Positions 1 through 57,549 of a DNA stretch of 57,549 nucleotides are shown here, piece by piece. This DNA is from Gemmatimonadales bacterium (GTDB taxonomy: Bacteria > Gemmatimonadota > Gemmatimonadetes > Gemmatimonadales > GWC2-71-9): contig JBOHSY010000312.1 of the NCBI GenBank assembly GCA_050733355.1, positions 1-57,549 on the forward strand. The letters run 5' to 3'. Positions within the stretch are counted from its first letter, which is position 1. Each line of letters starts with the position of its first letter. A program made the translations under genes and the position numbers. The notes under the pieces were generated by a model that was not told where the DNA came from, searched no databases, and was given only the letters and a program-made list of their open reading frames with translations.

Positions 1-33
1 GATGATCTGTGCGCCGGTCAGGGTCTCACTCAT
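1..33 (-). CDS. 5' end of a gene running off the window (MSETLTGAQII...), possibly acetolactate synthase large subunit
   Basis: ATG at 33-31 on the minus strand. The xTGAQ(I/M)(I/V) start resembles ThDP-dependent acetolactate synthase N-termini, and the gene lies directly downstream of leuA. Only 11 codons are visible. Confidence 0.25.
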   Translation of the reverse strand, partial: MSETLTGAQII

Positions 34-46
34 TGATGACTTTCGA

Positions 47-113
47 GTGGGCAGTGAGCGGTGCGCGGTAAGCAGGTTTCGACCCTGCTCACTGCTCCCT
101 GCTTGCTGCTCAC
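47..113. repeat. Composite palindromic element E1: (GTGAGCG-like heptamer)x4, 7-nt loop, (TGCTCAC-like heptamer)x4
   Basis: Left arm 47-76 is GTGGGCA GTGAGCG GTGCGCG GTAAGCA GG. Loop is 77-83. Right arm 84-113 is CC TGCTCAC TGCTCCC TGCTTGC TGCTCAC. About 30 positions pair on the plus strand (3 mismatches, several G-T). The element starts 1 nt after the leuA stop codon. Confidence 0.8.
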
Positions 114-114
114 T

Positions 115-1665
115 TCAGACTCCCCACAGGCAGTTCGCGTTGTGCGCCGCCGCTTCGAGCTGCTCGGCGTGCCGCGACTTGTTCAGCGCGTGCACCAGCG
201 CGCGCGCACTCGCCTCGACGATGTCGGTCGAGGCGCCCTGCCCGCTCAGCGACTTGCCGTCCACGCGGGCCTGGAGAAAAACCTGCCCGACGCTGTCGCG
301 GCCGGGCGTGACCGACCGGAGCTGCAGGCTGATCACCTCCACCTGGCGTCCGAGGATCTCGCTGATGGCGGTGAACGCCGCCGCGATGGGCCCGTCGCCG
401 CTGCCGCTGGCGGCGCGTTCAACGGCCCAAGGGCCCGTGAGCCGGACCTCCGCGGTCGCGGGCACGCTGCCGCAGACGACCCGTAGATGATTGAGCTGGT
501 ATTCCTCGGGCGCGTCGTGGAACGAATCGTGGAGCAGCGCCAGCAGATCCTCGTCGAGGATCTCGCGCTTGCGGTCCGCCAGCGCGGTGAACTGCCGGTA
601 GATCTCCCCCAGCCGGATCTCGTCCAAGTCGTAGCCAAGCTCGCGGAAGCGCCGGTCCAGGGCGTGCCGGCCGGAGTGCTTGCCCAGCACGAGGGTGGAT
701 TTCGGAATGCCGACCATCTCCGGCCGGATGATCTCGTAGGTCTGCCCGTTGCGGAGCATGCCGTGCTGATGGATGCCCGCCTCGTGCGCGAACGCGTTGC
801 GCCCGACCACCGCCTTGTTGGGCTGGGGAAAGACGCCGGTGAGATACGAGAGCAGCTGACTGGTCCGGTAGATCTCCTGGGTCACGACGTTCGTACGGAA
901 CCCGAGCTGCGGGCGCACGATACCGGCCATGACGAGCTCCTCGAGCGCGGCGTTGCCCGCCCGCTCGCCGATGCCGTTGACCGTGCATTCGACCTGCCCG
1001 CAGCCTGCCTGGATCGCCGCGATGGAGTTCGCCACCGCGAGCCCGAGGTCGTCGTGGCAGTGCGCGCTCAACGTGATCGTGTCGGCGCCCGGCACTCGCT
1101 CCCGCACCGAGCGGAACATCGCGCCGTACTCGGCTGGCGTGGCGTAGCCGACGGTGTCGGGCAGGTTGATCGTCGTCGCGCCCTCGGCGATCGCGGTCTC
1201 CACGGCGCGGCAGAGGAAATCGGGATCGGTGCGGCTCGCGTCCTCCGCGGACCACTCGATGTCGTCCGTGTAGGCGCGCGCGCGGCGCACGCCGTCCCGG
1301 ATCAGCTGAAGCGCGTCGTCCCGGCTGACACGGAGCTTCTCTCGCAGGTGCAGGTCTGAGGTCGAGAGGAAGACGTGGAGCCGGGAACGAGCCGCGCCCC
1401 GGATGGCTTCACCCGCCAGGGCAATGTCGCTGTCGGTGCAGCGGGCGAGCGCCGCGATCGTCGGCCGCCGTACCTCGGCGGCCACCTCGCGGACGCTGCG
1501 GAAATCGCCGTCGGATGCCGCGGGGAAGCCGGCCTCGATCACGTCCACGCCGAGGGCGTCGAGCTGGCGGGCAAGCCGGAGCTTTTCCTCGGGGGTGAGG
1601 CTGTTCCCCGGCGCCTGTTCGCCGTCCCTGAGGGTCGTATCGAAGATGCTGACGTCCCTGGCCAT
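115..1665 (-). CDS. leuA: 2-isopropylmalate synthase
   Basis: Motifs IFDTTLRDGEQ and HCHDDLGLAVANS, plus a C-terminal LeuA dimerisation/regulatory region. The ORF is open to 1716, but ATG 1665 (MARDVSIFDTTLRDGEQ) fits homologue N-termini, and 1716 lies inside the loop of an upstream terminator hairpin. Confidence 0.9.
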   Translation of the reverse strand: MARDVSIFDTTLRDGEQAPGNSLTPEEKLRLARQLDALGVDVIEAGFPAASDGDFRSVREVAAEVRRPTIAALARCTDSDIALAGEAIRGAARSRLHVFLSTSDLHLREKLRVSRDDALQLIRDGVRRARAYTDDIEWSAEDASRTDPDFLCRAVETAIAEGATTINLPDTVGYATPAEYGAMFRSVRERVPGADTITLSAHCHDDLGLAVANSIAAIQAGCGQVECTVNGIGERAGNAALEELVMAGIVRPQLGFRTNVVTQEIYRTSQLLSYLTGVFPQPNKAVVGRNAFAHEAGIHQHGMLRNGQTYEIIRPEMVGIPKSTLVLGKHSGRHALDRRFRELGYDLDEIRLGEIYRQFTALADRKREILDEDLLALLHDSFHDAPEEYQLNHLRVVCGSVPATAEVRLTGPWAVERAASGSGDGPIAAAFTAISEILGRQVEVISLQLRSVTPGRDSVGQVFLQARVDGKSLSGQGASTDIVEASARALVHALNKSRHAEQLEAAAHNANCLWGV

Positions 1666-1690
1666 GCCCTGATCCCGTGTTGGCACTGCA

Positions 1691-1731
1691 TCCAAAAGCG
1701 AAGCGCCGCGGCCCATTCGGGTCCGCGGCGC
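1691..1731 (-). terminator. Intrinsic terminator/attenuator hairpin in the leuA leader
   Basis: Minus-strand RNA reads GCGCCGCGG(ACCC)-loop-(GGG)CCGCGGCGC (plus 1731-1703), followed by UUCGCUUUUGG (1702-1691). It ends 25 nt upstream of the leuA ATG. Confidence 0.6.
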
Positions 1732-1757
1732 TGGTTGGTCCGAGCCTTCGCTCGCTG

Positions 1758-1856
1758 CTACGCTGTCTCGACCAGAACGCCGCGAACCCTCTGCCGCCCG
1801 ATAAGGACGCCAAGAAGGCCGACGAGAAGGACGAGAATCGCGAAGAGGCTGGGCAT
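1758..1856 (-). CDS. Candidate leader peptide, 32 aa, rich in Leu/Val/Ile (MPSLFAILVLLVGLLGVLIGRQRVRGVLVETA)
   Basis: ATG 1856-1854, TAG 1760-1758. 16 of 32 residues are L/V/I, and 4 of 8 Leu codons are CTT. It lies between a consensus-like promoter and the terminator hairpin upstream of leuA. No clear SD. Confidence 0.35.
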   Translation of the reverse strand: MPSLFAILVLLVGLLGVLIGRQRVRGVLVETA

Positions 1857-1925
1857 GCCGGGCTCGGGTGGTGCGGCCGCCGGACGCTGGGCCCGCTCGG
1901 CGCTGTGCATAAAGTTGAGCGTGAC

Positions 1926-1954
1926 AGATTAGGCGGCGGTCGCAGGCGTGTCAA
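1926..1954 (-). promoter_or_regulatory. Sigma-70-like promoter for the leuA leader (TTGACA-N17-TAATCT)
   Basis: The reverse complement of 1949-1954 is TTGACA and of 1926-1931 is TAATCT. The spacer is 17 nt. Confidence 0.5.
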
Positions 1955-1982
1955 GTGGCCCGACGGGCCGCCCTCCGGCGCC

Positions 1983-2011
1983 TTGACGCGCCCGGCCTCG
2001 ATGCATAAGAT
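1983..2011 (+). promoter_or_regulatory. Sigma-70-like promoter for the gltB leader (TTGACG-N17-TAAGAT)
   Basis: TTGACG at 1983-1988, 17-nt spacer, TAAGAT at 2006-2011. It stands back to back with the leuA-leader promoter. Confidence 0.5.
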
Positions 2012-2116
2012 TGCAGACTGATGATTACGCTTTTCGCCCGAATTCCGCTTACCGTCGTCCTCGTCCGCTCCACGGGAGCGCCCGGGATGCGCTAGCGCGC
2101 GCGCGAGACCACCCCC

Positions 2117-2148
2117 GGCCCGCTCCAGATGCTGGAGCGGGCCTTTTT
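2117..2148 (+). terminator. Intrinsic terminator immediately upstream of the gltB start
   Basis: Perfect 12-bp stem GGCCCGCTCCAG (2117-2128) / CTGGAGCGGGCC (2132-2143), followed by TTTTT (2144-2148). GGAGG follows at 2154-2158 and the ATG at 2163. Confidence 0.7.
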
Positions 2149-2162
2149 GTTGCGGAGGCAGC

Positions 2163-6752
<4,590 letters not shown>

Positions 6753-6807
6753 CTCAGCGGACCCGGCTGCACGGCGGCCGCAGATGAGCGCAGCTCGATT
6801 CGTGTGC

Positions 6808-6834
6808 AGCCGCGCTGACCGGCGGCTTTCTGTT
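6808..6834 (+). terminator. Weak terminator-like hairpin after gltB
   Basis: AGCCGC (6808-6813), 8-nt loop, GCGGCT (6822-6827), then TTTCTGTT. The stem is short. Confidence 0.25.
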
Positions 6835-6860
6835 GGCTCCGACCCGCGTAGCTTTCCGCG

Positions 6861-7484
6861 ATGCACCCCCGCCTCCTGGTTGCCTCGCTCCTCGTTGCCG
6901 CGGCCCCGCCGGCGGCGCAGGAGGAGCACTCGGACCTCGGCCTTCAACTCGGTTACTCTCGCGCCAGGCTGAGCGACGACCAGAGCGGCCTGGGCGAGAG
7001 CCGGAGCGGCAGCCTGTTCGGCGTCTTCGTCGGCACGCCCGTAGCCGGCCCGCTCAGCGCCCAGGTCGAGCTGTTCCTCGTCAAGAAGGGCGGAGGCCTG
7101 TCCACGGCGGTGCGGAACGTGCCCGTGCGGGTCAGCGTCCAGCTCGTCTACATCGAGCTTCCGCTGCTGGCCCGGTTCCGGATTCCCGTCGGCGGGCGCC
7201 TTCACCCCAACGTGTTCGGTGGCGGCTCGTTGGCGCTCAACATCGGTTGCGATATCCAGGCCGAGGTCCCCGGCATCCTCGAGCAGCAGGCCTGCGACGA
7301 GGGGGGTGACGTCGAGGTCACGACCTTCGATGCCGGCGCCGTGATCGGTGCCGGATTGGAATACGATTGGCGGAACTCCAACGCGCGGCTCGAGCTCCGC
7401 CAGACCATCGGCCTCCGCGAGGTCTCACAGGGAGACACCGCGAAGAACCGCACTTGGGCCATCCTCTTCGGCATCACGCTCTGA
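6861..7484 (+). CDS. Outer-membrane beta-barrel domain protein (porin-family, 207 aa)
   Basis: Signal peptide MHPRLLVASLLVAAAPPAAQ. Alternating hydrophobic beta-strand pattern with Gly/aromatic-rich strands. C-terminal strand AILFGITL. Confidence 0.55.
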   Translation: MHPRLLVASLLVAAAPPAAQEEHSDLGLQLGYSRARLSDDQSGLGESRSGSLFGVFVGTPVAGPLSAQVELFLVKKGGGLSTAVRNVPVRVSVQLVYIELPLLARFRIPVGGRLHPNVFGGGSLALNIGCDIQAEVPGILEQQACDEGGDVEVTTFDAGAVIGAGLEYDWRNSNARLELRQTIGLREVSQGDTAKNRTWAILFGITL

Positions 7485-7570
7485 CCTGTCGAGCGGCAAC
7501 GCTTGACCGCGTCCGCGCCGGGCCATAGCGTAACGGCACGGGCCGGCAGCGAGCCGAATCAGCCGCGACC

Positions 7571-7598
7571 CGCGCCAGCGAGGGTGGCGCGGCGTTTT
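7571..7598 (+). terminator. Terminator-like hairpin between the OMP and TPR genes
   Basis: CGCGCCA (7571-7577), 7-nt loop, TGGCGCG (7585-7591), followed by GCGTTTTCGG. Confidence 0.3.
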
Positions 7599-7634
7599 CG
7601 GCGCTGCCGGACGCGACGCTCGCCTGGAGGACCC

Positions 7635-9125
7635 ATGCGGAAGCCGAGATACAGCAGGCTCGTGCCGCTCGTCGTGATTGCAGTGACGTTGACGGGATGT
7701 GACCGCTCCAAAGCCGCGGAGGAGACCGGCGTTGCCGGACCGGCCGTCCGGATCCCGGTGACCACGGTGTCGCAGGAGGCGCGGGATCACTACCTGGTGG
7801 GACGGGATCTGATGGACAAGCTGCGCGTGCCGGAGGCGCGGCAGCACCTCGAGCAGGCGGTGGCGCGCGACTCGACGTTCGCCATCGCGCACTACGATCT
7901 GGCACTCAGCGAACCGACGAACCAGGGCTTCCTCGAGCATCTCACCCGCGCCGTCGACCTGTCGGAATCCGCCTCCGACGGCGAGCGCCTGATGATCATG
8001 GCGCTCTATGCGGGGGCCAATGCCGATCCGGTCGAGCAGCGGAAACTCTACGAGCAGCTGGTGACGATCCATCCCCTGGACCCGCGCGCGCACTTCCTGC
8101 TCGGTTTCAGCCAGGCCGGGCAGCAGCATTTCGACGACGCCATCGCGTCCTTCGCGCGCGCCACCGAGCTCGACCCCGAGTTCTCGCCGGCATGGAACGC
8201 CCTGGGCTACGCCTATCGCCCGCTCGGGCGGTACGAGGAGGCCGAGCGGGCGTTCAAGCGATACATCGCACTCATCCCGAGCGAGCCCAACCCCTACGAC
8301 TCCTACGCGGAGCTGCTGCTCAAGACCGGCCGCCACGACGAATCCATTGCGATGTACGGAAAGGCGCTCGAAGCCGACTCGCAATTCGTGCCGTCGTTCG
8401 TCGGCATCGCCGCGAATCTCGTGTACACCGGGCGGCATGCCGCGGCGCGGGAGGAGGCGCAGCGGCTGCGCGCGGCGGCTCGGGACGATGGGGCGAGGCG
8501 AACCGCGTTGCTCACCGCCGCGATCGCGTGGGCGGACGAGGGCAACACGAGCCGCGCGCTGGACGAGCTCGGCGCCCGCCAGGGCATCGCCCGGCGGACC
8601 GGCGACACGCTCGCGATGGCGGAGGACCTCACGCTGATGGGCACGCTCCTGGTCGAGGCGGGGAGAGCCGGCGAGGCCGGCAATCGCTTCCGCCAGTCGC
8701 TGGCCCTGGTCGAACGCGCCGACCTGTCGCCTGCGATCAAGCAGGACGCGCGGCTCCGGCAGCGGTCCAACCTTTCGCGCGTCGCAATCCGGAGGGGGGA
8801 TCTTGCCGGCGCGCGTGCCCAGGCCGCTGCATTCATGGCGGCGGCAACCGCGGGCGGCAACCCTGAGCGGATCCGGGAGGCACACGAGTTGCTTGGGCTG
8901 ATCGCGCTGCGGGCTCGGGATGGCGAAGGAGCACTCCAGCACCTGAGCGAGGCCGATCAGCAGGACCCCTACGTCCTGTTCGCCATGGCCCGGGCACATG
9001 AGCTGAAGGGTGACGCCGGCGACGCCAAGGCCCTTTACGCGAAGGTGGCAACCCACAACGAGTTGCCCAGCCTTCGGTATGCGCTGGTCCGCCGAGCCGC
9101 GCAACGGAAGGCGCCGGTTTCCTGA
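7635..9125 (+). CDS. TPR-repeat lipoprotein
   Basis: Internal ATG 7635 gives MRKPRYSRLVPLVVIAVTLTGC (lipobox LTGC). Multiple TPR-like A/L/Y helical repeats follow. The ORF extension to 7503 is Arg/Pro-rich junk. Confidence 0.7.
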   Translation: MRKPRYSRLVPLVVIAVTLTGCDRSKAAEETGVAGPAVRIPVTTVSQEARDHYLVGRDLMDKLRVPEARQHLEQAVARDSTFAIAHYDLALSEPTNQGFLEHLTRAVDLSESASDGERLMIMALYAGANADPVEQRKLYEQLVTIHPLDPRAHFLLGFSQAGQQHFDDAIASFARATELDPEFSPAWNALGYAYRPLGRYEEAERAFKRYIALIPSEPNPYDSYAELLLKTGRHDESIAMYGKALEADSQFVPSFVGIAANLVYTGRHAAAREEAQRLRAAARDDGARRTALLTAAIAWADEGNTSRALDELGARQGIARRTGDTLAMAEDLTLMGTLLVEAGRAGEAGNRFRQSLALVERADLSPAIKQDARLRQRSNLSRVAIRRGDLAGARAQAAAFMAAATAGGNPERIREAHELLGLIALRARDGEGALQHLSEADQQDPYVLFAMARAHELKGDAGDAKALYAKVATHNELPSLRYALVRRAAQRKAPVS

Positions 9126-9167
9126 CCCGCTGGCGGGGAGGCTGCGGCGGCATGGTAGCCCCTCCCC

Positions 9168-9196
9168 TTGCGAGATGGGGTGTTGTTACGCATACT
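9168..9196 (+). promoter_or_regulatory. Possible promoter of the TetR-ACAD operon (TTGCGA-N17-CATACT)
   Basis: TTGCGA at 9168-9173, 17-nt spacer, CATACT at 9191-9196, inside a local AT-rich island. Confidence 0.3.
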
Positions 9197-9215
9197 TGCT
9201 GAACAACAAGCAAGT
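9181..9215. promoter_or_regulatory. Two interleaved 7-bp inverted repeats, candidate TetR operator(s)
   Basis: TGTTGTT (9181-9187) pairs with AACAACA (9202-9208). ACTTGCT (9194-9200) pairs with AGCAAGT (9209-9215). The site ends 7 nt before the TetR ATG at 9222. Confidence 0.35.
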
Positions 9216-9221
9216 GACCAG

Positions 9222-9878
9222 ATGCTCGGCACCCCTGACCGCGAACGCAACCCTGATCGCACCCGCGAGGCGATTCTCGACGCGGCCGAGCGGCTGTTTG
9301 CTGACCAGGGATACGGCGCCACCAGCCTGAGCCAGGTCGGACAGGCCGCCGGGGTGTCGCGCGGGACGCCCGGCTACTTCTTCGGATCGAAGCCCGAGCT
9401 CTACCGAGCCGTGCTGGAGCGGTGCTTCGGCGAGGTGCGCCGTGCCGTCGCGTCGGGGCGGGAGCGCGCGCTCGCCAGCGGCGAGGCCCCGGCAGTGGTG
9501 CTGGCCGGCGCGGTCGGCGACTACTTCGATTTCCTCGTGGCGCGGCCCAGCTTCGTCCGTCTGCTCGAGCGCCAAGCGCTCGGAAGCGGCAACGGCGCCC
9601 TGCCGGGCGCCGACCATCTCGAGGCCGGCCGCGAAGCCCTCGCCGCCCTCGCTCAGGAGGTCGGACTGGACGCGGGACCGTCCGGCGATGCGGCCCAGCT
9701 CCTGCTCAGCATCGTGTCGCTCTGCTGGTTCCCGCTGGTACACGCGCATACCGTAGCTCCGGCCGTCGGGGTCGCCCTCGACGGCCCCGACGGCCTGGAG
9801 CGACGCAAGCGCCACGTCATCGACCTGGTCCTGTTTGGCGTCCATGGCCGCGCCGCGGCCCTGGCCGATGGCCAATAG
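9222..9878 (+). CDS. TetR/AcrR family transcriptional regulator
   Basis: HTH region TREAILDAAERLFADQGYGATSLSQVGQAAGVSRGTPGYFFGSKPELY. The start is taken at MLGTPDRE. Confidence 0.85.
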   Translation: MLGTPDRERNPDRTREAILDAAERLFADQGYGATSLSQVGQAAGVSRGTPGYFFGSKPELYRAVLERCFGEVRRAVASGRERALASGEAPAVVLAGAVGDYFDFLVARPSFVRLLERQALGSGNGALPGADHLEAGREALAALAQEVGLDAGPSGDAAQLLLSIVSLCWFPLVHAHTVAPAVGVALDGPDGLERRKRHVIDLVLFGVHGRAAALADGQ

Positions 9879-9889
9879 CCGAGGAACCT

Positions 9890-11752
9890 ATGACCGACGT
9901 GCTCGCAGCCCCGACGAAGCGTCCCGATACCCCGCTCGCCACCGAGCAGGAGGCGCGGGAAGTCGCGGAAGCCGCGCGGGAGAAGGAGTGGCAGGCGCCG
10001 AGCTTTGTGCGCGAGCTGTTCGAGGGCTCGTTCCGGCTCGACCTCGTGCACCCCTACCCCACGCAGGATCCCGCGGACATCGCCAAGGCGCGGCCGTTCC
10101 TCGAGCGCCTCGAGCGATTCATGCGTGAAGCGGTGGACAGCGACCGCATCGACCGCGAGGGCAAGATCCCCCCGGAGGTGATCCAGGGTCTTCGCGACCT
10201 CGGTGCGTTCGGCATCAAGATCCCGGAGGAGTACGGCGGCCTCGGGCTGAGCCAGACCAGCTACACCCACGCGATCGGGCTCGTTACCAGCCAGGACGGC
10301 AATCTCACCGCCCTGCTCTCGGCCGCGCAGTCGATCGGCGTGCCGACGCCGCTCAAGCTGTTCGGCACCCCGGAGCAGAAGAAGAAGTACCTCCCGCGGC
10401 TGGCCAGGGGCGCAATCTCCGCATTCGCGCTCACCGAGCCGAACGTGGGCTCGGATCCCGCGGCGATGACCACGACCGCGACGCTCTCCGCCGACGGCAC
10501 GCACTACGTACTGAACGGCGAGAAGCTCTGGTGTACCAACGGCACGATCGCGGAGCTCATGGTCGTCATGGCGCGTAGCGGACCGCGGAAGATCACGGCG
10601 TTCATCGTCGAGACCGGGTGGCCGGGCGTGGAGGTCGCGCAGCGGCTCCACTTCATGGGGCTCAAGGCGCTCGAAAACGGCATCATCCGGTTCCACGACG
10701 TGAAGGTCCCCGCGGAGAACGTCATCTGGGGCGAGGGCAAAGGCCTCAAGCTCGCGCTGGTCACGCTGAACACGGGGCGGCTCACGCTGCCCGCATCGTG
10801 TGCGGCGGCGGGGAAACGCTGCCTGGAGATCGTGCGCCGGTGGGCGTCGGAACGGGTGCAGTGGGGCCAGCCCGTCGGCAAGCACGACATGATCGCGCAG
10901 AAGATCGGCCGGATGGCGGCCGACGTCTTCGCCATGGAAGCGGTCTCGGACCTGGCGTCCCTCATGGCCGACGCCGGCCGGACCGACATCCGGCTCGAGG
11001 CCGCGATGGCCAAGATGTGGAACACCGAGACCGCGTGGCGCATCGCCGACGACACCCTTCAGATCAGGGGCGGACGCGGCTACGAGACCGCCGACAGCCT
11101 GCGCAGCCGGGGCGAGCGCCCGGAGCCGATCGAACGGATGATGCGCGACATGCGCATCAATCTGATCTTCGAGGGCTCGAGCGAGATCATGCGGCTGTTC
11201 ATCGCGCGGGAGGCGGTGGACACGCACCTGAAGGTGGCGGGCGCGCTGATCGACCCGAAGACGCCGACGGCGGACAAGATCCGGAGCCTCGTCCGCTCCG
11301 GCGCCTACTACGCGACCTGGTATCCGCGGCTGTACCTCGGCTGGGGCCGCGCACCACAGTATGGAGAGTTCGGAACCCTGGCGCCGCACCTCCGGTTCGT
11401 GAACCGCTCCGCGCGCCGGCTCGGCCGGACACTGTTCCACTGCATGCTTCGCTTCGGCCCGAAGCTCGAGAAGCGGCAGCAGGTGCTTGCCCGGCTGGTC
11501 GAGATCGGCGCGGAGCTGCTGGCGATCACCGCTGCCTGCGCGCGGGCGCACGCGATGGCCAAGGCGGGCGGGCAGGCGGGCGGCGGCCCCCTGGAACTGG
11601 CGGACGTGTTCAGCCGGCAGGCGAGACGGCGAGTGGAAGAGAAGTTCGAGGCCGTATGGGATAACGACGATACGGCTACCTACGCTGCCGCCCAGAACGT
11701 CCTTCGAGGCGAGCATGGCTGGTTGGAGAGTGGGGTGGTGGGAAATTTGTAA
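9890..11752 (+). CDS. Acyl-CoA dehydrogenase family protein (long form, 620 aa)
   Basis: ATG 9890 is preceded by GAGGAA. ACAD N-terminal, middle and C-terminal domain signatures (LTEPNVGSDPAAM, IRGGRGYETAD, IFEGSSEIMR) plus a C-terminal extension. It starts 11 nt after TetR. The 9422 ORF start is an Arg-rich artefact. Confidence 0.88.
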   Translation: MTDVLAAPTKRPDTPLATEQEAREVAEAAREKEWQAPSFVRELFEGSFRLDLVHPYPTQDPADIAKARPFLERLERFMREAVDSDRIDREGKIPPEVIQGLRDLGAFGIKIPEEYGGLGLSQTSYTHAIGLVTSQDGNLTALLSAAQSIGVPTPLKLFGTPEQKKKYLPRLARGAISAFALTEPNVGSDPAAMTTTATLSADGTHYVLNGEKLWCTNGTIAELMVVMARSGPRKITAFIVETGWPGVEVAQRLHFMGLKALENGIIRFHDVKVPAENVIWGEGKGLKLALVTLNTGRLTLPASCAAAGKRCLEIVRRWASERVQWGQPVGKHDMIAQKIGRMAADVFAMEAVSDLASLMADAGRTDIRLEAAMAKMWNTETAWRIADDTLQIRGGRGYETADSLRSRGERPEPIERMMRDMRINLIFEGSSEIMRLFIAREAVDTHLKVAGALIDPKTPTADKIRSLVRSGAYYATWYPRLYLGWGRAPQYGEFGTLAPHLRFVNRSARRLGRTLFHCMLRFGPKLEKRQQVLARLVEIGAELLAITAACARAHAMAKAGGQAGGGPLELADVFSRQARRRVEEKFEAVWDNDDTATYAAAQNVLRGEHGWLESGVVGNL

Positions 11753-11762
11753 CTGCTGGTAA

Positions 11763-11899
11763 GGCGGGAGGGGCGGTAGAGACGGTACGGGCGGTCAGGG
11801 AGCGGCGAGAGTGGGAAGGCGGCCCGGTGGATGCCCCTGCCGGCTTTCGCAGCTGTGCAACCCCGGTACCGCCCGTACCGTCTCTACCGCCCTCCCGCC
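11763..11899. repeat. Composite palindromic element E2: 33/32-nt inverted arms with roughly 9-nt GGCGG periodicity, 72-nt core
   Basis: The left arm is GGCGGGAGGGGCGGTAGAGACGGTACGGGCGGT (11763-11795). The right arm ACCGCCCGTACCGTCTCTACCGCCCTCCCGCC (11868-11899) is its reverse complement apart from a 1-nt indel. The element lies between the ACAD stop (11752) and the queF ATG (11945). Confidence 0.85.
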
Positions 11900-11944
11900 C
11901 ACGTTTCTCCTGTTCTCACCGCCCTTCGCTACTACATTACCGGC

Positions 11945-12331
11945 ATGTCTATCGCAGAAGGCCGCTCGCTTCCGTGGGTCGGCCCCGAGGCCATCGACTC
12001 CGCCGTCCTCGAGACGTTTCCCTACGAGGGACCGGAGCAAGAGGTGACCACGGTTACCCCCGAGTTCAGCGCCGTCTGCCCCTACAGCGGCCTGCCGGAT
12101 TACGCCGCGCTGACGATCCGCTACACGCCGTCCGATCGCTGCGTGGAGCTCAAGAGCCTCAAGTACTACATCACCAGCTACCGCAACGTCGGCATCTTCC
12201 AGGAGCACGCCACCGCCCGCATCGCGGAAGATCTCTTCCGTGTGCTGGCGCCGCGCCGGCTCGTCGTCTCCACGCGATACAACGTGCGGGGCGGGTTCGA
12301 GACCACCTGCAGCGTCACGCTCCCGGCCTGA
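11945..12331 (+). CDS. queF: NADPH-dependent 7-cyano-7-deazaguanine (preQ0) reductase, type I
   Basis: Catalytic Cys context FSAVCPYSGLPDY. QueF motif ELKSLKYYI. About 128 aa from MSIAEG. Confidence 0.88.
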   Translation: MSIAEGRSLPWVGPEAIDSAVLETFPYEGPEQEVTTVTPEFSAVCPYSGLPDYAALTIRYTPSDRCVELKSLKYYITSYRNVGIFQEHATARIAEDLFRVLAPRRLVVSTRYNVRGGFETTCSVTLPA

Positions 12332-12477
12332 TGGCTGCTTCGGGTGTGATGCGGGCCGCGCCGGGCCCACCGCCGGGGCGAGGTTGCGAGGGAGCCGGCG
12401 CGGAGTAGGTTGGAGTTACCCCGCACGTGGCCGCGCCACGAACGACGGCCCCCAGCACGACCGAGGACGACCGCACG

Positions 12478-13041
12478 ATGACGGACCTTCTGTTCAAGCT
12501 CGCCGAAGCGCTGGTGCTCTTCTACGCCGCGTCGTGGATCGCGCTTTATCTTCACGAGCTGGGACACGCGGCCGCGGCCCATGCGCTGGGCGTGCGGGTG
12601 TGGGGTATCCGTCTGGGTATCGGTCCGTCGCTCTTCGCGGGCTCGATCGGCGGATGCCGGCTGCAGCTCGGGCTGCTGCCGCTGGTCGGGGGAGTCGCGC
12701 TGGACGACGCCGACGCATCGGCCATCGGCTATCGGGACATCCGGTCCGGCTCCTGGCGCTTCGAGTGGGTCCGCGGCGCCTGGCGCGCCCCGGTGATCTC
12801 GGCGGCCGGCGGCGCCTGCAATCTGCTGGGCGTGCTGCTGGCGGCCGCATACTGGACGCTGGCCGGCGAACCGCCGATCGGCAGCCTCGGCGGCGACCTT
12901 GCCTTCTTCGTCGCGGCCGCGAACCTGTCGGGCTACTTCAATCTGGTGCCCTGCTTCTCCTCCGACGGCGTGCATCTCCTCGCGCACGTCGCCGCCGCCC
13001 GACGCTGCCAGCGCGGGGCCCCGCGTCCCTCGCTCTCGTAG
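12478..13041 (+). CDS. Minimal M50-like (site-2 protease family) membrane metalloprotease, no PDZ/CBS
   Basis: HELGH in the first TM region and FNLVPCFSSDG (NxxPxxxxDG-type second motif). About 187 aa from MTDLL. Confidence 0.6.
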   Translation: MTDLLFKLAEALVLFYAASWIALYLHELGHAAAAHALGVRVWGIRLGIGPSLFAGSIGGCRLQLGLLPLVGGVALDDADASAIGYRDIRSGSWRFEWVRGAWRAPVISAAGGACNLLGVLLAAAYWTLAGEPPIGSLGGDLAFFVAAANLSGYFNLVPCFSSDGVHLLAHVAAARRCQRGAPRPSLS

Positions 13042-13136
13042 CCTCGCCGCCCGACCGGTTCCGTCATATCATTGGCGTCATCTGAGCCGGGCCCCCGCGG
13101 CCCGGACGCGTCACCTCGCCCCCACCCCCCGAGGAA

Positions 13137-14444
<1,308 letters not shown>

Positions 14445-14458
14445 CGGAGCCCGGCACC

Positions 14459-14824
14459 TCACGCGGTCCGGCGCCCAGCGATGAACTTGCCCAGAACCCC
14501 GCCGAGTAGACCGCTGACCGCCGAGCCAACGGTTCCGAAGCCGAGCACGGCCGCGGGCACGTCGCCGAGCAGGTACGACACCAGGATGCCGAGGAAGGCG
14601 GAAATGCCGCCCGCGACCGCGCCACCGGCCGCGGCGGCGCCTGCTCCAGCCGGCCGCGCGAGAACCGCGTAAAACACTCCGGCGATCGCCGAGATCGACA
14701 TGCCGCCGGCGGCGAACAGATTGGCGACCGCGGGCGCGTAGTGGCCCGAGACTACCATGGCGAGCTGCAGCAATGTCCCGGCCACCGTGGCCGTGGCGAG
14801 CGGACGGCTGGGCCTGCCGGTCAT
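14459..14824 (-). CDS. Small Gly/Ala-rich integral membrane protein (121 aa)
   Basis: MTGRPSRPLATATVAG..., 3-4 predicted TM helices. Its ATG overlaps the stop of the upstream gene (ATGA at 14821-14824). Confidence 0.55.
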   Translation of the reverse strand: MTGRPSRPLATATVAGTLLQLAMVVSGHYAPAVANLFAAGGMSISAIAGVFYAVLARPAGAGAAAAGGAVAGGISAFLGILVSYLLGDVPAAVLGFGTVGSAVSGLLGGVLGKFIAGRRTA

Positions 14825-15438
14825 TGCTTGCCTCCCTTGGATGCGCTTGTCTCGGCCGTCAGCGCCGTCCAGTCCGCGGGCCCCACCGCGAACCGCCGAT
14901 GCAGTTGCTTCAGCGACCAGTCGTTGCCCCACTCGAAATGCCGGTACAACGTGTCGTACCCCGGGCCCGGCCGATACCCCACCATGGTCTCGATGACGCG
15001 CGTCCGCGTCGAATCGACCGCATCGAGCTCCAGCACGGTGTGGATCCCGGCGAGCAGCGCGCCGTGCTCGAATCCCGGCGTCGCGGACACGACCTGAAAG
15101 GACACCATCCGCTGGGGCACGTAGCTCAGATACCGACTGCGGATGTTGGCGGGATCCCCGATCCGGGCCTTCGGGTCGTAGCTGGATTCCATGATGCCCC
15201 CGACCCGGAGATCGGCCTGTGCCACGGGGACGGCCCAGCTGCGAAGGCCGTCGGACGTGGTGAGCGCCGTCCAGACTTCGCCGACGGAGGCAGGCACGAT
15301 CACCGACTGTTGCAGGACGCGAATGCTGTCCTGGTAGATGTAGGAGGTGTTCCGCACCTCCTGCGCGGCGAGCGGGCCGGCGGCGGGGCCGACGACGGCG
15401 AATGCGAGCGCAAGAACGGCGGATGAGCGCGGCAGCAT
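14821..15438 (-). CDS. Secreted SRPBCC/AHSA1-like domain protein
   Basis: Signal peptide MLPRSSAVLALAFAVVGPAAGPLAAQ. VPASVGEVWTALTTSDGLRSW fits the START/Aha1-like fold N-terminus. The rest of the 320-aa ORF upstream is artefact. Confidence 0.6.
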   Translation of the reverse strand: MLPRSSAVLALAFAVVGPAAGPLAAQEVRNTSYIYQDSIRVLQQSVIVPASVGEVWTALTTSDGLRSWAVPVAQADLRVGGIMESSYDPKARIGDPANIRSRYLSYVPQRMVSFQVVSATPGFEHGALLAGIHTVLELDAVDSTRTRVIETMVGYRPGPGYDTLYRHFEWGNDWSLKQLHRRFAVGPADWTALTAETSASKGGKQ

Positions 15439-15458
15439 GAGAGCCTCGGTGGTGAAGG

Positions 15459-16079
15459 TCAGACTGACCGGTCTGGTCGAGCGGCGCGAGCGTCCGCCTC
15501 CAGCCGGGTGACATAGTCGCGCAACCTGCGCACGCCCGCATCGAACGGGTGGAGCGTCCGGTGCGTGCGGGCTTGCATCACCCCACCCTCCATCGTCGTG
15601 AGAACGAAGATCGCGAGCTCCAGGCGGTCGAGATCGGCAGGGAGCCGGTCGCCAGCGTCGTCCAGGCAGCGCCGGATGGCGGCCGTCCAGGCATCGAAGT
15701 TCGCGGCGAGCAGCGCACGTACCGGCGGATCGGGCTCGTGGAACTCCAGCGCCAGGCTCCCGATGGGGCAGCCGTAGAAGCAATCGGTCTCCACCAGCAG
15801 CGAGCGATACTTCTCGAGCAGCGCGAAGATCCGCTCGATCGGGTCGGGCACGGCCTCCCAGATCGGGGCGAGGAGCATGGGGTAAAGCCCCTCGCGATAC
15901 CGGTCGAGCACCAGGACGAGCAAGTCCTGCTTGGTCGGAAAGAAGTGGTACAGGCTGCCGCTGTTGGCTTCCGCCTCGCGGAGGATATCGGCGATGCTGG
16001 TGGTGCCATACCCCTTCTCCCAGAAGAGGCGCATGGCGACATCCACCAGGCGTTCGCGGGTGCTGGGCGGTCCGGTCAT
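15459..16079 (-). CDS. TetR/AcrR family transcriptional regulator
   Basis: HTH region TRERLVDVAMRLFWEKGYGTTSIADILREAEANSGSLYHFFPTKQDLL. The start is taken at MTGPP (16079) because a 20-bp palindrome occupies 16084-16103. Confidence 0.8.
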   Translation of the reverse strand: MTGPPSTRERLVDVAMRLFWEKGYGTTSIADILREAEANSGSLYHFFPTKQDLLVLVLDRYREGLYPMLLAPIWEAVPDPIERIFALLEKYRSLLVETDCFYGCPIGSLALEFHEPDPPVRALLAANFDAWTAAIRRCLDDAGDRLPADLDRLELAIFVLTTMEGGVMQARTHRTLHPFDAGVRRLRDYVTRLEADARAARPDRSV

Positions 16080-16083
16080 GTTC

Positions 16084-16103
16084 TTGATTGAGCGCTCAAC
16101 CAA
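16084..16103. promoter_or_regulatory. 20-bp near-perfect palindrome, candidate TetR operator
   Basis: TTGATTGAGCGCTCAACCAA, with 18 of 20 positions self-complementary. It lies 5 nt upstream of the TetR ATG in the divergent gap with the kinase gene. Confidence 0.45.
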
Positions 16104-16211
16104 GCTACAGCAGACCGGCGTTTCGTCAAGAGGACCCGCTACCTACGCGCCGCGGCTGGTCCGAGGTTCGGCCCAGACCTATAGTTCACGCCACCTCTTC
16201 CCAACCCCCCC

Positions 16212-19200
16212 GTGACCGACGCGGCCCGTCCGTCTTTGAAGCTCGAAACCGCGCTGGCCGGTCGTTACCGGATCGAGGGCAAGCTCGGCGAAGGGGGCAT
16301 GTCGGTCGTCTTTCGCGCCCGCGACCTCCGGCACGACCGCGCGGTCGCGGTGAAGATGCTCCGCCCCGAGCTGTCCGCCGCACTCGGCTCCGAGCGCTTC
16401 TTGCGCGAGATCCGCATCATCGCCGGGCTGCAGCACCCCCACATCCTGCCGTTGCACGATTCGGGTGATGCGGACGGCAATCTCTACTACGTGATGCCGT
16501 TCGTCGAAGGCGAATCGCTCCGCCAGCGGCTGGATCGCGAGGGCGCGCTACCGCCCGCCGACGCAGTGCGGATCGCCCGGGAAGTGGCGAGCGCGCTGGA
16601 TTACGCGCACGCCCACGGCGTGGTGCATCGCGACATCAAGCCCGAGAACATCCTGCTGGCCGGTCCCCATGCGATCGTCGCCGATTTCGGCATCGCGCGG
16701 GCCGTGGACATGGCGAGCGGCGCATCCGCTACCGCCACCGGGATCGTCGTCGGGACGCCGGCGTACATGAGTCCGGAGCAGGCGGCGGGCGAGACGCTCG
16801 ACGGGCGGAGCGACCAGTACAGCCTCGCCTGCGTGATCTACGAGATGCTGAGCGGCGCAGCCCCGTTTGCCGGGACCACGCCGCGCGAGCTGATGGCCCG
16901 CCACGCGATCGAGCCGGTCCCGCCGCTCAGCTCGGTGAAGCCGGAGCTGCCGCCCGCGCTCAGCATCGCGCTCGCGCGCTCGCTCGAAAAGCATCCCGGG
17001 GTACGCTACGGCAGCGCCGGCTCGCTGGCCGCCGCCCTGGCGGGGACCGCCACACCGGCCGGTGCCACCACTCCGGTGCCGCTGCCGGCGGTCCCGCGGC
17101 CCCGCCCGCGCATCCGAACGATCGGCGTGCTCGGAATCCTGCTCGCGATGGCGCTCGGCGTGGCGCTGTGGGCCCTGCACGGCCGCTCGGCGCGCCGCAC
17201 CCCGCCGGTGCCTCCCACTGCGCCGGGCGCGGCGACGGCCATCGCGGTGCTCCCCTTCGCGGTCTCCGGTAGCGACACGCTCGGGCTCTCCGAAGGCATC
17301 GTGGGGCTGCTGGGGACCAAGCTCGATGGCGCGGGTGATCTGCGGGTAGTGGATCCCCGCGCGCTGCTGAGTCACGTCGGGCAGGAGCGCGCCCCGCGCC
17401 TCGGCCCCGACCAGGGACGCGCCGTGGCCCGGCATTTTGGTGCGGGGCTGTACGTCCTGGGCGACGTGGTCCAGATCCCGGGGCGCTTGCGGCTGAGCGC
17501 GGCCATGTACGTGCCCGACCGCGGCGAGGCGATCGCGCGGGCCGAAGCCGAGGGAGATGTCGGTCGGCTCTTCGAGCTGGTGGACGACCTCACCGCACAG
17601 CTCCTGGCGGGGTGGAGCGGACGCGAGTCGCGCGTCAGCGGCATCGCCGCCGTGACCACCTCCTCGCTGCCCGCGCTCAAAGCGTACCTCGAAGGCGAGG
17701 CCGCGCTCCGGGACGCCCGCTTCGACCAGGCGATCGACGGATTTCAGCGCGCCATCGCGACCGACTCGATGTTCGCACTCGCGTGGTACCGGTTGAGCGT
17801 CGCGGGTGAATGGCTCACGCGCGACGATCTCGCGGGACCCGCCGCCGAGCGAGCCGCCCAGCTAGCCGGGCGGCTGCCCGAGCGTGAGCGGCGTCTCCTC
17901 GAGGCGATGCGGTCGGGCCGTCGCGGCGCCTTCGATGAAGCGCTCACCCGTTATCAAGCGATCATCTCGACGTACCCCGAGGATGTCGAGGCGTGGATTC
18001 AGCTGGCTGAGCTCCAGTTCCACTTCGGGCCCTGGCGGGCCCAATCGGCAAGTGAGTCCCGGCCTGCCTGGGAGCGGGTCCTGGCGCTCGATCCCAGTCA
18101 GATCGCGGCGAGGGTGCACCTGGCCCGCATCGCGGCGATCGAAGGCCGTTCCGGCGCGGTGGACACGCTGGTGCGCGAGATCCTGGCGCTGCACAGCGCG
18201 CCGGGTCGCGCGCCGGGCACGCGCTCCGAGGATCTGGAGATGGAAACGCTGCGGGCCTTCTCGATCCGGGACACCGCCGAGCAACGGCGGGTGCTGGCCG
18301 AGCTGGCTCAGGCGAGCGACCTGACGGTGACGCTGTCAGCGTGGGCCGCCGCCTCGTTCGCGTACGATCTTCCCGGCGCGATCTCGGTCGCGAGAGTGCT
18401 GACGCAGCCGTCGCGCGGCGGCACGGCGCGAGCGGTCGGATCTCTCACCGTGGCGTTTCTCGAGGCGGCGCGCGGGCGCATCGGCGAAGCGCGGCGGCAG
18501 CTGGCGCTCGCGGAGGCCGCCGACCCCGAGCGGACCCGCACGGGGCCTGCACTGCTCGCGGTAGCCCCCTTCGTCCGCACGCCACCTGCCGAGCTGCGTC
18601 GGCTGCTGGCAAGGGCCGTCGCCGCGCCGCCACCCGGACCCGATGATGACCGCGCCGGCCTCAGCGTCTATTTTCGGCGCACCCCGCCGGCGCAGGACCG
18701 CCGCACCCGCCTCTATCTGGCTGGCGTGCTCTCCGCCCGTCTTGGCGACCGCGCGCGGGCGGCCCAGCGAGCGGAGGAGCTGTCCGCGCTGGCGCGCTCC
18801 GACTCCGGGTCGCTCGCCGCGGACTTCGCGCATGGCATCCGGGCGGAGCTCGCGATGACCCGGGGCAACGCCGAGGAGGCGCTCCGCGAGGTCGAGGGAA
18901 TGCGGCACGAGACGTACTACATCACCGCGTTCGCGTTCCCCGAGCTCTCCCAAGCTCGGGAGCGGTACTACCACGCCGAGGCGCTCGCGCGTCTCGGCCG
19001 ACCGGAGGAGGCGCTCCGGTGGTTCGGATCGTTCGCGGAGTTCTCGCCCTACGACATGTTGTACTCGGCGGTGGGGCATCGCCGCCGGGGCGAGATCCTC
19101 GAATCGCTGGGCCGGCGGGAGGCGGCGGCACAAGAGTACGCGCAGTTCATCGAGCTGTGGAAGGAGGCGGATCCGGAGCTGCAGCCGGCCGTGCGCGAAG

Positions 19201-19238
19201 CCCGTGTCGCAATGGGGAGACTGAGCAGTGAACGGTAA
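16212..19238 (+). CDS. Ser/Thr protein kinase with TM segment and large TPR-like C-terminal domain
   Basis: GEGGMSVVFRA, AVKML, HRDIKPENILL, DFG and SPEQ motifs. TM segment IGVLGILLAMALGVALWAL. C-terminal TPR-like repeats. GTG start. Confidence 0.85.
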   Translation: MTDAARPSLKLETALAGRYRIEGKLGEGGMSVVFRARDLRHDRAVAVKMLRPELSAALGSERFLREIRIIAGLQHPHILPLHDSGDADGNLYYVMPFVEGESLRQRLDREGALPPADAVRIAREVASALDYAHAHGVVHRDIKPENILLAGPHAIVADFGIARAVDMASGASATATGIVVGTPAYMSPEQAAGETLDGRSDQYSLACVIYEMLSGAAPFAGTTPRELMARHAIEPVPPLSSVKPELPPALSIALARSLEKHPGVRYGSAGSLAAALAGTATPAGATTPVPLPAVPRPRPRIRTIGVLGILLAMALGVALWALHGRSARRTPPVPPTAPGAATAIAVLPFAVSGSDTLGLSEGIVGLLGTKLDGAGDLRVVDPRALLSHVGQERAPRLGPDQGRAVARHFGAGLYVLGDVVQIPGRLRLSAAMYVPDRGEAIARAEAEGDVGRLFELVDDLTAQLLAGWSGRESRVSGIAAVTTSSLPALKAYLEGEAALRDARFDQAIDGFQRAIATDSMFALAWYRLSVAGEWLTRDDLAGPAAERAAQLAGRLPERERRLLEAMRSGRRGAFDEALTRYQAIISTYPEDVEAWIQLAELQFHFGPWRAQSASESRPAWERVLALDPSQIAARVHLARIAAIEGRSGAVDTLVREILALHSAPGRAPGTRSEDLEMETLRAFSIRDTAEQRRVLAELAQASDLTVTLSAWAAASFAYDLPGAISVARVLTQPSRGGTARAVGSLTVAFLEAARGRIGEARRQLALAEAADPERTRTGPALLAVAPFVRTPPAELRRLLARAVAAPPPGPDDDRAGLSVYFRRTPPAQDRRTRLYLAGVLSARLGDRARAAQRAEELSALARSDSGSLAADFAHGIRAELAMTRGNAEEALREVEGMRHETYYITAFAFPELSQARERYYHAEALARLGRPEEALRWFGSFAEFSPYDMLYSAVGHRRRGEILESLGRREAAAQEYAQFIELWKEADPELQPAVREARVAMGRLSSER

Positions 19239-19323
19239 GCGGTGAGCGGTGAGCGGGAGACGAGCCCGTGGGCCCGATTCTGCTGGGGGCCCCCTGCTTA
19301 CTGCTCACCGCTCACCATTTTTT
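19221..19323. repeat. Composite palindromic element E3 (GTGAGCG heptamers) with T6 tract; likely also the kinase-gene terminator
   Basis: Left arm is CTGAGCA GTGAACG GTAAGCG GTGAGCG GTGAGCG (19221-19255), and the kinase TAA (19236-19238) sits inside it. The core holds GGGCCC...GGGCCC. Right arm is CTGCTTA CTGCTCA CCGCTCA CC (19294-19316), then ATTTTTT running into the speA stop (19322-19324). Confidence 0.8.
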
Positions 19324-21283
19324 ACTGGTTTTCGCTCGCCATCTCCGCCTCCCGCGGGATGTCTCCCTCGAGATAGGTGTAGCCCTCCAGCCCGGCTACG
19401 TAGTCGGCGATGAAGCTGTTGGCGTCGTGCCGGCTCAGGTCCTTCGTCTTGGCCACTTTGCGCCGGAACGTCGCGAGCAGATCGGAGGCCTGGAACTGCA
19501 CGTAGTTGAGCACCTCGGTCACGGTGTCACCGTGCACGAGGTCGGTGATCTCGTACCCCTGCTCGGTGAGCCGGACGTGAACGGCGTTGGTGTCGCCGAA
19601 GAGGTTGTGCAGGTCGCCCAGGATCTCCTGGTATGCCCCGGTCAGGAAGATGCCCAGGATGTACGGCTCGCCCTCCAGGACCGGGTGCAGCTCGAGTGAC
19701 GGCTTCCCCTTCCGGCCGCCGCTGAAGCGGTCGATCACGCCGTCCGAGTCGCAGGTGATGTCCTGCAGCGTGCCGCGCCGGGTCGGCGGCTCGCGCAGGC
19801 GGTGGATCGGCACGATCGGGAAGATCTGGTCGATCGCCCAGTTGTCGGGCAGCGACTGGAAGACCGAGAAGTTGCAGAAATACCGGTCCACCAACGCCGA
19901 CTCGATGTGCCCGGCGATCTCGGGATAGGACGCCCGGTCGTCGGCGATGGCAGCCGCGAGCGCGTTGAGCGTCGCCAGGTAGAACTGCTCGGCGTCGGCC
20001 TTGTCCCGCAGGGTGAATACGCCGCTCGCGAAGTACTCCTGCGCCCGCTCCTTCGCGAACACCACGTCGTGGAACACTTCCTGGATCCGGTCGGGCGCGA
20101 CCGACTCGAGGTTCTCCGCCATCTCCACCAGCAGCGGGTGCGGCTCGGCCCGGAGCCTCGGGGCCGACGGGTCCGCCAGCGACTCCACCTCGATCACGTT
20201 CACCAGCAGCAGCGAATGGTGCGCCGTGATGGCCCGTCCCGACTCGGAGATGATGTTGGGCATGGGCAGCTCCTCGGTGCGGCACACCGTCCCGAGGGTG
20301 TAGACCACGTCGTTGGCGTACTCGCGGAGCGAGTAGTTGACGCTCGCCGGGCGGGTGGACCGCGAGCCGTCGTAGTCCACGCCCAGCCCGCCGCCGACGT
20401 CCACGTAGTCGAGGTGGTCGAAGCCCATGCCGCGGAGCTCGGCGTAATAGCGCCCGATCTCCTCCAGGCCCGCCTTGATGAACCGGATGTCGGGGATCTG
20501 GCTGCCCAGATGGAAGTGGACCAGCCGGAGGATGTCTTTCCGGCCGAGCGTATCGAGCCGGTCGAGCAGCTTCACGAGCTCGACTGCGCCCAGCCCGAAC
20601 TTGGACTTCTCGCCGCCGCTCTTGGCCCAGCGGCCCGAGCCCTCGGTGGCGAGCTTGATGCGGACGCCGACCGTCGGGTTGACTCCCATGTCGTCGGCCA
20701 CGCGGAACAGGACATCGAGCTCGCTGAGCTGTTCGAGCACGATCATCACCGCGTGGCCCAGGCGCTGGCCCATGAGCGCGAGCCGCATGAACTCCTCGTC
20801 CTTGTACCCGTTGCAGACGATGAGGTGGTTGGTGGTCTCGTTCTGGCCCAGCACGGCCATCAGCTCCGGCTTGCTGCCGCACTCGAGCCCGACGCCGTGC
20901 GGCGTGCCGAATTCCACGATCTCCTGCACGACGTGGCGCTGCTGGTTCACCTTGATCGGGTACACGGTCGTGTACTGACCGCCGTATCCGAACTCCTTGA
21001 TCGCGTTCTGGAACTGCGCCGCGAGCGCCTGGATGCGGGAGCGCAGGATGTCCGAGAAGCGCAGCAGCAGCGGCAGCCCGACGCCTTGCGCGTTCAGGTC
21101 GAGCGCGAGCTGGTAGAGGTCGAGCCCGCGCTTGGGATTTCCGTCGGGGTGGACGGTGACGTGCCCTTCGTCGTTGACCCGGAAATAGCCGAGTCCCCAC
21201 CCGCTCATGTTGTAGAGCTTCTCCGAATCCTTCGTGCTCCACGGTGCGAGGGGCGTCGAAACGATGGTAGCGATGGCTGGCAC
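19322..21283 (-). CDS. speA: Biosynthetic arginine decarboxylase
   Basis: N-terminus WSTKDSEKLYNMSGWGLGYFRVNDEGHVTV and full-length similarity to the SpeA (PLP fold-III) architecture. GTG start. Confidence 0.92.
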   Translation of the reverse strand: MPAIATIVSTPLAPWSTKDSEKLYNMSGWGLGYFRVNDEGHVTVHPDGNPKRGLDLYQLALDLNAQGVGLPLLLRFSDILRSRIQALAAQFQNAIKEFGYGGQYTTVYPIKVNQQRHVVQEIVEFGTPHGVGLECGSKPELMAVLGQNETTNHLIVCNGYKDEEFMRLALMGQRLGHAVMIVLEQLSELDVLFRVADDMGVNPTVGVRIKLATEGSGRWAKSGGEKSKFGLGAVELVKLLDRLDTLGRKDILRLVHFHLGSQIPDIRFIKAGLEEIGRYYAELRGMGFDHLDYVDVGGGLGVDYDGSRSTRPASVNYSLREYANDVVYTLGTVCRTEELPMPNIISESGRAITAHHSLLLVNVIEVESLADPSAPRLRAEPHPLLVEMAENLESVAPDRIQEVFHDVVFAKERAQEYFASGVFTLRDKADAEQFYLATLNALAAAIADDRASYPEIAGHIESALVDRYFCNFSVFQSLPDNWAIDQIFPIVPIHRLREPPTRRGTLQDITCDSDGVIDRFSGGRKGKPSLELHPVLEGEPYILGIFLTGAYQEILGDLHNLFGDTNAVHVRLTEQGYEITDLVHGDTVTEVLNYVQFQASDLLATFRRKVAKTKDLSRHDANSFIADYVAGLEGYTYLEGDIPREAEMASENQ

Positions 21284-21633
21284 TCCTGCTCAGGTGAACC
21301 CGCGCGAGCGCGCCGAAGCGCCCCTAAGTTGTCTCCCATGAGTTCCCCAGTCCACACCCGGGCCTCGGTCCGGTCGTGATCGTGGGCGACGGGCTCTCGT
21401 CCCCGGGCGGTGGGGCGCCGGGGCCGGGTTGAGCTCGGTCCTGTGGCGTCCCTGCTACATCCGGGGCGTGTCCCACAGGCAACGGTGGCCTCCGCGCCAC
21501 GCCCCTCCCCAACGCTAAGTCGCAGTGGCAGCAGCATTCGGGGGCGGCACGAACCTCGCACCCCGGTAGCGGTGCAACGCTAACATCCCGTATTGCAAAT
21601 AGTTGCACTACCGCGGTCAAAGCGAGGCTCGAC

Positions 21634-22320
21634 ATGTTCGCTCCCACGCTTACGTCTGTCCGCCGCCTGTCCCCGGCGCTCCGGGGTCAGCTCCAGGTCG
21701 CCTACGCGCGCGCCTGGCAGGCGCTGTCCGATACGCATTTCCAGCAGGCTGTCCTGTTCGCCCGCCGGGTGGCCGACCGGCTGGTGTTGGACGAGGCGCT
21801 CGACCGGTACTTCCGGGAGGTGGCCGTCCCGGTCGCCATGCAGGAGACGGTGCGCGCGCGGGCTCTTCTCGAGCTGGCCGACATGGTGCCCGGCGTTCTC
21901 AGCGACGCGGCCGCGGGCGACCCGTGGCGGCGTCTCCGCCCGGACCGCTTGATGGAGTCGGTACGCCGCCGGGCGCAGTGGGTCGAAGAGACGACCCTGC
22001 AGTGCCGCATGGCGGCGTGTCTCGCCGACGCGGCCGTCGCCGAAACCCACACGCGGATGGCGGTCGACGTCGCCCAGATGCTTGCCCATGCCATGCCGCC
22101 GGACGAGGCCGTGATGGTGTACGTGCGCACGTTCGATCTGCCGGCCCGAGACGGCGATGTGGTGTTCCGCGCCGCGCTCGCCCGGCTGGGCGAACGGCAG
22201 CTCGCGGCGGCCGGCGTGCCCCGGCTCGTTGCGGAGCCGGTGCCCGTGCCCGAGGCGCCGATGCCGGGCCCCGCGCTGCTGGCGCCGGTTCCCGCGTTCG
22301 GATTGAGGGTCCTCGGCTGA
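21634..22320 (+). CDS. Hypothetical protein (228 aa, Ala/Arg-rich helical)
   Basis: High GC3 in this frame, SD GCGAGG at 21622-27, followed by a strong terminator. No family recognised. Confidence 0.55.
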   Translation: MFAPTLTSVRRLSPALRGQLQVAYARAWQALSDTHFQQAVLFARRVADRLVLDEALDRYFREVAVPVAMQETVRARALLELADMVPGVLSDAAAGDPWRRLRPDRLMESVRRRAQWVEETTLQCRMAACLADAAVAETHTRMAVDVAQMLAHAMPPDEAVMVYVRTFDLPARDGDVVFRAALARLGERQLAAAGVPRLVAEPVPVPEAPMPGPALLAPVPAFGLRVLG

Positions 22321-22345
22321 AGCGTGCGCGGGCGCACGGCGCTGG

Positions 22346-22386
22346 GCCGGCCTCCGGGGACATCGTACCCGGAGGCCGGCTTCTTT
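22346..22386 (+). terminator. Strong intrinsic terminator
   Basis: Perfect 13-bp stem GCCGGCCTCCGGG (22346-22358) / CCCGGAGGCCGGC (22368-22380), 9-nt loop, then TTCTTT. Confidence 0.75.
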
Positions 22387-22401
22387 CGAGGGTAATCGCC
22401 A

Positions 22402-23481
22402 GTGACCTGGTCCTACCGCATCGGGCGCATCGCGGGAACGGACATCAAGGTGCACGTCACCTTCATCCTGCTGCTCGTCTGGTACGCGTTCGCGGCCTGG
22501 CGATCGGCGGGCCCTCGCGCGGCGCTGCTCGGCATCCTCTTCCTGCTCGCGCTGTTCGCCTGCGTCCTGCTCCACGAGTTCGGACACATCCTGATGGCTC
22601 GCCGGTTCGGCGTGCGCACGCCGGACGTGATTCTGCTGCCGATCGGCGGGATCGCGCGGCTCGAGCGGATTCCGGACGCGCCGAAGCAGGAGCTGTTGAT
22701 CGCCGCGGCGGGGCCCCTCGTCACGCTCTTCATCGCGCTCGCGCTGTACGTATGGCTCCTGGCGACGGGGCAAACGCCGGCAATGCTGGCCGACCCCGAC
22801 AGCGGCAGCTTCGCGGCACGCCTGATGGGGGTGAACGTTTGGCTCCTCGCATTCAACCTGGTCCCGGCCTTTCCGATGGACGGCGGGCGCATGCTCCGGG
22901 CCTTGCTCGCGACCAGGATCGGCGTCGTGCGAGCCACCCGCGCCGCCGCCGTACTCGGCCAGGTGCTCGCGGTGGCCATGATCCTGGCGGGTCTGTCAGG
23001 GTACATCCTGCTGGCGGTGATCGGGTTTTTCGTGTTCGTCGGCGCGAGCGCGGAGGCAACCGCGGTGGAGACCCGGGCCATCGGGGAAGGGTTGCGGGTC
23101 GCGGACATGATGATCACGCGGTTCCAGACGGTGCCCGCGCGCGCCTCGCTGGCGAACGCGGTGGACCTGCTCCTGTCCGGAGACCAGCGCGAGTTTCCGG
23201 TCCTCGACGCGCACGGCCGTCCGGGCGGGATTCTGACCCGCGACAACCTCATTCGCGGCCTTCGCGAGCGAGGGCCGGAGTCGACGGTTGCCGAGGCGAT
23301 GAGCGCAGCGGCGCCGGCCGTGTCGCCTGCGCTCGGGTTCCAGGACGCGCTCGAGCGCCTGCGCCAGAGCGGGCTCCCCGCCTTGCCTGTGGTGGACGGC
23401 GGCGGCATACTGGTCGGACTCCTGACGATGGACAACATTGCGGAGTTGCTGCTCGTGCGGCGTGCAGACGCCGGCCACTGA
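22402..23481 (+). CDS. M50B site-2 protease family metalloprotease with C-terminal CBS pair
   Basis: HEFGH, NLVPAFPMDGGR, then two CBS-like modules (VADMMITRF...FPVLD, ...LPALPVVD). GTG start. Confidence 0.85.
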   Translation: MTWSYRIGRIAGTDIKVHVTFILLLVWYAFAAWRSAGPRAALLGILFLLALFACVLLHEFGHILMARRFGVRTPDVILLPIGGIARLERIPDAPKQELLIAAAGPLVTLFIALALYVWLLATGQTPAMLADPDSGSFAARLMGVNVWLLAFNLVPAFPMDGGRMLRALLATRIGVVRATRAAAVLGQVLAVAMILAGLSGYILLAVIGFFVFVGASAEATAVETRAIGEGLRVADMMITRFQTVPARASLANAVDLLLSGDQREFPVLDAHGRPGGILTRDNLIRGLRERGPESTVAEAMSAAAPAVSPALGFQDALERLRQSGLPALPVVDGGGILVGLLTMDNIAELLLVRRADAGH

Positions 23482-23529
23482 GCCGGCCCGAACGCAGCGC
23501 CCGAAAGCCTCCCACCCGTAGCACGAGGA

Positions 23530-24405
23530 TTGCACATGCCCATGCTCGCCCGAGGCGCGGGCCTCGCGGCCTTCACCGTGCTGGCCGCCTGTTCCGGCTC
23601 GGAAGCCCCGCGCGCCGACCAGCCACCCGCCGACGCACCCGCGAACCCGGCGGCCGCCCCTGCCGCGAACGTCGTGACGGTGACCGCGCGGGACTACGCC
23701 TTCGATGCACCCCGCCAGATCCCGGCGGGACTCACCACCTTCCGCTTCGTCGGCCGGACGAACGAGCCGCACCACGGCATCCTGGTGCGCCTGGACGAGG
23801 GCAAGACCTTCGACGACTTTGCCGCCGCCCTCAAGCAGCCGGGGCCGCCACCGGCCTGGGCGCACCTCGAAGGCGGGATGATGATCGGCGATCCGGAGAA
23901 GGGATCCAACGTCACCATGACGCTCACGCCGGGGCTCCACGCGCTCATCTGTTTCGTTCCGAGCCCGGACGGCGTGCCCCACTTCGCCAAGGGCATGGTG
24001 GTGCCGATCGAGGTCACCGGACCGGCCGCCGAAGCGGCGGAGCCCGAGGCGGACATCGTGCTGCGCCTCGTCGATTACGACTTCCAGTTCTCCAAGCCGC
24101 TCACGCCCGGCGAGCACGTGATCCGGGTCGAGACCGCGCCGGGGCAGCCGCACGAGCTGGTGCTGCTGCGCCTCGCCGACGGCACCACCGCGGAGCAGGC
24201 GGCCGCGTGGGAGATGGAAGGCCGGAAGGGCGAACAGCCGTTCCGGTTCGTGGGCGGGGTGGCGCCCATGGACGGCGGGCGGCACGCCTACATCAAGGCC
24301 AACTTCGAGCCGGGCAATTACGCGCTGATCTGCTTCATTCCCGACGCGAAGGACGGCAAGCCGCACATCGCGCACGGGATGCTCAAGGAGATCAAGGTGG
24401 GCTGA
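23530..24405 (+). CDS. Lipoprotein with two tandem cupredoxin-like domains
   Basis: Lipobox LAAC. Two roughly 110-aa repeats each carry a His (EPHH / QPHE) and LICF(V/I)P-x6-PH-x3-GM, a spacing that resembles type-1 copper ligands. Confidence 0.6.
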   Translation: MHMPMLARGAGLAAFTVLAACSGSEAPRADQPPADAPANPAAAPAANVVTVTARDYAFDAPRQIPAGLTTFRFVGRTNEPHHGILVRLDEGKTFDDFAAALKQPGPPPAWAHLEGGMMIGDPEKGSNVTMTLTPGLHALICFVPSPDGVPHFAKGMVVPIEVTGPAAEAAEPEADIVLRLVDYDFQFSKPLTPGEHVIRVETAPGQPHELVLLRLADGTTAEQAAAWEMEGRKGEQPFRFVGGVAPMDGGRHAYIKANFEPGNYALICFIPDAKDGKPHIAHGMLKEIKVG

Positions 24406-24877
24406 CGCCACCACAGCGCTTCGCCCGCCAGTCCCGGGGCGCGCAGGCGAGGCCGGGCTCGCGCCAGAGCCCGGCCCGCGCCGCCCGCGCCGTCTTTTGC
24501 GCTCGCTCCAGCCGTTTCACATACTTCACGTTCGGCGGTACGGTGAGCAGGAAGGCCCACCCGTGGCGCACCAGCGCTTCGTTGACCAGCGAGTCGCCGT
24601 GCCACGCGTAGGCCAGCGTCCGGCCGTGCCGGTCGCGCGCGCCGATGTCCGACTCGAGCCGCACGCGGGTGCCGACGGGAAGCATGCGGCGGAGCGCGGC
24701 GGCGGATTCCCGGCCTGCCCGCCCCTGCGCCCGCTCAGGCGCGTCGATCCCGATCAGGCGGATCTTCAGGCCGTCGGCGCAGTGAAAGGTATCGCCATCC
24801 ACCACCCGTGAGACGGTACACGGCCGTTCCGGTCCCGCGGCGACCAGCAGCGCTACGACCGCGAATGTGATCAGCAC
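24392..24877 (-). CDS. Thermonuclease (staphylococcal nuclease-like) family protein
   Basis: VVDGDTFHCADGLKIRLIGIDAPE and RTLAYAW...NEALVRHGWA motifs, N-terminal TM/signal. It overlaps the convergent upstream gene by 14 nt. Confidence 0.8.
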   Translation of the reverse strand: MLITFAVVALLVAAGPERPCTVSRVVDGDTFHCADGLKIRLIGIDAPERAQGRAGRESAAALRRMLPVGTRVRLESDIGARDRHGRTLAYAWHGDSLVNEALVRHGWAFLLTVPPNVKYVKRLERAQKTARAARAGLWREPGLACAPRDWRAKRCGGVSPP

Positions 24878-24908
24878 TCGCGGAATCTAAGATCGAGCGT
24901 CTTCCCGC

Positions 24909-26291
24909 ATGGCATCCTTCATCGCCGAGCGCAGTACGGTCGTTCCCTTCTCGTCGGAGGAAGTCTACGCCTGGCACGCCCGCCCCGGCGCCTTCGAGCG
25001 ACTCGTGCCGCCGTGGGAGCGGATCGAGATCGTCGAGCGCACCGGCGGGGTGGAAACCGGAGCCCGCACCGTGGTGCGGCTCAAGGCCGGGCCGGCGTCG
25101 GTGCGCTGGGCGGCCGTGCACCGCGATCACGTGCCGGGCCGCCGGTTCGTCGACGAGCAGGTCGAGGGACCGTTCGCCCACTGGGTGCACACTCACGAGT
25201 TCGCGCCGGAAGGCAGCGGCTGCCGGGTCAGCGACCGGATCGAGTACGCCCCGCCGTTCGGCCTGGCGGGCGCGGCGGCGGATCTCTGGCTGATTCGGCC
25301 CCGGATCGATCGGTTGCTGACGTACCGCCATGCTCTGCTCGAGGCCGATCTCGCCGCACATGCCCGGTTCGCCGGAGAGCCCAGACTCCGGGTGGCGATC
25401 ACCGGTGCGAGCGGACTCATCGGGCGGGCGCTCGCAGCCTTCCTCACCACCGGCGGGCACCAGGTGACCCGCGTCGTGCGGGGCGCCCCCGGCCCCGGCG
25501 ACGTGCGGTGGGATCCCGCCGCCGCGACGATCGATGCCGCGGGTCTGGAGGGCCTGGACGCGGTCATTCACCTGGCCGGCGAGAACGTCGCGTCCGGGCG
25601 ATGGACCACGGAGCGGAAGCGCCGCATCCGTGAGAGCCGCGTGGGAGGGACGCGGCTCCTCGCCGACGCGCTCGCCGGGCTCACCCGGCCCCCGAAGGTC
25701 CTGGTCTCGGCATCCGCAATCGGCATTTATGGACCGCGCGGCGACGAGCTGCTCGGCGAGGCCAGCGCACCGGGGCCGGACGGCGACTTCTTCGTGGACC
25801 TCGCGCGAGATTGGGAAGCGGCCGCCGAGCCGGCCCGCCGCGCGGGGATTCGTGTGGTGCACCCGCGGTTCGGTGTGGTGCTGAGCCCGGCCGGTGGCGC
25901 CCTCGCCAAGCTGCTCCCACCTTTCCGCGCGGGCGTCGGTGGCCCGCTGGGTGACGGCCGCATGTGGATGAGCTGGGTGTCGGTGGACGACGCCGTCGGC
26001 GCGATCCACCACGCGCTCTTCTCCCTCTCCCTCGCCGGGCCGTACAACGTGGCGGCGCCCGATCCCGTGACCAATCGCGAGTTCACCCGGACGCTCGGGC
26101 GTGTGCTCCGCCGGCCGGCGCTGCTCCCGGTGCCGGCCGCCGCGCTCCGGGCGGTGTTCGGCGAGATGGCCGATGCCACCATCCTGTCCAGCATTCGCGT
26201 GCTTCCGACCGCGCTCGAGCGGAACGGCTACGGGTTCCGGCACACCCGCCTCGAGCCGGCGCTCCGCTACCTGTTGGGGCGCTTCGCGTAG
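24909..26291 (+). CDS. SRPBCC domain fused to a TIGR01777/YfcH-like NAD(P)-binding epimerase (DUF1731 C-terminus)
   Basis: N-terminal cyclase/START-like 150 aa, then ITGASGLIGRALAAFL (Rossmann GxxGxxG) and a C-terminal region typical of the YfcH family. Confidence 0.8.
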   Translation: MASFIAERSTVVPFSSEEVYAWHARPGAFERLVPPWERIEIVERTGGVETGARTVVRLKAGPASVRWAAVHRDHVPGRRFVDEQVEGPFAHWVHTHEFAPEGSGCRVSDRIEYAPPFGLAGAAADLWLIRPRIDRLLTYRHALLEADLAAHARFAGEPRLRVAITGASGLIGRALAAFLTTGGHQVTRVVRGAPGPGDVRWDPAAATIDAAGLEGLDAVIHLAGENVASGRWTTERKRRIRESRVGGTRLLADALAGLTRPPKVLVSASAIGIYGPRGDELLGEASAPGPDGDFFVDLARDWEAAAEPARRAGIRVVHPRFGVVLSPAGGALAKLLPPFRAGVGGPLGDGRMWMSWVSVDDAVGAIHHALFSLSLAGPYNVAAPDPVTNREFTRTLGRVLRRPALLPVPAAALRAVFGEMADATILSSIRVLPTALERNGYGFRHTRLEPALRYLLGRFA

Positions 26292-26304
26292 TTAGCTTCC
26301 GGGC

Positions 26305-27015
26305 ATGCTCCCACCGCGCGCCGTCGTGCTGTTGAGCGGCGGCATGGATTCGGCCACCGTGGCGGCCGTCGCGCGCCGCCGTGGCTTCGAGGTGCACGCC
26401 CTCAGCTTTCGCTACGGGCAACGGCACGTGGCGGAGCTTGCCGCCGCGCGGCGGGTCGCCGCGCGGCTGGGCGTCGCGCAGCACGCGATCGTGGACATCG
26501 ATCTGAGGGCGTTCGGCGGCTCCGCCCTGACCGACGACATCGCGGTGCCCAAGGATCGGACGCTCGACGTCATCGGGAACGGCATCCCCGTCACGTACGT
26601 GCCGGCACGCAACACGATCTTTCTCGGCTTCGCGCTGGCGTGGGCCGAAGTCCTGGGCGCATCCGACATCTTCATCGGGGTCAACGCGCTCGACTACAGC
26701 GGCTATCCCGATTGCCGGCCGGAGTTCATCGCGGCGTTCCAGGCGCTGGCGAATCTGGCCACCCGCGCCGCCACCGCGGAGGGCCGGCGGTTCACGATCC
26801 ACACCCCGCTCATCCTGCTCGCCAAGCGGGAGATCATCGAGCTCGGTCGAGCGCATGACGTGGACTTCGGGCTCACCCTGAGCTGCTATGACCCGGGTCC
26901 CGGCGGGGAGGCCTGCGGACGCTGCGACGCGTGCCAGCTCCGTCTCAAGGGCTTCCGGGAAGCGGGAATGCCGGATCCGGCGAGGTACCTGACTGCGGTG
27001 AGCAGGGAGCAGTGA
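26305..27015 (+). CDS. queC: 7-cyano-7-deazaguanine synthase
   Basis: PP-loop [13 protein letters not shown], and C-terminal Zn-Cys cluster [17 protein letters not shown]. Confidence 0.92.
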
Positions 27016-27018
27016 GCC
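26991..27018. repeat. Solitary heptamer half-array (GACTGCG GTGAGCA GGGAGCA GTGAGCC) at the queC 3' end
   Basis: Same GTGAGCN unit as E1/E3. It encodes the last residues of QueC and contains its TGA (27013-27015). No complementary arm lies downstream, because queE starts at 27020. Confidence 0.5.
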
Positions 27019-27019
27019 C

Positions 27020-27661
27020 ATGGCCTACGCCGTCAAGGAGATCTACTACACGCTCCAGGGCGAAGGCGCGCAGGCCGGCCGGCCGGCGGTGTTCTGCCGG
27101 TTTGCCGGGTGCAACCTCTGGACCGGCCGCGAGGCCGACCGGGCGTCCGCCGTCTGCGATTTCTGCGACACCGATTTCGTCGGTACCGACGGTCCCGGGG
27201 GCGGGAAGTTCACGGCCGCGGCCGATCTCGCGCGCGCGGTGGACGCCGCCTGGCCCGCGGACGCAGCCGCCGGGGGGCGCAAGTTCGTCGTGTGCACGGG
27301 GGGCGAGCCGCTGCTGCAGCTCGACGCCGAGCTGGTCGGCGCGCTGCACGAGGCGGGATTCCAGGTGGCGGTGGAGACCAATGGCACTCAGGATCCTCCG
27401 GCGGGGCTGGATTGGATCTGCGTGAGCCCGAAGGCCGGCGCCGAATTGCGGCTCCGGTCCGGCGACGAGCTGAAGCTCGTCTATCCCCAGCAGGGCGCGG
27501 AGCCCGCGCGTTTCGAGCGGCTCGACTTTCGGCACTTCTTCCTCCAGCCGATGGACGGGCCGGAGCGCGACGCCAACACCCATGCCGCGCTGGTCTACTG
27601 CCTGGCGCATCCGCGCTGGCGGCTGAGCCTTCAAGCTCATAAGCTTCTCGGAATTCCGTAG
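27020..27661 (+). CDS. queE: 7-carboxy-7-deazaguanine synthase (radical SAM)
   Basis: KEIYYTLQGEG, then Cys spacing C-x14-C-x2-C (GCNLWTGREADRASAVCDFC). It starts 4 nt after queC. Confidence 0.9.
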   Translation: MAYAVKEIYYTLQGEGAQAGRPAVFCRFAGCNLWTGREADRASAVCDFCDTDFVGTDGPGGGKFTAAADLARAVDAAWPADAAAGGRKFVVCTGGEPLLQLDAELVGALHEAGFQVAVETNGTQDPPAGLDWICVSPKAGAELRLRSGDELKLVYPQQGAEPARFERLDFRHFFLQPMDGPERDANTHAALVYCLAHPRWRLSLQAHKLLGIP

Positions 27662-27776
27662 GGCGGGAGAGGGCGGGAGAAGGCGGCAGCGGGCGGGAGC
27701 GGCTGCAAAACGAGCCTCCTGAGTGCCCTGTCCATCTCCCGCCCGCTCCCGTCCGCTCCCGACCACTCCCGCCCCG
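27660..27776. repeat. Composite palindromic element E4: (GGGCGGGAGA-like decamer)x4, 32-nt core, (CTCCCGCCCG-like decamer)x4
   Basis: Left arm 27661-27703, core 27704-27735 (contains CGAGCCTCC), right arm 27736-27775. About 32 of 38 positions are complementary. It spans from the queE stop to 6 nt before the HD-gene ATG. Confidence 0.85.
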
Positions 27777-27781
27777 CCGCC

Positions 27782-28396
27782 ATGCATGGATATTCGGATC
27801 GGATAAACCACGCCCTTGCCTTCACCGCGAAGCACTACCGCCCCTCGTTCCCGCCCTGGGGCGGCATGGGACACGTGGCGCATCCGGCCAATGTCGGGCT
27901 GATTCTGGCACGGTACGGGTGCGACCAGCCGACGATCGTAGCCGGCATCGTGCATCACGTCCTCGAGGAGTTGCCGCCCCCGGAGCGCACCGCCTACGAG
28001 GCGAAGATCTCGGAGAAGTTCGGACCCGTGGTGCTCGCGGTGGCGCTCGACGCCAGCGAGCTGCGATTCGACGAGCGCGGCGAGCGCCCCTGGCGCGCGC
28101 GCAAGCTCGAGCTCCTCTCGCACCTCGGCGTCGCCGAGCCGCGGGCGCTGGACGTGATCGCGGCAGACGAGATTCATCACTGTGGATCGTTGATCGCGGC
28201 GACGAGGCGCCTGGGCATCGAGTACCTCCACACGGTCAGCCAGGCCAGCTCGGAGCAGATCCTGTGGTGGTACCGGTCCATGCTGGAGGTTCTGATGGCG
28301 AGGGGAGACTGGCCCCAGCGGGCCATGCTGGAGGAGATCCGCGCGCTGAGCGCCGATCTCGTCCGGAGCCTGCAACAGCGCGAGGAGGAACTGTGA
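27782..28396 (+). CDS. HD-superfamily domain protein (SpoT/Mesh1-like hydrolase fold) with HH in place of the HD doublet
   Basis: Pattern INHALAFTAKHY...HVAHPANVGLILA...TIVAGIVHHVLEE parallels the H...HP...HD(V/I)xED pattern of RelA/SpoT-type HD domains. No SD, since the start abuts element E4. Confidence 0.6.
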   Translation: MHGYSDRINHALAFTAKHYRPSFPPWGGMGHVAHPANVGLILARYGCDQPTIVAGIVHHVLEELPPPERTAYEAKISEKFGPVVLAVALDASELRFDERGERPWRARKLELLSHLGVAEPRALDVIAADEIHHCGSLIAATRRLGIEYLHTVSQASSEQILWWYRSMLEVLMARGDWPQRAMLEEIRALSADLVRSLQQREEEL

Positions 28397-29301
28397 CCCG
28401 TCCCCTGCTCCGCCGGCCGGCGACGGCGCTCATGCTCGCCGCCACCACGGCCTGCGCCGGCGCACTGCCGCCGCCGCCCGCGCCGACCAACCCGATCCGC
28501 TTCATCTCGATCAACGACGCGTACGTGTCGGACACCCTGGCGGACGGGGCCGGTGGCCTCGCCCGGGTGGCCGCGCTTCGCGACCGGATCGCGCTCGAGG
28601 GACCGACGCTGTTCGTGCTGGCGGGCGACTTCCTCGCGCCGAGCGCGCTCAGCCGACAGTACCACGGCCGCCACATGGTGGACGCGCTCAACGCCGCCCG
28701 GCTGGACTACGCCACGTTCGGCGACCACGATCTCGAGCTCGCGCGCGACACACTGCTCGCGCGGATCGGCGAGTCGCGCTTCACGTGGCTGTCCGCCAAC
28801 TGCACCGGGCCGCACGGCGCGCCCCTCCCCGGCGTGCTCGCCTGGGACACGGTGCGGATGACCGAACGGAAAGTCGGCCTGTTCGGCCTCACCCTGGCGG
28901 GCACCTATGCGGACTCCGTGCGCTGCAGTGACACCGAAGCCGCGGCGCGGCGCGCGGTGGACACGCTCGCGGCCCAAGGCGCGGAGCTCATCGTGGCCCT
29001 GACCCATCAGCCGCTCGAGGCCGACCGCCGGCTGCTCAACCGGGAGAGCCGCATCGACCTCATCCTGGGCGGCCACGAGCATGAGGCCCAGAGCCTCAGC
29101 ATTTCCGGCCGGCACGTACTCAAGGCGGACGCCAACGAGCGCACGGTCCAGTTCGCCACGCTGTGGGGAGCCAAGGGTCAGTGGCGCCAAGCGGTAACGC
29201 TCCTTCCCGTCCACGCCGGACTGCCCGCGGATTCCGCCACCGCCGCCGTAGTCGCGGCATGGCAGGACAGCCTGCGCGCCCGCTCCGGCGCCAGCCGCTG
29301 A
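28393..29301 (+). CDS. Calcineurin-like metallophosphoesterase / 5'-nucleotidase N-domain-like exported protein
   Basis: GTG overlaps the HD-gene TGA (GTGA at 28393-28396). Signal-like N-terminus. Motifs ISINDAY, LAGDFL, FGDHDLE, LTHQP, LGGHEHE. Motif I is DAY rather than DxH. Confidence 0.7.
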   Translation: MTRPLLRRPATALMLAATTACAGALPPPPAPTNPIRFISINDAYVSDTLADGAGGLARVAALRDRIALEGPTLFVLAGDFLAPSALSRQYHGRHMVDALNAARLDYATFGDHDLELARDTLLARIGESRFTWLSANCTGPHGAPLPGVLAWDTVRMTERKVGLFGLTLAGTYADSVRCSDTEAAARRAVDTLAAQGAELIVALTHQPLEADRRLLNRESRIDLILGGHEHEAQSLSISGRHVLKADANERTVQFATLWGAKGQWRQAVTLLPVHAGLPADSATAAVVAAWQDSLRARSGASR

Positions 29302-29351
29302 CCCCCTGCGCCGGCTTCCCCGGTCCACCCGGCCCGCTATCTTCCTCGGCA

Positions 29352-30686
29352 ATGGGTTCACCGACGCCCACCGCGCTCGCCACCATTCCCAGCGCCTTTG
29401 CCGCTGCCTGCCGGCTCTCCCGCACCGATGGAGAGCTGCTGCAACGTTGCCGCGTGGCGCTGGTCCAGCGGTTTCAGAGCGACCGCATCTGGCTGTCGCT
29501 CCTCTCGTCCCACGGAAAGACGGCCACGGTCGGCCCGCCGGACCGCGGGTCCGCCACGGTCGAGGTCACCCGGCTCAAGAACGGCGACACCGAGGTGCTG
29601 ATCCTGGCCGACCGGGAGGTTGCCGCCGAGATGCGGGGCGTGGCGATGTCGCTGGCGGTCGGCCTTTCGGTCGTGTTCGAGCTGCGCAGCATCCTGCTCG
29701 AGCGCCAGGGCGCGCTAGACGACGCGGTCTTCCAGCTCCGCGCCCTCCGGCAGGTCGCCCGGCTGCTTTCGTCGATGCACTCGACCGAAGAAACGGAGCA
29801 GCTCGTCCTCGATTTCATGGCGGAAGTTTTCTTTGCCTGGTGGGCGACGCTCTACCGCGCGGCCGGCCCGGTGTACGCCCCCAAGCTCTCCCGTTCCCTG
29901 GCCGACCGGGAACCTCCGCCGCCGATCGATCGCGAGGCGCTCGACAGTTCCCTGCCCGCCGGGAGCGCCGCCGCCGGTGCCGAGGACGTGGGCGTCGCGA
30001 CGCTGGTCGGCGAGGGCGCGCAGCTCATCGTGCCGCTCGACGCGGGGGCGGAGCGGATGGCTCTGCTCGTGCTCGGCGGACGGATCAGCGAAAAGGCGTA
30101 CGGACGCCCCGAGCTGGAGCTCGCGGGCACGCTGTCGTTCGCGGCCGCGATCGCCCTCAAGAACGCCGAGCTGGTGGAGCAGCTCCACAGCGCGGCGACC
30201 ACCGACGAGCTTACCGGCCTCTACAACCGGCGCGCTCTCGAGGAGCGGCTCGCAGCGGAGATCTCCCGCAGCCTGCGCCACCAGCTCCACACGAGCGTGC
30301 TGCTGCTGGACCTCGACCGCTTCAAGATCATCAACGATACGATGGGCCACGCGGCGGGCGACCGGCTCCTGGTCCTCGTCGCGAACGTGCTGCGGCAGCA
30401 GGCCCGTGCGCTCGACGTGGTCGGCCGCCTCGGCGGCGACGAATTTCTCGTCGTGCTGCCGATGACCAAGCCGACCGAGGCCCAGGTATTCGTGGGCCGG
30501 GTCCAGGCCAGCCTCGATCAGATCGCCAAGACCCACCCGGAGTTCGGGCAGTGCACGCTCAGCATCGGCGTGGCCGAGGCGCCGCGGCACGGCAGCACGG
30601 TGGGCGCGCTCCTCGCCGCGGCCGACACCGCCCTGTACCGGGCGAAGCGGGGCGGCCGGAATACCGTCGAAGTCGCGGACGAATAG
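29352..30686 (+). CDS. GAF-like sensor / GGDEF diguanylate cyclase
   Basis: C-terminal DELTGLYNRRAL...LLLDLDRFKIINDTMGHAAGD...RLGGDEFLVVL...YRAKRGGRN. The start is taken at MGSPTPT. Confidence 0.8.
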   Translation: MGSPTPTALATIPSAFAAACRLSRTDGELLQRCRVALVQRFQSDRIWLSLLSSHGKTATVGPPDRGSATVEVTRLKNGDTEVLILADREVAAEMRGVAMSLAVGLSVVFELRSILLERQGALDDAVFQLRALRQVARLLSSMHSTEETEQLVLDFMAEVFFAWWATLYRAAGPVYAPKLSRSLADREPPPPIDREALDSSLPAGSAAAGAEDVGVATLVGEGAQLIVPLDAGAERMALLVLGGRISEKAYGRPELELAGTLSFAAAIALKNAELVEQLHSAATTDELTGLYNRRALEERLAAEISRSLRHQLHTSVLLLDLDRFKIINDTMGHAAGDRLLVLVANVLRQQARALDVVGRLGGDEFLVVLPMTKPTEAQVFVGRVQASLDQIAKTHPEFGQCTLSIGVAEAPRHGSTVGALLAAADTALYRAKRGGRNTVEVADE

Positions 30687-30700
30687 CGGATCGACCGCCA

Positions 30701-31246
30701 ATGCCAGACCCGGAGTTCATACTGCTGGGGGATGCCTGCTGGCTGGATTTCGTGAACACCGTGCGGGGCCGGAGCAGCGACCCGCCCGACCTCCTTCCCG
30801 ACCCCGCCGCCTACCACCGCTGGACCCGCGCCCAGAAGCTCGCCTCGGACGTCGAGGAGGTACCGTTCGCCGACATCCTGGCCTTCCGCCGCCACTTGTC
30901 CGGGCTGGCGGAGGCGTTGAGCGGCGGGCGCCAGGCGCCCGGGTCGGCGGTCGCGGCGGTGAACGCGGTGCTGGCCCGCCAGCCTGGGCACGAGCAGCTG
31001 GTGCGCACGTCGGGCCGCTGGTCGGTGCGCCTCGCGCCGGAGCGGCCGCTCCGAGCCCTCGAGGTGGTCGCGCGGTCCGCCGCCGCCACCCTCGCCGATG
31101 CCACGCGCACGGTGCGTTGCTGCGCAGCGGAGCCCTGCTCGCTCGTCTTCCTCGACAGCGCCACGACCCAGAGCCGATTGTGGTGCAGTGCGGCGATCTG
31201 CGGCGGCCGCGGCCGGATCGAGCGACGGCGCGGTCTGCTGCGATGA
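30701..31246 (+). CDS. ABATE + CGNR zinc-finger domain protein
   Basis: C-terminal Cys pattern RCCAAEPCSLVFLDSATTQSRLWCSAAICGGRGRIERRR (a CGNR-type finger with CGGR). Confidence 0.75.
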   Translation: MPDPEFILLGDACWLDFVNTVRGRSSDPPDLLPDPAAYHRWTRAQKLASDVEEVPFADILAFRRHLSGLAEALSGGRQAPGSAVAAVNAVLARQPGHEQLVRTSGRWSVRLAPERPLRALEVVARSAAATLADATRTVRCCAAEPCSLVFLDSATTQSRLWCSAAICGGRGRIERRRGLLR

Positions 31247-32988
31247 TCCCCACCGACCCGGTCGAGATCTTCCGCCGGTCGGAGGCCGCGCTCGGCGAGC
31301 GGTTCGCGCTGGAGCGCCTCGTCGCGGCGTCGGCCGAGCGGGTCCTCTTTCTCGCGTCCGATCGGGTACTCAAGCGGGCGGTCAGCCTCCGGGTCAACTT
31401 CTGGTCGAACGCGGCGACCCGCGCCTGGTTCCTCGCCGAGGCCGTCGCCCTCGGACGACTCGACCATCCCGCGATCCGCCACGTCTACGACGTCGGCGTG
31501 GTAGACGAGCTGGCGTACCGGGTGGGCAACTGGATCGAGGGCGAGGGCCTGCACGAGGCGGTGGGCAGGGGCCCGCGCCCGATCCCTACCGTCCACGCGC
31601 TCGCCCGCGACCTGCTCAGCGCGCTCGAGCACGCGCACGGCCACGGCGTGATCGTACGCCGCGTGGTGCCGGCGTCGCTGATTCTCAGCGCCGCCGGGCG
31701 GGGCACGATCACCGACCTGCGGTTCTCGAGCTGGACGCTGGGCGCGCTGCCGCCGGACGTGGTGCCGACGCAGCAGGGATTCATGGCGCCCGAGGTCCGG
31801 GACGGTGCCGGCGGCGACGCGGTGAGTGACGTGTACACAGCCGGTGCCATCCTCTACTACGCCATCACCGCGCAGGAACCGCCGCTGGAGCCCGGCGCGC
31901 TCAGGCCGCCCACCGAGTTCCGGCCGAACTGTCCCCGTGCGCTCGAGCGGGTGATCCTCCGCTCGCTCCGGCCGGCGCCGAACGACCGGTACCTGACCGC
32001 CGCGGAGATGCTCGAGGACTTCGCGTCGGAGGCCGGCACGTTCGAGACGGCGGCGGTGAGCGTGGGCGGCAACGTGGCGCTGCTCGACGCTGACGACAAG
32101 ATCCGCTGGGAGAAGCGGCTCCGGCGCGCGCTGGGCGACGACTACGAGCTGCTCGGAACGCTCGGGCAGGGCGGGTTCGGTCGGGTGTACCGGGTCCGCG
32201 ATCTGCACCTGGAGCGCGAGGTCGCGCTCAAGGTGCTGCACCCGGCGCTCACCCAGGATCCGGCGGTGGTCGAGCGATTCCGGCGGGAGGCGCAGCTCGC
32301 GGCGCGGCTCAACCACCCGAACATCGTCAACATCTACGACATCGCCGGGCGCTCGGGACTCATCTGGTACACGATGGAGCTGATCCAGGGTCCGAGCCTC
32401 GCGCAGCTGGTGGAGCGCAACGGGCCATTGCCCCTCGACCGCGTATTTCGGCTGCTACGCGAGGCCCTGTCCGCGCTGGCCCACGCCCATGGTTTTGGGC
32501 TGGTGCACCGAGACATCAAACCCGAGAACATGCTGCTCGAGCCGGGTGGAAGCCTGCGAATCACCGACTTCGGACTCGCGCTCGCGCTCAGGGGCGGCAA
32601 GTTCGGGGGCGCCACCAGCCGCAGCGGCACTCCCCAGTTTGCGAGTCCGGAGCAGCTGCTGGGGGAGCGGGTGGACCAGCGGTCCGACCTGTACAGCCTC
32701 GCCGCGGTCGCGTACTACGCGCTGCTGGGCGCGGTGCCGTTCCCGGGCGCCACGCCCGAGCAGGTCCTGGCCAAGCAGACCACCAATCAGTTCCCGGTGA
32801 CCGAGGGGCGCCGGGAGGACGTGAGCCCCGACCTGTGGGCCGTCCTCCAGCGCGTCCTGCACGCGGAGGTGGAGGCCCGGTACCCCTCGGCGGCCGAGTT
32901 CCTCCAGGCCCTCAACCGGGCGGCCGGCACCGGCCAGCGCCCGGGCGGCGAGCTGGCCCGGGCGGCCGCCCGCTGGCTCGGAATCTGA
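31243..32988 (+). CDS. Tandem pseudokinase-kinase Ser/Thr protein kinase
   Basis: The ATG overlaps the CGNR TGA (ATGA at 31243-31246). The N-domain lacks GxGxxG, has VSLRV for VAxK, VRRVVPASL for HRDxKxxN and DLR for DFG, but keeps APE. The C-domain is canonical (GQGGFGRVY, VALKVL, HRDIKPENML, DFG, SPEQ). Confidence 0.8.
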   Translation: MIPTDPVEIFRRSEAALGERFALERLVAASAERVLFLASDRVLKRAVSLRVNFWSNAATRAWFLAEAVALGRLDHPAIRHVYDVGVVDELAYRVGNWIEGEGLHEAVGRGPRPIPTVHALARDLLSALEHAHGHGVIVRRVVPASLILSAAGRGTITDLRFSSWTLGALPPDVVPTQQGFMAPEVRDGAGGDAVSDVYTAGAILYYAITAQEPPLEPGALRPPTEFRPNCPRALERVILRSLRPAPNDRYLTAAEMLEDFASEAGTFETAAVSVGGNVALLDADDKIRWEKRLRRALGDDYELLGTLGQGGFGRVYRVRDLHLEREVALKVLHPALTQDPAVVERFRREAQLAARLNHPNIVNIYDIAGRSGLIWYTMELIQGPSLAQLVERNGPLPLDRVFRLLREALSALAHAHGFGLVHRDIKPENMLLEPGGSLRITDFGLALALRGGKFGGATSRSGTPQFASPEQLLGERVDQRSDLYSLAAVAYYALLGAVPFPGATPEQVLAKQTTNQFPVTEGRREDVSPDLWAVLQRVLHAEVEARYPSAAEFLQALNRAAGTGQRPGGELARAAARWLGI

Positions 32989-33009
32989 CGGTGTCCAGTC
33001 TGAGCCCCC

Positions 33010-33037
33010 TTGACGAAACCGACGCGCTGTGCATATT
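33010..33037 (+). promoter_or_regulatory. Possible cspA promoter (TTGACG-N16-CATATT)
   Basis: TTGACG at 33010-33015 and CATATT at 33032-33037. This would give a 5' UTR of about 178 nt, which is typical for cold-shock mRNAs. Confidence 0.4.
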
Positions 33038-33221
33038 CATGGCCGATTCGATCTCGGCTGTACAGCTTCCAGATTATCTGTAGTGTCTATGGAAGACTTG
33101 GGCGCGAGTTCGTCCAAGTCTTTGTCGCATTTTGTGACTCGGGACAGGCCCGTGCTCACAAGATCTCGGTGCCCGGTTTCATCCGGTCACCGATGCAGTC
33201 AAACCAACAGGAGTAGCACCA

Positions 33222-33434
33222 ATGGCTCGCACCACTGGCACGGTGAAGTGGTTCAACGACGCGAAGGGGTTCGGCTTCATCACCCCGGAGAACGGCGACA
33301 AGGACTGCTTCGTCCACCACACCGCCATCAAGATGGACGGCTTTCGCAGCCTCACCGAGGGCGAGAGAGTCGAGTTCGACATCGTGCAGGGTGCGAAGGG
33401 CCCCGCTGCCGAGAACGTGACGAAGGCGAAGTAA
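33222..33434 (+). CDS. cspA: Cold-shock protein (CspA family)
   Basis: [15 protein letters not shown] (RNP1) and DCFVHH (RNP2), 70 aa. SD CAGGAG. Confidence 0.95.
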
Positions 33435-33435
33435 A

Positions 33436-33604
33436 CGGTATCGGCTATCCGCTATCGGCTATCGGCTATCCGCCTGTTCCGATGCATGCGAGCCTCCGAG
33501 GTCCCTAGGGCACCGGAGGCTCTCGCACGTTCGGAGCAAGCGGATAGCGGATGGCCGAAAGCGGATAGCGGATAGCGGATAGCGGATAGCCGATAGCGGA
33601 TAGC
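33436..33604. repeat. Composite palindromic element E5: (GCTATCS)x5, 66-nt core with GAGCCTCCG/CGGAGGCTC hairpin, (GCGGATA)x9
   Basis: Left heptamers 33437-33471. Core stem 33490-33498 / 33514-33522. Right heptamers 33540-33602. It fills the gap between the cspA stop (ends 33434) and the infA stop (starts 33605). Confidence 0.9.
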
Positions 33605-33823
33605 CTACTTGTGCCTGTAGATCACCCGTCCCCGGGTAAGATCGTAGGGCGAGAGCACGACGGTTACGCGGTCGCCTTCCAGCACCCGGATCTTGAACTT
33701 GCTCATCTTGCCGGCGGCGTACGCGAGGATCTCGTGACCATTCTCCAGCATGACCCGGTAGTTGCGGTCCGGGAGCACCTCGGTCACCACTCCCTCCATC
33801 TCGATGCCTTCTTCCTTGGCCAT
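33605..33823 (-). CDS. infA: Translation initiation factor IF-1
   Basis: [72 protein letters not shown], 72 aa, S1-like fold. SD GGAGAG. Confidence 0.95.
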
Positions 33824-33897
33824 CCACTCTCTCCCCGGGGAAACCCACGCGCCGGGCCGTCGTCGCCCCGGCTGGGACGGTGGGGAATCTTGCCCGG

Positions 33898-35613
33898 TCA
33901 GGCCCGCTCGGGAAGCCCTGCCCGAAGCGACGCGAGCTGCTCCTCGACCAGCGCCACGAGCGCGCTCATGGTCGGCGCGTCGAAGGTGAGGGCGGCCCCC
34001 GCCGTCGTGTAGACGTCGGGCAGCGACCTGGTGGCACCCAGCGCCAGCGCCTGGCGATAGCGCCGCACCGCGCCGGCGGGGTCCCGCAGACTGTTGCGCC
34101 AAACCTGGAGCGCCCCGAGCTGCGCAAGACCGTACTCGATGTAGTAGAACGGGTACAGGAAGATGTGGAGCTGGCGGTACCAGCGCGCCACGCGTTCGCG
34201 GTCGAGCCCTCCCCAGTCGACCCCCCGGTCGAAGCGCGCCCGGATCCGGAGCCACGCGGCGTCGCGGGCCGCGGCAGCGCCGCCCTCGCCGCTGGCGTAG
34301 ATCCAGTGCTGGAAAGCATCCACGGAGGCGATGTGCGGGAGGGCGACCAGCACATCCTCGAGGTGCTCGATCTCGGCGGCGCGGCCGTCCTCCTCGGCGT
34401 AGAACCCGCGCGGCCCGGTGAGGTGCGGCGCCGCCAGCAGCTCCATCGACATCGATGCCAGCTCGGCCGCCTCGGACCCGGGATGGCGCTGCCAGATGAG
34501 CGGCTGCGCGTGCGACGCGAAGGCGTGAAACGCGTGCCCGGCCTCGTGCAGCAGGGTGTTGACGTCGTCCACCAGCCCGACCGCATTCATGAAGATGAAC
34601 GGCCGGCCCCGGTAGTGGAGCGTCTCACAATAGCCGCCCGGGGCCTTCCCCTTGCGGCTATCGAGATCGAGCAGCCGTTCGTCGATCATCCGCTGGAACT
34701 CGCGGCCGAGCTCCGGCGCGACCCGCTCGAACACCTCCCGTCCACGGGAGACCAGCTCGCCCTCGGTCGTGAACGGGCGGAGCGGCTCGCCCCGCTCGGG
34801 GTCGACCTGGAGGTCCCAGGGGCGCAGAATGTCCAGCGAGAGCCGGCGCTGCCGCTCCGCGTAGAGCCGTTCCACCGCGGGCACGACCGCCCGCTCCACC
34901 GCGTCGTGGAACCGCTCGCAGTCGGCCGGGGTGTAGTCGAACCGGAACTTGGACGGGAAACTGTAGTCCCGGTAGTTCGCGAATCCCGCGTTCGCGGCCG
35001 CCTGCTGCCGCAGCGCGAACATCGTGTCGAACAGCGACGCGAGCGCATCGCGCTGCGTCATGTACGGCTCGGTGGCCGCGCGCCAGGCGCGCTCGCGAAC
35101 CTCGCGATCCGGGCTTTTGAGGAACGGCTGGAGCTGCGGGAGCGGCCGCTCGACGCCCTCCCACATCGCCGTCATCGACCCGGTGATGCGCTGGTATGTG
35201 GCGCAGCGCTCCTCGACGTCCGCGAAAATCGGGACGTTGGCTTCCCGGAAGATCTCGCTCGCCGTGCGGAACCGGCGGATCGTGGTTTCCAGATCGGGGC
35301 GGCTGAATCCCGAGTCGAGCAGGCGACGCGCGAGCCCAACGCTCCGCTCCTCCGCCCGCGGCAGGATCTCGGTGGAGAACCGGAGATGGTCGGCCGCCTT
35401 GTCCACGTCGCCGGTGTCGCTGGTGTACGCGATCATCGCCAGCGCGGCGGCCTCGGTAATGAGCTCCTCGAGCGTGGACCACGCCTGGAGCCAGGCGTCC
35501 ATCCCCTCGGGCGTCAGCGGACGTTCCGCGAGCTCGTCGTAATAGGAAACGATGTCGTCCCAGGTCGCCTTTGCGAAGGCGGCCGGGGTCGCGGGCAATG
35601 CCAGAACCGTCAC
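33898..35613 (-). CDS. pepF: M3B oligoendopeptidase F family protein
   Basis: HEAGHAFH zinc motif. GTG start 35613 is preceded by GGAGG and overlaps the upstream TGA. The ORF extension to 36063 is Arg-rich artefact. Confidence 0.85.
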
Positions 35614-35960
35614 TGCGAGCCTCCAGACAGGCCGTGAACCGGAGGAAACTCGCCGAAGTGCTCCACCAGCGCAAACGCGGCGCGCACCGCTCGCGGTCCG
35701 GGGGCTCGCTCGCATTGCCGGGCCGCCGTGAGCAGCGCCGGCCGGATCCTTGCCGCACGCGCCGCGCACGTCGCGCCGCAGCGCTCGACGTGCTCGAGGT
35801 GCAGTTCGACGATAGCCCGCGTGCCGAGCCGGGATGGAACGTCGACAGCGGCGAATGCGGCCCGCGGCTTCAGCACCCAGGTGAGCCCCGGCAGGAGACC
35901 CGCCGCGCCCACCAGGAGCCCGATGGCGCGGCGGCGCGAGCAGGCCAGCCGCGGGCTCAC
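35610..35960 (-). CDS. Small hypothetical exported/membrane-anchored protein (116 aa, 4 Cys)
   Basis: GTG 35960 overlaps the DUF2339 TGA, and its own TGA overlaps the pepF GTG (two GTGA junctions). N-terminus VSPRLACSRRRAIGLLVGAAGLLPGLTWVL looks like a signal/TM segment. GC3 is high in this frame. Confidence 0.45.
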   Translation of the reverse strand: MSPRLACSRRRAIGLLVGAAGLLPGLTWVLKPRAAFAAVDVPSRLGTRAIVELHLEHVERCGATCAARAARIRPALLTAARQCERAPGPRAVRAAFALVEHFGEFPPVHGLSGGSQ

Positions 35961-37837
35961 GTGGGGTCCGGGCTCGAGCCCTGCGCGTGCCGGTGGTAGA
36001 GATAGGCGAGCAGCAGCGACACGAGGCCGAGGATGAACACCGAGGCGACCCGGTACAGCGCATCGAGCGAAGCCAGATCGAAGACCAGCACCTTGAGCAC
36101 GGCGAGCCCGGCCACGCACAATCCAGCGAGCCGGGCGGGCCGGATGCCGCGGCGGAGCCCGAGCGTCACGAGCCCCGCGGCGAATACGAGCCACCAGGCG
36201 CTCACCGACAGCCCGCTCGCGAGCGAGGCGGTGGCTCGCGTAGGCGCCTCCAGGCGGAAATACCGCCGGATCTCTTCGGTGACGCCGAACAGCGCCAGGG
36301 CACCCGCGACGAGCCAGAGGCCGCGGCAGACCAGTCGCGCGGCGTCGTTGAGCGGCACTCGCTTCCAGAGCCCGGCGGCAAGGGCGGTGGTGACGCCGAG
36401 GGCGAGCCACTGGACCCCGGCCCAGGCGCCGGTGAACGCCCGCTCGTGATAGTCGCGCCGCGAGGCGTCCGCGTCGTACAGATGCGCGAGCGCGAGCGCC
36501 AACGTGCCCACCGCGTACCAGCGTCCGTCGCTCCGTCCGAGCCGATGGTCGAGCGCCGCCCAGAGCGCCGTGAGGCCGAGCAGCACGAGCGTCGCCTCGA
36601 GCCCGGTCCAGCGCTCCAGCGCGGCCACGGCGAGCGCGGCCGCGCCCACGAAGGCGAACGCCGGGCGCGGACTCGTGTAGCCGACCACGAGATAGGGAAC
36701 CGCCACCACCAGCGCGGCGAGCCCATCGTGCTCGGCGAAGATGGTGGGCGCCAGGGTCCGGACGGCCCAGCCGAGCAGCACCGGGGTGGCAAAGAAGTAG
36801 AGCGCCTCGCCCGGCGACCAGCGGTCTCGCCGCAGGAGGCCGTGACGCCAGACCGGCGCCGCGAGCAGGAGGCCGGCAACGAAAATGGGCCAGCGCGGGT
36901 GCAGCCGCTCGGCGACGGTGGCGAGCAGCGCCCAGCCGCCCCAGAACGCGAGGAAGCGCGTCTCCCACCACCGCTCGCGCAGCCCGACCCATACGCCTCC
37001 GGCCCCGCCGAGCACCGCGTACGCGAGCGCGCCCGCGGGCCGCCGCGACTGGGCGGCGGCGGCCCAGCCGAGGCTGAAGAAGCTCACCGCGATTGCCGCC
37101 ATGGTGTAGCGCCACCGGCGGCGGGCGGCGACCCAGCCAAGCGCGGCGGCCATCGAGCCCTGGTACAGGAGCAGGAGATCGGCGTCGGCGCGCTCCCGTC
37201 CCAACAGCACCGGTGCGACGAACGCGCCGAGCACTGCCGTGAGTCCGAGCGCCTCGACGTCGATGGCGTAGGCGATGGCCGCGAGGGACAGCGCGACGAG
37301 CGCGAGCCCGGCGATGCCGGTGGTCGGGGGCAGGAAACCGTAGAGCCGCGCGGCCGCCCAGACCGACAGGTAGATGATCGCCGCACCGCAGCCGATGAGC
37401 GCGGCGCCGTAGATGCGATAGCGGCCGTGCAGCCGCCAGCCCAGCGCGCCGACGCCGACGCCGGCCAGCACGCCGCCGGCACACCGCATCGCGGGTGAGA
37501 TCCAGCCCCGGTCGAACGACAGCTTGAGCAGATAGCCGGCCGCGAGAATCAGCGCGAAGACGCCGACGGCGAGGAGGCCGCGCTGACCGATCCACTGCTC
37601 GAAGGGGCGAGAGGCCGGGAGCGGGCGGGAGCGGACGGGAGAGGGAGGGATCGGGGGAACCGGCGGCGGCGCCAGAACCGGTGGAGCCGACATCGGCGTA
37701 GTCGCGTCTTCCGGCTCCCGCCCGCTCCCGCCCGCTCCCGCCCTTTCCCGACTGCCGGCGGTCGCGAGGTCCCGCACCAGCGACTCCAGCACCGCCATGC
37801 GCTGCTCCAGCCGGTCCAGCCGTTCGTCCACCGACAT
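35957..37837 (-). CDS. DUF2339-family polytopic membrane protein
   Basis: N-terminal coiled-coil MSVDERLDRLEQRMAVLESLVRDL, a Pro-rich linker, then about 16 TM segments. SD GGAGG 5 nt upstream of ATG 37837. Confidence 0.75.
   Translation of the reverse strand: MSVDERLDRLEQRMAVLESLVRDLATAGSRERAGAGGSGREPEDATTPMSAPPVLAPPPVPPIPPSPVRSRPLPASRPFEQWIGQRGLLAVGVFALILAAGYLLKLSFDRGWISPAMRCAGGVLAGVGVGALGWRLHGRYRIYGAALIGCGAAIIYLSVWAAARLYGFLPPTTGIAGLALVALSLAAIAYAIDVEALGLTAVLGAFVAPVLLGRERADADLLLLYQGSMAAALGWVAARRRWRYTMAAIAVSFFSLGWAAAAQSRRPAGALAYAVLGGAGGVWVGLRERWWETRFLAFWGGWALLATVAERLHPRWPIFVAGLLLAAPVWRHGLLRRDRWSPGEALYFFATPVLLGWAVRTLAPTIFAEHDGLAALVVAVPYLVVGYTSPRPAFAFVGAAALAVAALERWTGLEATLVLLGLTALWAALDHRLGRSDGRWYAVGTLALALAHLYDADASRRDYHERAFTGAWAGVQWLALGVTTALAAGLWKRVPLNDAARLVCRGLWLVAGALALFGVTEEIRRYFRLEAPTRATASLASGLSVSAWWLVFAAGLVTLGLRRGIRPARLAGLCVAGLAVLKVLVFDLASLDALYRVASVFILGLVSLLLAYLYHRHAQGSSPDPT
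37604..37750. repeat. Composite palindromic element E8 (GCGGGCGGGA decamers) lying in frame inside the DUF2339 CDS
   Basis: Left decamers are GAGGCCGGGA GCGGGCGGGA GCGGACGGGA GAGGGAGGGA (37611-37650). Right decamers are CCGGCTCCCG CCCGCTCCCG CCCGCTCCCG CCCTTTCCCG (37711-37750). At least 23 of 25 nt are complementary in the best register. It has the same unit and orientation as E4. Confidence 0.8.
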
Positions 37838-37853
37838 GGCGACCTCCGAGGGG

Positions 37854-39095
37854 TCAGGACGGCGATTCAGGAGCCGAGGCGGGTGCCGCCTGCACGCTAT
37901 GCGATGGCGCCTCGACCCGGAAGGCCAGGAGGCTCACCAGTCCCACGAAGCCGGCCGCCACGTAGAACGGGGCCGCGTGGCCAAGGTGCTGAAACGCAGC
38001 CGTCGCGATGATGGGAGCGATCACCCGGGACACGCCGCCGAAGAATTGGGTGACGCCCATGACCGTGCCGTACTCCGAGCGCGACGCATTCCGCGACACG
38101 AGCGCCGTCGTGGAGGGGAACAGAAGCGCGGTGCCGATCGGCATCAGCGGCATCACGAGCGCCAGAGTCCAGATCGAGCCCGGCTCCGGGAAGAGCACAA
38201 GCCCGGCGATCATCGCGAAGGTGCCCGCGCGCATCGCCCAGCGCTCGCCGATCCGGTCGACGATCGGCCCCAGCAGCAGCGAGCGCATCACCACCGAAAG
38301 CCCGCCGTGGTACAGGAACACGTAGCCGATGGTCCGCTCGGTGATGCCGAACTCCGCGCCGAGGTAGAGCGCCATGACGCCGGCGAGCGCGCTGAACGCG
38401 AGCATGCCCACGCCGTAGATCCAGATGAGCCGCGAGACCGGACGCGCGGGATGGCGGATGACCTGCCAGGCGGTGTGCCAGATGGGCGGCCGGGCCGCCG
38501 CGTGCGCGCCCGACCCGTCCTTCACCCGCGATTCCGGGAGCCAGCGCCACGCGAAGGCCGCGTTGATGAGGCAGAGTGCGGCGGCCACGAACCCGGGCGC
38601 CTCCGGCCCGAAGTGCGACGCGCCGGAGCCGATCGCCGGCCCGAGCATGACCCCCGCGGACGTGGCGGCCGACAGCCAGCCGAGCGCGCGGGCACGCTGC
38701 GCCGGCGCGATCGTGTCGGCGACGTAGGCCTGGGCCACACCCGTCGTGCCGCCGCCCGCGCCCTGAATCAGCCGGGACGCGAACAGGAGCCAGAGGGCGT
38801 CGGCCAGCCCGAACACCACGTAGGCCGCCGCCGACGCGACGAGCCCGATCAGGAGCGCCGGGCGGCGGCCGTAGCGGTCCGAGACCCGTCCCCAGACCGG
38901 CGCGGCGAGGATCTGCGCCGCCGAGAACGCCGCGATGATGATCCCGACGTCCACCGCGCTCGCGTCGAGGCGAAGCGCGTAGAACGGGATGAGCGGGAAC
39001 ACGATGGCGAAGCCGATCATGTCGACGAAGCACGTCGCGATCAGCACCGAAAGCCGCCGGAGCTCGCCGTTCCGCGTCGAGGGTGCGCCGGTCAT
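37854..39095 (-). CDS. MFS transporter
   Basis: Motif A GRVSDRYGRRP and 12 predicted TM segments. The ATG overlaps the permease stop (ATGA at 39092-39095). Confidence 0.85.
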   Translation of the reverse strand: MTGAPSTRNGELRRLSVLIATCFVDMIGFAIVFPLIPFYALRLDASAVDVGIIIAAFSAAQILAAPVWGRVSDRYGRRPALLIGLVASAAAYVVFGLADALWLLFASRLIQGAGGGTTGVAQAYVADTIAPAQRARALGWLSAATSAGVMLGPAIGSGASHFGPEAPGFVAAALCLINAAFAWRWLPESRVKDGSGAHAAARPPIWHTAWQVIRHPARPVSRLIWIYGVGMLAFSALAGVMALYLGAEFGITERTIGYVFLYHGGLSVVMRSLLLGPIVDRIGERWAMRAGTFAMIAGLVLFPEPGSIWTLALVMPLMPIGTALLFPSTTALVSRNASRSEYGTVMGVTQFFGGVSRVIAPIIATAAFQHLGHAAPFYVAAGFVGLVSLLAFRVEAPSHSVQAAPASAPESPS

Positions 39096-40798
39096 CCCGC
39101 CGCGCCGCCCCGCCGGTCCGCCGCGGCCGCGAACACCAGGGCGCTCAGCACCATCAGCACGACGCCGTACGCGGCTGCCACGCCCACGTCGGCCTGACGG
39201 AGACTGGACAGGATCTCGAGCGAGATCGGCCGGGTATCGTAGGTGTAGAGCACGATCGAGGTCACGAAGTCGCCAAGCGCCGTGACGAACGCCAGGGTCC
39301 CGCCCGCCACGAGCGAGGGGCGTAGCAGCGGCAGGGTGACCGCCGCGAGCGTGCGCCAGCGTCCGGCGCCGAGCGCCGCGGCGGCCTCGTCGAGCGATGG
39401 GTCGAGCGCCCGGAAGCCGGCCAGCGTGGCGCGGCTGGTGAGCGGCAGACTGCGAACCAGATAGGCGAGCGGGAGGATCCACACGGTGCCCACCAGGATC
39501 CAGCGCCCGGCCAGGGGCTCGCGCACGCTGAACGCGGTGGCGAGCGCGATGGCGAATACCGTTCCCGGCACGGCCCACGGGAGGCCGAGGAGCGCCTCGA
39601 GGATCCGCCGGCCGGGCGCCCGGCGGCGCACCACCAGAACCGCGGCCAGGACGGCGATCGCGATCGATACGGCCGTCGCCGCCGTCGCGAGCCCGAGGCT
39701 GTTGAGCAGCGGACGCAGGCGCACGGGATCCCGCACCAGCGTGGCGTAGTTGCCCAGCGTCCAGGCCGGCGGGATGGCCTCCGTGGTCCAGGTGCCGACC
39801 GGGACGAGCGACACCACGAACAGCGTCAGGTGCGGCAGGAGGAGCAGGCCCGCGAGCCCCCAGGAGAGGAACGCGAGCCCGGCGCGCGCGAGAGGCCGGC
39901 GCACCCGGACGGGCGCCGGCGCAGCGCCCTTTCCCCCGCCCCGCGCCGGCTCGCGGTCGGCATCGCGGAAGAGAACCAGCGCCGCGAGCGCGAGCACCGT
40001 CAGCGACACGGTCTCCACCATCGCCAGCGCCTCCTCGCCGTTGAGACGGGTGGCCACGATCTGCGTGGTCATCACGCGGTATCCGCCGCCGAACACGTAC
40101 GGGGCGCTGAACGAGGCGAGCGACGTCATGAAGGTGAGCAGCGCCGCCCCGGTGAGGGCGGGCCGCAGCGCGGGCAGAACGACCTGGCGGAGCGTCCGCC
40201 AACGGCCGGCCCCGAGGCTCGCGGCCGCCTCGAGCTGCGCCCCGTCGAGCGACAGGAGCGCGGCGCGCACCAGCAGGTAGAAGTACACGTACATCGAGTA
40301 CGCGTGCACCAGCAGGATCGCGCCCGCGCCCTCGAGCCGCCACGGCGGCTCCTCGAGACCGAGTGCCGCCTGCACCGCGCGGGCCAGGAAGCCGGACTCG
40401 CCGTAGAGAAAGAGGAACGCGACGACGCCCACCAGCGGCGGGAGCACGGCGGGGAGCGCCACGATCCCCGCCAGGAGCCGCCGGCCCGGAAAATCGTAGC
40501 GGGCGAACAGCACAGCGAGCGGTATGCCGACCAGCGCCGCGAGCAGGACACTCGCCAGGGACACGAGCAGGCTGCCCCTGAGTGCCTGCCACTCGGTGGG
40601 CCGCGCGGCGAACTCCCGCACATGCTCGAGCGTCCAGCCGCCGGGCCCGTGCACGCCTTCGACGAACACGAGCATCAGCGGATAGATCACCAGCCACGAC
40701 AGGAAGAGCAGAAGAGCAGAGGAGCCGAAGAGCCGGGGTGCTGCGCGGGGCCTTGGGCGGTCGAGCCGGCTGTCCGGCACATCTGCCCTTCCGCTCAT
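39092..40798 (-). CDS. ABC transporter permease, fused two-domain type (Fe3+/thiamine-family architecture)
   Basis: 568 aa with two homologous 6-TM halves, as in FbpB/ThiP-type permeases. The ATG overlaps the ATPase stop (ATGA at 40795-40798). Confidence 0.85.
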   Translation of the reverse strand: MSGRADVPDSRLDRPRPRAAPRLFGSSALLLFLSWLVIYPLMLVFVEGVHGPGGWTLEHVREFAARPTEWQALRGSLLVSLASVLLAALVGIPLAVLFARYDFPGRRLLAGIVALPAVLPPLVGVVAFLFLYGESGFLARAVQAALGLEEPPWRLEGAGAILLVHAYSMYVYFYLLVRAALLSLDGAQLEAAASLGAGRWRTLRQVVLPALRPALTGAALLTFMTSLASFSAPYVFGGGYRVMTTQIVATRLNGEEALAMVETVSLTVLALAALVLFRDADREPARGGGKGAAPAPVRVRRPLARAGLAFLSWGLAGLLLLPHLTLFVVSLVPVGTWTTEAIPPAWTLGNYATLVRDPVRLRPLLNSLGLATAATAVSIAIAVLAAVLVVRRRAPGRRILEALLGLPWAVPGTVFAIALATAFSVREPLAGRWILVGTVWILPLAYLVRSLPLTSRATLAGFRALDPSLDEAAAALGAGRWRTLAAVTLPLLRPSLVAGGTLAFVTALGDFVTSIVLYTYDTRPISLEILSSLRQADVGVAAAYGVVLMVLSALVFAAAADRRGGAAG

Positions 40799-41886
40799 CT
40801 GCTCTCCCGCTCCTCAGCGAAGAGATGGATTCCGCCCCCGCTGCGTCGGCTCGGCGCGAGGCCCACTCGATCGCCGGGATGCGCGGCGCTGCCGGGGCCG
40901 CTCACCTCGAGCAGTGTGCCCGCGTCGGTGCGCAGCAGATACAGCGAGTTCGCCCCCGCGAACCGCCGCTCGAGCACCATCGCGGCCAGGAGGCCGGGGT
41001 CCGGCCGGGCGAGCCAGAGCGCTTCGGGCCGCAGCAACACTCGCACCGCGCTCCCGACCTCGAGCGCGCGCTGTACGCCGGCGTCGGCCGGCACGCCCCA
41101 GACGCAGCTCTCGACCCCGACCCGCGCGCCCTCCGCCGTGAGGTCGAGGATCCGGCCCCGCAGCTCCGACGCGCGGCCGACGAACCGTGCCACGAATGGG
41201 CAGGCCGGAGCGTCATACAGCTCGTCGGGCGTGCCCACTTGCTCGAGCCGGCCGTCTCTGAGCACGGCCACCCGATCGCCGAGATCGAACGCCTCCTCCT
41301 GCTCGTGGGTCACGAGCACGGTGGTGATGCCGACCCGGCGGATCACGTCCCGGAGCTCGTGCCGCGTGCGCTCGCGAAGGGTGGGGTCGAGGTTGGAGAG
41401 CGGCTCATCCAGCAGCAGGACCCGCGGCTCGGGCGCGAGCGCCCGCGCCACGGCGACCCGCTGCTGCTGCCCGCCCGAGAGCTGGGCGATCCGGCGACGC
41501 TCGTAGCCGGCGAGATCCACCAGCGCGAGCGCCTTCGCGACCCGGTGCTCGAGGTCGCCGCCGCGTACCCCGAGCGACTCGAGACCGAACGCGATGTTGT
41601 CGCCGACATCGAGATGAGGAAACAGCGCGTAGTGCTGGAAGACCATTCCGAAGCGGCGGGCCGCAGGCGCGAGAGGGGTGACGTCGGCGCCCTCCACGAG
41701 GACCCGGCCGGCATCCGGCGCCTCGAATCCCGCGAGGAGGCGGAGCGTGGTCGTCTTGCCACTGCCGCTCGGCCCGAGCAGTGCCAGGATCTCGCCACGC
41801 GCGAGCGCGAGCCACACGTTGTGCACGGCGACCTGATCGCCGAATCGGCGCGTCAGGCCCTCGAGCGAGAGGAACGCCTCGGTCAC
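40795..41886 (-). CDS. ABC transporter ATP-binding protein (FbpC/PotA-like with C-terminal TOBE-like region)
   Basis: Walker A GPSGSGKTT, signature LSGGQQQRV, Walker B LLLDEP. GTG 41886 overlaps the SBP stop (GTGA). The ORF is open to 41931. Confidence 0.88.
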   Translation of the reverse strand: MTEAFLSLEGLTRRFGDQVAVHNVWLALARGEILALLGPSGSGKTTTLRLLAGFEAPDAGRVLVEGADVTPLAPAARRFGMVFQHYALFPHLDVGDNIAFGLESLGVRGGDLEHRVAKALALVDLAGYERRRIAQLSGGQQQRVAVARALAPEPRVLLLDEPLSNLDPTLRERTRHELRDVIRRVGITTVLVTHEQEEAFDLGDRVAVLRDGRLEQVGTPDELYDAPACPFVARFVGRASELRGRILDLTAEGARVGVESCVWGVPADAGVQRALEVGSAVRVLLRPEALWLARPDPGLLAAMVLERRFAGANSLYLLRTDAGTLLEVSGPGSAAHPGDRVGLAPSRRSGGGIHLFAEERESR

Positions 41887-42932
41887 GGCCGGCCGGTATG
41901 GCGCACGTGCCGGTCCCAGTAGCTCATCCATGCGGGGCCCCGGGAGGATGCGAGCTCCCAGTCCATCTCCGCCACCACCATCTCACGCTCCACCTCAGCC
42001 ACCCACGCAGGCACGCGGTCCGGCGGCAGATCGCGGCGCGCCGGGAGGCGGAACACCCCGCTGGCGGCGAGAAGCTGGCCGTCCACGCTGCCGACGAAGT
42101 CGATGAAGGCCCGGGCCACCTCGGGATGACGGCTCCCGCGCACCAGCCCGATCGCGTCGTCGATCACCACGGTTCCGCTCCGGGGAAAGACGTAGTCGAA
42201 CGGCATGCCCTTCGACCGGCCGATCAGGATGTCGGGCAGGTCCCAGAGCGTGACCAGGCCCTCCTGCCGCGCGAGCTTGGCGTCCAGTACCGCGGGGTTA
42301 AGCGCGTATGCCCTGGTCTGCGCGTCGAGCCTGCGGAGCCACGCCATCCCCTGCGCGGTATCCCCGGTCTCGCGGATGCTCCGCACCAGGATTAAGGCCC
42401 AGATCGCCCGCATGGTACCGCTGGCCATCGGGTCGCGGATCAGCACCTTGTCGGTCCAGCGGGGGGCGAGCACTTCGTCCCAGTCGTGCGGCGCCGTGGC
42501 GCGGGTGACCGCGCGCGCGTTGAAGGCGATGACTGCCGGTGTCCGGTACGCCGGATAGTAGAGATCGGCCGGCCCCGCCGCGCGACTGTCCACGGCCCCG
42601 GCCCACGCGGGGCGGTACGGCGCCAGCAACGAGTCCCGGACGCCGCGTTCGAACAGGGTGGTAGGCCCGCCGAACCAGACGTCGGCCTGCGGGTTGACCC
42701 GCTCGAAGCGGAGCCGGTCCAGGATCTCCTGGCTGCCCATGTCGAGCCAGCGTACGTCCACGGCGGGATGCCGTCGCTCGAACTCGCGCTCGAGCAGCGT
42801 GAGCTGATCCCGGCCATGGGGCGAGTAGAGCAGGAGGGGTGTTCGGTCGTCACGCGCGCATCCGAGCAGCGCGAGCAGCAGCAAAAGCAGTTCACACCGA
42901 GGCGCGGAGAACAACTTTCCGCGTGGTCTCAC
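41883..42932 (-). CDS. ABC transporter periplasmic substrate-binding lipoprotein (family 1, Fe3+/thiamine/polyamine-like)
   Basis: GTG 42932 gives VRPRGKLFSAPRCELLLLLLALLGC (lipobox LLGC). LLLYSPHG...DVWFGG is typical of this SBP class. The start is uncertain (alternative GTG at 42956). Confidence 0.72.
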   Translation of the reverse strand: MRPRGKLFSAPRCELLLLLLALLGCARDDRTPLLLYSPHGRDQLTLLEREFERRHPAVDVRWLDMGSQEILDRLRFERVNPQADVWFGGPTTLFERGVRDSLLAPYRPAWAGAVDSRAAGPADLYYPAYRTPAVIAFNARAVTRATAPHDWDEVLAPRWTDKVLIRDPMASGTMRAIWALILVRSIRETGDTAQGMAWLRRLDAQTRAYALNPAVLDAKLARQEGLVTLWDLPDILIGRSKGMPFDYVFPRSGTVVIDDAIGLVRGSRHPEVARAFIDFVGSVDGQLLAASGVFRLPARRDLPPDRVPAWVAEVEREMVVAEMDWELASSRGPAWMSYWDRHVRHTGRP

Positions 42933-43023
42933 GTCCAGGCATCCAGCATCTTGCACATGAGGCCCCGATAATGGCGGTTCTCCGCGTCCTCCGCGCCTCG
43001 GTGTGAACCTCTCGGAGCCCGGC

Positions 43024-45657
43024 TCATGAACCGGAAACACGTCCCAGAGCCAGAAGGTTCGCGAACAGCCGATACGCGCCCGGCACACCGGCGGGAAGCT
43101 GCCGGAAGAAACTGAGGCCGGTGTACACGTACGTGCCGTCGCCCACGCGGGCGACGAGCAGCCCGCCCTCGAGCGGCGCCTCGCCCTCGTCGTGGGTCTC
43201 GATCACCGGCACGTACGTCCGGTCCCACGTACGGGCGAAGTACAGCCCCCGCTCCTGAACCCACCCCGCCCAATCCGATGCCCCGATGGCGTTCGGCGTT
43301 CGGAGCACTGGATGCCGCCGGCTCACCGCGTTCACCGGCGCACCCTCGTCGGTCACCCGATCGTGGCTCACCGGCCGGCTCGGCCTTGCCGTCCCGCCGC
43401 GGCCGGCATCCTCCAGCACCAGCGGCCGCCCGCCCACCGAGAGCGGGTACGGCGCGTAGCCCTGGCGGAAGAAGTCGTGCTGCTGATATTGGACGATCAG
43501 CAGGCCGCCCTTACGGACGTAGTCGAGCAGCCGGGCATTCTGCCGGTCGAGCGCGGGCTCGGTCTCGTAGGCGCGAGGTCCGACGACGATCGCATCGTAT
43601 CGCGCGAGGTCGCCACGCTCGAGGGCACGTCCGTCCAGCAGCTGCACCGGTATACCCACGCCGCGGAGCGCTTCGGGCACCCGGTCGGCGGCGCCGCGGA
43701 CGTATCCCACCCGGGCGAGCTTCGGGAGCGCGAGCGGCGCCACGCGCACCGCCGCCACCGCCGGACCCACGTAGGCGCGGGGACGGACGTGCGGATAGTC
43801 CACTGTGAAGACCCCGGCGTCGTACTCGCGGCCCGACGCGTCGGCGGCCACGGCCCGTACCTCGACCGCGCCCGGCTCGAGCGACGCCGGCGGTCGTACC
43901 TCGAAGTCGAACACGATCTCCTCGTCCTCGCGGTCGAGCCGGAACCGCCGCGGGGCGACGCGCGGCCAGCCGGCCGGCAGCTCCAGGCGCACCTCCCCGG
44001 CCGTGAGGTCGCGCGCGCCATGGCGGAGCGTCACCGTGAAGCGCTTCGAAGCCGCGGGCGTCGACGACCACACCACCGTATCCGGATCGAGTTTCACGTC
44101 GATGCGGGGGACCACCGTCACCGGCCGCCGCCGCTCCCCGAGCGCTTGGTCGCGGTAGCGGAACGTCACCTCGCGCGGCTCGACCCCGTTGCCGAACTCG
44201 GCGATCAGGACGGGCTCGCCGAAGGGGGCACCCAGAAGCTCGGGCGGGCCGTCCGGCCAGGTGTAGAGATCTCCATCCCGGGGGCGCGCGAGGTAGTAGG
44301 GCTGGGTCGGAGCCGCGGCGTACGGCGTCTCGAGCTCGAGGGTCCAGGTGGCCACTCCGCCGGGCGACACCGTCGCCCCGGCGGCCGACTGCATGAGGCG
44401 GGAGCGCGAGGCGCTGGATCGCACGACGACGAGCGGAATGGAGATCGGGCGATCGCCCGGGTTCCAGCAGGTGGCACTCACGACCACCTTCTGGCCGGGA
44501 ACGACCCGGTCGTCATCCGCCACCGCGTCGCAGAGCACCGCCGACGCGAGCTGCAGCGCGCGCTCGATCCGGCTCAACTGGTCCCACTGCTCGGGGCTCG
44601 GCCGCCCCACGCTCACCGGCCCCGCCCCGGCACCCGCAAGGCCGAGGGCGAACCGGTCGAGCGCGTCGGCGAGCACCCTTGGCTCCCCCCGCACCGTAGC
44701 CGCCGTGACCGCCGCGGCCACCGAATCCCAGACCGCTCGCGATACCGCGCGGCCCGGCGACGCGGCGGCCACCGCCATCCCGACGAGCGTGGTGTCGATG
44801 CCGTCCCAGAGACCCGCGCGGGCTCCGCCAGTGCGATCCTCGACCAGGCGCAGACGCACCTTTGACGGCCCGATGCGCTGCAGCATGCCCATGTCCTGCG
44901 ACCGGTGCAGGCTCCGGCCGGCCATGGCGATCTGGTGATACGACCGACCCACGGCGGGATCGAGGACGCCGCCCTCCAGCACGAGCGTGGTCGCGAGCGT
45001 ATCAAAGCGGGTGCTCTGGTACAGTTTGTGGGGTGCCCACGGCGCGAATCCCTCGGCCGACAGGCGGGGAAAACGGGCCGAGTCGCCCGCGGCCTCGAAC
45101 GCCTCGCGCGCCGACCAGCCGGCTGCCTGGTGCTGCCCGTGTCCGTCCCGCGACGTGCCGCTGAAGACCGAGACGATGATCTGGGGCCGGAATCGTCGCA
45201 CGACCCGCACGACGTCTTTCAGGATCGAGTCGCGCGGCCAGTGACGCCACGTTTCCTCGAGCGACTTGGAGTAGCCGAAGTCGTAGGCCCGGGTGAAGAA
45301 CTGTCGGGCGCCGTCGAGGCGGCGGGCGGCGAGCAGCTCCTCGGTCCGCAGGAGACCGAGCGCCTCGCCCAGCTCGGGACCGATGAGATTCTGCCCGCCC
45401 TCCCCGCGGTTGAGCGACAGGTACGCGGCTTCCGCGCCCATGCTGCGCACCAGCACGGTGAGGAGCTCGGTGTCCTCGTCGTCCGGGTGAGCCCCGATCA
45501 TGAGCACGCGCTTGTAGTGTCCGAGCATGCGGAGCTCGTGCGCAAGCGCGACCGCGCCGCCGGTGCCAGGCGGCTCGAGTTGGGCAGTGAGTGGCGTAGC
45601 GGGAGCGAGGGCGCAGAGCAGAACGCCGAGCGCCCGGCGGAACGAACGACGGCGCAC
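43024..45657 (-). CDS. PIG-L/LmbE family deacetylase with large C-terminal extension (877 aa)
   Basis: Signal peptide. MIGAHPDDEDTE and the GHGQHQ zinc-site region. Long C-terminal beta-rich and ThuA/GATase1-like end. Confidence 0.8.
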   Translation of the reverse strand: MRRRSFRRALGVLLCALAPATPLTAQLEPPGTGGAVALAHELRMLGHYKRVLMIGAHPDDEDTELLTVLVRSMGAEAAYLSLNRGEGGQNLIGPELGEALGLLRTEELLAARRLDGARQFFTRAYDFGYSKSLEETWRHWPRDSILKDVVRVVRRFRPQIIVSVFSGTSRDGHGQHQAAGWSAREAFEAAGDSARFPRLSAEGFAPWAPHKLYQSTRFDTLATTLVLEGGVLDPAVGRSYHQIAMAGRSLHRSQDMGMLQRIGPSKVRLRLVEDRTGGARAGLWDGIDTTLVGMAVAAASPGRAVSRAVWDSVAAAVTAATVRGEPRVLADALDRFALGLAGAGAGPVSVGRPSPEQWDQLSRIERALQLASAVLCDAVADDDRVVPGQKVVVSATCWNPGDRPISIPLVVVRSSASRSRLMQSAAGATVSPGGVATWTLELETPYAAAPTQPYYLARPRDGDLYTWPDGPPELLGAPFGEPVLIAEFGNGVEPREVTFRYRDQALGERRRPVTVVPRIDVKLDPDTVVWSSTPAASKRFTVTLRHGARDLTAGEVRLELPAGWPRVAPRRFRLDREDEEIVFDFEVRPPASLEPGAVEVRAVAADASGREYDAGVFTVDYPHVRPRAYVGPAVAAVRVAPLALPKLARVGYVRGAADRVPEALRGVGIPVQLLDGRALERGDLARYDAIVVGPRAYETEPALDRQNARLLDYVRKGGLLIVQYQQHDFFRQGYAPYPLSVGGRPLVLEDAGRGGTARPSRPVSHDRVTDEGAPVNAVSRRHPVLRTPNAIGASDWAGWVQERGLYFARTWDRTYVPVIETHDEGEAPLEGGLLVARVGDGTYVYTGLSFFRQLPAGVPGAYRLFANLLALGRVSGS

Positions 45658-45719
45658 GAGCCCGGCCGGGAGAGGTCGGGGGGAAACTTAATCCCGGTCG
45701 GCGGGCCGGGTGAGAGGCG

Positions 45720-46223
45720 TCACCTCGGCGCGGCGCCGAGCGGCGTCTCCCGGATGAGCTGGCGGAACTCCGGATGCATCCGCCACAGGTAGGCCCCCAT
45801 CGCGACCGCGGCGAGCGTGTTCGCGATGAGTACGGTCCAGAACGGGAAGAGCTCGCGGGTCGTCTCCGACGCGAGCATCAGGAGGCCGTAGAAGAACACC
45901 TCGAAGACCAGGAACACCTGGAGCAGGGCGTAGCGGACCAGCGATTCCTTCGCGGCCCAGCGAACCAGACGGCATAGTCCGATTCCCAGCAGCAGGAATG
46001 CGCCGAAGTGCACCGCGGTATACGCGATCACGGCCCCGAAGTGGATGGTGTCGACGTTGGGGGTCTGGTCGCCGAAGAGCAGCACCTGGCCGAGCACACT
46101 GGGCGTGCGCAGCGGATGTCCCTGGATCAGGTCGAGAACGAGAAACCAGACCGCGACGGTGGTGGCTCCGATCGCACCCGCAAAGGTGCCTTCGTCGCCG
46201 GCGGAGAGTGGATCGCGTTCCAT
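45720..46223 (-). CDS. Four-TM membrane protein, paralogue A
   Basis: GAIGATTVAVWFLVLDLIQGHPLRTPSVLGQVLLFGD aligns with paralogue B. SD GGGGAGGG upstream. Confidence 0.6.
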   Translation of the reverse strand: MERDPLSAGDEGTFAGAIGATTVAVWFLVLDLIQGHPLRTPSVLGQVLLFGDQTPNVDTIHFGAVIAYTAVHFGAFLLLGIGLCRLVRWAAKESLVRYALLQVFLVFEVFFYGLLMLASETTRELFPFWTVLIANTLAAVAMGAYLWRMHPEFRQLIRETPLGAAPR

Positions 46224-46364
46224 GAACCCTCCCCGAAGGTGGGGGAGTGTGGCGCCGCCCCCGGCTCGTTGCTCGGGGCGACGGCCCGAAGCAGAGCCCC
46301 GGGCACCGCGCCGCCGCGGCCCATCCCTAGACTGCGGGGCTGGCCCCGCTTGCGCAAGAGGCGT

Positions 46365-46907
46365 TCAGGTGCGCGGCGGTGCGCCGGGAGGCGGCGCGGG
46401 CGGACTCTCGACCTCGTCCGCCAGCGGCACCTGCCGCAGCGACCGGCCGAGTTCGGGATGCCGCGACCAGGCAACCGCCAGCATCGTCGCGATGCCGACC
46501 ACCGCGGCAGCGACCATGGCCCATAAGGGGATGGCGTGTCGGGTGTACCGCGCGAGGACGTAGGTGTGCAAGGTGAGCCATGCGGTGGTCAGGACGATCG
46601 CGATCCACAAGCCCATCCGAAGCTCCCAGTGCTGCTGCACCAGGTGCACCAGCCGGACGAGCACGAGGCCCAGCACCGCGAACGTTCCGAAGTGGACGCC
46701 CGTGTACGCCCCGATAGCGGCCAGATCGAGTGGGGTAGCGCCGGTGGGGCGGTCGCCCCCGAGTAAGACCCGGCCCAGCGCGTTCGGAGTGGCCAGCGGC
46801 GCCCCGGAGAACAGGTCGACGATGAGCCACCACAGCGCGACCGCGCCACCCCCGAGCAGGCCGACGAGCAGGCCCTCCCGGACCGTCGAGTGGGTCTCCG
46901 CATTCAT
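46365..46907 (-). CDS. Four-TM membrane protein, paralogue B
   Basis: GLLGGGAVALWWLIVDLFSGAPLATPNALGRVLLGGD, and colinear TM pattern with paralogue A. Confidence 0.6.
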   Translation of the reverse strand: MNAETHSTVREGLLVGLLGGGAVALWWLIVDLFSGAPLATPNALGRVLLGGDRPTGATPLDLAAIGAYTGVHFGTFAVLGLVLVRLVHLVQQHWELRMGLWIAIVLTTAWLTLHTYVLARYTRHAIPLWAMVAAAVVGIATMLAVAWSRHPELGRSLRQVPLADEVESPPAPPPGAPPRT

Positions 46908-46928
46908 GTGCGCTTCCTGGTCAGCGAC

Positions 46929-47429
46929 TCAGGAAGTCTGCGGCGGAACGGTGGTGGAGGATGTGTCGCCGCTCACCGGTGCGGCGGGGCGATCGTCGTG
47001 CGGCGTGGCGTGCCTGGGCTGGAGGTGTTCGCCGGACCGGCGGGCGGCGCGCTCCCGTTCGCGGCGACGGCCAAGGATGAACGCGGTGACGAAGCAGATC
47101 AGGGCATCGACGAGGAGGATCTCGCCGGTGGTCTTCCAGAGCGGACCCGCCGGCTGATGGAGCAGCAGAAGCATGCCGACCGACACGAGGATGGTGCCGA
47201 CCCCGCGCAGTACCTCGTCGACGTTCTTCCACGCCGTCCGCCGGGCCCAGTACACGGAAGCCCATAGGCCCAGCACCCCGAGCACCAGGATGCCGTACCA
47301 GATTAGGATCCAGTACTTCCGGCCCGCGACTATTGCCCCTCCTCTCCAGCCATCGGCGGGGGCACCGGTAACGCGTAATGTTACCGTCGGTTGCCGGGCG
47401 TCACCAGCCCCCCGCGACAGCGGGGGCAC
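46929..47429 (-). CDS. Small membrane protein (3 TM, charged C-terminal tail); start uncertain
   Basis: KYWILIWYGILVLGVLGLWASVYW... The only canonical start is ATG 47429, which overlaps the DUF971 3' end by 49 nt. No ATG/GTG/TTG lies nearer the first TM. Confidence 0.45.
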   Translation of the reverse strand: MPPLSRGAGDARQPTVTLRVTGAPADGWRGGAIVAGRKYWILIWYGILVLGVLGLWASVYWARRTAWKNVDEVLRGVGTILVSVGMLLLLHQPAGPLWKTTGEILLVDALICFVTAFILGRRRERERAARRSGEHLQPRHATPHDDRPAAPVSGDTSSTTVPPQTS

Positions 47430-47728
47430 CCGCAGGCGGCCAGGAGGCGGGTGAACCCGTAGATGCCGGTGTCATGTCCGTCGCTCCACCGCACGCGCAG
47501 TCCGTACGCACCGACCAGCGCGATCGACTGCGGCCGGACGTCGGCCGGCACGGTCGCCGGGTCGAGCAGCGCTCGGCCGCTCATCTCCTCCACGCAGGCC
47601 GCGCAGGGGCACGCCAGCCGGAGGTCGCGCGCAGGGTAGAGCCAGACGTGCCCGGCGGCGTCCCATTCGACCAGGATCCCGTCGTCGCGCCGCTCGATGG
47701 CGCGGGGGACCGGCGGAAGCGTTGTCAT
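47381..47728 (-). CDS. DUF971 (gamma-butyrobetaine hydroxylase-like N-terminal) domain protein
   Basis: ILVEWDAAGHVWLYPARDLRLACPCAACVEE...LRVRWSDGHDTGIYGF matches the DUF971 pattern. The start is taken at MTTLPP (47728). Confidence 0.75.
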   Translation of the reverse strand: MTTLPPVPRAIERRDDGILVEWDAAGHVWLYPARDLRLACPCAACVEEMSGRALLDPATVPADVRPQSIALVGAYGLRVRWSDGHDTGIYGFTRLLAACGCPRCRGGLVTPGNRR

Positions 47729-47732
47729 GCTG

Positions 47733-47738
47733 TATAAT
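47733..47738. promoter_or_regulatory. Perfect TATAAT in the 16-bp divergent gap; -10 for an apparently leaderless acnA (reverse complement AATTAT/ATTATA may serve DUF971)
   Basis: The last T (47738) is 7 nt from the A of the acnA ATG (47745). On the other strand AATTAT (47739-47734) ends 6 nt from ATG 47728. There is no room for an SD on either side. Confidence 0.5.
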
Positions 47739-47744
47739 TGTCCA

Positions 47745-50564
<2,820 letters not shown>

Positions 50565-50706
50565 CCGCTATCCGCTATCCGCTATCCGCTTGGAGTAGGC
50601 GAGCCTCCGTGTCCTTGGACATCGGAGGCTCACTTGCTTCGGGGCACGCGGATAGCGGATAGCGGATAGCGGATAGCGGATAGCGGATAGCGGATAGCCG
50701 ATAGCG
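50565..50706. repeat. Composite palindromic element E6: (GCTATCC)x3, 58-nt core with GAGCCTCCG/CGGAGGCTC hairpin, (GCGGATA)x7 + GCCGATA
   Basis: Left heptamers 50567-50587. Core stem 50601-50609 / 50623-50631. Right heptamers 50648-50703. It fills the gap between the acnA stop (ends 50564) and the sigma-factor stop (starts 50707). It has the same unit, core and orientation as E5. Confidence 0.9.
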
Positions 50707-51600
50707 CTACGCTACAAAATCCCGAATCCGGTCGCCGGTGTCCCCTACGCGCAGGCGGAGCAGCGCGCGGTCGCGGAGCTGGCGAATGCGCTCGCGGGTA
50801 ACCCCCATCATCCGGCCGATCTCCTCGAGCGTGCGGCTGTTGCCGTCGTCCAGGCCGAAGTAGAGCCGGAGCACCTTGGCGTCGCGCGGCGGCAGCGTGG
50901 CGAGCGCGAGCTCGATGTCCCGGGTCTGGCTGTTCACGAGCGTGGAGGCGTCGGTGCTCTCCTGCTCGCCGGTGGAGAACCGCTCGATCCGCTCGTTGCC
51001 TTCGCCGTCCCGGGTGGGATGGTCGAGCCGGACCGCTTCGGAGTTGAGGGCGCTGAGGCTCCGCACCGCCTCGACCGTGAGCCCGGTGGCGCGGGCGAGC
51101 TCTTCGGTGGTCGGCATGCGGCCGAGCCGGTCCTTGAGCAGCGTCGTGGTACGACCCAGCCGGCTCAGGTCGGCCGTGCGGTTGAGCGGCACCCGGACCG
51201 GGCGGCCGTGCCGGGCGATGGCGGCCTGCACCGCCTGCCGGATCCACCAGACCGCGTAGGAGATGAACTTGACGCCGCGGTCCGGATCGAACTTGCGCGC
51301 CGCCGTCATCAGCCCGAGGTTCCCCTCGCCGATCAGGTCGACGAGCGGCACGCCCCGGTTCTGGAACTTCTTGGCCACCGACACGACGAAACGCACGTTG
51401 TGCCGCGCCAGCCGCTCCTGGGCGACGACGCTGCCCTTGAACGCCTTGCGCGCGAGCTCCATTTCCTCCTCGCGATTGAGAAGGGGGACCCTGCTGATTT
51501 CATCCAGATAAAGGTCGAGACTCTCTCTGCCTTCGTCCACTGCGCGAGCGATCTGGGCCGGCCGGACCGGGCGCCGCTTGGCACGTGGCTTCACACTCAC
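50707..51600 (-). CDS. RNA polymerase sigma-70 family factor (group 2/3-like, 297 aa)
   Basis: Region 2 (FISYAVWWIRQAV) and region 4.2 (TLEEIGRMMGVTRERIRQL). GTG start with SD GGAGGA. Confidence 0.9.
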   Translation of the reverse strand: MSVKPRAKRRPVRPAQIARAVDEGRESLDLYLDEISRVPLLNREEEMELARKAFKGSVVAQERLARHNVRFVVSVAKKFQNRGVPLVDLIGEGNLGLMTAARKFDPDRGVKFISYAVWWIRQAVQAAIARHGRPVRVPLNRTADLSRLGRTTTLLKDRLGRMPTTEELARATGLTVEAVRSLSALNSEAVRLDHPTRDGEGNERIERFSTGEQESTDASTLVNSQTRDIELALATLPPRDAKVLRLYFGLDDGNSRTLEEIGRMMGVTRERIRQLRDRALLRLRVGDTGDRIRDFVA

Positions 51601-51673
51601 TCTGGACTCCTCCTATGGGTCGACCACCCCGTGGGGCAGGCACGAGTTGGGGGCGTACAGTTATCAGTCGGCC

Positions 51674-51702
51674 AATATACACGCTAAGCCACGAAATTTC
51701 AA
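51674..51702 (-). promoter_or_regulatory. Sigma-70-like promoter for the sigma-factor gene (TTGAAA-N17-TATATT)
   Basis: The reverse complement of 51697-51702 is TTGAAA and of 51674-51679 is TATATT. The spacer is 17 nt. It lies in the only clearly AT-rich stretch of this gap. Confidence 0.55.
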
Positions 51703-51844
51703 TAGCTTAGGCAAAATATACATTTGACCCCCTCCGAGGAAACGCATAACCGGCGCATCGGAGCGCACTTAGCGTCCACATGCGCCGCACCGCAGGAACG
51801 GCAGCCGGCGCAGGCAGATTGGCAGGTGCCGTTGCCGCTTCGCC

Positions 51845-51872
51845 TTGACCACGCTCCATTCCCGATAAGATT
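51845..51872 (+). promoter_or_regulatory. Possible pntA promoter (TTGACC-N15/16-TAAGATT)
   Basis: TTGACC at 51845-51850 and TAAGAT at 51866-51871 (15-nt spacer), or AAGATT with a 16-nt spacer. It shares the TAAGATT -10 with the gltB-leader promoter. Confidence 0.3.
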
Positions 51873-51906
51873 AGGTCCGCGACCCACCTCGTAGAGCGGA
51901 GTCCCG

Positions 51907-53064
51907 ATGCGAATCGCGGTCCCCAAAGAGACCGCCCCGCGCGAGCAGCGCGTGGCGCTGGTCCCCGAATCGTGCAAGAAGCTGGTCCAGGCCGGCTACG
52001 AGGTTGCCGTGGAGGCCGGCGCCGGCGAGTCGGCCGGGGCGGCGGATCCAGCTTACCAGGCGGCTGGCGCAACCGTTCAGGCCGACGCCGCCGCCCTGTT
52101 CGCGTCGGCCGATCTGCTGCTGAAGGTGGGGCCGCCGGCATTCGGCGATGGGGGCCGGGACGAGACCCGCTGGCTCCGGGCCGGCGCCATCTACGTCGGC
52201 TCCCTGATGCCGCTTCGGAACCTCGGGGTCGTTCGGGCGCTGGCGGAGCGGCAGGTGACGGCGTTCTCGACCGACGCCATCCCCCGGACCACTCGGGCCC
52301 AGTCGATGGACACGCTCTCCTCGATGGCGAATATCGCCGGCTACAAGGGCGTGTTGCTCGCGGCCACCCAGCTCCCCAAGTACTTCCCGATGCTGATGAC
52401 CGCCGCCGGGATGGTCCGGCCTGCCCGGGTGTTCGTGGTGGGTGCGGCGGTCGCGGGCCTCCAGGCCATCGCGACGGCCCGCCGCCTCGGCGCCACCGTG
52501 GTCGCCACCGACGTCCGGCCCGAGGTGAAGGAGCAGATCGAGAGCGTGGGCGCCAAGTACGTCGGGATCGAGCTCCAGGACGAGGGATCGGCCGGGGGCG
52601 GCTATGCCAAGGAACTTTCCGATCAGGACCGCGCCCGCCAGCGGCAGCTCCTGGCGGAACAGATCGCCCTGGCCGACGTCGTGATCACCACGGCGCTGAT
52701 CGGCGGGGTCTTCGCACCGCAGCTGGTTACGGCCGAGATGGTGCGGTCGATGCGGCCGGGCGCCGTGCTGGTGGACCTCGCGGCCGATGGGGGCGGCAAC
52801 TGCGAGCTCTCCCGGCCGGGCGAGACGGTGTCGGTGGGTGGTGTCACCATCGCGGCGCCCCTCAACCTCGCCGCCACGATGCCGGGCGACGCCAGCCTGC
52901 TGTTCTCGCGCAACCTCACGGCGTTCGTGCAGGCCTTCACGAAGGACAAGGCGTTCCAGCTCGACTTCAACGACGACATCCAGCAGGGCGCGCTCATCAC
53001 GCACGCCGGCGAAGTGACGCACCAGCGGACGCGCGAGGCACTGGCTCGGGAGGCGACGACATGA
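51907..53064 (+). CDS. pntAA: NAD(P) transhydrogenase subunit alpha, part 1 (dI)
   Basis: MRIAVPKETAPREQRVALVPE and Rossmann VFVVGAAVAGLQAIATARRLGA. SD GGAG. Confidence 0.92.
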   Translation: MRIAVPKETAPREQRVALVPESCKKLVQAGYEVAVEAGAGESAGAADPAYQAAGATVQADAAALFASADLLLKVGPPAFGDGGRDETRWLRAGAIYVGSLMPLRNLGVVRALAERQVTAFSTDAIPRTTRAQSMDTLSSMANIAGYKGVLLAATQLPKYFPMLMTAAGMVRPARVFVVGAAVAGLQAIATARRLGATVVATDVRPEVKEQIESVGAKYVGIELQDEGSAGGGYAKELSDQDRARQRQLLAEQIALADVVITTALIGGVFAPQLVTAEMVRSMRPGAVLVDLAADGGGNCELSRPGETVSVGGVTIAAPLNLAATMPGDASLLFSRNLTAFVQAFTKDKAFQLDFNDDIQQGALITHAGEVTHQRTREALAREATT

Positions 53065-53399
53065 ACGAAGCGGTCCAGACGGCGGCGCACGGCTCCGGCG
53101 ACCTGTGGTCGCTCCTGTTCGTGTTCGTGCTCGCGTCCTTCATCGGGCTGGGCGTGATCCGCCGGGTGTCCCGGCTGCTCCACACCCCGCTGATGTCGAT
53201 CACCAACGCGATCTCGGCGATCGCCGTGGTGGGCGCGATCGTCGTGGCCGGCGGCGAAGGCCCGCCGATGATCCGCCTCCTCGGCGCGGTCGCGGTGTTC
53301 GCCTCGATGACGAACATCGTGAGCGGTTTCCTGATCACCGAGCGCATGCTCCGGATGTTCAAACGTGACGAGAAGCCGCGCGCCGGAGGCACGGCATGA
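53061..53399 (+). CDS. pntAB: NAD(P) transhydrogenase subunit alpha, part 2 (membrane dII-a)
   Basis: ATGA overlap with pntAA. About 112 aa, 3 TM, TNAISAIAVVGA motif. Confidence 0.88.
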   Translation: MNEAVQTAAHGSGDLWSLLFVFVLASFIGLGVIRRVSRLLHTPLMSITNAISAIAVVGAIVVAGGEGPPMIRLLGAVAVFASMTNIVSGFLITERMLRMFKRDEKPRAGGTA

Positions 53400-54805
53400 C
53401 CTACGGGCTGGTGCAGGCGGCCTACCTCGTGGCGACGGCGCTGTTCGTCTTCGCGCTGCACTGGATGAACCACCCGAAGACCGCCCGTCGCGGGGTGTCC
53501 GCGGGCGTGGCGGGCATGGCGATCGCGGTCATCGCCACGTGGGCGCAGCCCGCGATCGTGCACCACGTCTGGATCGTCGTGGCAGTCATCGCGGGGTTCG
53601 GGGTCGGCGTTCCGCTCTCGATGGTGCCGCTCACGGCGGTGCCGCAGCGGACCGCGCTGTCGCACGCGTTCGGCGGCCTCGCGGCCGGCCTCGTGGGCGC
53701 GGCGAAGTATTACCTCTGGCTGGGCGACGCCCCCGAACAGCTCACCGCGTTCCGCATGACCGCGATCATCATCGAGATCATCCTGGGCTTCCTGACCTTC
53801 ACCGGAAGCCTGATGGCAGCGGGCAAACTGCAGGAGGTGAAGTGGATCCCGCAGCGGCCGGTCACCTATCCGCTTCAGAACGTCACCAACCTGGCGCTCT
53901 TCCTCCTCGCGGCCGCGATCGGGGTGGCGCTCGCGATGAACCCGACCGCCGACTGGGCACCTCGGGTTTTCCCCATCATCATCGTCCTCGCGCTCCTCTT
54001 CGGCATCCTGCTGATCATCCCGATCGGGGGCGCGGACATGCCGACCGTGATCGCGATCCTCAACGCGTACGCGGGGCTCGCGGCGGTGGCGATGGGTTTC
54101 GTGCTGGACAACAAGCTGCTGATCACGGCCGGCGCGCTCGACGGCTCGAGCGGGCTCATCCTCGCCATCATCATGTGCAAGGCGATGAACCGCTCGTTCA
54201 CCAACGTGCTGTTCGGCGCGTTCGGCCAGGTGCAGCAGCTCAAGGCAGGCGGCGAGCAGCAGCAGTACAAGTCCGAGACCATCGAGGGCGCCGCCCAGGT
54301 GCTGGAGCAGGCACACACGGTGGTGATTGTCCCGGGCTACGGCATGGCGGTGGCCCAGGCGCAGCACAAGGTGCGCGAGCTGTACGACCAGCTGCGGAAG
54401 CGTGGCATCACCGTGAAATTCGCCATCCACCCGGTGGCGGGCCGCATGCCGGGCCACATGAACGTGCTCCTCGCCGAGGCGGACATCCCGTACACCGATC
54501 TCGTGGAGATGGACGAGATCAACCCCGATATGCCCCAGTGTGACGTGGCGCTGGTTGTGGGCGCGAACGACGTCGTGAACCCGGCGGCGCGCAGCGACAA
54601 GTCGAGTCCCATCTTCGGCATGCCGATCATCGACGCCGATAAGGCACGCACCGTGTTCGCGATCAAGCGGAGCAAGAACCCCGGCTTCGCGGGGATCGAC
54701 AACGCGCTCTACTTCTCCGACCGCACCTGGATGCTGTTCGGCGACGCCAAGGGGGTCGTCGGCGAGCTGGCCAAGCAGATGAGCGGGAACAGCGCAATGC
54801 ACTAG
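53396..54805 (+). CDS. pntB: NAD(P) transhydrogenase subunit beta
   Basis: ATGA overlap with pntAB. Membrane dII-b plus C-terminal dIII (VIVPGYGMAVAQAQH, HPVAGRMPGHMNVLLAEA). Confidence 0.93.
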   Translation: MTYGLVQAAYLVATALFVFALHWMNHPKTARRGVSAGVAGMAIAVIATWAQPAIVHHVWIVVAVIAGFGVGVPLSMVPLTAVPQRTALSHAFGGLAAGLVGAAKYYLWLGDAPEQLTAFRMTAIIIEIILGFLTFTGSLMAAGKLQEVKWIPQRPVTYPLQNVTNLALFLLAAAIGVALAMNPTADWAPRVFPIIIVLALLFGILLIIPIGGADMPTVIAILNAYAGLAAVAMGFVLDNKLLITAGALDGSSGLILAIIMCKAMNRSFTNVLFGAFGQVQQLKAGGEQQQYKSETIEGAAQVLEQAHTVVIVPGYGMAVAQAQHKVRELYDQLRKRGITVKFAIHPVAGRMPGHMNVLLAEADIPYTDLVEMDEINPDMPQCDVALVVGANDVVNPAARSDKSSPIFGMPIIDADKARTVFAIKRSKNPGFAGIDNALYFSDRTWMLFGDAKGVVGELAKQMSGNSAMH

Positions 54806-54887
54806 GATGGCCAGATGGTCGGATGGTCAGACGATCGGTGTGAGGCTGGCCCTTCGGATCATCTGACCATCGGTCCCTCCGACCAGC
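54806..54887. repeat. Composite palindromic element E7: (GATGGTCN octamer)x4, 16-nt core, (complementary octamer)x4
   Basis: Left arm is GATGGCCA GATGGTCG GATGGTCA GACGATCG (54806-54837). Right arm is CGGATCAT CTGACCAT CGGTCCCT CCGACCAG CC (54855-54887). It fits exactly between the pntB TAG (54803-54805) and the convergent gene's stop (54888-54890). Confidence 0.8.
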
Positions 54888-56711
54888 CTACAGCGGCAGT
54901 CTCAGTCCCGGTATCTGGATCCCGGCGGTCAGGTCTTTCAGTTCCCCGCGGAGCTGCTGCTCGACCTCCTCCAGCTTCTGCCGCTCGGCCTCCACTCGCT
55001 GCCGTCCCTCGGTCTCCACCGCCGCCACCTGCTGCCGCACCTCTTCGGTCTTGGCCGCGACGAGCTTGTCCACCTCCGCTCGGACCTTCTGCTCCGCCAT
55101 TGCCAGCTCCTCCCCCACCACGGCCTGCAGCCGGGCGCTCACCGCCTGGTCCAGGTTGGTGCTCACCCCCAGCTTCGGCGCCTTCACGGTCCCGGAGAGC
55201 ACGGCGGTGACGCGGAGATCGGTGAGGCCCGAGAGCACCCGCCACACGATCCGCTCGATCTCGTTCAGTCGCCGCGCGCTGGTATCCACCGTCCACTGTA
55301 CCTTGTTCGACGCGACCGACCACCGCCCGCGGATCTCGTCGCCGCGGAGCACGAACGAGAGCCCGCTCCGGCCCGATCCCGGATCGAGCCGCACCGGCAG
55401 GCCGGGCAGATTGAACGCCGGGAGACCGACGCCGTCGGCGATTGCGCTGATGGAATCGCGCGTGCGGGTGGTCAGATGGTCGAGCACCGCATCCACCCGC
55501 AGGGCGGCGAGCACCGGGCCGTCCGCCCGCCTCCGGGCGGAGATCACCGTCGGCTTTCCGTAGAGCGCGGGAGCCGAGGTGAGCCCGCGAACAGTCGCCG
55601 CATACCTGCCGGCGAGCACGCCTTCACCCGCGAGGGTGAAGTCGACGTTGCCCGCCTCCAGCAGGAACGAGGGATAGGTCCGCTCCTTGGGAAACCGCAC
55701 CGTACTGCCGGCCATCCGCAGCCGGTCGGGCCCGGTGGTCTCGCGAGGCAGCAGTCCGGGCGGCATGTAGTGGCGGCCGAGCTGCACCCAGTACATGGCC
55801 TGCTGAAAGCGCTCGACGCTTACCTGCCCGAAGAACGCCTTGCCGATCGCGGGTGCGGCGAACGAGGGAAGCTGGAGCAGGCTCCGGGCGAACTCGTAGT
55901 CGCGGCGCCGCGCTTCGTCGACTTCCTTCAGGCCCGCGCCGAGCTGGTTCACGCCGCGGAGGGCGTCCTTGCCGAGGGTCTCGATCTGCCGCTTGGCGTC
56001 CTCGACCTGTCGGATGCTCCGCTGCACCGACGCAATGGCGTCCCGCGTGCCCTGGATTCCGAGCGTCCGCGGGTTCAGCGTGTCGAGCCGGGCCACGAGC
56101 GCCCGTGCCGAATCGATAGTGGGCCCGACGGGCACGCCGCGGAGCCCCTGCTCGATGGCGCGCCGGGTCGAGTCGGTGCGTGCGGCGAGCGACGTGGCGG
56201 CCTGCACCGTGCCGAGCTTGGTCGGATCCAGCGCGAGCGCACGGATCGTGTCGATCGGCGTGAGCTTGAGCAGCGGCACGTCGAACTGGCTGGCCCACTG
56301 CCGCACCGCCCGCACCATCTGGGGCGCGAAGCCGTCCCCGCGCGCGGGGCGGGCCGGCGTCTCCCGCTTGGTCCCGAACTGCATGCCGCGGAGCGCCAGG
56401 TTCCGAACCACGAGCTTCTTCTCGGCGAGCGCCTCCGGGTCCACCGTGAGGTGCACGCTTCCGGCCTCCACGAGGTTCCGGCTCATGTCGAACGGATCGG
56501 CCACCTCGATCCGCCAGAGGTCCGCGCCGATCTCCCGCGGCCTGAGGTCGAGCTTGCTCACGTCCACCTGGGTGCCGAGCAGGTCGGTGCTCACGTCCTC
56601 CGTGGTCTCCTCGGCCACCGGCTCGGCGAAGAGTACCCCCAGCACGCCGATGCCGATGAGCGCCAGCAGCAGCGGTGCGATCGCCTTCCAGCGGAAGATC
56701 TTGATCTGCAC
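54888..56711 (-). CDS. TIGR03545-like family protein (N-terminal TM anchor, long helical/coiled-coil protein, 607 aa)
   Basis: MQIKIFRWKAIAPLLLALIGIGVLGVLF anchor and C-terminal coiled coil. Size and pairing with a DUF2062-like partner match my recollection of the TIGR03545/TIGR03546 pair. Confidence 0.6.
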   Translation of the reverse strand: MQIKIFRWKAIAPLLLALIGIGVLGVLFAEPVAEETTEDVSTDLLGTQVDVSKLDLRPREIGADLWRIEVADPFDMSRNLVEAGSVHLTVDPEALAEKKLVVRNLALRGMQFGTKRETPARPARGDGFAPQMVRAVRQWASQFDVPLLKLTPIDTIRALALDPTKLGTVQAATSLAARTDSTRRAIEQGLRGVPVGPTIDSARALVARLDTLNPRTLGIQGTRDAIASVQRSIRQVEDAKRQIETLGKDALRGVNQLGAGLKEVDEARRRDYEFARSLLQLPSFAAPAIGKAFFGQVSVERFQQAMYWVQLGRHYMPPGLLPRETTGPDRLRMAGSTVRFPKERTYPSFLLEAGNVDFTLAGEGVLAGRYAATVRGLTSAPALYGKPTVISARRRADGPVLAALRVDAVLDHLTTRTRDSISAIADGVGLPAFNLPGLPVRLDPGSGRSGLSFVLRGDEIRGRWSVASNKVQWTVDTSARRLNEIERIVWRVLSGLTDLRVTAVLSGTVKAPKLGVSTNLDQAVSARLQAVVGEELAMAEQKVRAEVDKLVAAKTEEVRQQVAAVETEGRQRVEAERQKLEEVEQQLRGELKDLTAGIQIPGLRLPL

Positions 56712-56715
56712 GCGA

Positions 56716-57234
56716 TCACTCCGGGCGGAAGAGCCGGTACACGTTGTACACCTTCGACGCCGTCACGGCCTGGTAGAACCTCGACCGGCGCACCCGCTCG
56801 CCGACGGTCGCACGGTAGCGTGCCACGCCGAAGCGCGCGAGCAGGAAGATGGGCACCAGCAGGGCCAGCCACGCCACGACGCTGCCCAGCACTACGGTGT
56901 TGTTGAAGTTGGTGTACGGCACGAGCGGCGTGTTGTACCAGGACTCCCACATGACCCGGAGCCCCGGCGCCTCGAGCAGCGCCCGGCCGATCCGGTGGAA
57001 GATCGGATCGAGGGCGAAGCCGACGGGCACGAAAAGGGCCCACCCGAGCATCCCGCCGCCGAACGAGACGTTCAGGATCACGATCAGCGCGAAGATCAGC
57101 AGGTTGTGCAGGTTGACGAGCGGCGTGAGCCCGAGCGCGGACCCGAGCGCGACCCCCGCCGCGACCTGGCCTGGCGTGCCCTCGGAATGCAGGGTCTTGA
57201 TGAGCGATTGCAGCAACTTCAGCAGTGTCAGCAT
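56716..57234 (-). CDS. TIGR03546/DUF2062-like small membrane protein
   Basis: LHSEGTPGQVAAGVALGSALGLTPLVNLHNLLIF is typical of DUF2062-type proteins. It ends 4 nt upstream of the partner gene. Confidence 0.6.
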   Translation of the reverse strand: MLTLLKLLQSLIKTLHSEGTPGQVAAGVALGSALGLTPLVNLHNLLIFALIVILNVSFGGGMLGWALFVPVGFALDPIFHRIGRALLEAPGLRVMWESWYNTPLVPYTNFNNTVVLGSVVAWLALLVPIFLLARFGVARYRATVGERVRRSRFYQAVTASKVYNVYRLFRPE

Positions 57235-57249
57235 CGCCGCGAATGCTAA

Positions 57250-57277
57250 TTGGACTTCATGCGGCCCGCAGTATATT
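57250..57277 (+). promoter_or_regulatory. Promoter for a near-leaderless aspartokinase gene (TTGGAC-N16-TATATT)
   Basis: TTGGAC at 57250-57255 and TATATT at 57272-57277. The ATG at 57288 is only about 4 nt beyond the expected start site. A 7-bp inverted repeat ATGCGGC/GCCGCAT brackets the -10. Confidence 0.45.
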
Positions 57278-57287
57278 CTGCCGCATC

Positions 57288-57549
57288 ATGCGCCCAGCAG
57301 CACGCGCCCCGCACATCCACAAGTTCGGCGGGGCTTCGCTGGCCGACGCCGCCGCGATCGGTCACGCCACCGGCATCGTCCGAACCCACCGCCCGGAGCC
57401 GGCGGTAGTCGTCGTGTCCGCCATCGCCGGGGCCACCGACGCGCTGCTCGCCATCGCGCGGCACGCCGAACGGGGCGAGCGCGAGCCGGCCGGGCGGCTG
57501 CTGCGCGCTCTGCGCGCGCGATACCTCGGCGCCGCGCGCGCCGTCGGCC
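57288..57549 (+). CDS. Aspartate kinase, 5' part (runs off the window)
   Basis: MRPAARAPHIHKFGGASLADAAAI...PAVVVVSAIAGATDALL matches the aspartokinase N-terminal KFGG...VVVSA(M/I)xGxTD pattern. Confidence 0.8.
   Translation, partial: MRPAARAPHIHKFGGASLADAAAIGHATGIVRTHRPEPAVVVVSAIAGATDALLAIARHAERGEREPAGRLLRALRARYLGAARAVG

Follow-up and report, generated by a model that had tools for sequence, protein, structure and literature searches.

The gap between the convergent cspA-like and infA genes on a Gemmatimonadales contig is occupied, stop to stop, by a 169-nt element with the architecture (GCTATCS)~5 / central hairpin / (GCGGATA)~9, and this element belongs to a dispersed, fast-changing class of Gemmatimonadales repeats matching the inverted heptamer repeat pairs of Xanthomonas. 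The analysed DNA (the window, the whole 57,549-nt stretch of contig JBOHSY010000312.1) carries ten such elements, which comprise at least five unit families within one class. The cspA/infA element is probably a 3'-end hairpin for both genes.

The cspA-like gene ends in a TAA stop at 33432-33434 and the infA stop (CTA on the + strand) lies at 33605-33607 (Table 1). An earlier note, made from the letters of the window, had proposed that an arms-core-arms structure fills the space between these stops (33434 and 33605), and both the sequence and TRF agree. The left-arm units are, in order, GGTATCG, GCTATCC, GCTATCG, GCTATCG and GCTATCC; TRF places the left array at 33439-33470 (period 7, 4.6 copies, 92% matches) and the right array at 33539-33604 (period 7, 9.4 copies, 86% matches). 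The core contains a middle stem (CTGTTCCGA / TTCGGAGCA) and an apical hairpin, GAGCCTCCG (33490-33498) - AGGTCCCTAGGGCAC - CGGAGGCTC (33514-33522), whose 9-bp pairing had been read correctly, as had the folding of ~169 nt into a nested hairpin. On both strands, a 181-nt stretch containing the element folds into a single nested hairpin, at -115.1 kcal/mol (z -11.1) on the + strand and -104.1 kcal/mol (z -8.2) on the - strand, and none of 200 shuffles folded as well; the hairpin is real and far from chance. Pairing of the left arm is best (97%) with those units of the right arm that lie outermost, so that several pairing registers are available; the arms are unequal, with 5 vs 9 units. No G-quadruplex (G4) motif was found in 33436-33604 on either strand. 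Rfam 15 gave no matches at the gathering threshold across the whole window, in line with the earlier note, which did not recognise the family, and a permissive Rfam scan returned chance hairpin matches only (e.g. mir-1282, which scored 22.5 bits where the threshold is 107).

Table 1 Array elements in the window and the genes flanking the cspA/infA element.
Feature	Positions	Strand	Basis or hairpin z
cspA-like cold-shock-domain gene, 70 aa	33222-33434	+	ORF; PF00313 CSD on identical protein of relatives
Left arm, ~5 tandem heptamers	33436-33471		Sequence; TRF
Conserved core, ~65 nt	33472-33539		Alignment and covariance model R1
Right arm, ~9 tandem heptamers, GCGGATA and variants GCGGATG, GCCGAAA, GCCGATA	33540-33604		TRF
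infA (IF-1, 72 aa)	33605-33823	-	ORF; PF01176 in relatives; tblastn
Hairpin of heptamer (GTGAGCG-type) arrays, immediately 3' of leuA (stop 115-117)	47-113		z -6.1
9-mer (GGCGGTAGG) array hairpin, acyl-CoA dehydrogenase / queF tandem gap	11763-11899		z -9.5
Heptamer (GTGAGCG) array hairpin, Ser/Thr kinase / speA convergent gap	19221-19316		z -5.1
10-mer (GGGCGGGAGN) array hairpin, radical-SAM (queE-like) stop to ATG of HD-domain gene (27782)	27660-27776		z -5.8
10-mer array hairpin inside DUF2339 ORF (35957-37837, minus strand)	37604-37750		z -5.7
Degenerate 8-mer (GAAGAGCA) array hairpin, ABC ATPase/permease junction, overlaps coding sequence	40702-40815		z -2.0
9-mer GCGGAGRAC array hairpin, PIG-L / solute-binding-protein genes	42890-43008		
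Sister copy of GCGGATA family: (CGCTATC)4.6, homologous core, (GCGGATA)8.4	50559-50707		z -10.2
8-mer (GATGGTCR) array hairpin, whole pntB/DUF748 convergent gap, eroded in window	54803-54890		z -2.5

Seven further copies had been listed in the earlier note, which treated all eight as one family. All seven exist, but the 37604-37750 copy lies within a reading frame and that at 54806 is a weak, marginal hairpin; two elements, 42890-43008 and the likewise marginal 40702-40815, were missing from the list, and the single eight-member family gives way to the unit families stated above. Units are held in common by 33436 and 50565, by 47 and 19221, and by 27660 and 37604. The 11763-11899 element is flanked by the stop of the acyl-CoA dehydrogenase gene at 11752 and the queF start at 11945, the initial 18 nt of the 19221-19316 element are coding, and the 50559-50707 copy occupies the whole acnA/sigma-70 convergent gap, with the acnA stop codon inside its first unit. 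Protein and DNA comparison with L001, L003, L004 and L005 (comparison sequences carry L numbers) places the 37604-37750 element in-frame in a variable low-complexity linker of the DUF2339 protein. At the place equivalent to 40702, L001 carries a clean (GGCGGACA)n hairpin, and the 42890-43008 element, which overlaps the likely start of the solute-binding-protein gene, has an orthologue in L198 (988-1094) and a paralogue in L060 (2131-2310). Exact-protein look-up found no orthologues of the elements at 11763, 19221 and 47.

Counts bear out that the architecture is non-random and located at gene 3' ends, as had been suggested from the sequence. TRF combined with a reverse-complement partner test detected five strict pairs of inverted arrays in the window, compared with none in 50 dinucleotide shuffles, and arrays of period 6-12 numbered 31 against a shuffle mean of 6.8. 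Across the lineage, 33 of 41 arrays had an inverted partner within 200 nt, compared with 1 of 41 in the control. Arrays in the window abut stop codons and all four clear convergent gaps are occupied; in 848 kb of Gemmatimonadota sequence, with genes called by a crude GC3-based caller, there were 20 elements in 147 convergent, 17 in 421 tandem and 3 in 120 divergent gaps, the last three elements representing one orthologous locus. The transcribed strand of tandem-gap elements did not fold better than the other (roughly 5 vs 8). Canonical G4 motifs occurred in the two 10-mer elements (27660 and 37604) and were absent in eight of the ten elements, and no excess of canonical terminators was found across the window as a whole.

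The three-tier GCGGATA-family core aligns end to end in five elements (33436, 50565, L001, L198 and L021) from three non-orthologous loci (cspA/infA, acnA/sigma and L021), and elements of the family score 70-94 bits with covariance model R1, which recovered only its training set and weak matches in 867 kb. In a second family (42890, L198 and L060), too, a homologous core is shared by paralogous copies. GCGGATA arms are found around unrelated cores within one MAG as well, and L023 shows symmetric nesting of different units, (GCGGATA)4-(GTGAGTC)4-loop-(ACTCACA)4-(TATCCGC)4. Covariation amounted to one compensatory pair each in the GCGGATA-family core and in the 27660 orthologues, and a single pair per alignment gives no specific pointer to selection on RNA. 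GAGCCTCC was rejected as a genome-wide REP-like word (49 occurrences vs a mean of 76 for permuted 8-mers). A 398-aa ORF of L050 with nested inverted arrays on its flanks was considered as a putative mobilising enzyme; it gave no Pfam match and showed no transposase-like features.

In relatives with 78-90% ANI, orthologous gaps contained a resized element, another unit family or nothing. The acnA/sigma element has 4.6/8.4 units in the window vs 6/3 in its orthologue (L198/L199), with the core unchanged. The queE-like/HD gap of relatives carries the window's 10-mer family or a 9-mer family, L002 and L004 having another unit family than the window, and the pntB/DUF748 gap is filled by a perfect 3+3-unit version in L198 (51-nt gap) and carries a different unit family in L197. 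No element was found in the cspA/infA gap of L003 and L005, L200 has the core hairpin alone, without arrays, and in L156 short arrays surround a canonical terminator. Between near-identical strains, the difference is one or two units and affects a single arm, with three units in L149 vs four in L146-L148, and 4, 5 or 6 units in one array across L146/L148/L149, L147 and L150. All sequences compared are MAGs or metagenome contigs, in which some of the unit counts could be assembly errors, although typical reads are longer than the arrays. The arrays as such are not an assembly artefact, being present in isolate genomes and long-read assemblies too. Unit-count polymorphism among relatives, which the earlier note had predicted, is found both in the acnA/sigma orthologue and in L146-L150, and the arrays gain and lose units by slippage, each arm independently. 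The related proposal of concerted evolution across the hairpin survives in part. The arms are mirrored, as the stretches 11771-11795 and 11868-11892 are complementary at 25 of 25 positions, yet units within an arm are only ~74% alike, and in L146 a variant unit is mirrored exactly in the opposite arm; arm copy numbers, however, change independently, and the cspA/infA element in the window has 5 vs 9 units per arm.

A hairpin with a GC stem and T-tract was detected in the cspA/infA gap of at least 30 of 34 relatives, in both directions in 22, using a scan that covers hairpins whose A/T tracts pair with each other, and most relatives are without the element in this gap. The custom scan found no such terminator in the cspA/infA gap of the window, and no terminator-like site was found at 33400-33650. 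The 33436-33604 element does have a GC-rich stem-loop at the gene 3' end, and no T/U tract follows it in either direction; it is therefore not a canonical intrinsic terminator. It shares with bidirectional intrinsic terminators a GC-rich stem-loop placed exactly between convergent stops, in the position of the relatives' terminator, but differs in lacking a flanking A/T-tract, in its far longer stem and in its several pairing registers. The element appears to have replaced, in this genome, the canonical bidirectional intrinsic terminator that relatives have between cspA and infA; the loss is confined to the window and represents one event. In L001 and L004, terminator and element lie side by side, and this coexistence implies that the element is not needed there for termination.

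The earlier note had considered the architecture to be beyond anything known, which does not hold, as inverted pairs near stop codons were described in Xanthomonas before and the behaviour of the elements resembles that of REPs and REPINs. In Xanthomonas, tandem arrays of the heptamer GGGAATC with a nearby reverse-complement array form 70-75 pairs per genome (Rehm et al. 2015, PMC4692102), mostly <50 bp from a stop codon or overlapping it, common in co-oriented and convergent gaps and rare in divergent ones, with a length that varies among sister species whilst the type is preserved, and with no IS association (PMC4692102). The tandem ~7-nt array, its inverted partner, the location near stops and the copy-number change are all found here, and in a Gemmatimonadota relative (L146-L149) GGGAATC itself is arranged as an inverted pair that varies between strains. 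The present elements differ in phylum, in units other than GGGAATC, in periods of 8, 9 and 10 nt besides 7, in a multi-tier conserved core common to dispersed copies, and in that one of them seems to stand in for a canonical terminator. The Xanthomonas arrays were interpreted as G-quadruplex formers (PMC4692102), whereas the GCGGATA-type unit cannot form a G-quadruplex; a G4-capable unit is part of the published interpretation, not of the architecture.

The closest precedents besides the Xanthomonas pairs are the cyanobacterial STRR repeats and REP/REPIN elements. REP, BIME and REPIN sequences are dispersed extragenic palindromes, mostly downstream of genes and sometimes inside them, of several families per genome and strain-variable abundance, with proposed roles in mRNA 3' stabilisation and termination (PMC3733652, PMC3116915); the present elements are likewise dispersed palindromes downstream of genes in several families, and those proposed roles are the working model that we adopt. 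REP units, however, are 20-40 bp with 5-13-bp stems, no internal periodicity, an unpaired GTAG/CGTC tag and a link to RAYTs, whereas the arms here are 35-65 nt of tandem units with stems of 30-45 bp and seemingly no consistent tag. CTAC does come after the right arm, at 33605 and at 50707, where it consists of the TAG stop of the neighbouring gene plus one base, and it is absent in orthologue L198. Neither the window (57.5 kb) nor ~100 kb of annotated sequence from related loci yielded a RAYT (IS200/IS605 Y1 transposase). MITEs, including in-frame elements such as Rickettsia RPE, resemble the elements in that terminal inverted repeats enclose a short non-coding core, insertions are polymorphic and some copies reside in-frame in genes, but here the inverted repeats are SSR arrays that vary in length by unit, and the same arms enclose unrelated cores. 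A MITE with target-site duplication was rejected, as no such duplication or flanking direct repeat was found at the boundaries of any copy and the palindrome reaches the stop codons. A CRISPR array (identical 24-48-nt repeats with unique spacers of similar length) was also rejected, the units here being 7 nt, contiguous and in both orientations. Both PMC4692102 and PMC4679880 cite the cyanobacterial STRR repeats and the over-abundance of heptamer SSRs among bacteria. STRR repeats and the Beggiatoaceae TAACTGA repeat (PMC4679880) are also short arrays of a genome-specific heptamer, overwhelmingly intergenic and phylogenetically scattered, but mostly form single direct arrays, TAACTGA lying upstream of start codons, whereas the arrays here are inverted and at 3' ends.

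Individual units are widely distributed. GCGGATA arrays gave more than 111 matches among those listed, across many phyla, the units GCGGATA and GGGAATC recur identically in a dozen phyla and on phage contigs, and single MAGs carry one unit in multiple copies (e.g. at least seven loci in MAG SD8034). Array periods across many phyla were dominated by heptamers, with 251 arrays of period 7 vs 17 of period 8 and 9 of period 6. In viral contigs, seven GCGGATA arrays were found vs 3, 1 and 1 for three permuted control heptamers; as the control permutations form arrays there too, the idea of GCGGATA as a special conserved heptamer is not supported.

The best explanation, to which we assign an even chance of being right, is a dispersed, slippage-prone palindromic SSR element that is tolerated in 3' space and acts here as a 3'-end hairpin for cspA and infA. 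Members of the class, (unit)n-core-(reverse-complement unit)m with 7-10-nt units, build up in the transcribed regions 3' of genes and between cistrons, with an occasional copy in-frame within a disordered protein linker. As both arms belong to a single stem, their mirror symmetry would be kept either through template switching on the hairpin (the quasi-palindrome mechanism) or through selection for pairing, and elements may persist beside stops since a large stem-loop at such a site does no harm or is of use. For both convergent transcripts, the 3'-end stem-loop could be a read-through barrier and/or, in a REP-like manner, a 3'-exonuclease block or RNase III site. Copies inside coding regions are more readily explained by a mutational or selfish process at the DNA level than by a role in termination. 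The elements could instead be selfish, non-autonomous mobile DNA of the REPIN or MITE kind, copied by a transposase or recombinase without host benefit, landing or tolerated only in 3' intergenic space and disordered linkers, with the terminator loss incidental. Arms and core that are homologous at three or more unrelated loci in different genomes argue for this, as do presence/absence and family replacement at orthologous gaps, in-frame copies in genes comparable to REPs and Rickettsia RPE (PMC3733652), multiple copies of one unit in single MAGs and arrays on viral contigs. Mobility is nonetheless somewhat unlikely, given that boundaries are without target-site duplications, that the gene tables of the window and related loci list no transposase or RAYT, that a search of 867 kb with model R1 brought up no other strong copies, that GCGGATA arms surround unrelated cores in the same MAG, which whole-element copying does not predict, and that single-unit changes are SSR behaviour rather than transposition.

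Duplications of 3' hairpins may alternatively have been inflated in situ by slippage and hairpin-templated repair up to the coding sequence, as a neutral by-product with neither mobility nor function. Slippage favours units of ~7 nt, and the dominance of heptamers in many phyla, the arrays that end exactly at stop codons, the bare core hairpin of L200, the short arrays around the terminator of L156, the arraying of arbitrary control heptamers in viral contigs, the lack of RNA strand bias and the little covariation are all consistent with such an origin; we consider it improbable, as it does not account for unrelated loci sharing both the unit and the 65-nt core, for the genome-specific dominant units or for the swap to an unrelated unit family between genomes of 90% ANI. 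It is scarcely credible that the arrays regulate their neighbours as structured binding sites or non-B-DNA, whether as G-quadruplexes or as targets of a single-strand binding factor such as cold-shock proteins. The G4 motifs of the two 10-mer elements, the location of the type example just downstream of a csp gene and the CSD footprint of ~7 nt each, which matches the period and was discussed alongside heptamers (PMC4679880), point towards binding; against it, both strands of eight of ten elements, 33436-33604 among them, are free of G4 motifs, the units vary in sequence and period (7-10 nt) among elements, the G-rich or the C-rich arm comes first depending on the family, leaving no common polarity, and the neighbours are unrelated housekeeping genes. 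Genome-specific units, identical arms around unrelated cores, symmetric nesting and cross-phylum units would follow if, rather than being passive products of slippage, arrays owed their writing or upkeep to a sequence-specific activity, so far unrecognised, that spreads horizontally (a templated repeat-adding or hairpin-processing enzyme, or a dedicated binding factor); this is very unlikely, and is weakened by the control heptamers that also array in the viral collection and by the lack of a candidate gene among those seen.

In many bacteria, no other long SSRs are as over-represented as heptamer-class tandem repeats. The lineage offers an unusually clean view of these repeats, with stop-to-stop elements, unit-family replacement between congeneric genomes, single-unit strain changes and in-frame linker copies, and the cspA/infA gap may be regarded as a natural experiment, with an element in the former place of the canonical bidirectional terminator that served two highly expressed genes. 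Should such hairpins set the 3' ends of transcripts, they would have to be taken into account when terminators are predicted and operons called in Gemmatimonadota and in further high-GC phyla. The elements likely cause assembly breaks, and as hypervariable loci they would be useful in strain typing. Arrays are also carried by a cultured bacterium, Povalibacter uvarum DSM 26723 (L029, L041).

The heptamer arrays and core reported in the earlier note at 33436–33604 were borne out by sequence reading and by Tandem Repeats Finder (see table), and from the ends of the flanking open-reading frames the element fills the gap between the cspA-like gene and infA from stop codon to stop codon. Folding of both strands upheld the proposed hairpin, each giving a single nested structure (−115.1 kcal/mol, z −11.1 and −104.1 kcal/mol, z −8.2), with energies matched in 0 of 200 dinucleotide shuffles. 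For the left arm the best partners are the outermost units of the right arm (97% pairing); the hairpin can thus form in several registers, and its arms are unequal. No U-tract follows the hairpin, and an Rfam search matched no family.

Features of the flagged element, other array elements of the window and a second dispersed hairpin family
Feature	Position	Description	Folding z	Context
Left array	33439–33470	4.6 heptamer copies, 92% matches (Tandem Repeats Finder, sequence reading)		
Right array	33539–33604	9.4 copies, reverse complement of left heptamer, 86% matches (Tandem Repeats Finder, sequence reading)		
Core stem	33490–98 / 33514–22	GAGCCTCCG paired with CGGAGGCTC (sequence)		between the arrays
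Upstream ORF	end at 33434	70-aa cold-shock-domain protein (cspA)		convergent gap 33434/33605
Downstream ORF	stop codon 33605–33607	IF-1 (infA)		convergent gap 33434/33605
Element 47	47–113		−6.1	adjoins leuA stop codon
Element 11763	11763		−9.5	co-directional gap
Element 19221	19221		−5.1	convergent gap 19238/19322
Element 27660	27660		−5.8	co-directional gap
Element 37604	37604–37750		−5.7	within DUF2339 ORF
Element 40702	40702–40815	degenerate; missed by the earlier note	−2.0	overlaps ABC permease N-terminus
Element 42890	42890–43008	GCGGAGRAC 9-mer arms, core homologous within the second family; missed by the earlier note		orthologue L198 988–1094; paralogue L060 2131–2310
Element 50565	50565		−10.2	fills convergent gap 50564/50707 (acnA/sigma)
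Element 54806	54806		merely −2.5	convergent gap 54805/54888 (pntB/DUF748)

All seven further sites named in the note are present. A Tandem Repeats Finder scan detected 31 arrays of period 6–12 in the window against a shuffle mean of 6.8, and a reverse-complement partner test left five strict inverted array pairs, against none in 50 shuffles. The eight sites make up about five unit families rather than eight unrelated ones, since 33436 and 50565 share unit and core, 47 and 19221 a GTGAGCG unit, and 27660 and 37604 a GGGCGGGAGN-type 10-mer. Arms may be mirror images even where units have diverged, 11771–95 and 11868–92 being complementary at 25 of 25 positions, though units within an arm are only ~74% alike. 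In-frame copies are tolerated in disordered linkers; element 37604 sits in a variable low-complexity linker of the DUF2339 ORF, with the frame conserved on either side, and the array there has six units in the related locus L004 versus three in the window, a 30-nt difference which stays in frame. The degenerate 40702 element has a clean version at the matching place in L001. A single in-frame array, four copies of the 8-mer GGAAGAGC encoding ...GRAEEPRSRRAEG..., lies inside the gltB-like ORF at 4253–4285; no inverted partner was seen for it, and its unit family recurs in L197, in the pntB/DUF748 hairpin, and at position 40703 of the window.

The neighbouring genes are housekeeping genes (leuA, gltB, acyl-CoA dehydrogenase, queF, Ser/Thr kinase, speA, a queE-like radical-SAM gene, cspA, infA, acnA, sigma-70 factor and pntB), and homologues of the PntAA encoded in the window carry the name Gemmatimonadales. 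The 3′ and intercistronic space is preferred: the window has four clear convergent gaps, each filled exactly by an element, and a census of 848 kb of related contigs, with genes from a crude GC3-based caller, placed 20 elements in 147 convergent gaps, 17 in 421 tandem gaps and three in 120 divergent gaps (all three one orthologous locus), with 25 ‘intragenic’ calls, several of which are false positives or N-terminal linkers. The sole textbook intrinsic terminator of the window, GGCCCGCTCCAG-ATG-CTGGAGCGGGCC then TTTTTGTTGC, is at 2117–2143 (+), where leuA and gltB diverge; it either shortly precedes the large gltB-like ORF or falls inside the ORF’s 5′ end, and could be an attenuator or a small-RNA end. 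In the ~1 kb between citrate synthase and a TetR gene (14445–15458), no frame shows the strong GC3 signal seen in the other genes; this stretch may be a pseudogene, a recent acquisition or simply non-coding.

In relatives sharing 78–90% nucleotide identity with the window, all MAGs or metagenome contigs with crude gene calls beyond annotated loci, the element at orthologous gaps is retained, resized, replaced or lost. The cspA/infA gap holds only a canonical bidirectional terminator in L003 and L005, the terminator plus a GCGGATA element of the same core in L001 and L004 (core truncated in L004), and the terminator plus GCGGATA-type arms round another core in L002. More distant relatives carry unrelated array hairpins there (GGTCTAG in L127, L132, L133, L136 and L138), and in L156 the terminator itself is flanked by short TAGGCGGN arrays. 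Scanning this gap for GC-stem and T-tract hairpins identified terminators in 30 of 34 relatives, 22 of which have them in both directions; the window gave none and is the one case with the element alone. In the acnA/sigma gap, 4.6/8.4 units (left arm/right arm) in the window compare with 6/3 in L198 (Gemmatimonadales MAG SD8034) and L199, which have the same core, whilst L200 carries the core hairpin alone, CGAGCCTCCGG-GAGA-CCGGAGGCTCG, a weak match to R1, our covariance model of the core. The pntB/DUF748 gap of L198 is occupied over its whole 51 nt by a perfect (GATGGTCR)3-CGTC-(YGACCATC)3, yet L197, the closest relative (90% ANI), carries a different unit family, (GAAGAGCA)4/(TGCTCYTC)6, that of window 40703 and 4253. 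The queE-like/HD gap has an array hairpin in six of six genomes, of the 10-mer family in four and of a 9-mer family in L002 and L004. In L197 the sigma-factor stop codon is just 93 nt away from the contig start, exactly at the place of element 50565 in the window, which may reflect an assembly break due to a repeat; positions 1–93 of this contig contain another simple hairpin, GAAGCCCTCCC-GGGG-AGGGAGGGCTC.

Units are gained and lost as in simple sequence repeats, in each arm independently. Unit counts, for which the note had suggested a comparison of orthologous loci, proved polymorphic; between near-identical strains the difference is one or two units, confined to a single arm (L149 vs L146–148), with array lengths of 4, 5 or 6 units across L146/L148/L149, L147 and L150, and a variant unit in L146 mirrored exactly in the opposite arm. 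A GGGAATC-type inverted heptamer pair, with the unit known from Xanthomonas, in a Gemmatimonadota relative (L146 3950–4062, L147, L148, L149 7681–7787) shows a one-unit difference between strains, in a gap ‘divergent’ per the crude gene caller.

At least two families are dispersed. A conserved three-tier core runs through the alignment of five GCGGATA elements from three non-orthologous loci, with orthologous cores mutually closer than paralogous ones; R1 scored 70–94 bits on these five, and in 867 kb no other copy scored strongly. GCGGATA arms also surround quite different cores inside the same MAG, which would not be expected if whole elements were simply copied. Element 42890 of the second family separates a PIG-L gene from a solute-binding-protein gene. 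A lipoprotein signal peptide seems to begin at a GTG within the element’s 3′ arm, so the hairpin could occlude translation initiation. In L050 (6516–7857, also MAG SD8034), nested (TATCCGC)7 and (YGACCGA)4 arrays stand beside a 398-aa ORF without a Pfam match, with their mirror image opposite, 1.2 kb apart; this is either a gene in the element’s ‘loop’ or a gene flanked by two half-elements.

These patterns would fit a slippage-prone dispersed element, tolerated or useful as a 3′ stem-loop and acting here as the 3′ hairpin for cspA and infA. Arm symmetry would be upheld by hairpin-templated template switching or selection for pairing, and the flagged copy would now be the sole hairpin separating two genes that converge and are probably highly expressed, where by analogy with REP elements it might form a read-through barrier, 3′-exonuclease block or RNase III site. 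A specific RNA role is opposed by the absent U-tract, by stability without transcribed-strand bias, by almost no covariation and by most relatives being without the element, and our confidence in this combined explanation is therefore about even. A purely selfish mobile element is possible, if doubtful; no transposase was found among the genes of the window or related annotated loci. That the arrays are purely neutral by-products arising in situ is unlikely, and a binding or G-quadruplex array is very improbable; two of ten elements have G4 motifs.

The nearest published description is that of Xanthomonas GGGAATC heptamer repeats, with 70–75 inverted pairs per genome, mostly ≤50 bp from stop codons and rarely between divergent genes, varying in length between species, without IS-element link and read as G-quadruplex formers (PMC4692102); a heptamer SSR excess in bacteria and cyanobacterial STRR repeats are also cited (PMC4692102, PMC4679880). 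REP/REPIN elements (PMC3733652) are the best functional analogue, although the unit size does not fit. As a candidate for the GTAG/CGTC tag of REPs, CTAC stands after the right arm at 33605 and 50707, where it coincides with the neighbouring TAG stop codon and one more base, and it is missing from the L198 orthologue; no RAYT transposase turned up in the window or in ~100 kb of related loci with annotation. The element is not a MITE because it has no target-site duplication. The structure is real and striking, and represents a new phylum, units and periods for a known, poorly understood class, not a categorically new kind. Our analysis adds family replacement at orthologous gaps, single-unit strain differences, copies kept in frame within genes, a core conserved among dispersed copies and one apparent terminator replacement.

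Beyond the Gemmatimonadales, exact (GCGGATA)3 occurred in >111 stretches among the matches listed from species-representative genomes of many phyla, including the isolates Povalibacter uvarum and Dialister, a complete Kiritimatiellota genome and long-read MAGs. Period 7 predominates in these loci (251 arrays vs 17 of period 8 and nine of period 6), other units accounting for 113 of the 251, and an inverted partner lies within 200 nt of 124 of the 296 arrays, compared with 10 of 296 in a control. Gammaproteobacteria MAGs (L023 4889–5450; L016, L103, L105) carry symmetric nested double arrays of two heptamers, (GCGGATA)4-(GTGAGTC)4-loop-(ACTCACA)4-(TATCCGC)4. In each unit of the inner arms one position differs, such that G-U pairs form on the minus strand alone, the strand on which both flanking genes lie. 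Heptamer arrays on predicted phage contigs from IMG/VR (L203 3332–3699, L206 1266–1626, L207 4322–4682; units TATCCGC, TGTCCGC, GCTGACA and GCTATCT, some adjacent or inverted) show that the class is not confined to chromosomes. Three arbitrary control heptamers gave 3, 1 and 1 matches among viral-collection arrays versus seven for GCGGATA and three for GGGAATC, so the GCGGATA unit is not demonstrably special. Cultured P. uvarum DSM 26723 has (GCGGATA)n arrays at L029 1660–2027 and L041 4277–4637, one of them a full, intergenic inverted pair with a core of ~140 nt, and is a carrier open to experiment.

What the first reader, a model, noticed from the sequence alone, without database searches (positions are those of the whole stretch)
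37604..37750. A decamer-type palindromic element sits in frame inside the DUF2339 gene and encodes its low-complexity linker
Element E8 lies wholly within the open frame 35957-37837 (minus strand). Its left arm is GAGGCCGGGA GCGGGCGGGA GCGGACGGGA GAGGGAGGGA (37611-37650). Its right arm is CCGGCTCCCG CCCGCTCCCG CCCGCTCCCG CCCTTTCCCG (37711-37750).

Translated on the coding strand, the two arms give ...GSRERAGAGGSGREPE... and ...PPIPPSPVRSRPLPASRPF.... This is exactly the linker between the N-terminal coiled-coil (MSVDERLDRLEQRMAVLESLVRDL) and the first TM helix.

E8 has the same unit and the same plus-strand orientation as intergenic element E4 (27660-27776).

Either a repeat element inserted in frame and was tolerated as a disordered linker, or the mRNA carries a roughly 140-nt hairpin early in the CDS with regulatory consequences.
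Basis: partly seen in the sequence, partly recalled or inferred. Interest (0 to 1): 0.7.

Follow-up and report, generated by a model that had tools for sequence, protein, structure and literature searches.

The report
In-frame palindromic repeat forms protein linker
A 147-base hairpin-forming repeat, one of a family scattered through this soil bacterium's genome, sits in frame inside a membrane-protein gene and encodes its floppy linker; relatives keep the same or a different hairpin at the same spot, so the DNA or RNA structure, not the peptide, appears to be what is maintained.

Summary
Window 37611-37655 and 37711-37750 are inverted arrays of four GGGAGCGGGC-type decamers. They lie in frame in the minus-strand DUF2339 gene (35957-37837) of a Gemmatimonadales genome. 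They encode residues 30-78, which is exactly the disordered stretch between an N-terminal helix and the first TM helix.

- The linker predates the element: every orthologue has one, and many are plain Pro/Ala-rich with no palindrome. No clean empty site exists.
- Translation starts at 37837, not at the internal Met.
- In the close clade both arms persist and co-vary. One relative has swapped the unit in both arms.
- The hairpin is more stable than the protein sequence alone explains.
- A distant clade carries inverted octamer arrays at the same position. A subclade carries a REPIN-like palindrome there.
- Nearly identical strains differ by whole linker cassettes.

The same architecture fills gaps between convergent genes and operon junctions throughout the window. 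I read E8 as a REP/REPIN-like palindromic tandem-array element held complementary at the nucleic-acid level, with the peptide as a passenger. A role as an operon-internal RNA hairpin is inferred, not shown. It is a new variant of known kinds (REPs, Rickettsia RPEs, Xanthomonas G-rich inverted arrays).

The parts
37711..37750 (-). 5' arm on the mRNA: four G-rich decamers (GGGAAAGGGC GGGAGCGGGC GGGAGCGGGC GGGAGCCGG on the coding strand). Encodes residues 30-43 (RERAGAGGSGREPE). Matches a G-quadruplex motif.
37656..37710 (-). Spacer (loop) of the palindrome. Encodes about residues 44-62 (DATTPMSAPPVLAPPPVPP). It is less conserved than the arms among close relatives.
37611..37655 (-). 3' arm on the mRNA: C-rich decamers complementary to the 5' arm. 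Encodes about residues 62-76 (PIPPSPVRSRPLPAS), immediately before RPFEQWIGQRG and TM1.
37585..37771 (-). Full extent of the imperfect long hairpin (62-nt arms, 74% complementary). The 181-nt stretch folds at -107.7 kcal/mol.
35957..37837 (-). DUF2339 membrane-protein gene (626 aa). It has an N-terminal helix (residues 3-27), a disordered linker (28-78) that corresponds to E8, and a polytopic TM domain from residue 79.
37757..37837 (-). Conserved N-terminal helix coding region with the true start codon ATG at 37835-37837. GGAGG on the coding strand lies at 37843-37847.
27660..27776 (+). E4, an intergenic sister element with the same decamer unit. It begins right after the TAG stop of the upstream gene (..CCGTAG|GGCGGGAG) and ends just before the ATG of the HD_4 gene.
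40703..40812 (-). Element of the same architecture (octamer GAAGAGCA arrays). It spans the ABC-ATPase stop and the permease start. Its 3' arm encodes LFGSSALLLFL of the permease.
42893..43005 (-). Long hairpin at the PIG-L|SBP junction. Its 3' arm lies inside the N-terminal signal-peptide coding region of the SBP gene.
33436..33605 (.). GCGGATA-heptamer palindromic element with a core hairpin GAGCCTCCG..CGGAGGCTC. It fills the gap between the convergent cspA and infA stops.
50558..50707 (.). Second GCGGATA-heptamer element with the same core. It fills the gap between the convergent aconitase and sigma-70 genes.
54803..54890 (.). GGATGGTC-octamer palindromic element between convergent pntB and DUF748 genes. 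Its two ends supply the TAG stop codons of both genes.
19222..19319 (.). TGAGCGG-heptamer palindromic element between the convergent Ser/Thr kinase and arginine decarboxylase genes.
11763..11900 (.). GGCGGTAGG-nonamer palindromic element upstream of queF (25-nt perfect arms).

Best explanation
E8 is one copy of a Gemmatimonadales-wide class of palindromic tandem-array elements. Each element has two inverted arrays of about four short units (7-10 nt) around a spacer of roughly 60 nt, and folds into a long GC-rich hairpin.

In this genome such elements normally fill the gaps between convergent genes and the junctions inside operons, much as REP/REPIN elements do elsewhere. At DUF2339 the element occupies the one part of the gene that tolerates almost any sequence: a pre-existing disordered linker between the N-terminal helix and TM1.

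The peptide (Gly/Arg/Glu-rich, then Pro/Ser/Arg-rich) is a passenger. It is simply what the G-rich and C-rich arms spell in this frame.

Shown here:
- The complementarity of the arms is actively maintained at the nucleic-acid level. The arms co-vary, the unit can be replaced in both arms together, and the arms are as conserved as the flanking coding sequence or more so.
- The arrays change length only by multiples of three units, because the reading frame filters the changes.
- Over longer times whole linker cassettes are exchanged.

Inferred, not shown:
- Maintenance comes from selection for the hairpin, probably helped by arm-to-arm template switching and slippage.
- The most likely role is that of a REP-like RNA hairpin about 100 nt downstream of the upstream MFS gene's stop codon. 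The MFS-DUF2339 gap is only 16 nt and cannot hold such an element.
- In that role the hairpin would protect the upstream transcript's 3' end and/or attenuate read-through into DUF2339 when the gene is poorly translated.
For: Real, and part of a family:
- The decamer is shared with E4 only (15 hits against 1.2 expected).
- At least 9 elements of the same architecture, with different units, lie in 57.5 kb. All fold as long hairpins with z from -2.6 to -11.3.
- Across 1.44 Mb of related loci there are 81 inverted array pairs: periods 7/8/9/10, a mode of 4 units per arm, and a median spacer of 57 nt.

Placement like REPs:
- Four elements exactly fill gaps between convergent stop codons.
- Others sit at operon junctions, and some ends supply TAG stop codons.

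The linker is ancestral and disordered.

Maintenance at the nucleic-acid level:
- Relatives L077, L079 and L001 keep both arms, with compensatory changes (GGGAGCGGGC/GCCCGCTCCC becomes GGGAGAGGGC/GCCCTCTCCC).
- L162 has GGGAACCGG / CCGGTTCCC in both arms, with a hairpin of -134 kcal/mol.
- Ten of 58 pairs changed on both sides, against 4.8 +/- 1.5 in shuffles (0/500). 87% of cells are paired, against 38-52% when the partner is slid.
- The hairpin exceeds a synonymous-codon permutation null: window z = -3.3, many orthologues -4 to -10.
- The arms are 93-100% identical between the window and L077, against about 85% for the flanks.

Same position, different palindromes:
- Octamer arrays occur in most of the 'LSSEQWIGQRV' clade, with unit-matched arms.
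- A REPIN-like 23-25 bp perfect inverted repeat occurs in L009, L098 and L103.

Frame filter: L165 has exactly three extra decamers (+30 nt) in one arm.

After L080 lost its 5' arm, its 3' arm lost its periodicity.

Function of the analogues: REPs act as terminator/stabiliser hairpins in 3' UTRs and between convergent genes (bioRxiv 10.64898/2026.03.23.713779; PMC3733652).
Against: - There are no expression data of any kind.
- No U-tract follows the hairpin, and the scan finds no terminator-like site at E8.
- On the sense strand, arm mismatches are A.C 82 against G.U 35 across 49 orthologues. That is the opposite of what selection on a sense-RNA hairpin with wobble tolerance predicts. Coding bias could explain it.
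- About half of the orthologues lack any excess hairpin although the permease-MFS-DUF2339 synteny is universal. The hairpin is therefore dispensable.
- The RNAalifold covariation term is slightly unfavourable (+3.5) because of register ambiguity and broken pairs.
- E8 itself has no GTAG tag, and its arms are not self-complementary REP units.
- No RAYT or other mobilising gene lies in the window.
Confidence: 0.55

Rival explanations
1. Selfish or neutral structural DNA. The palindrome has no function for the cell. It persists because inverted tandem arrays renew themselves: replication slippage within arms plus intrastrand template switching between arms, or a REP-type transposase. The disordered linker merely tolerates it.
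For: - No G.U wobble signature on the sense strand.
- Frequent loss: a 36-nt deletion of one arm in L080, and no palindrome in L081, L003 and whole clades.
- Presence/absence and replacement polymorphisms at intergenic sites.
- Elements of different unit families occupy the same site in close relatives.
- Template switching is known to create and maintain hairpins and to produce apparent compensatory changes in one step (PMC8794818, PMC8604942).
Against: - The element is retained in nearly all of about 50 species-level lineages of the octamer clade and through the decamer clade.
- The arms are more conserved than the flanking coding DNA.
- Family members sit precisely between stop codons and at cistron junctions, which suggests use by the host.
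- Long perfect palindromes are normally unstable in bacteria (established knowledge).
Confidence: 0.3
2. Contingency (phase-variation) switch. Units of 10 or 8 nt in the 5' coding region slip by one unit, shift the frame and turn DUF2339 off and on.
For: - The unit lengths are not multiples of 3 and lie early in the CDS.
- Copy number varies from 3 to 10 among orthologues.
- Two octamer-clade loci (L068, L071) are out of frame between the ATG and TM1.
Against: - Both out-of-frame loci come from one set of MAGs (isolate names beginning MFD). A third locus from that set (L060) has a frameshift in a non-repeat linker, so assembly error is likely.
- The only close-strain length change seen is exactly 3 units and stays in frame.
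- L077 and L078 are identical.
- The short gene calls (534 aa) are annotation artefacts: L164 is in frame.
- This model explains neither the inverted partner arm nor the intergenic family members.
Confidence: 0.07
3. Low complexity at the protein level. Selection for a flexible Gly/Arg-rich then Pro-rich linker produces G-rich and C-rich codons, and the complementarity is incidental.
For: - All orthologues have Pro-rich linkers.
- G-rich and C-rich halves pair to some degree automatically. The synonymous-sampling null already gives -95 kcal/mol for the window.
Against: - The units match base for base between the arms and change together between lineages: GCGGGGAA/TTCCCCGC, GCGGGGCA/TGCCCCGC, GCGGGTAA/TTACCCGC, GGGAACCGG/CCGGTTCCC.
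- The 10- and 8-nt periodicities are out of phase with codons.
- The hairpin exceeds the synonymous-permutation null.
- The same decamer forms an intergenic element.
Confidence: 0.03
4. G-quadruplex / i-motif element. The G-rich arm, which lies on the coding strand and in the mRNA, forms a G4 that modulates transcription or translation. The C-rich arm competes with it through hairpin formation, giving a structural switch.
For: - Only 9 G4 motifs occur in the whole window, and 4 of them are the arms of E4 and E8.
- The arrays have a mode of four units, as in the G4-forming GGGNATC arrays of Xanthomonas and Nostoc, where 70-75 inverted pairs per genome were reported (PMC4692102).
Against: - Many family members have units without G3 tracts (GCGGATA, TGAGCGG, GGATGGTC, GAAGAGCA), and only 55 of 81 pairs contain GGG.
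- The REPIN-like variant at the same site is not a G4 motif.
- With a complementary arm 55 nt away, the hairpin should dominate in single strands.
Confidence: 0.1

Closest known systems
REP / REPIN elements of the GTAG-tagged superfamily (Di Nocera et al. 2013, PMC3733652; Bertels & Rainey 2011, PMC3116915)
   Same: - Two inverted arms 20-100 bp apart fold into one long hairpin.
- The family sits between convergent and unidirectional ORFs.
- Element ends supply TAG stop codons (E4; 54803-54890).
- Several sequence families coexist in one genome.
- Some copies lie inside ORFs.
- Position persists over long times while sequence turns over.
- A true REPIN-like variant (GTAGGGGCGACGCGTGCGTCGCC, in inverted pair) occupies the same DUF2339 linker site in L009, L098 and L103.
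   Different: - The arms of E8 are tandem arrays of a decamer, not self-complementary REP stem-loops.
- E8 has no GTAG or CGTC tag.
- No RAYT gene is known for these genomes, and none lies in the window.
- E8 is intragenic and read in frame.
Rickettsia palindromic elements (RPEs; Ogata et al. 2000, recalled from memory and cited in PMC1779305 and PMC10969869)
   Same: - A palindromic repeat of roughly 100-150 bp lies in frame inside a protein-coding gene.
- It is translated into a peptide segment in a part of the protein that tolerates it.
- Sister copies lie in intergenic DNA.
   Different: - There is no clean empty site in orthologues, because the linker is ancestral.
- Only the arm unit is shared with the sister copy, not the whole element.
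- The arms are tandem arrays.
- The same site carries different palindromes in different clades.
- The phylum and the sequence are unrelated.
G-rich heptamer tandem arrays (GGGNATC) of Xanthomonas and Nostoc, single or as inverted pairs (Rehm et al. 2015, PMC4692102)
   Same: - Short tandem units of 7-10 nt, with a preference for about four units.
- Many occur as convergent inverted pairs able to form stem-loops.
- They lie near stop codons and between ORFs transcribed in the same direction.
- Position is conserved between related genomes, with length variation.
- They match G4 motifs.
   Different: - The unit sequences differ, and many unit families exist per genome, some not G-rich.
[quoted passage not shown]
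- Covariation and unit replacement in both arms are documented here.
Coding palindromes in Nematomorpha mitochondrial genes (Mikhailov et al. 2019, PMC6649704)
   Same: Long inverted repeats are embedded in frame in functional protein-coding genes, and both arms are translated.
   Different: There the arms encode conserved functional protein regions under amino-acid selection. Here the arms encode a disordered, freely varying linker. The mitochondrial arms are also not tandem arrays.

Membership tests
REP/REPIN (GTAG/CGTC superfamily) | Each unit is a 20-40 nt imperfect palindrome (its own stem-loop) | tested here: not met
   The E8 arms are G-rich or C-rich decamer arrays and are not self-complementary. 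The feature is met only by the variant at the same site in L009, L098 and L103.
REP/REPIN (GTAG/CGTC superfamily) | GTAG or CGTC tetranucleotide at one end of the unit | tested here: not met
   E8 has no such tag. Its coding-strand flank reads GGCAGTCGGGAAAGGG. A tag is present in E4 (CCGTAG|GGCGGG), at the right ends of the 33436 and 50558 elements (GCCTAC, GCGCTAC) and in the 54803 element.
REP/REPIN (GTAG/CGTC superfamily) | Two units in inverted orientation 20-100 bp apart that form a larger hairpin | tested here: met
   The spacer is 55 nt and the hairpin folds at -100 kcal/mol with z = -5.55.
REP/REPIN (GTAG/CGTC superfamily) | A cognate RAYT (TnpA-REP) gene in the genome | not testable with these tools
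   No transposase is found among 33 window proteins scanned with Pfam. The whole genome is not available.
RPE-like in-frame palindromic insertion | A palindromic element of about 100-150 bp read through in frame within a real gene | tested here: met
RPE-like in-frame palindromic insertion | Orthologues with a clean empty site, showing insertion | tested here: not met
   All orthologues have a linker of comparable length. L080 differs by a 36-nt deletion of one arm, not by an empty site.
RPE-like in-frame palindromic insertion | Dispersed copies similar over the whole element | tested here: inconclusive
   Only the decamer arms are shared with E4, and the spacers are unrelated. Only 57.5 kb of the genome is visible.
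G-rich short-tandem-array repeats (Xanthomonas/Nostoc type) | Tandem G-rich units of 6-9 nt with about four units, often as inverted pairs | tested here: met
   E8 has 4 + 4 units of 10 nt. Across 81 pairs the mode is four units.
G-rich short-tandem-array repeats (Xanthomonas/Nostoc type) | G-quadruplex formation | not testable with these tools
   The sequence motif is met. Biophysical tests were not possible.
G-rich short-tandem-array repeats (Xanthomonas/Nostoc type) | Consensus unit GGGNATC | tested here: not met
   The unit here is GGGAGCGGGC.
Contingency locus (SSR phase variation) | Copy-number changes among close strains that shift the reading frame | tested here: inconclusive
   The only close-strain change is +3 units, which stays in frame. 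Two out-of-frame loci come from one set of MAGs (isolate names beginning MFD) that show an unrelated frameshift elsewhere.
Intrinsic (rho-independent) terminator | A GC-rich hairpin followed by a U-tract | tested here: not met
   No T-run follows either side of E8, and the scan finds no site there.
MITE | Terminal inverted repeats flanked by a target-site duplication | tested here: not met
   No direct repeat flanks E8 or E4. The arms are internal tandem arrays rather than unique TIRs.
Rfam RNA families | A match to any curated covariance model | tested here: not met
   No hit at gathering threshold in the window. No hit at E <= 1 on any element in 27000-55500.

The most novel reading that the evidence does not exclude
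Gemmatimonadales carry an undescribed, order-wide system of self-renewing palindromic tandem-array elements. In this reading the elements act as nucleic-acid punctuation of operons and are replaced site-specifically by other unit families. The nucleic-acid structure requirement then literally writes protein segments: the DUF2339 linker, a lipoprotein signal-peptide core and the start of a permease TM helix. The N-terminal cassette of DUF2339 is a population-level hypervariable locus driven by these elements. This would imply a dedicated maintenance or mobilisation machinery (RAYT-like or other) and a selected function of a roughly -100 kcal/mol hairpin inside a coding region.
Probability: 0.3. 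Interest if true: 0.8.

Novelty: new variant of a known kind. Interest (0 to 1): 0.62.

Why it matters
If the reading is correct, this is a clear bacterial case in which a nucleic-acid structure dictates what a stretch of protein looks like, rather than protein function doing so. It does this repeatedly: in the linker of DUF2339, in a signal peptide and at the start of a TM helix in the same operon.

The case also extends REP/RPE-type biology to a poorly studied, mostly uncultured phylum.

It documents three points about such elements:
- The arms can be tandem arrays that evolve in concert.
- The reading frame filters array dynamics to multiples of three units.
- The same coding site is re-occupied by different palindromes, even among strains that are otherwise 100% identical.

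There is a practical consequence for annotation. Gene callers truncate these genes: 534-aa calls exist for an ORF that is in frame for about 636 aa. Low-complexity filters also hide the region.

The hypothesis of an operon-internal terminator/stabiliser hairpin placed inside the next gene's linker can be tested directly.

Tried and rejected
- Rfam at gathering threshold on the whole window, and at E <= 1 on 27000-55500, found nothing on any element.
- The consensus promoter/terminator scan found nothing at E8.
- The metagenome scan for close relatives returned only two loci from the close clade (L081, L082). I had to fetch relatives one by one, and three look-ups returned no DNA.
- The G.U against A.C wobble test for a sense-RNA hairpin gave the opposite sign (A.C 82, G.U 35). 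I report it as non-supportive or inconclusive.
- I asked whether hairpin presence correlates with synteny, on the idea that the hairpin serves the upstream gene. Synteny is universal, so the test cannot discriminate.
- Phase variation via short gene calls was rejected. The 534-aa proteins of the same clusters turned out to be annotation artefacts, because L164 is in frame.
- The core hairpin GAGCCTCCG..CGGAGGCTC as a family-wide signature was rejected. With both halves intact it occurs only in the window and in L079, and not in E8.
- A DGR-type variable region was considered for the hypervariable cassette and rejected. The variation includes indels and whole-segment replacement, it is N-terminal, and no RT or template repeat is seen in the loci held.
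- Literature searches for a description of such repeats in Gemmatimonadota found none.
Full report
**1. The observation**

- Window 37611-37650 reads GAGGCCGGGA GCGGGCGGGA GCGGACGGGA GAGGGAGGGA.
- Window 37711-37750 reads CCGGCTCCCG CCCGCTCCCG CCCGCTCCCG CCCTTTCCCG.
- The two arrays are 83% complementary over 40 nt with a 55-nt spacer. A looser 62-nt pairing extends to 37585-37771.
- TRF calls period-10 arrays on both sides.
- An 18-mer made of the unit hits 15 times in the window at up to 3 mismatches, against 1.2 expected. Thirteen of the hits are in E8 or in the intergenic element E4 at 27660-27774.
- The 147-nt element folds at -100.1 kcal/mol, z = -5.55.
- It lies inside the minus-strand ORF 35957-37837 (626 aa). 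Pfam matches DUF2339 from residue 85.
- The arms encode residues 30-43 (RERAGAGGSGREPE) and about 62-76 (PIPPSPVRSRPLPAS).

**2. Organism and gene**

- Homologues and related loci are all from Gemmatimonadales MAGs.
- The window is ordinary chromosome. It holds leuA-like, gltB, citrate synthase, aconitase, a sigma-70 factor, pntAB and queC/E/F genes, and no transposase.
- DUF2339 sits in a conserved co-directional gene row, PIG-L, SBP, ABC ATPase, permease, MFS, DUF2339, M3 peptidase, infA. The permease-MFS-DUF2339 part is found in every locus that holds the upstream DNA.

**3. Start codon and linker**

- Every orthologue from 52 to 92% identity begins with the same helix (MSVDERLDRLEQR..LE.L.R). 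A low-complexity stretch of variable length follows, and then (E/Q)QWIGQRG and TM1.
- In the DNA alignment the helix varies mostly at third codon positions.
- GGAGG lies 5 nt upstream of the ATG.
- AlphaFold with 40 homologues gives helix 3-27, residues 28-78 without secondary structure at pLDDT about 34-58, and TM helices from residue 79.
- Translation therefore starts at 37837, and E8 coincides with a disordered linker.
- The linker is ancestral. Whole clades have a plain Pro/Ala-rich linker of similar length with no palindrome.

**4. The palindrome is maintained as nucleic acid**

In the close clade (76-92% aa identity) both arms persist.
- L077, L079 and L001 keep decamer arms, with compensatory differences from the window (GGGAGCGGGC/GCCCGCTCCC against GGGAGAGGGC/GCCCTCTCCC).
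- L162 has a different unit in both arms (GGGAACCGG / CCGGTTCCC) and a hairpin of -134 kcal/mol.
- L161, L163 and L002 have degenerate but pairing decamers.

Tests on a six-sequence alignment:
- 58 consensus pairs, 87% of cells paired, against 38-52% when the partner is slid.
- Ten pairs changed on both sides, against 4.8 +/- 1.5 in shuffles (0/500).

Other tests:
- Against a null that permutes synonymous codons (same protein, same codon counts) the window hairpin has z = -3.3. Many orthologues reach -4 to -10.
- Between the window and L077 the arms are 93-100% identical and the flanking coding DNA about 85%. The spacer is the less conserved part.
- In L080 a 36-nt deletion removed the 5' arm, and the remaining arm has lost its periodicity.

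Protein-level selection cannot explain base-for-base matched units whose 10-nt period is out of phase with codons.

**5. Same site, other palindromes**

I ran TRF on all 163 loci held at that point plus the window, and paired arrays whose units are reverse complements.
- Most orthologues of a distant clade ('LSSEQWIGQRV', 55-60% identity) carry inverted octamer arrays at the same place in the CDS.
- The arm units match again: GCGGGGCA/TGCCCCGC encoding AGQRGSGAAGQ ... APLPRRPAAP; GCGGGGAA/TTCCCCGC; GCGGGTAA/TTACCCGC.
- A subclade (L009, L098, L103, L089) has instead a non-tandem 23-25 bp perfect inverted repeat, GTAGGGGCGACGCGTGCGTCGCC / GGCGACGCACGCGTCGCCCCTAC. That is a REPIN-like pair with a GTAG tag.
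- On an NJ tree of the TM domain the decamer and octamer clades are separated by clades without a palindrome.
- Either the structure is ancestral with losses and turnover, or the permissive linker was colonised more than once. I cannot decide between these.

**6. Dynamics**

- L165 encodes a protein in the same 90% cluster as the window's protein. Its 5' arm is longer by exactly 30 nt, which is three decamers, and its 3' arm is identical. The reading frame thus filters array length changes to multiples of three units.
- L098, L091 and L095 are contigs with Ga01846xx identifiers from three different records. Their DNA is 100% identical for 110 nt upstream, through codon 6, and from SSEQWIGQR for at least 600 nt. 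The roughly 250 nt between (helix plus linker) are only 40-66% identical. They carry three different cassettes: REPIN-like, GCGGGGAA and GCGGGACA.
- The same cassette types recur in a background only about 79% identical in the TM domain (L009 and L103 beside L106 and L101). This indicates recombination or long-lived polymorphism.
- The 534-aa gene calls in several clusters are annotation artefacts, since L164 is in frame.
- Two loci (L068, L071) are out of frame across the arrays. They come from one set of MAGs (isolate names beginning MFD), and another locus of that set (L060) has a frameshift in a non-repeat linker. Phase variation is therefore neither shown nor excluded.

**7. The family**

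The window holds at least nine elements with the same architecture but different units:
- GGGAGCGGGC, twice.
- GCGGATA, twice, with a shared core hairpin GAGCCTCCG..CGGAGGCTC.
- GGCGGTAGG, TGAGCGG, GGATGGTC and GAAGAGCA, once each.
- A plain long hairpin at the PIG-L|SBP junction.

All of those folded form long hairpins, with z from -2.6 to -11.3.

Placement:
- Four of them exactly fill the gap between the stop codons of convergent genes: 19222-19319, 33436-33605, 50558-50707 and 54803-54890. The last supplies TAG to both genes.
- E4 begins at the TAG of the upstream gene.
- Two others overlap 5' coding regions in the DUF2339 gene row. Element 40703-40812 spans the ATPase stop and the permease start, and its arm encodes LFGSSALLLFL. 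The PIG-L|SBP hairpin has its 3' arm in the SBP signal peptide.
- In other genomes a C-rich nonamer array at the PIG-L|SBP junction encodes the hydrophobic core up to the lipobox (LPVLPALSVLPAC).

Turnover at intergenic sites:
- The GCGGATA element in the cspA/infA gap is absent in L080 and L161, which have only a classical terminator. It is present beside that terminator in L077 and L079, and present alone in the window.
- At the E4 site, L165 carries a GGCGGTARG nonamer element instead of the decamer one, bounded by the same conserved flanks.

Across 1.44 Mb there are 81 inverted array pairs. Periods 7/8/9/10 number 16/45/11/9. The mode is four units per arm, and the median spacer is 57 nt.

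**8. How it most likely works**

Shown:
- The element belongs to a family.
- The arms are held complementary at the nucleic-acid level.
- The peptide is a passenger in a disordered linker.
- The reading frame filters array dynamics.

Inferred:
- The family behaves like REP/REPIN elements. In E. coli these act as 3'-UTR hairpins that both attenuate read-through and protect upstream mRNA, and they are enriched between convergent genes (PMC3733652).
- E8 starts 104 nt downstream of the MFS stop codon. The MFS-DUF2339 gap is 16 nt, so the linker is the first permissive place for such a hairpin. A leading ribosome would melt it. It could form and act when DUF2339 is poorly translated.

Against this model:
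- There is no U-tract.
- Mismatches on the sense strand are A.C 82 against G.U 35, the opposite of a wobble-tolerant RNA signature.
- About half of the orthologues lack the hairpin despite identical synteny.

The main rival is a selfish or neutral palindrome kept by slippage and template switching (PMC8794818).

A G4 contribution is possible, because four of the nine G4 motifs in the window are the arms of E4 and E8. It cannot be general, because many units lack G-tracts.

**9. Comparison with known systems, and novelty**

The closest known systems are:
- GTAG-tagged REPs and REPINs.
- Rickettsia RPEs, which are in-frame palindromic repeats.
- The GGGNATC tandem arrays of Xanthomonas, which prefer four units and often occur as inverted pairs (PMC4692102).
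- Coding palindromes in Nematomorpha mitochondria (PMC6649704).

E8 fails defining features of each.
- It has no self-complementary REP unit and no GTAG tag.
- Orthologues show no clean empty site.
- Its unit differs from GGGNATC.

I therefore file it as a new variant of a known kind rather than as a member of any of these. I found no description of such elements in Gemmatimonadota. Interest: 0.62.

Noticed in passing
L098:60-460, L091:2235-2660, L095:10-440 (alignment A4): Three contigs with Ga01846xx identifiers are 100% identical in DNA upstream of DUF2339, through codon 6, and from SSEQWIGQR onward for at least 600 nt. The roughly 250 nt between (N-terminal helix plus palindromic linker) are only 40-66% identical and carry three different cassettes. 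The same cassette types recur in a background about 79% identical in the TM domain. This looks like a hypervariable, recombining N-terminal cassette.
   Followed up: partly
L165:15180-15330, against window 27640-27800: At the junction where the window has the decamer element E4 (upstream gene | HD_4), a close relative carries a different element made of GGCGGTARG nonamers. That is the family seen at window 11763-11900. It starts right after the conserved ..TTCCGTAG, whose TAG is the upstream gene's stop. The flanks are about 83% identical and the element 43-70%.
   Followed up: partly
window 42893-43005; L015:815-930; L022:944-1065; L049:819-1061: The PIG-L|SBP junction carries a palindromic element in many genomes. 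The C-rich nonamer arm lies in the SBP gene and encodes the hydrophobic core of its lipoprotein signal peptide (for example LPVLPALSVLPAC, or (LPV)n). In the window the 3' arm encodes FSAPRCE of the signal-peptide n-region.
   Followed up: partly
window 40703-40812: Inverted GAAGAGCA octamer arrays span the 4-nt overlap between the ABC ATPase stop and the permease start. One arm encodes LFGSSALLLFL at the start of the permease's first TM segment. The hairpin (-69.8 kcal/mol, z = -4.1) includes the permease start codon in its 5' arm.
   Followed up: partly
window 33436-33605 and 50558-50707; L077:7810-8020; L079:13425-13630; L080:13356-13445; L161:14265-14348: Two GCGGATA-heptamer palindromic elements share a core hairpin GAGCCTCCG..CGGAGGCTC. 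In the cspA/infA gap the element is absent in L080 and L161, which have only a classical terminator. It is present next to that terminator in L077 and L079, and present without it in the window. This is a presence/absence polymorphism.
   Followed up: partly
window 54803-54890: The two ends of this palindromic element (..CACTAGGATGG and CCAGCCTACAG..) provide the TAG stop codons of both convergent genes, pntB and DUF748. The same has been described for GTAG-tagged REPs.
   Followed up: partly
L009:6060-6240; L098:180-360; L103:3140-3300; L089: In this subclade the DUF2339 linker holds a non-tandem, 23-25 bp perfect inverted repeat with a GTAG tag (GTAGGGGCGACGCGTGCGTCGCC). Each arm is itself nearly palindromic, so the element has a REPIN-like structure. 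It encodes AVGATRASP ... GRATHASPL.
   Followed up: partly
L068:5951-6198; L071:5927-6189; L060: In two octamer-clade loci the distance from the ATG to TM1 is 1 mod 3, so the N-terminal helix and the TM domain are out of frame. Both come from one set of MAGs (isolate names beginning MFD). A third locus of that set (L060) has a frameshift in a non-repeat linker. I cannot tell assembly error from an OFF-phase variant.
   Followed up: partly
L165:5109-5400: A protein in the same 90% cluster as the window's has a 5' arm longer by exactly three decamers (30 nt, 10 aa: GKRERAGEGESGPERAGEGRRGRELAD). The 3' arm is unchanged, so the two arms are now unequal (7 against 4 units).
   Followed up: yes
L164:2661-3060 (protein P0131, 534 aa): Several database proteins of these clusters are called from an internal GTG inside TM1 (534 aa), although the full ORF of about 636 aa is in frame. 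The helix and the palindromic linker are therefore missing from the called proteins.
   Followed up: yes
L047:5698-6000: One orthologue has a long in-frame 9-nt array (TCTGCGTCT type, encoding (SAS)n over roughly 50 residues) as its C-rich arm. A short complementary G-rich arm encodes AKGAEDAKGAG.
   Followed up: no
window 4253-4285: A CGGAAGAG x4 tandem array lies inside the glutamate synthase large-subunit gene (2025-6752). I saw no inverted partner nearby. It may be an unpaired member of the family or unrelated.
   Followed up: no
window 33168-33475: A weak sub-threshold Rfam match to the cspA thermoregulator (22 bits, E = 0.05, gathering score 78) covers the region of the cold-shock gene.
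   Followed up: no

Follow-up and report, generated by a model that had tools for sequence, protein, structure and literature searches.

In the window, by which we mean the whole 57,549-nt (57.5-kb) stretch of Gemmatimonadales DNA that was analysed and whose genes are all ordinary chromosomal genes, the aconitate hydratase gene acnA (47745-50564, plus strand) converges on a gene for a sigma-70-family factor (50707-51600, minus strand). The acnA product (939 aa) is 100% identical to P0001 and contains Aconitase and Aconitase_C domains, and an orthologue of the sigma factor contains the Pfam domains Sigma70_r1_2, r2, r3 and r4. The gap between the two genes is fully occupied, as the original prediction had it, with the acnA TAA at 50562-50564 and the sigma stop codon at 50707-50709. 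What fills it from stop codon to stop codon is an element that we refer to as E6 (50560-50706), in which two arrays of seven-nucleotide units flank a core hairpin. The left arm (50560-50587) consists of a variant unit GCTAACC (50560-50566), within which the acnA stop codon sits, and three copies of GCTATCC; the variant unit had been overlooked in the original prediction, which otherwise described the core and the right arm as we find them. The left spacer GCTTGGAGTAGGC (50588-50600) is, in an alignment with related copies, a trimmed form of a family sub-arm GCYTGCTCCGA-N5-8. It is followed by the core hairpin GAGCCTCCG-TGTCC-TT-GGACA-T-CGGAGGCTC (50601-50631), in which a 9-bp basal stem, with its strands GAGCCTCCG at 50601-50609 and CGGAGGCTC at 50623-50631, encloses TGTCCTTGGACAT with an inner GTCC/GGAC stem. 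The right spacer ACTTGCTTCGGGGCAC (50632-50647) contains a sub-arm TTCGGrrC that pairs with the left spacer, and the right arm (50648-50706), with eight GCGGATA-type units (seven GCGGATA and one GCCGATA, then GCG), adjoins the sigma stop codon. Tandem Repeats Finder reports a period of 7 on both sides (CGCTATC x4.6 at 50559-50590 and GCGGATA x8.4 at 50648-50706, each with 96% matches), an inverted-repeat search of the window recovers opposite-strand array pairs (inverted repeats I7-I13), and Rfam 15 gives no match at the gathering score across the whole window.

The window has two matches to the stem pattern GAGCCTCCG/CGGAGGCTC, one at 33490-33522 and the other at 50601-50631, and 100 shuffles have none, so that the stem said to be common to two copies is indeed the same stem. 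The sister copy, E5 (33437-33604), has five left units, a 70-nt middle that includes the core hairpin at 33490-33522, and nine right units, and it fills the gap between a cold-shock gene, csp (33222-33434, plus strand), and the convergent infA (33605-33823, minus strand). Two further likenesses that had been claimed for the pair carry less weight. The right arms do not end identically, for E5 runs one unit further (GCGGATAGCC) past ...GCGGATA GCCGATA, and the shared plus-strand orientation is almost empty as evidence because the reverse complement of (GCTATCC)n-core-(GGATAGC)m has the same layout.

A single continuous hairpin is predicted for E6 on either strand; the plus strand gives -106.8 kcal/mol with z = -10.6, and the minus strand -99.8 kcal/mol with z = -11.7. 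As regards terminator features, it presents a GC-rich hairpin directly downstream of a stop codon, and, as read from the sequence, there is no U-tract 3' of its stem on either strand, the stem being followed by GCTACGCTAC on the plus strand and by GCAATCCC on the minus strand. A terminator scan reported nothing at the E6 site, and canonical terminator matches in the window stand at chance level (13 found, about 15 expected). Only one hairpin in the window (2117-2143) convincingly resembles a canonical terminator, with TTTTTGTT after a stem of 12 bp; it lies at the annotated 5' end of a glutamate synthase ORF whose true start is probably further downstream.

The acnA-sigma gap in related genomes

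Besides the window, we recovered six further versions of the acnA-sigma gap. The element is present in three of them, and its arm units (left/right), as counted in metagenome assemblies, which can misassemble repeats, are 4/8 in the window, 7/6 in L143 (94% AcnA identity to the window), 5/5 in L144 (93%) and 7/4 in L112, which is the same as L113 (92%). The remaining three are without arrays: L114 (91%) and L145 (90%) have the basal stem CGAGCCTCCG with another loop and with non-repetitive complementary outer arms, and L115 (85%) has an unrelated hairpin. AcnA homologues assign the contig to Gemmatimonadales; the nearest named genome is the MAG GCA_050733215.1, with 92% AcnA identity, and the array-bearing orthologues differ by 7-14% in acnA nucleotide sequence. 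The original prediction had taken the unequal arm lengths of two copies in one genome to suggest slippage-type dynamics, and the differing counts at one and the same site in relatives support this: the arms gain and lose units quickly. In the acnA tree the array-bearing genomes form one group with L114 and L145 as its sister, a topology under which one gain and one loss of the arrays at this site are equally parsimonious. Because the basal stem is present without arrays in these sister lineages, the core may be native to the acnA site.

Every orthologous acnA-sigma gap examined folds into a gap-spanning hairpin (z = -4 to -16), among them the gaps of L114, L145 and L115, whose outer arms have unrelated sequences. 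At this site, then, the shape is conserved while the sequences of the arms turn over. We also note that the L143 contig stops right after the element and that in the metagenome locus L128 the same gene end lies inverted on both sides of the element, a palindromic arrangement that is probably a foldback assembly chimera; array-armed repeats of this kind disturb short-read assembly.

A core family and the csp-infA series

An alignment of seven copies of the core (E6, L112, E5, L116, L014 and the metagenome loci L128 and L136) yields the family consensus (GCTATCC)n GCCTGCTCCGA N5-8 CGAGCCTCCG nTGTCC..GGACAT CGGAGGCTCG N5-8 TCGGAnC nnGC (GGATAGC)n, with a central stem-loop CGAGCCTCCG ... GTCC-N2-3-GGAC ... 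CGGAGGCTCG. What E5 and E6 share thus exceeds the 9-bp stem and includes the sub-arm GCYTGCTCCGA / TCGGAnC. When a 72-column profile of the core was run with nhmmer over 1.3 Mb, it recovered E5, E6, their orthologues, L014, L128 and L136 at E = 1e-8 to 1e-15, and everything else in the 1.3 Mb had E > 7e-4. The core is therefore present at five unrelated loci, two of them in the window (the acnA-sigma, csp-infA, L014, L128 and L136 sites, E <= 1e-8), and the common descent of E5 and E6 within a dispersed family, as originally proposed, is borne out. Each of these loci is at the 3' end of a gene: four are clearly gaps between convergent genes, and the fifth is known only from the chimeric contig. 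The bare 9-bp stem was rejected as a marker of the family, since 19 of its 21 metagenome matches are unrelated hairpins that carry it by chance or within other repeats. As a separate observation, an 11-nt sequence, GGAGGGATTGC, lies just left of the element both at the end of acnA (window 50548-50558) and at the unrelated locus L136 (392-402), whose flanks are otherwise not homologous to acnA or the sigma gene.

In the seven-copy alignment 96% of the cells are paired, and both sides have changed in 7 of 49 pairs, as against 2.8 +/- 1.2 in shuffles (0 of 500 shuffles reach 7); for example, GAGCC/GGCTC in most copies is GGCCC/GGGCC in L014. Compensatory changes in a DNA palindrome can, however, arise without selection on RNA, through intra-hairpin template switching. 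The G.U versus A.C asymmetry, which could distinguish RNA-level from DNA-level selection, stands at 7 versus 3 cases, too few for such a distinction, and in a convergent gap both strands are transcribed. The spacers of the copies differ by about 25-30%, and orthologous copies are more alike than E5 and E6 are within the window, which implies that dispersal is old and gives no sign of homogenisation within a genome. Judged by these sequence comparisons, the copies are old and diverged, and nothing points to recent activity or bursts.

The csp-infA gap provides a series of empty and filled sites. Exact matches to IF-1 gave six readable versions of the gap in relatives (L116-L121). Four of these (L117, L119, L120 and L121) have gaps of 68-79 nt with nothing but a two-way terminator, made up of an A-tract, a GC hairpin and a T-tract. 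L116 has this terminator together with an element of the same core, which separates it from the infA stop codon; in L118 the terminator is accompanied by an element that has similar arms and a different core; and the window has the element only, the canonical terminator being gone. Presence or absence of the element at this site is thus polymorphic, empty sites in relatives being what the original prediction had said to look for, with four sites empty and three filled, the filled sites having 5/9, 4/3 and 4/4 arm units. In trees of both flanks the window and L116 group together, L118 and L120 come close to this pair and the remaining empty sites fall outside, so that empty sites are basal or unresolved in position; these trees indicate that the element is derived at csp-infA, where it is an insertion beside an ancestral canonical two-way terminator. 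The series suggests that the element can take over from the canonical terminator, a step that we read from the comparison of present-day gaps. We note that some of the 'empty' sites are not entirely featureless: in L120 (3220-3240, minus strand) a single unit-like AGCCGATACC adjoins the infA stop codon, and L117 and L119 (3220-3260) have GGATGGG..CCCATCC as a mini-hairpin, features that could have seeded arrays or be what is left of them.

GGATAGC arms away from the core

Searching 185,579 species genomes for runs of three perfect GGATAGC units gave at least 111 loci. Those listed include several apiece from Gemmatimonadales, Acidobacteriota, Gemmataceae and MAGs of Gammaproteobacteria, Steroidobacterales-like and other, and also L021, L030 and L085 from the cultured Povalibacter uvarum. 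The closest MAG, JBOHSN01, has at least seven array loci, and the window has two. The exact core stem is absent from the 111 array loci listed, which indicates that the arms are not tied to the E5/E6 core; in the same clade GGATAGC arrays also enclose middles of 10-130 nt that are quite unlike that core, and arrays are found ahead of start codons as well as in gaps that separate divergent genes or tRNA genes. GGATAGC-armed elements at L040, L047, L054 and L078, for instance, lie upstream of start codons or between divergent genes, so that the arms as such are not bound to gene 3' ends.

Across loci there are at least 28 inverted array pairs, and the order of their arms follows lineage. Among the matches listed, together with the window, the C-rich arm comes first in 14 of 14 pairs from Gemmatimonadota, and among the matches listed it does so in both pairs from Gemmataceae; among the same matches the G-rich arm comes first in 10 of 10 pairs from gammaproteobacterial genomes, one of them the pair of the cultured Povalibacter uvarum DSM 26723 (L085, 3362-3431). 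An arm order that is fixed in each lineage argues against random local birth, which should give about half of each.

The notion that GGATAGC is special as a single array was rejected: in a viral-contig control it gave 6 loci, and three composition-matched heptamers gave 6, 7 and 1, so that such heptamers are about as frequent and isolated arrays, whatever the heptamer, are common. Cross-phylum matches alone therefore prove nothing, insofar as a control of single arrays in viral contigs can speak to them. One of the control heptamers, GGTAAGC, occurs in a viral contig (L156, 2161-2315) as an inverted array pair, and inverted heptamer pairs are thus not peculiar to GGATAGC.

Hairpins with arms of other short tandem units number eight or more in the window, E5 and E6 aside. 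With these two included, array hairpins span four convergent gaps from one stop codon to the other and occupy four gaps between tandem genes, and in both kinds of gap they follow directly after stop codons. Apart from E5 and E6, six intergenic hairpins follow stop codons, at 50-114, 11763-11900, 19222-19319, 27660-27774, 42890-43008 and 54803-54890. Five of these have arms made of GTGAGCG-type 7-mers, GGCGGTA-type 9-mers, GGGCGGGAG 10-mers or GGATGGTC 8-mers, and the one at 42890-43008 is a plain inverted repeat; in all of the array-armed intergenic hairpins of other units the G-rich arm comes first. The hairpin at 54803-54890 extends from stop codon to stop codon with both stops within its terminal units, and at 19222-19238 the last codons and the TAA of a gene for a 1017-aa Ser/Thr kinase (16185-19238) are themselves GTGAGCG-type units (...LSSER*). 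L112 keeps the window's array hairpins at the same sites with changed unit counts and cores. Its GGATGGTC-armed hairpin, for one, has a 4-nt loop (17034-17105), as against a 19-nt middle in the window (54795-54895), from which it appears that middle segments come and go while arms stay.

Readings of the element and its relation to known repeats

E6 belongs to a hairpin-forming, dispersed and insertion-polymorphic element with fast-changing microsatellite arms. Our preferred reading, which we hold with moderate confidence, is that it is a member of a small, lineage-restricted group of intergenic repeats of foldback type in Gemmatimonadales, forms a two-way transcript-end hairpin, spreads rarely and without a transposase, and changes in length by slippage. 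Judging by its position and shape, a two-way transcript-end role is the most likely one for E6. Both convergent genes would be transcribed into the element, and the RNA hairpin, whose folding energy is about -100 kcal/mol for each strand, would serve as a two-way terminator, as a barrier to 3'-exonucleases, or as both; such a hairpin would be functionally REP/BIME-like and could replace a terminator with a U-tract. The element would reach new sites rarely and without a dedicated transposase, probably through templated copy-insertion or through ectopic gene conversion in which the shared arrays supply the homology, and the length of its arms would then drift by replication slippage until the stop codons are met.

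A purely local origin, in which a native terminator stem was lengthened by microsatellite slippage together with intra-hairpin template switching, nothing moved between sites, and E5 and E6 came to resemble each other by convergence, seems to us unlikely. The acnA site does fit growth around a native hairpin, as L114 and L145 hold the basal stem there without arrays and with other complementary outer arms, and the window's other hairpins use site-specific units (GGATGGTC, GTGAGCG and GGGCGGGAG) at sites that are kept in L112. What local growth does not account for is that the sub-arm, the core and the inner GTCC/GGAC stem are common to five unrelated loci, that at csp-infA the element lies beside and not around the native terminator and is lacking in basal relatives, and that the order of the arms among the matches listed is uniform within Gemmatimonadota and uniformly opposite in the gammaproteobacterial genomes.

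We regard as similarly improbable a non-autonomous element driven by a transposase, whether a MITE or a REP/REPIN whose hairpin or heptamer arms are the target of a mobilising RAYT (Y1/HUH) enzyme. The original prediction had suggested a mobile or recombining family and had named target-site duplications and a RAYT-like or other nuclease gene as signs to look for; dispersal and empty sites stand, and the sequences examined support neither duplications nor a transposase. Dispersed copies, insertion polymorphism, the hairpin form and the preference for 3' intergenic sites, as in REPs, would all suit an enzyme of this kind, as would the uniform polarity of the arms in each lineage, but no consistent target-site duplication flanks the 17 copies examined. 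In 16 of them direct repeats at the borders are 5 nt or less; the only candidate is L048 (381-545), a GGATAGC-armed element with a different core, which has a 9-bp direct repeat, GAGAAGCTA, at both borders. Moreover, neither the 57.5-kb window nor the flanks examined contain a transposase, a RAYT-like gene or a Y1 domain, copy number is low, and the divergence of the spacers speaks against recent bursts. E6 also lacks the traits of REPs, in that it has no GTAG-type head, its arms are arrays of 7-mers instead of 20-40-nt palindromes, and its only palindrome is the central core.

Among RNA-binding factors, Rho favours C-rich RNA that lacks structure, and HutP and CsrA recognise UAG-N4 and GGA motifs. 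That the arms provide the docking site of a factor specific for repeats in single-stranded RNA, either with the C-rich, G-poor (GCUAUCC)n after both stop codons as a Rho loading site or with the UAG-N4 or GGA periodicity of (GGAUAGC)n binding a ring-shaped or dimeric RNA-binding protein, is in our view very unlikely: both convergent transcripts in Gemmatimonadota do meet the C-rich arm first, and the arrays do begin at, or a few bases from, the stop codons, but the arm order is reversed in the gammaproteobacterial genomes, the remaining array hairpins of the window are built of other units with the G-rich arm in front, the repeats are base-paired once both arms have been transcribed, and no candidate protein was identified.

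With the foldback-type family as our preferred reading, E6 can be placed among known repeats. Heptamer arrays are a class of repeat already on record, if little studied, with inverted pairs (Rehm et al. 2015, PMC4692102) and with one heptamer common to several phyla (MacGregor 2015, PMC4679880). Rehm et al. described intergenic heptamer arrays of unknown function, GGGAATC in Xanthomonas and GGGGAYT in Nostoc, with many near-perfect array loci per genome, a non-coding bias close to ORF ends, 70-75 convergent inverted array pairs per genome that are able to form stem-loops, and the same intergenic sites occupied in related species with extensive variation in length (PMC4692102); by the account given there, an excess of heptamers was first noted by Mrazek et al. 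2007. E6 resembles this type in its near-perfect 7-nt tandem units, which are non-coding, adjoin ORF ends and occur at several loci per genome, in its closely spaced pair of opposite-strand arrays, and in the occupation of the same site in relatives with variation in length. It differs in its host, a member of the Gemmatimonadales, and in its unit: GGATAGC, as read from the sequence, has no run of three G and hence, unlike the Xanthomonas and Nostoc units, no G-tracts and no quadruplex potential. The E6 family differs further in that a core hairpin and sub-arm travel with the arms at several loci, and for GGATAGC we document empty sites, replacement of a terminator and a lineage-fixed arm order, which go beyond the type described by Rehm et al.

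MacGregor (PMC4679880) described arrays of the heptamer TAACTGA in Beggiatoaceae, Cyanobacteria and Bacteroidetes, which are like the GGATAGC arrays in that one heptamer forms intergenic arrays in distant phyla with no known mechanism of transfer; the TAACTGA arrays differ in being almost all direct (with one inverted case) and in lying just upstream of start codons. The REP, BIME and REPIN sequences of Proteobacteria are likewise short, GC-rich extragenic palindromes in 3' or intercistronic gaps that make up dispersed families; they are frequently transcribed, and stabilisation of upstream mRNA or help with termination is ascribed to them. REPs are, however, imperfect palindromes of 20-40 nt with a conserved head tetranucleotide, are present in hundreds of copies and are linked to RAYTs, whereas the E6 family has 7-mer microsatellite arms of variable length and five core loci among the sequences searched. 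Foldback transposons (Drosophila FB; Tetris, PMC4079207) also have long inverted arms built from short tandem repeats, arms that may differ in length, and a middle that is variable or absent, as in the GGATGGTC element of L112; they are eukaryotic, of kilobase scale and associated with a transposase and target duplications, and the resemblance is architectural only, with nothing to suggest homology. Bidirectional intrinsic terminators, of which the csp-infA gap of relatives holds a textbook example, share with E6 a GC-rich hairpin centred in a convergent gap, but E6 has no flanking A- or U-tracts and a stem of about 50 bp as against 8-15 bp. Our literature search found no published GGATAGC arrays, nothing on Gemmatimonadetes repeats and no bacterial foldback element. 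What is new here is the Gemmatimonadales unit, a core that travels with the arms, the series of empty, filled and terminator-lost sites, and the lineage-fixed order of the arms.

Many bacterial genomes contain heptamer arrays in excess, and where these come from and what they do has been a standing question since they first came to notice. The csp-infA series (terminator only, terminator plus element, element only) is a clean comparative set, and the acnA-sigma series leads from a hairpin without arrays to arrays of four different lengths; the two series make it testable whether arrays substitute for a canonical terminator and whether they spread as units with the core. Povalibacter uvarum DSM 26723, as a cultured carrier of the GGATAGC heptamer, is open to experiments.

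It is a long shot that GGATAGC arrays are not passive microsatellites at all but are written or maintained by a sequence-specific system that can move between bacteria, and candidates for such a system, equally speculative, would be a protein that binds the repeats or an activity that adds or copies them from a template. Active writing would explain why multi-locus GGATAGC families are found in at least 10 genomes from four phyla (Gemmatimonadota, Acidobacteriota, Steroidobacterales-like Gammaproteobacteria and Planctomycetota) and why arm order is fixed by lineage. As an observation apart, Steroidobacteraceae MAGs (L032, L008, L016 and L044) have GTGAGCR/GTGAGTC heptamer arrays nested beside their GGATAGC arrays, and these closely resemble the GTGAGCG-type arrays of the window (50-114 and 19222-19319), a likeness that makes two heptamer families common to two phyla.

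Lastly, we note that inverted arrays in the window also occur within genes. At 37585-37771, inverted 10-mer arrays CGGGAGCGGG / GCTCCCGCCC lie within the N-terminal coding region of a DUF2339 protein (minus strand), where they encode a low-complexity Pro/Arg/Ser/Ala linker. Arrays of GAAGAGCA type with their complement (40703-40812) are found where an ABC ATPase gene and a permease gene overlap, and are coding according to the annotation of L112; these arrays are present in L112 and absent in L114.
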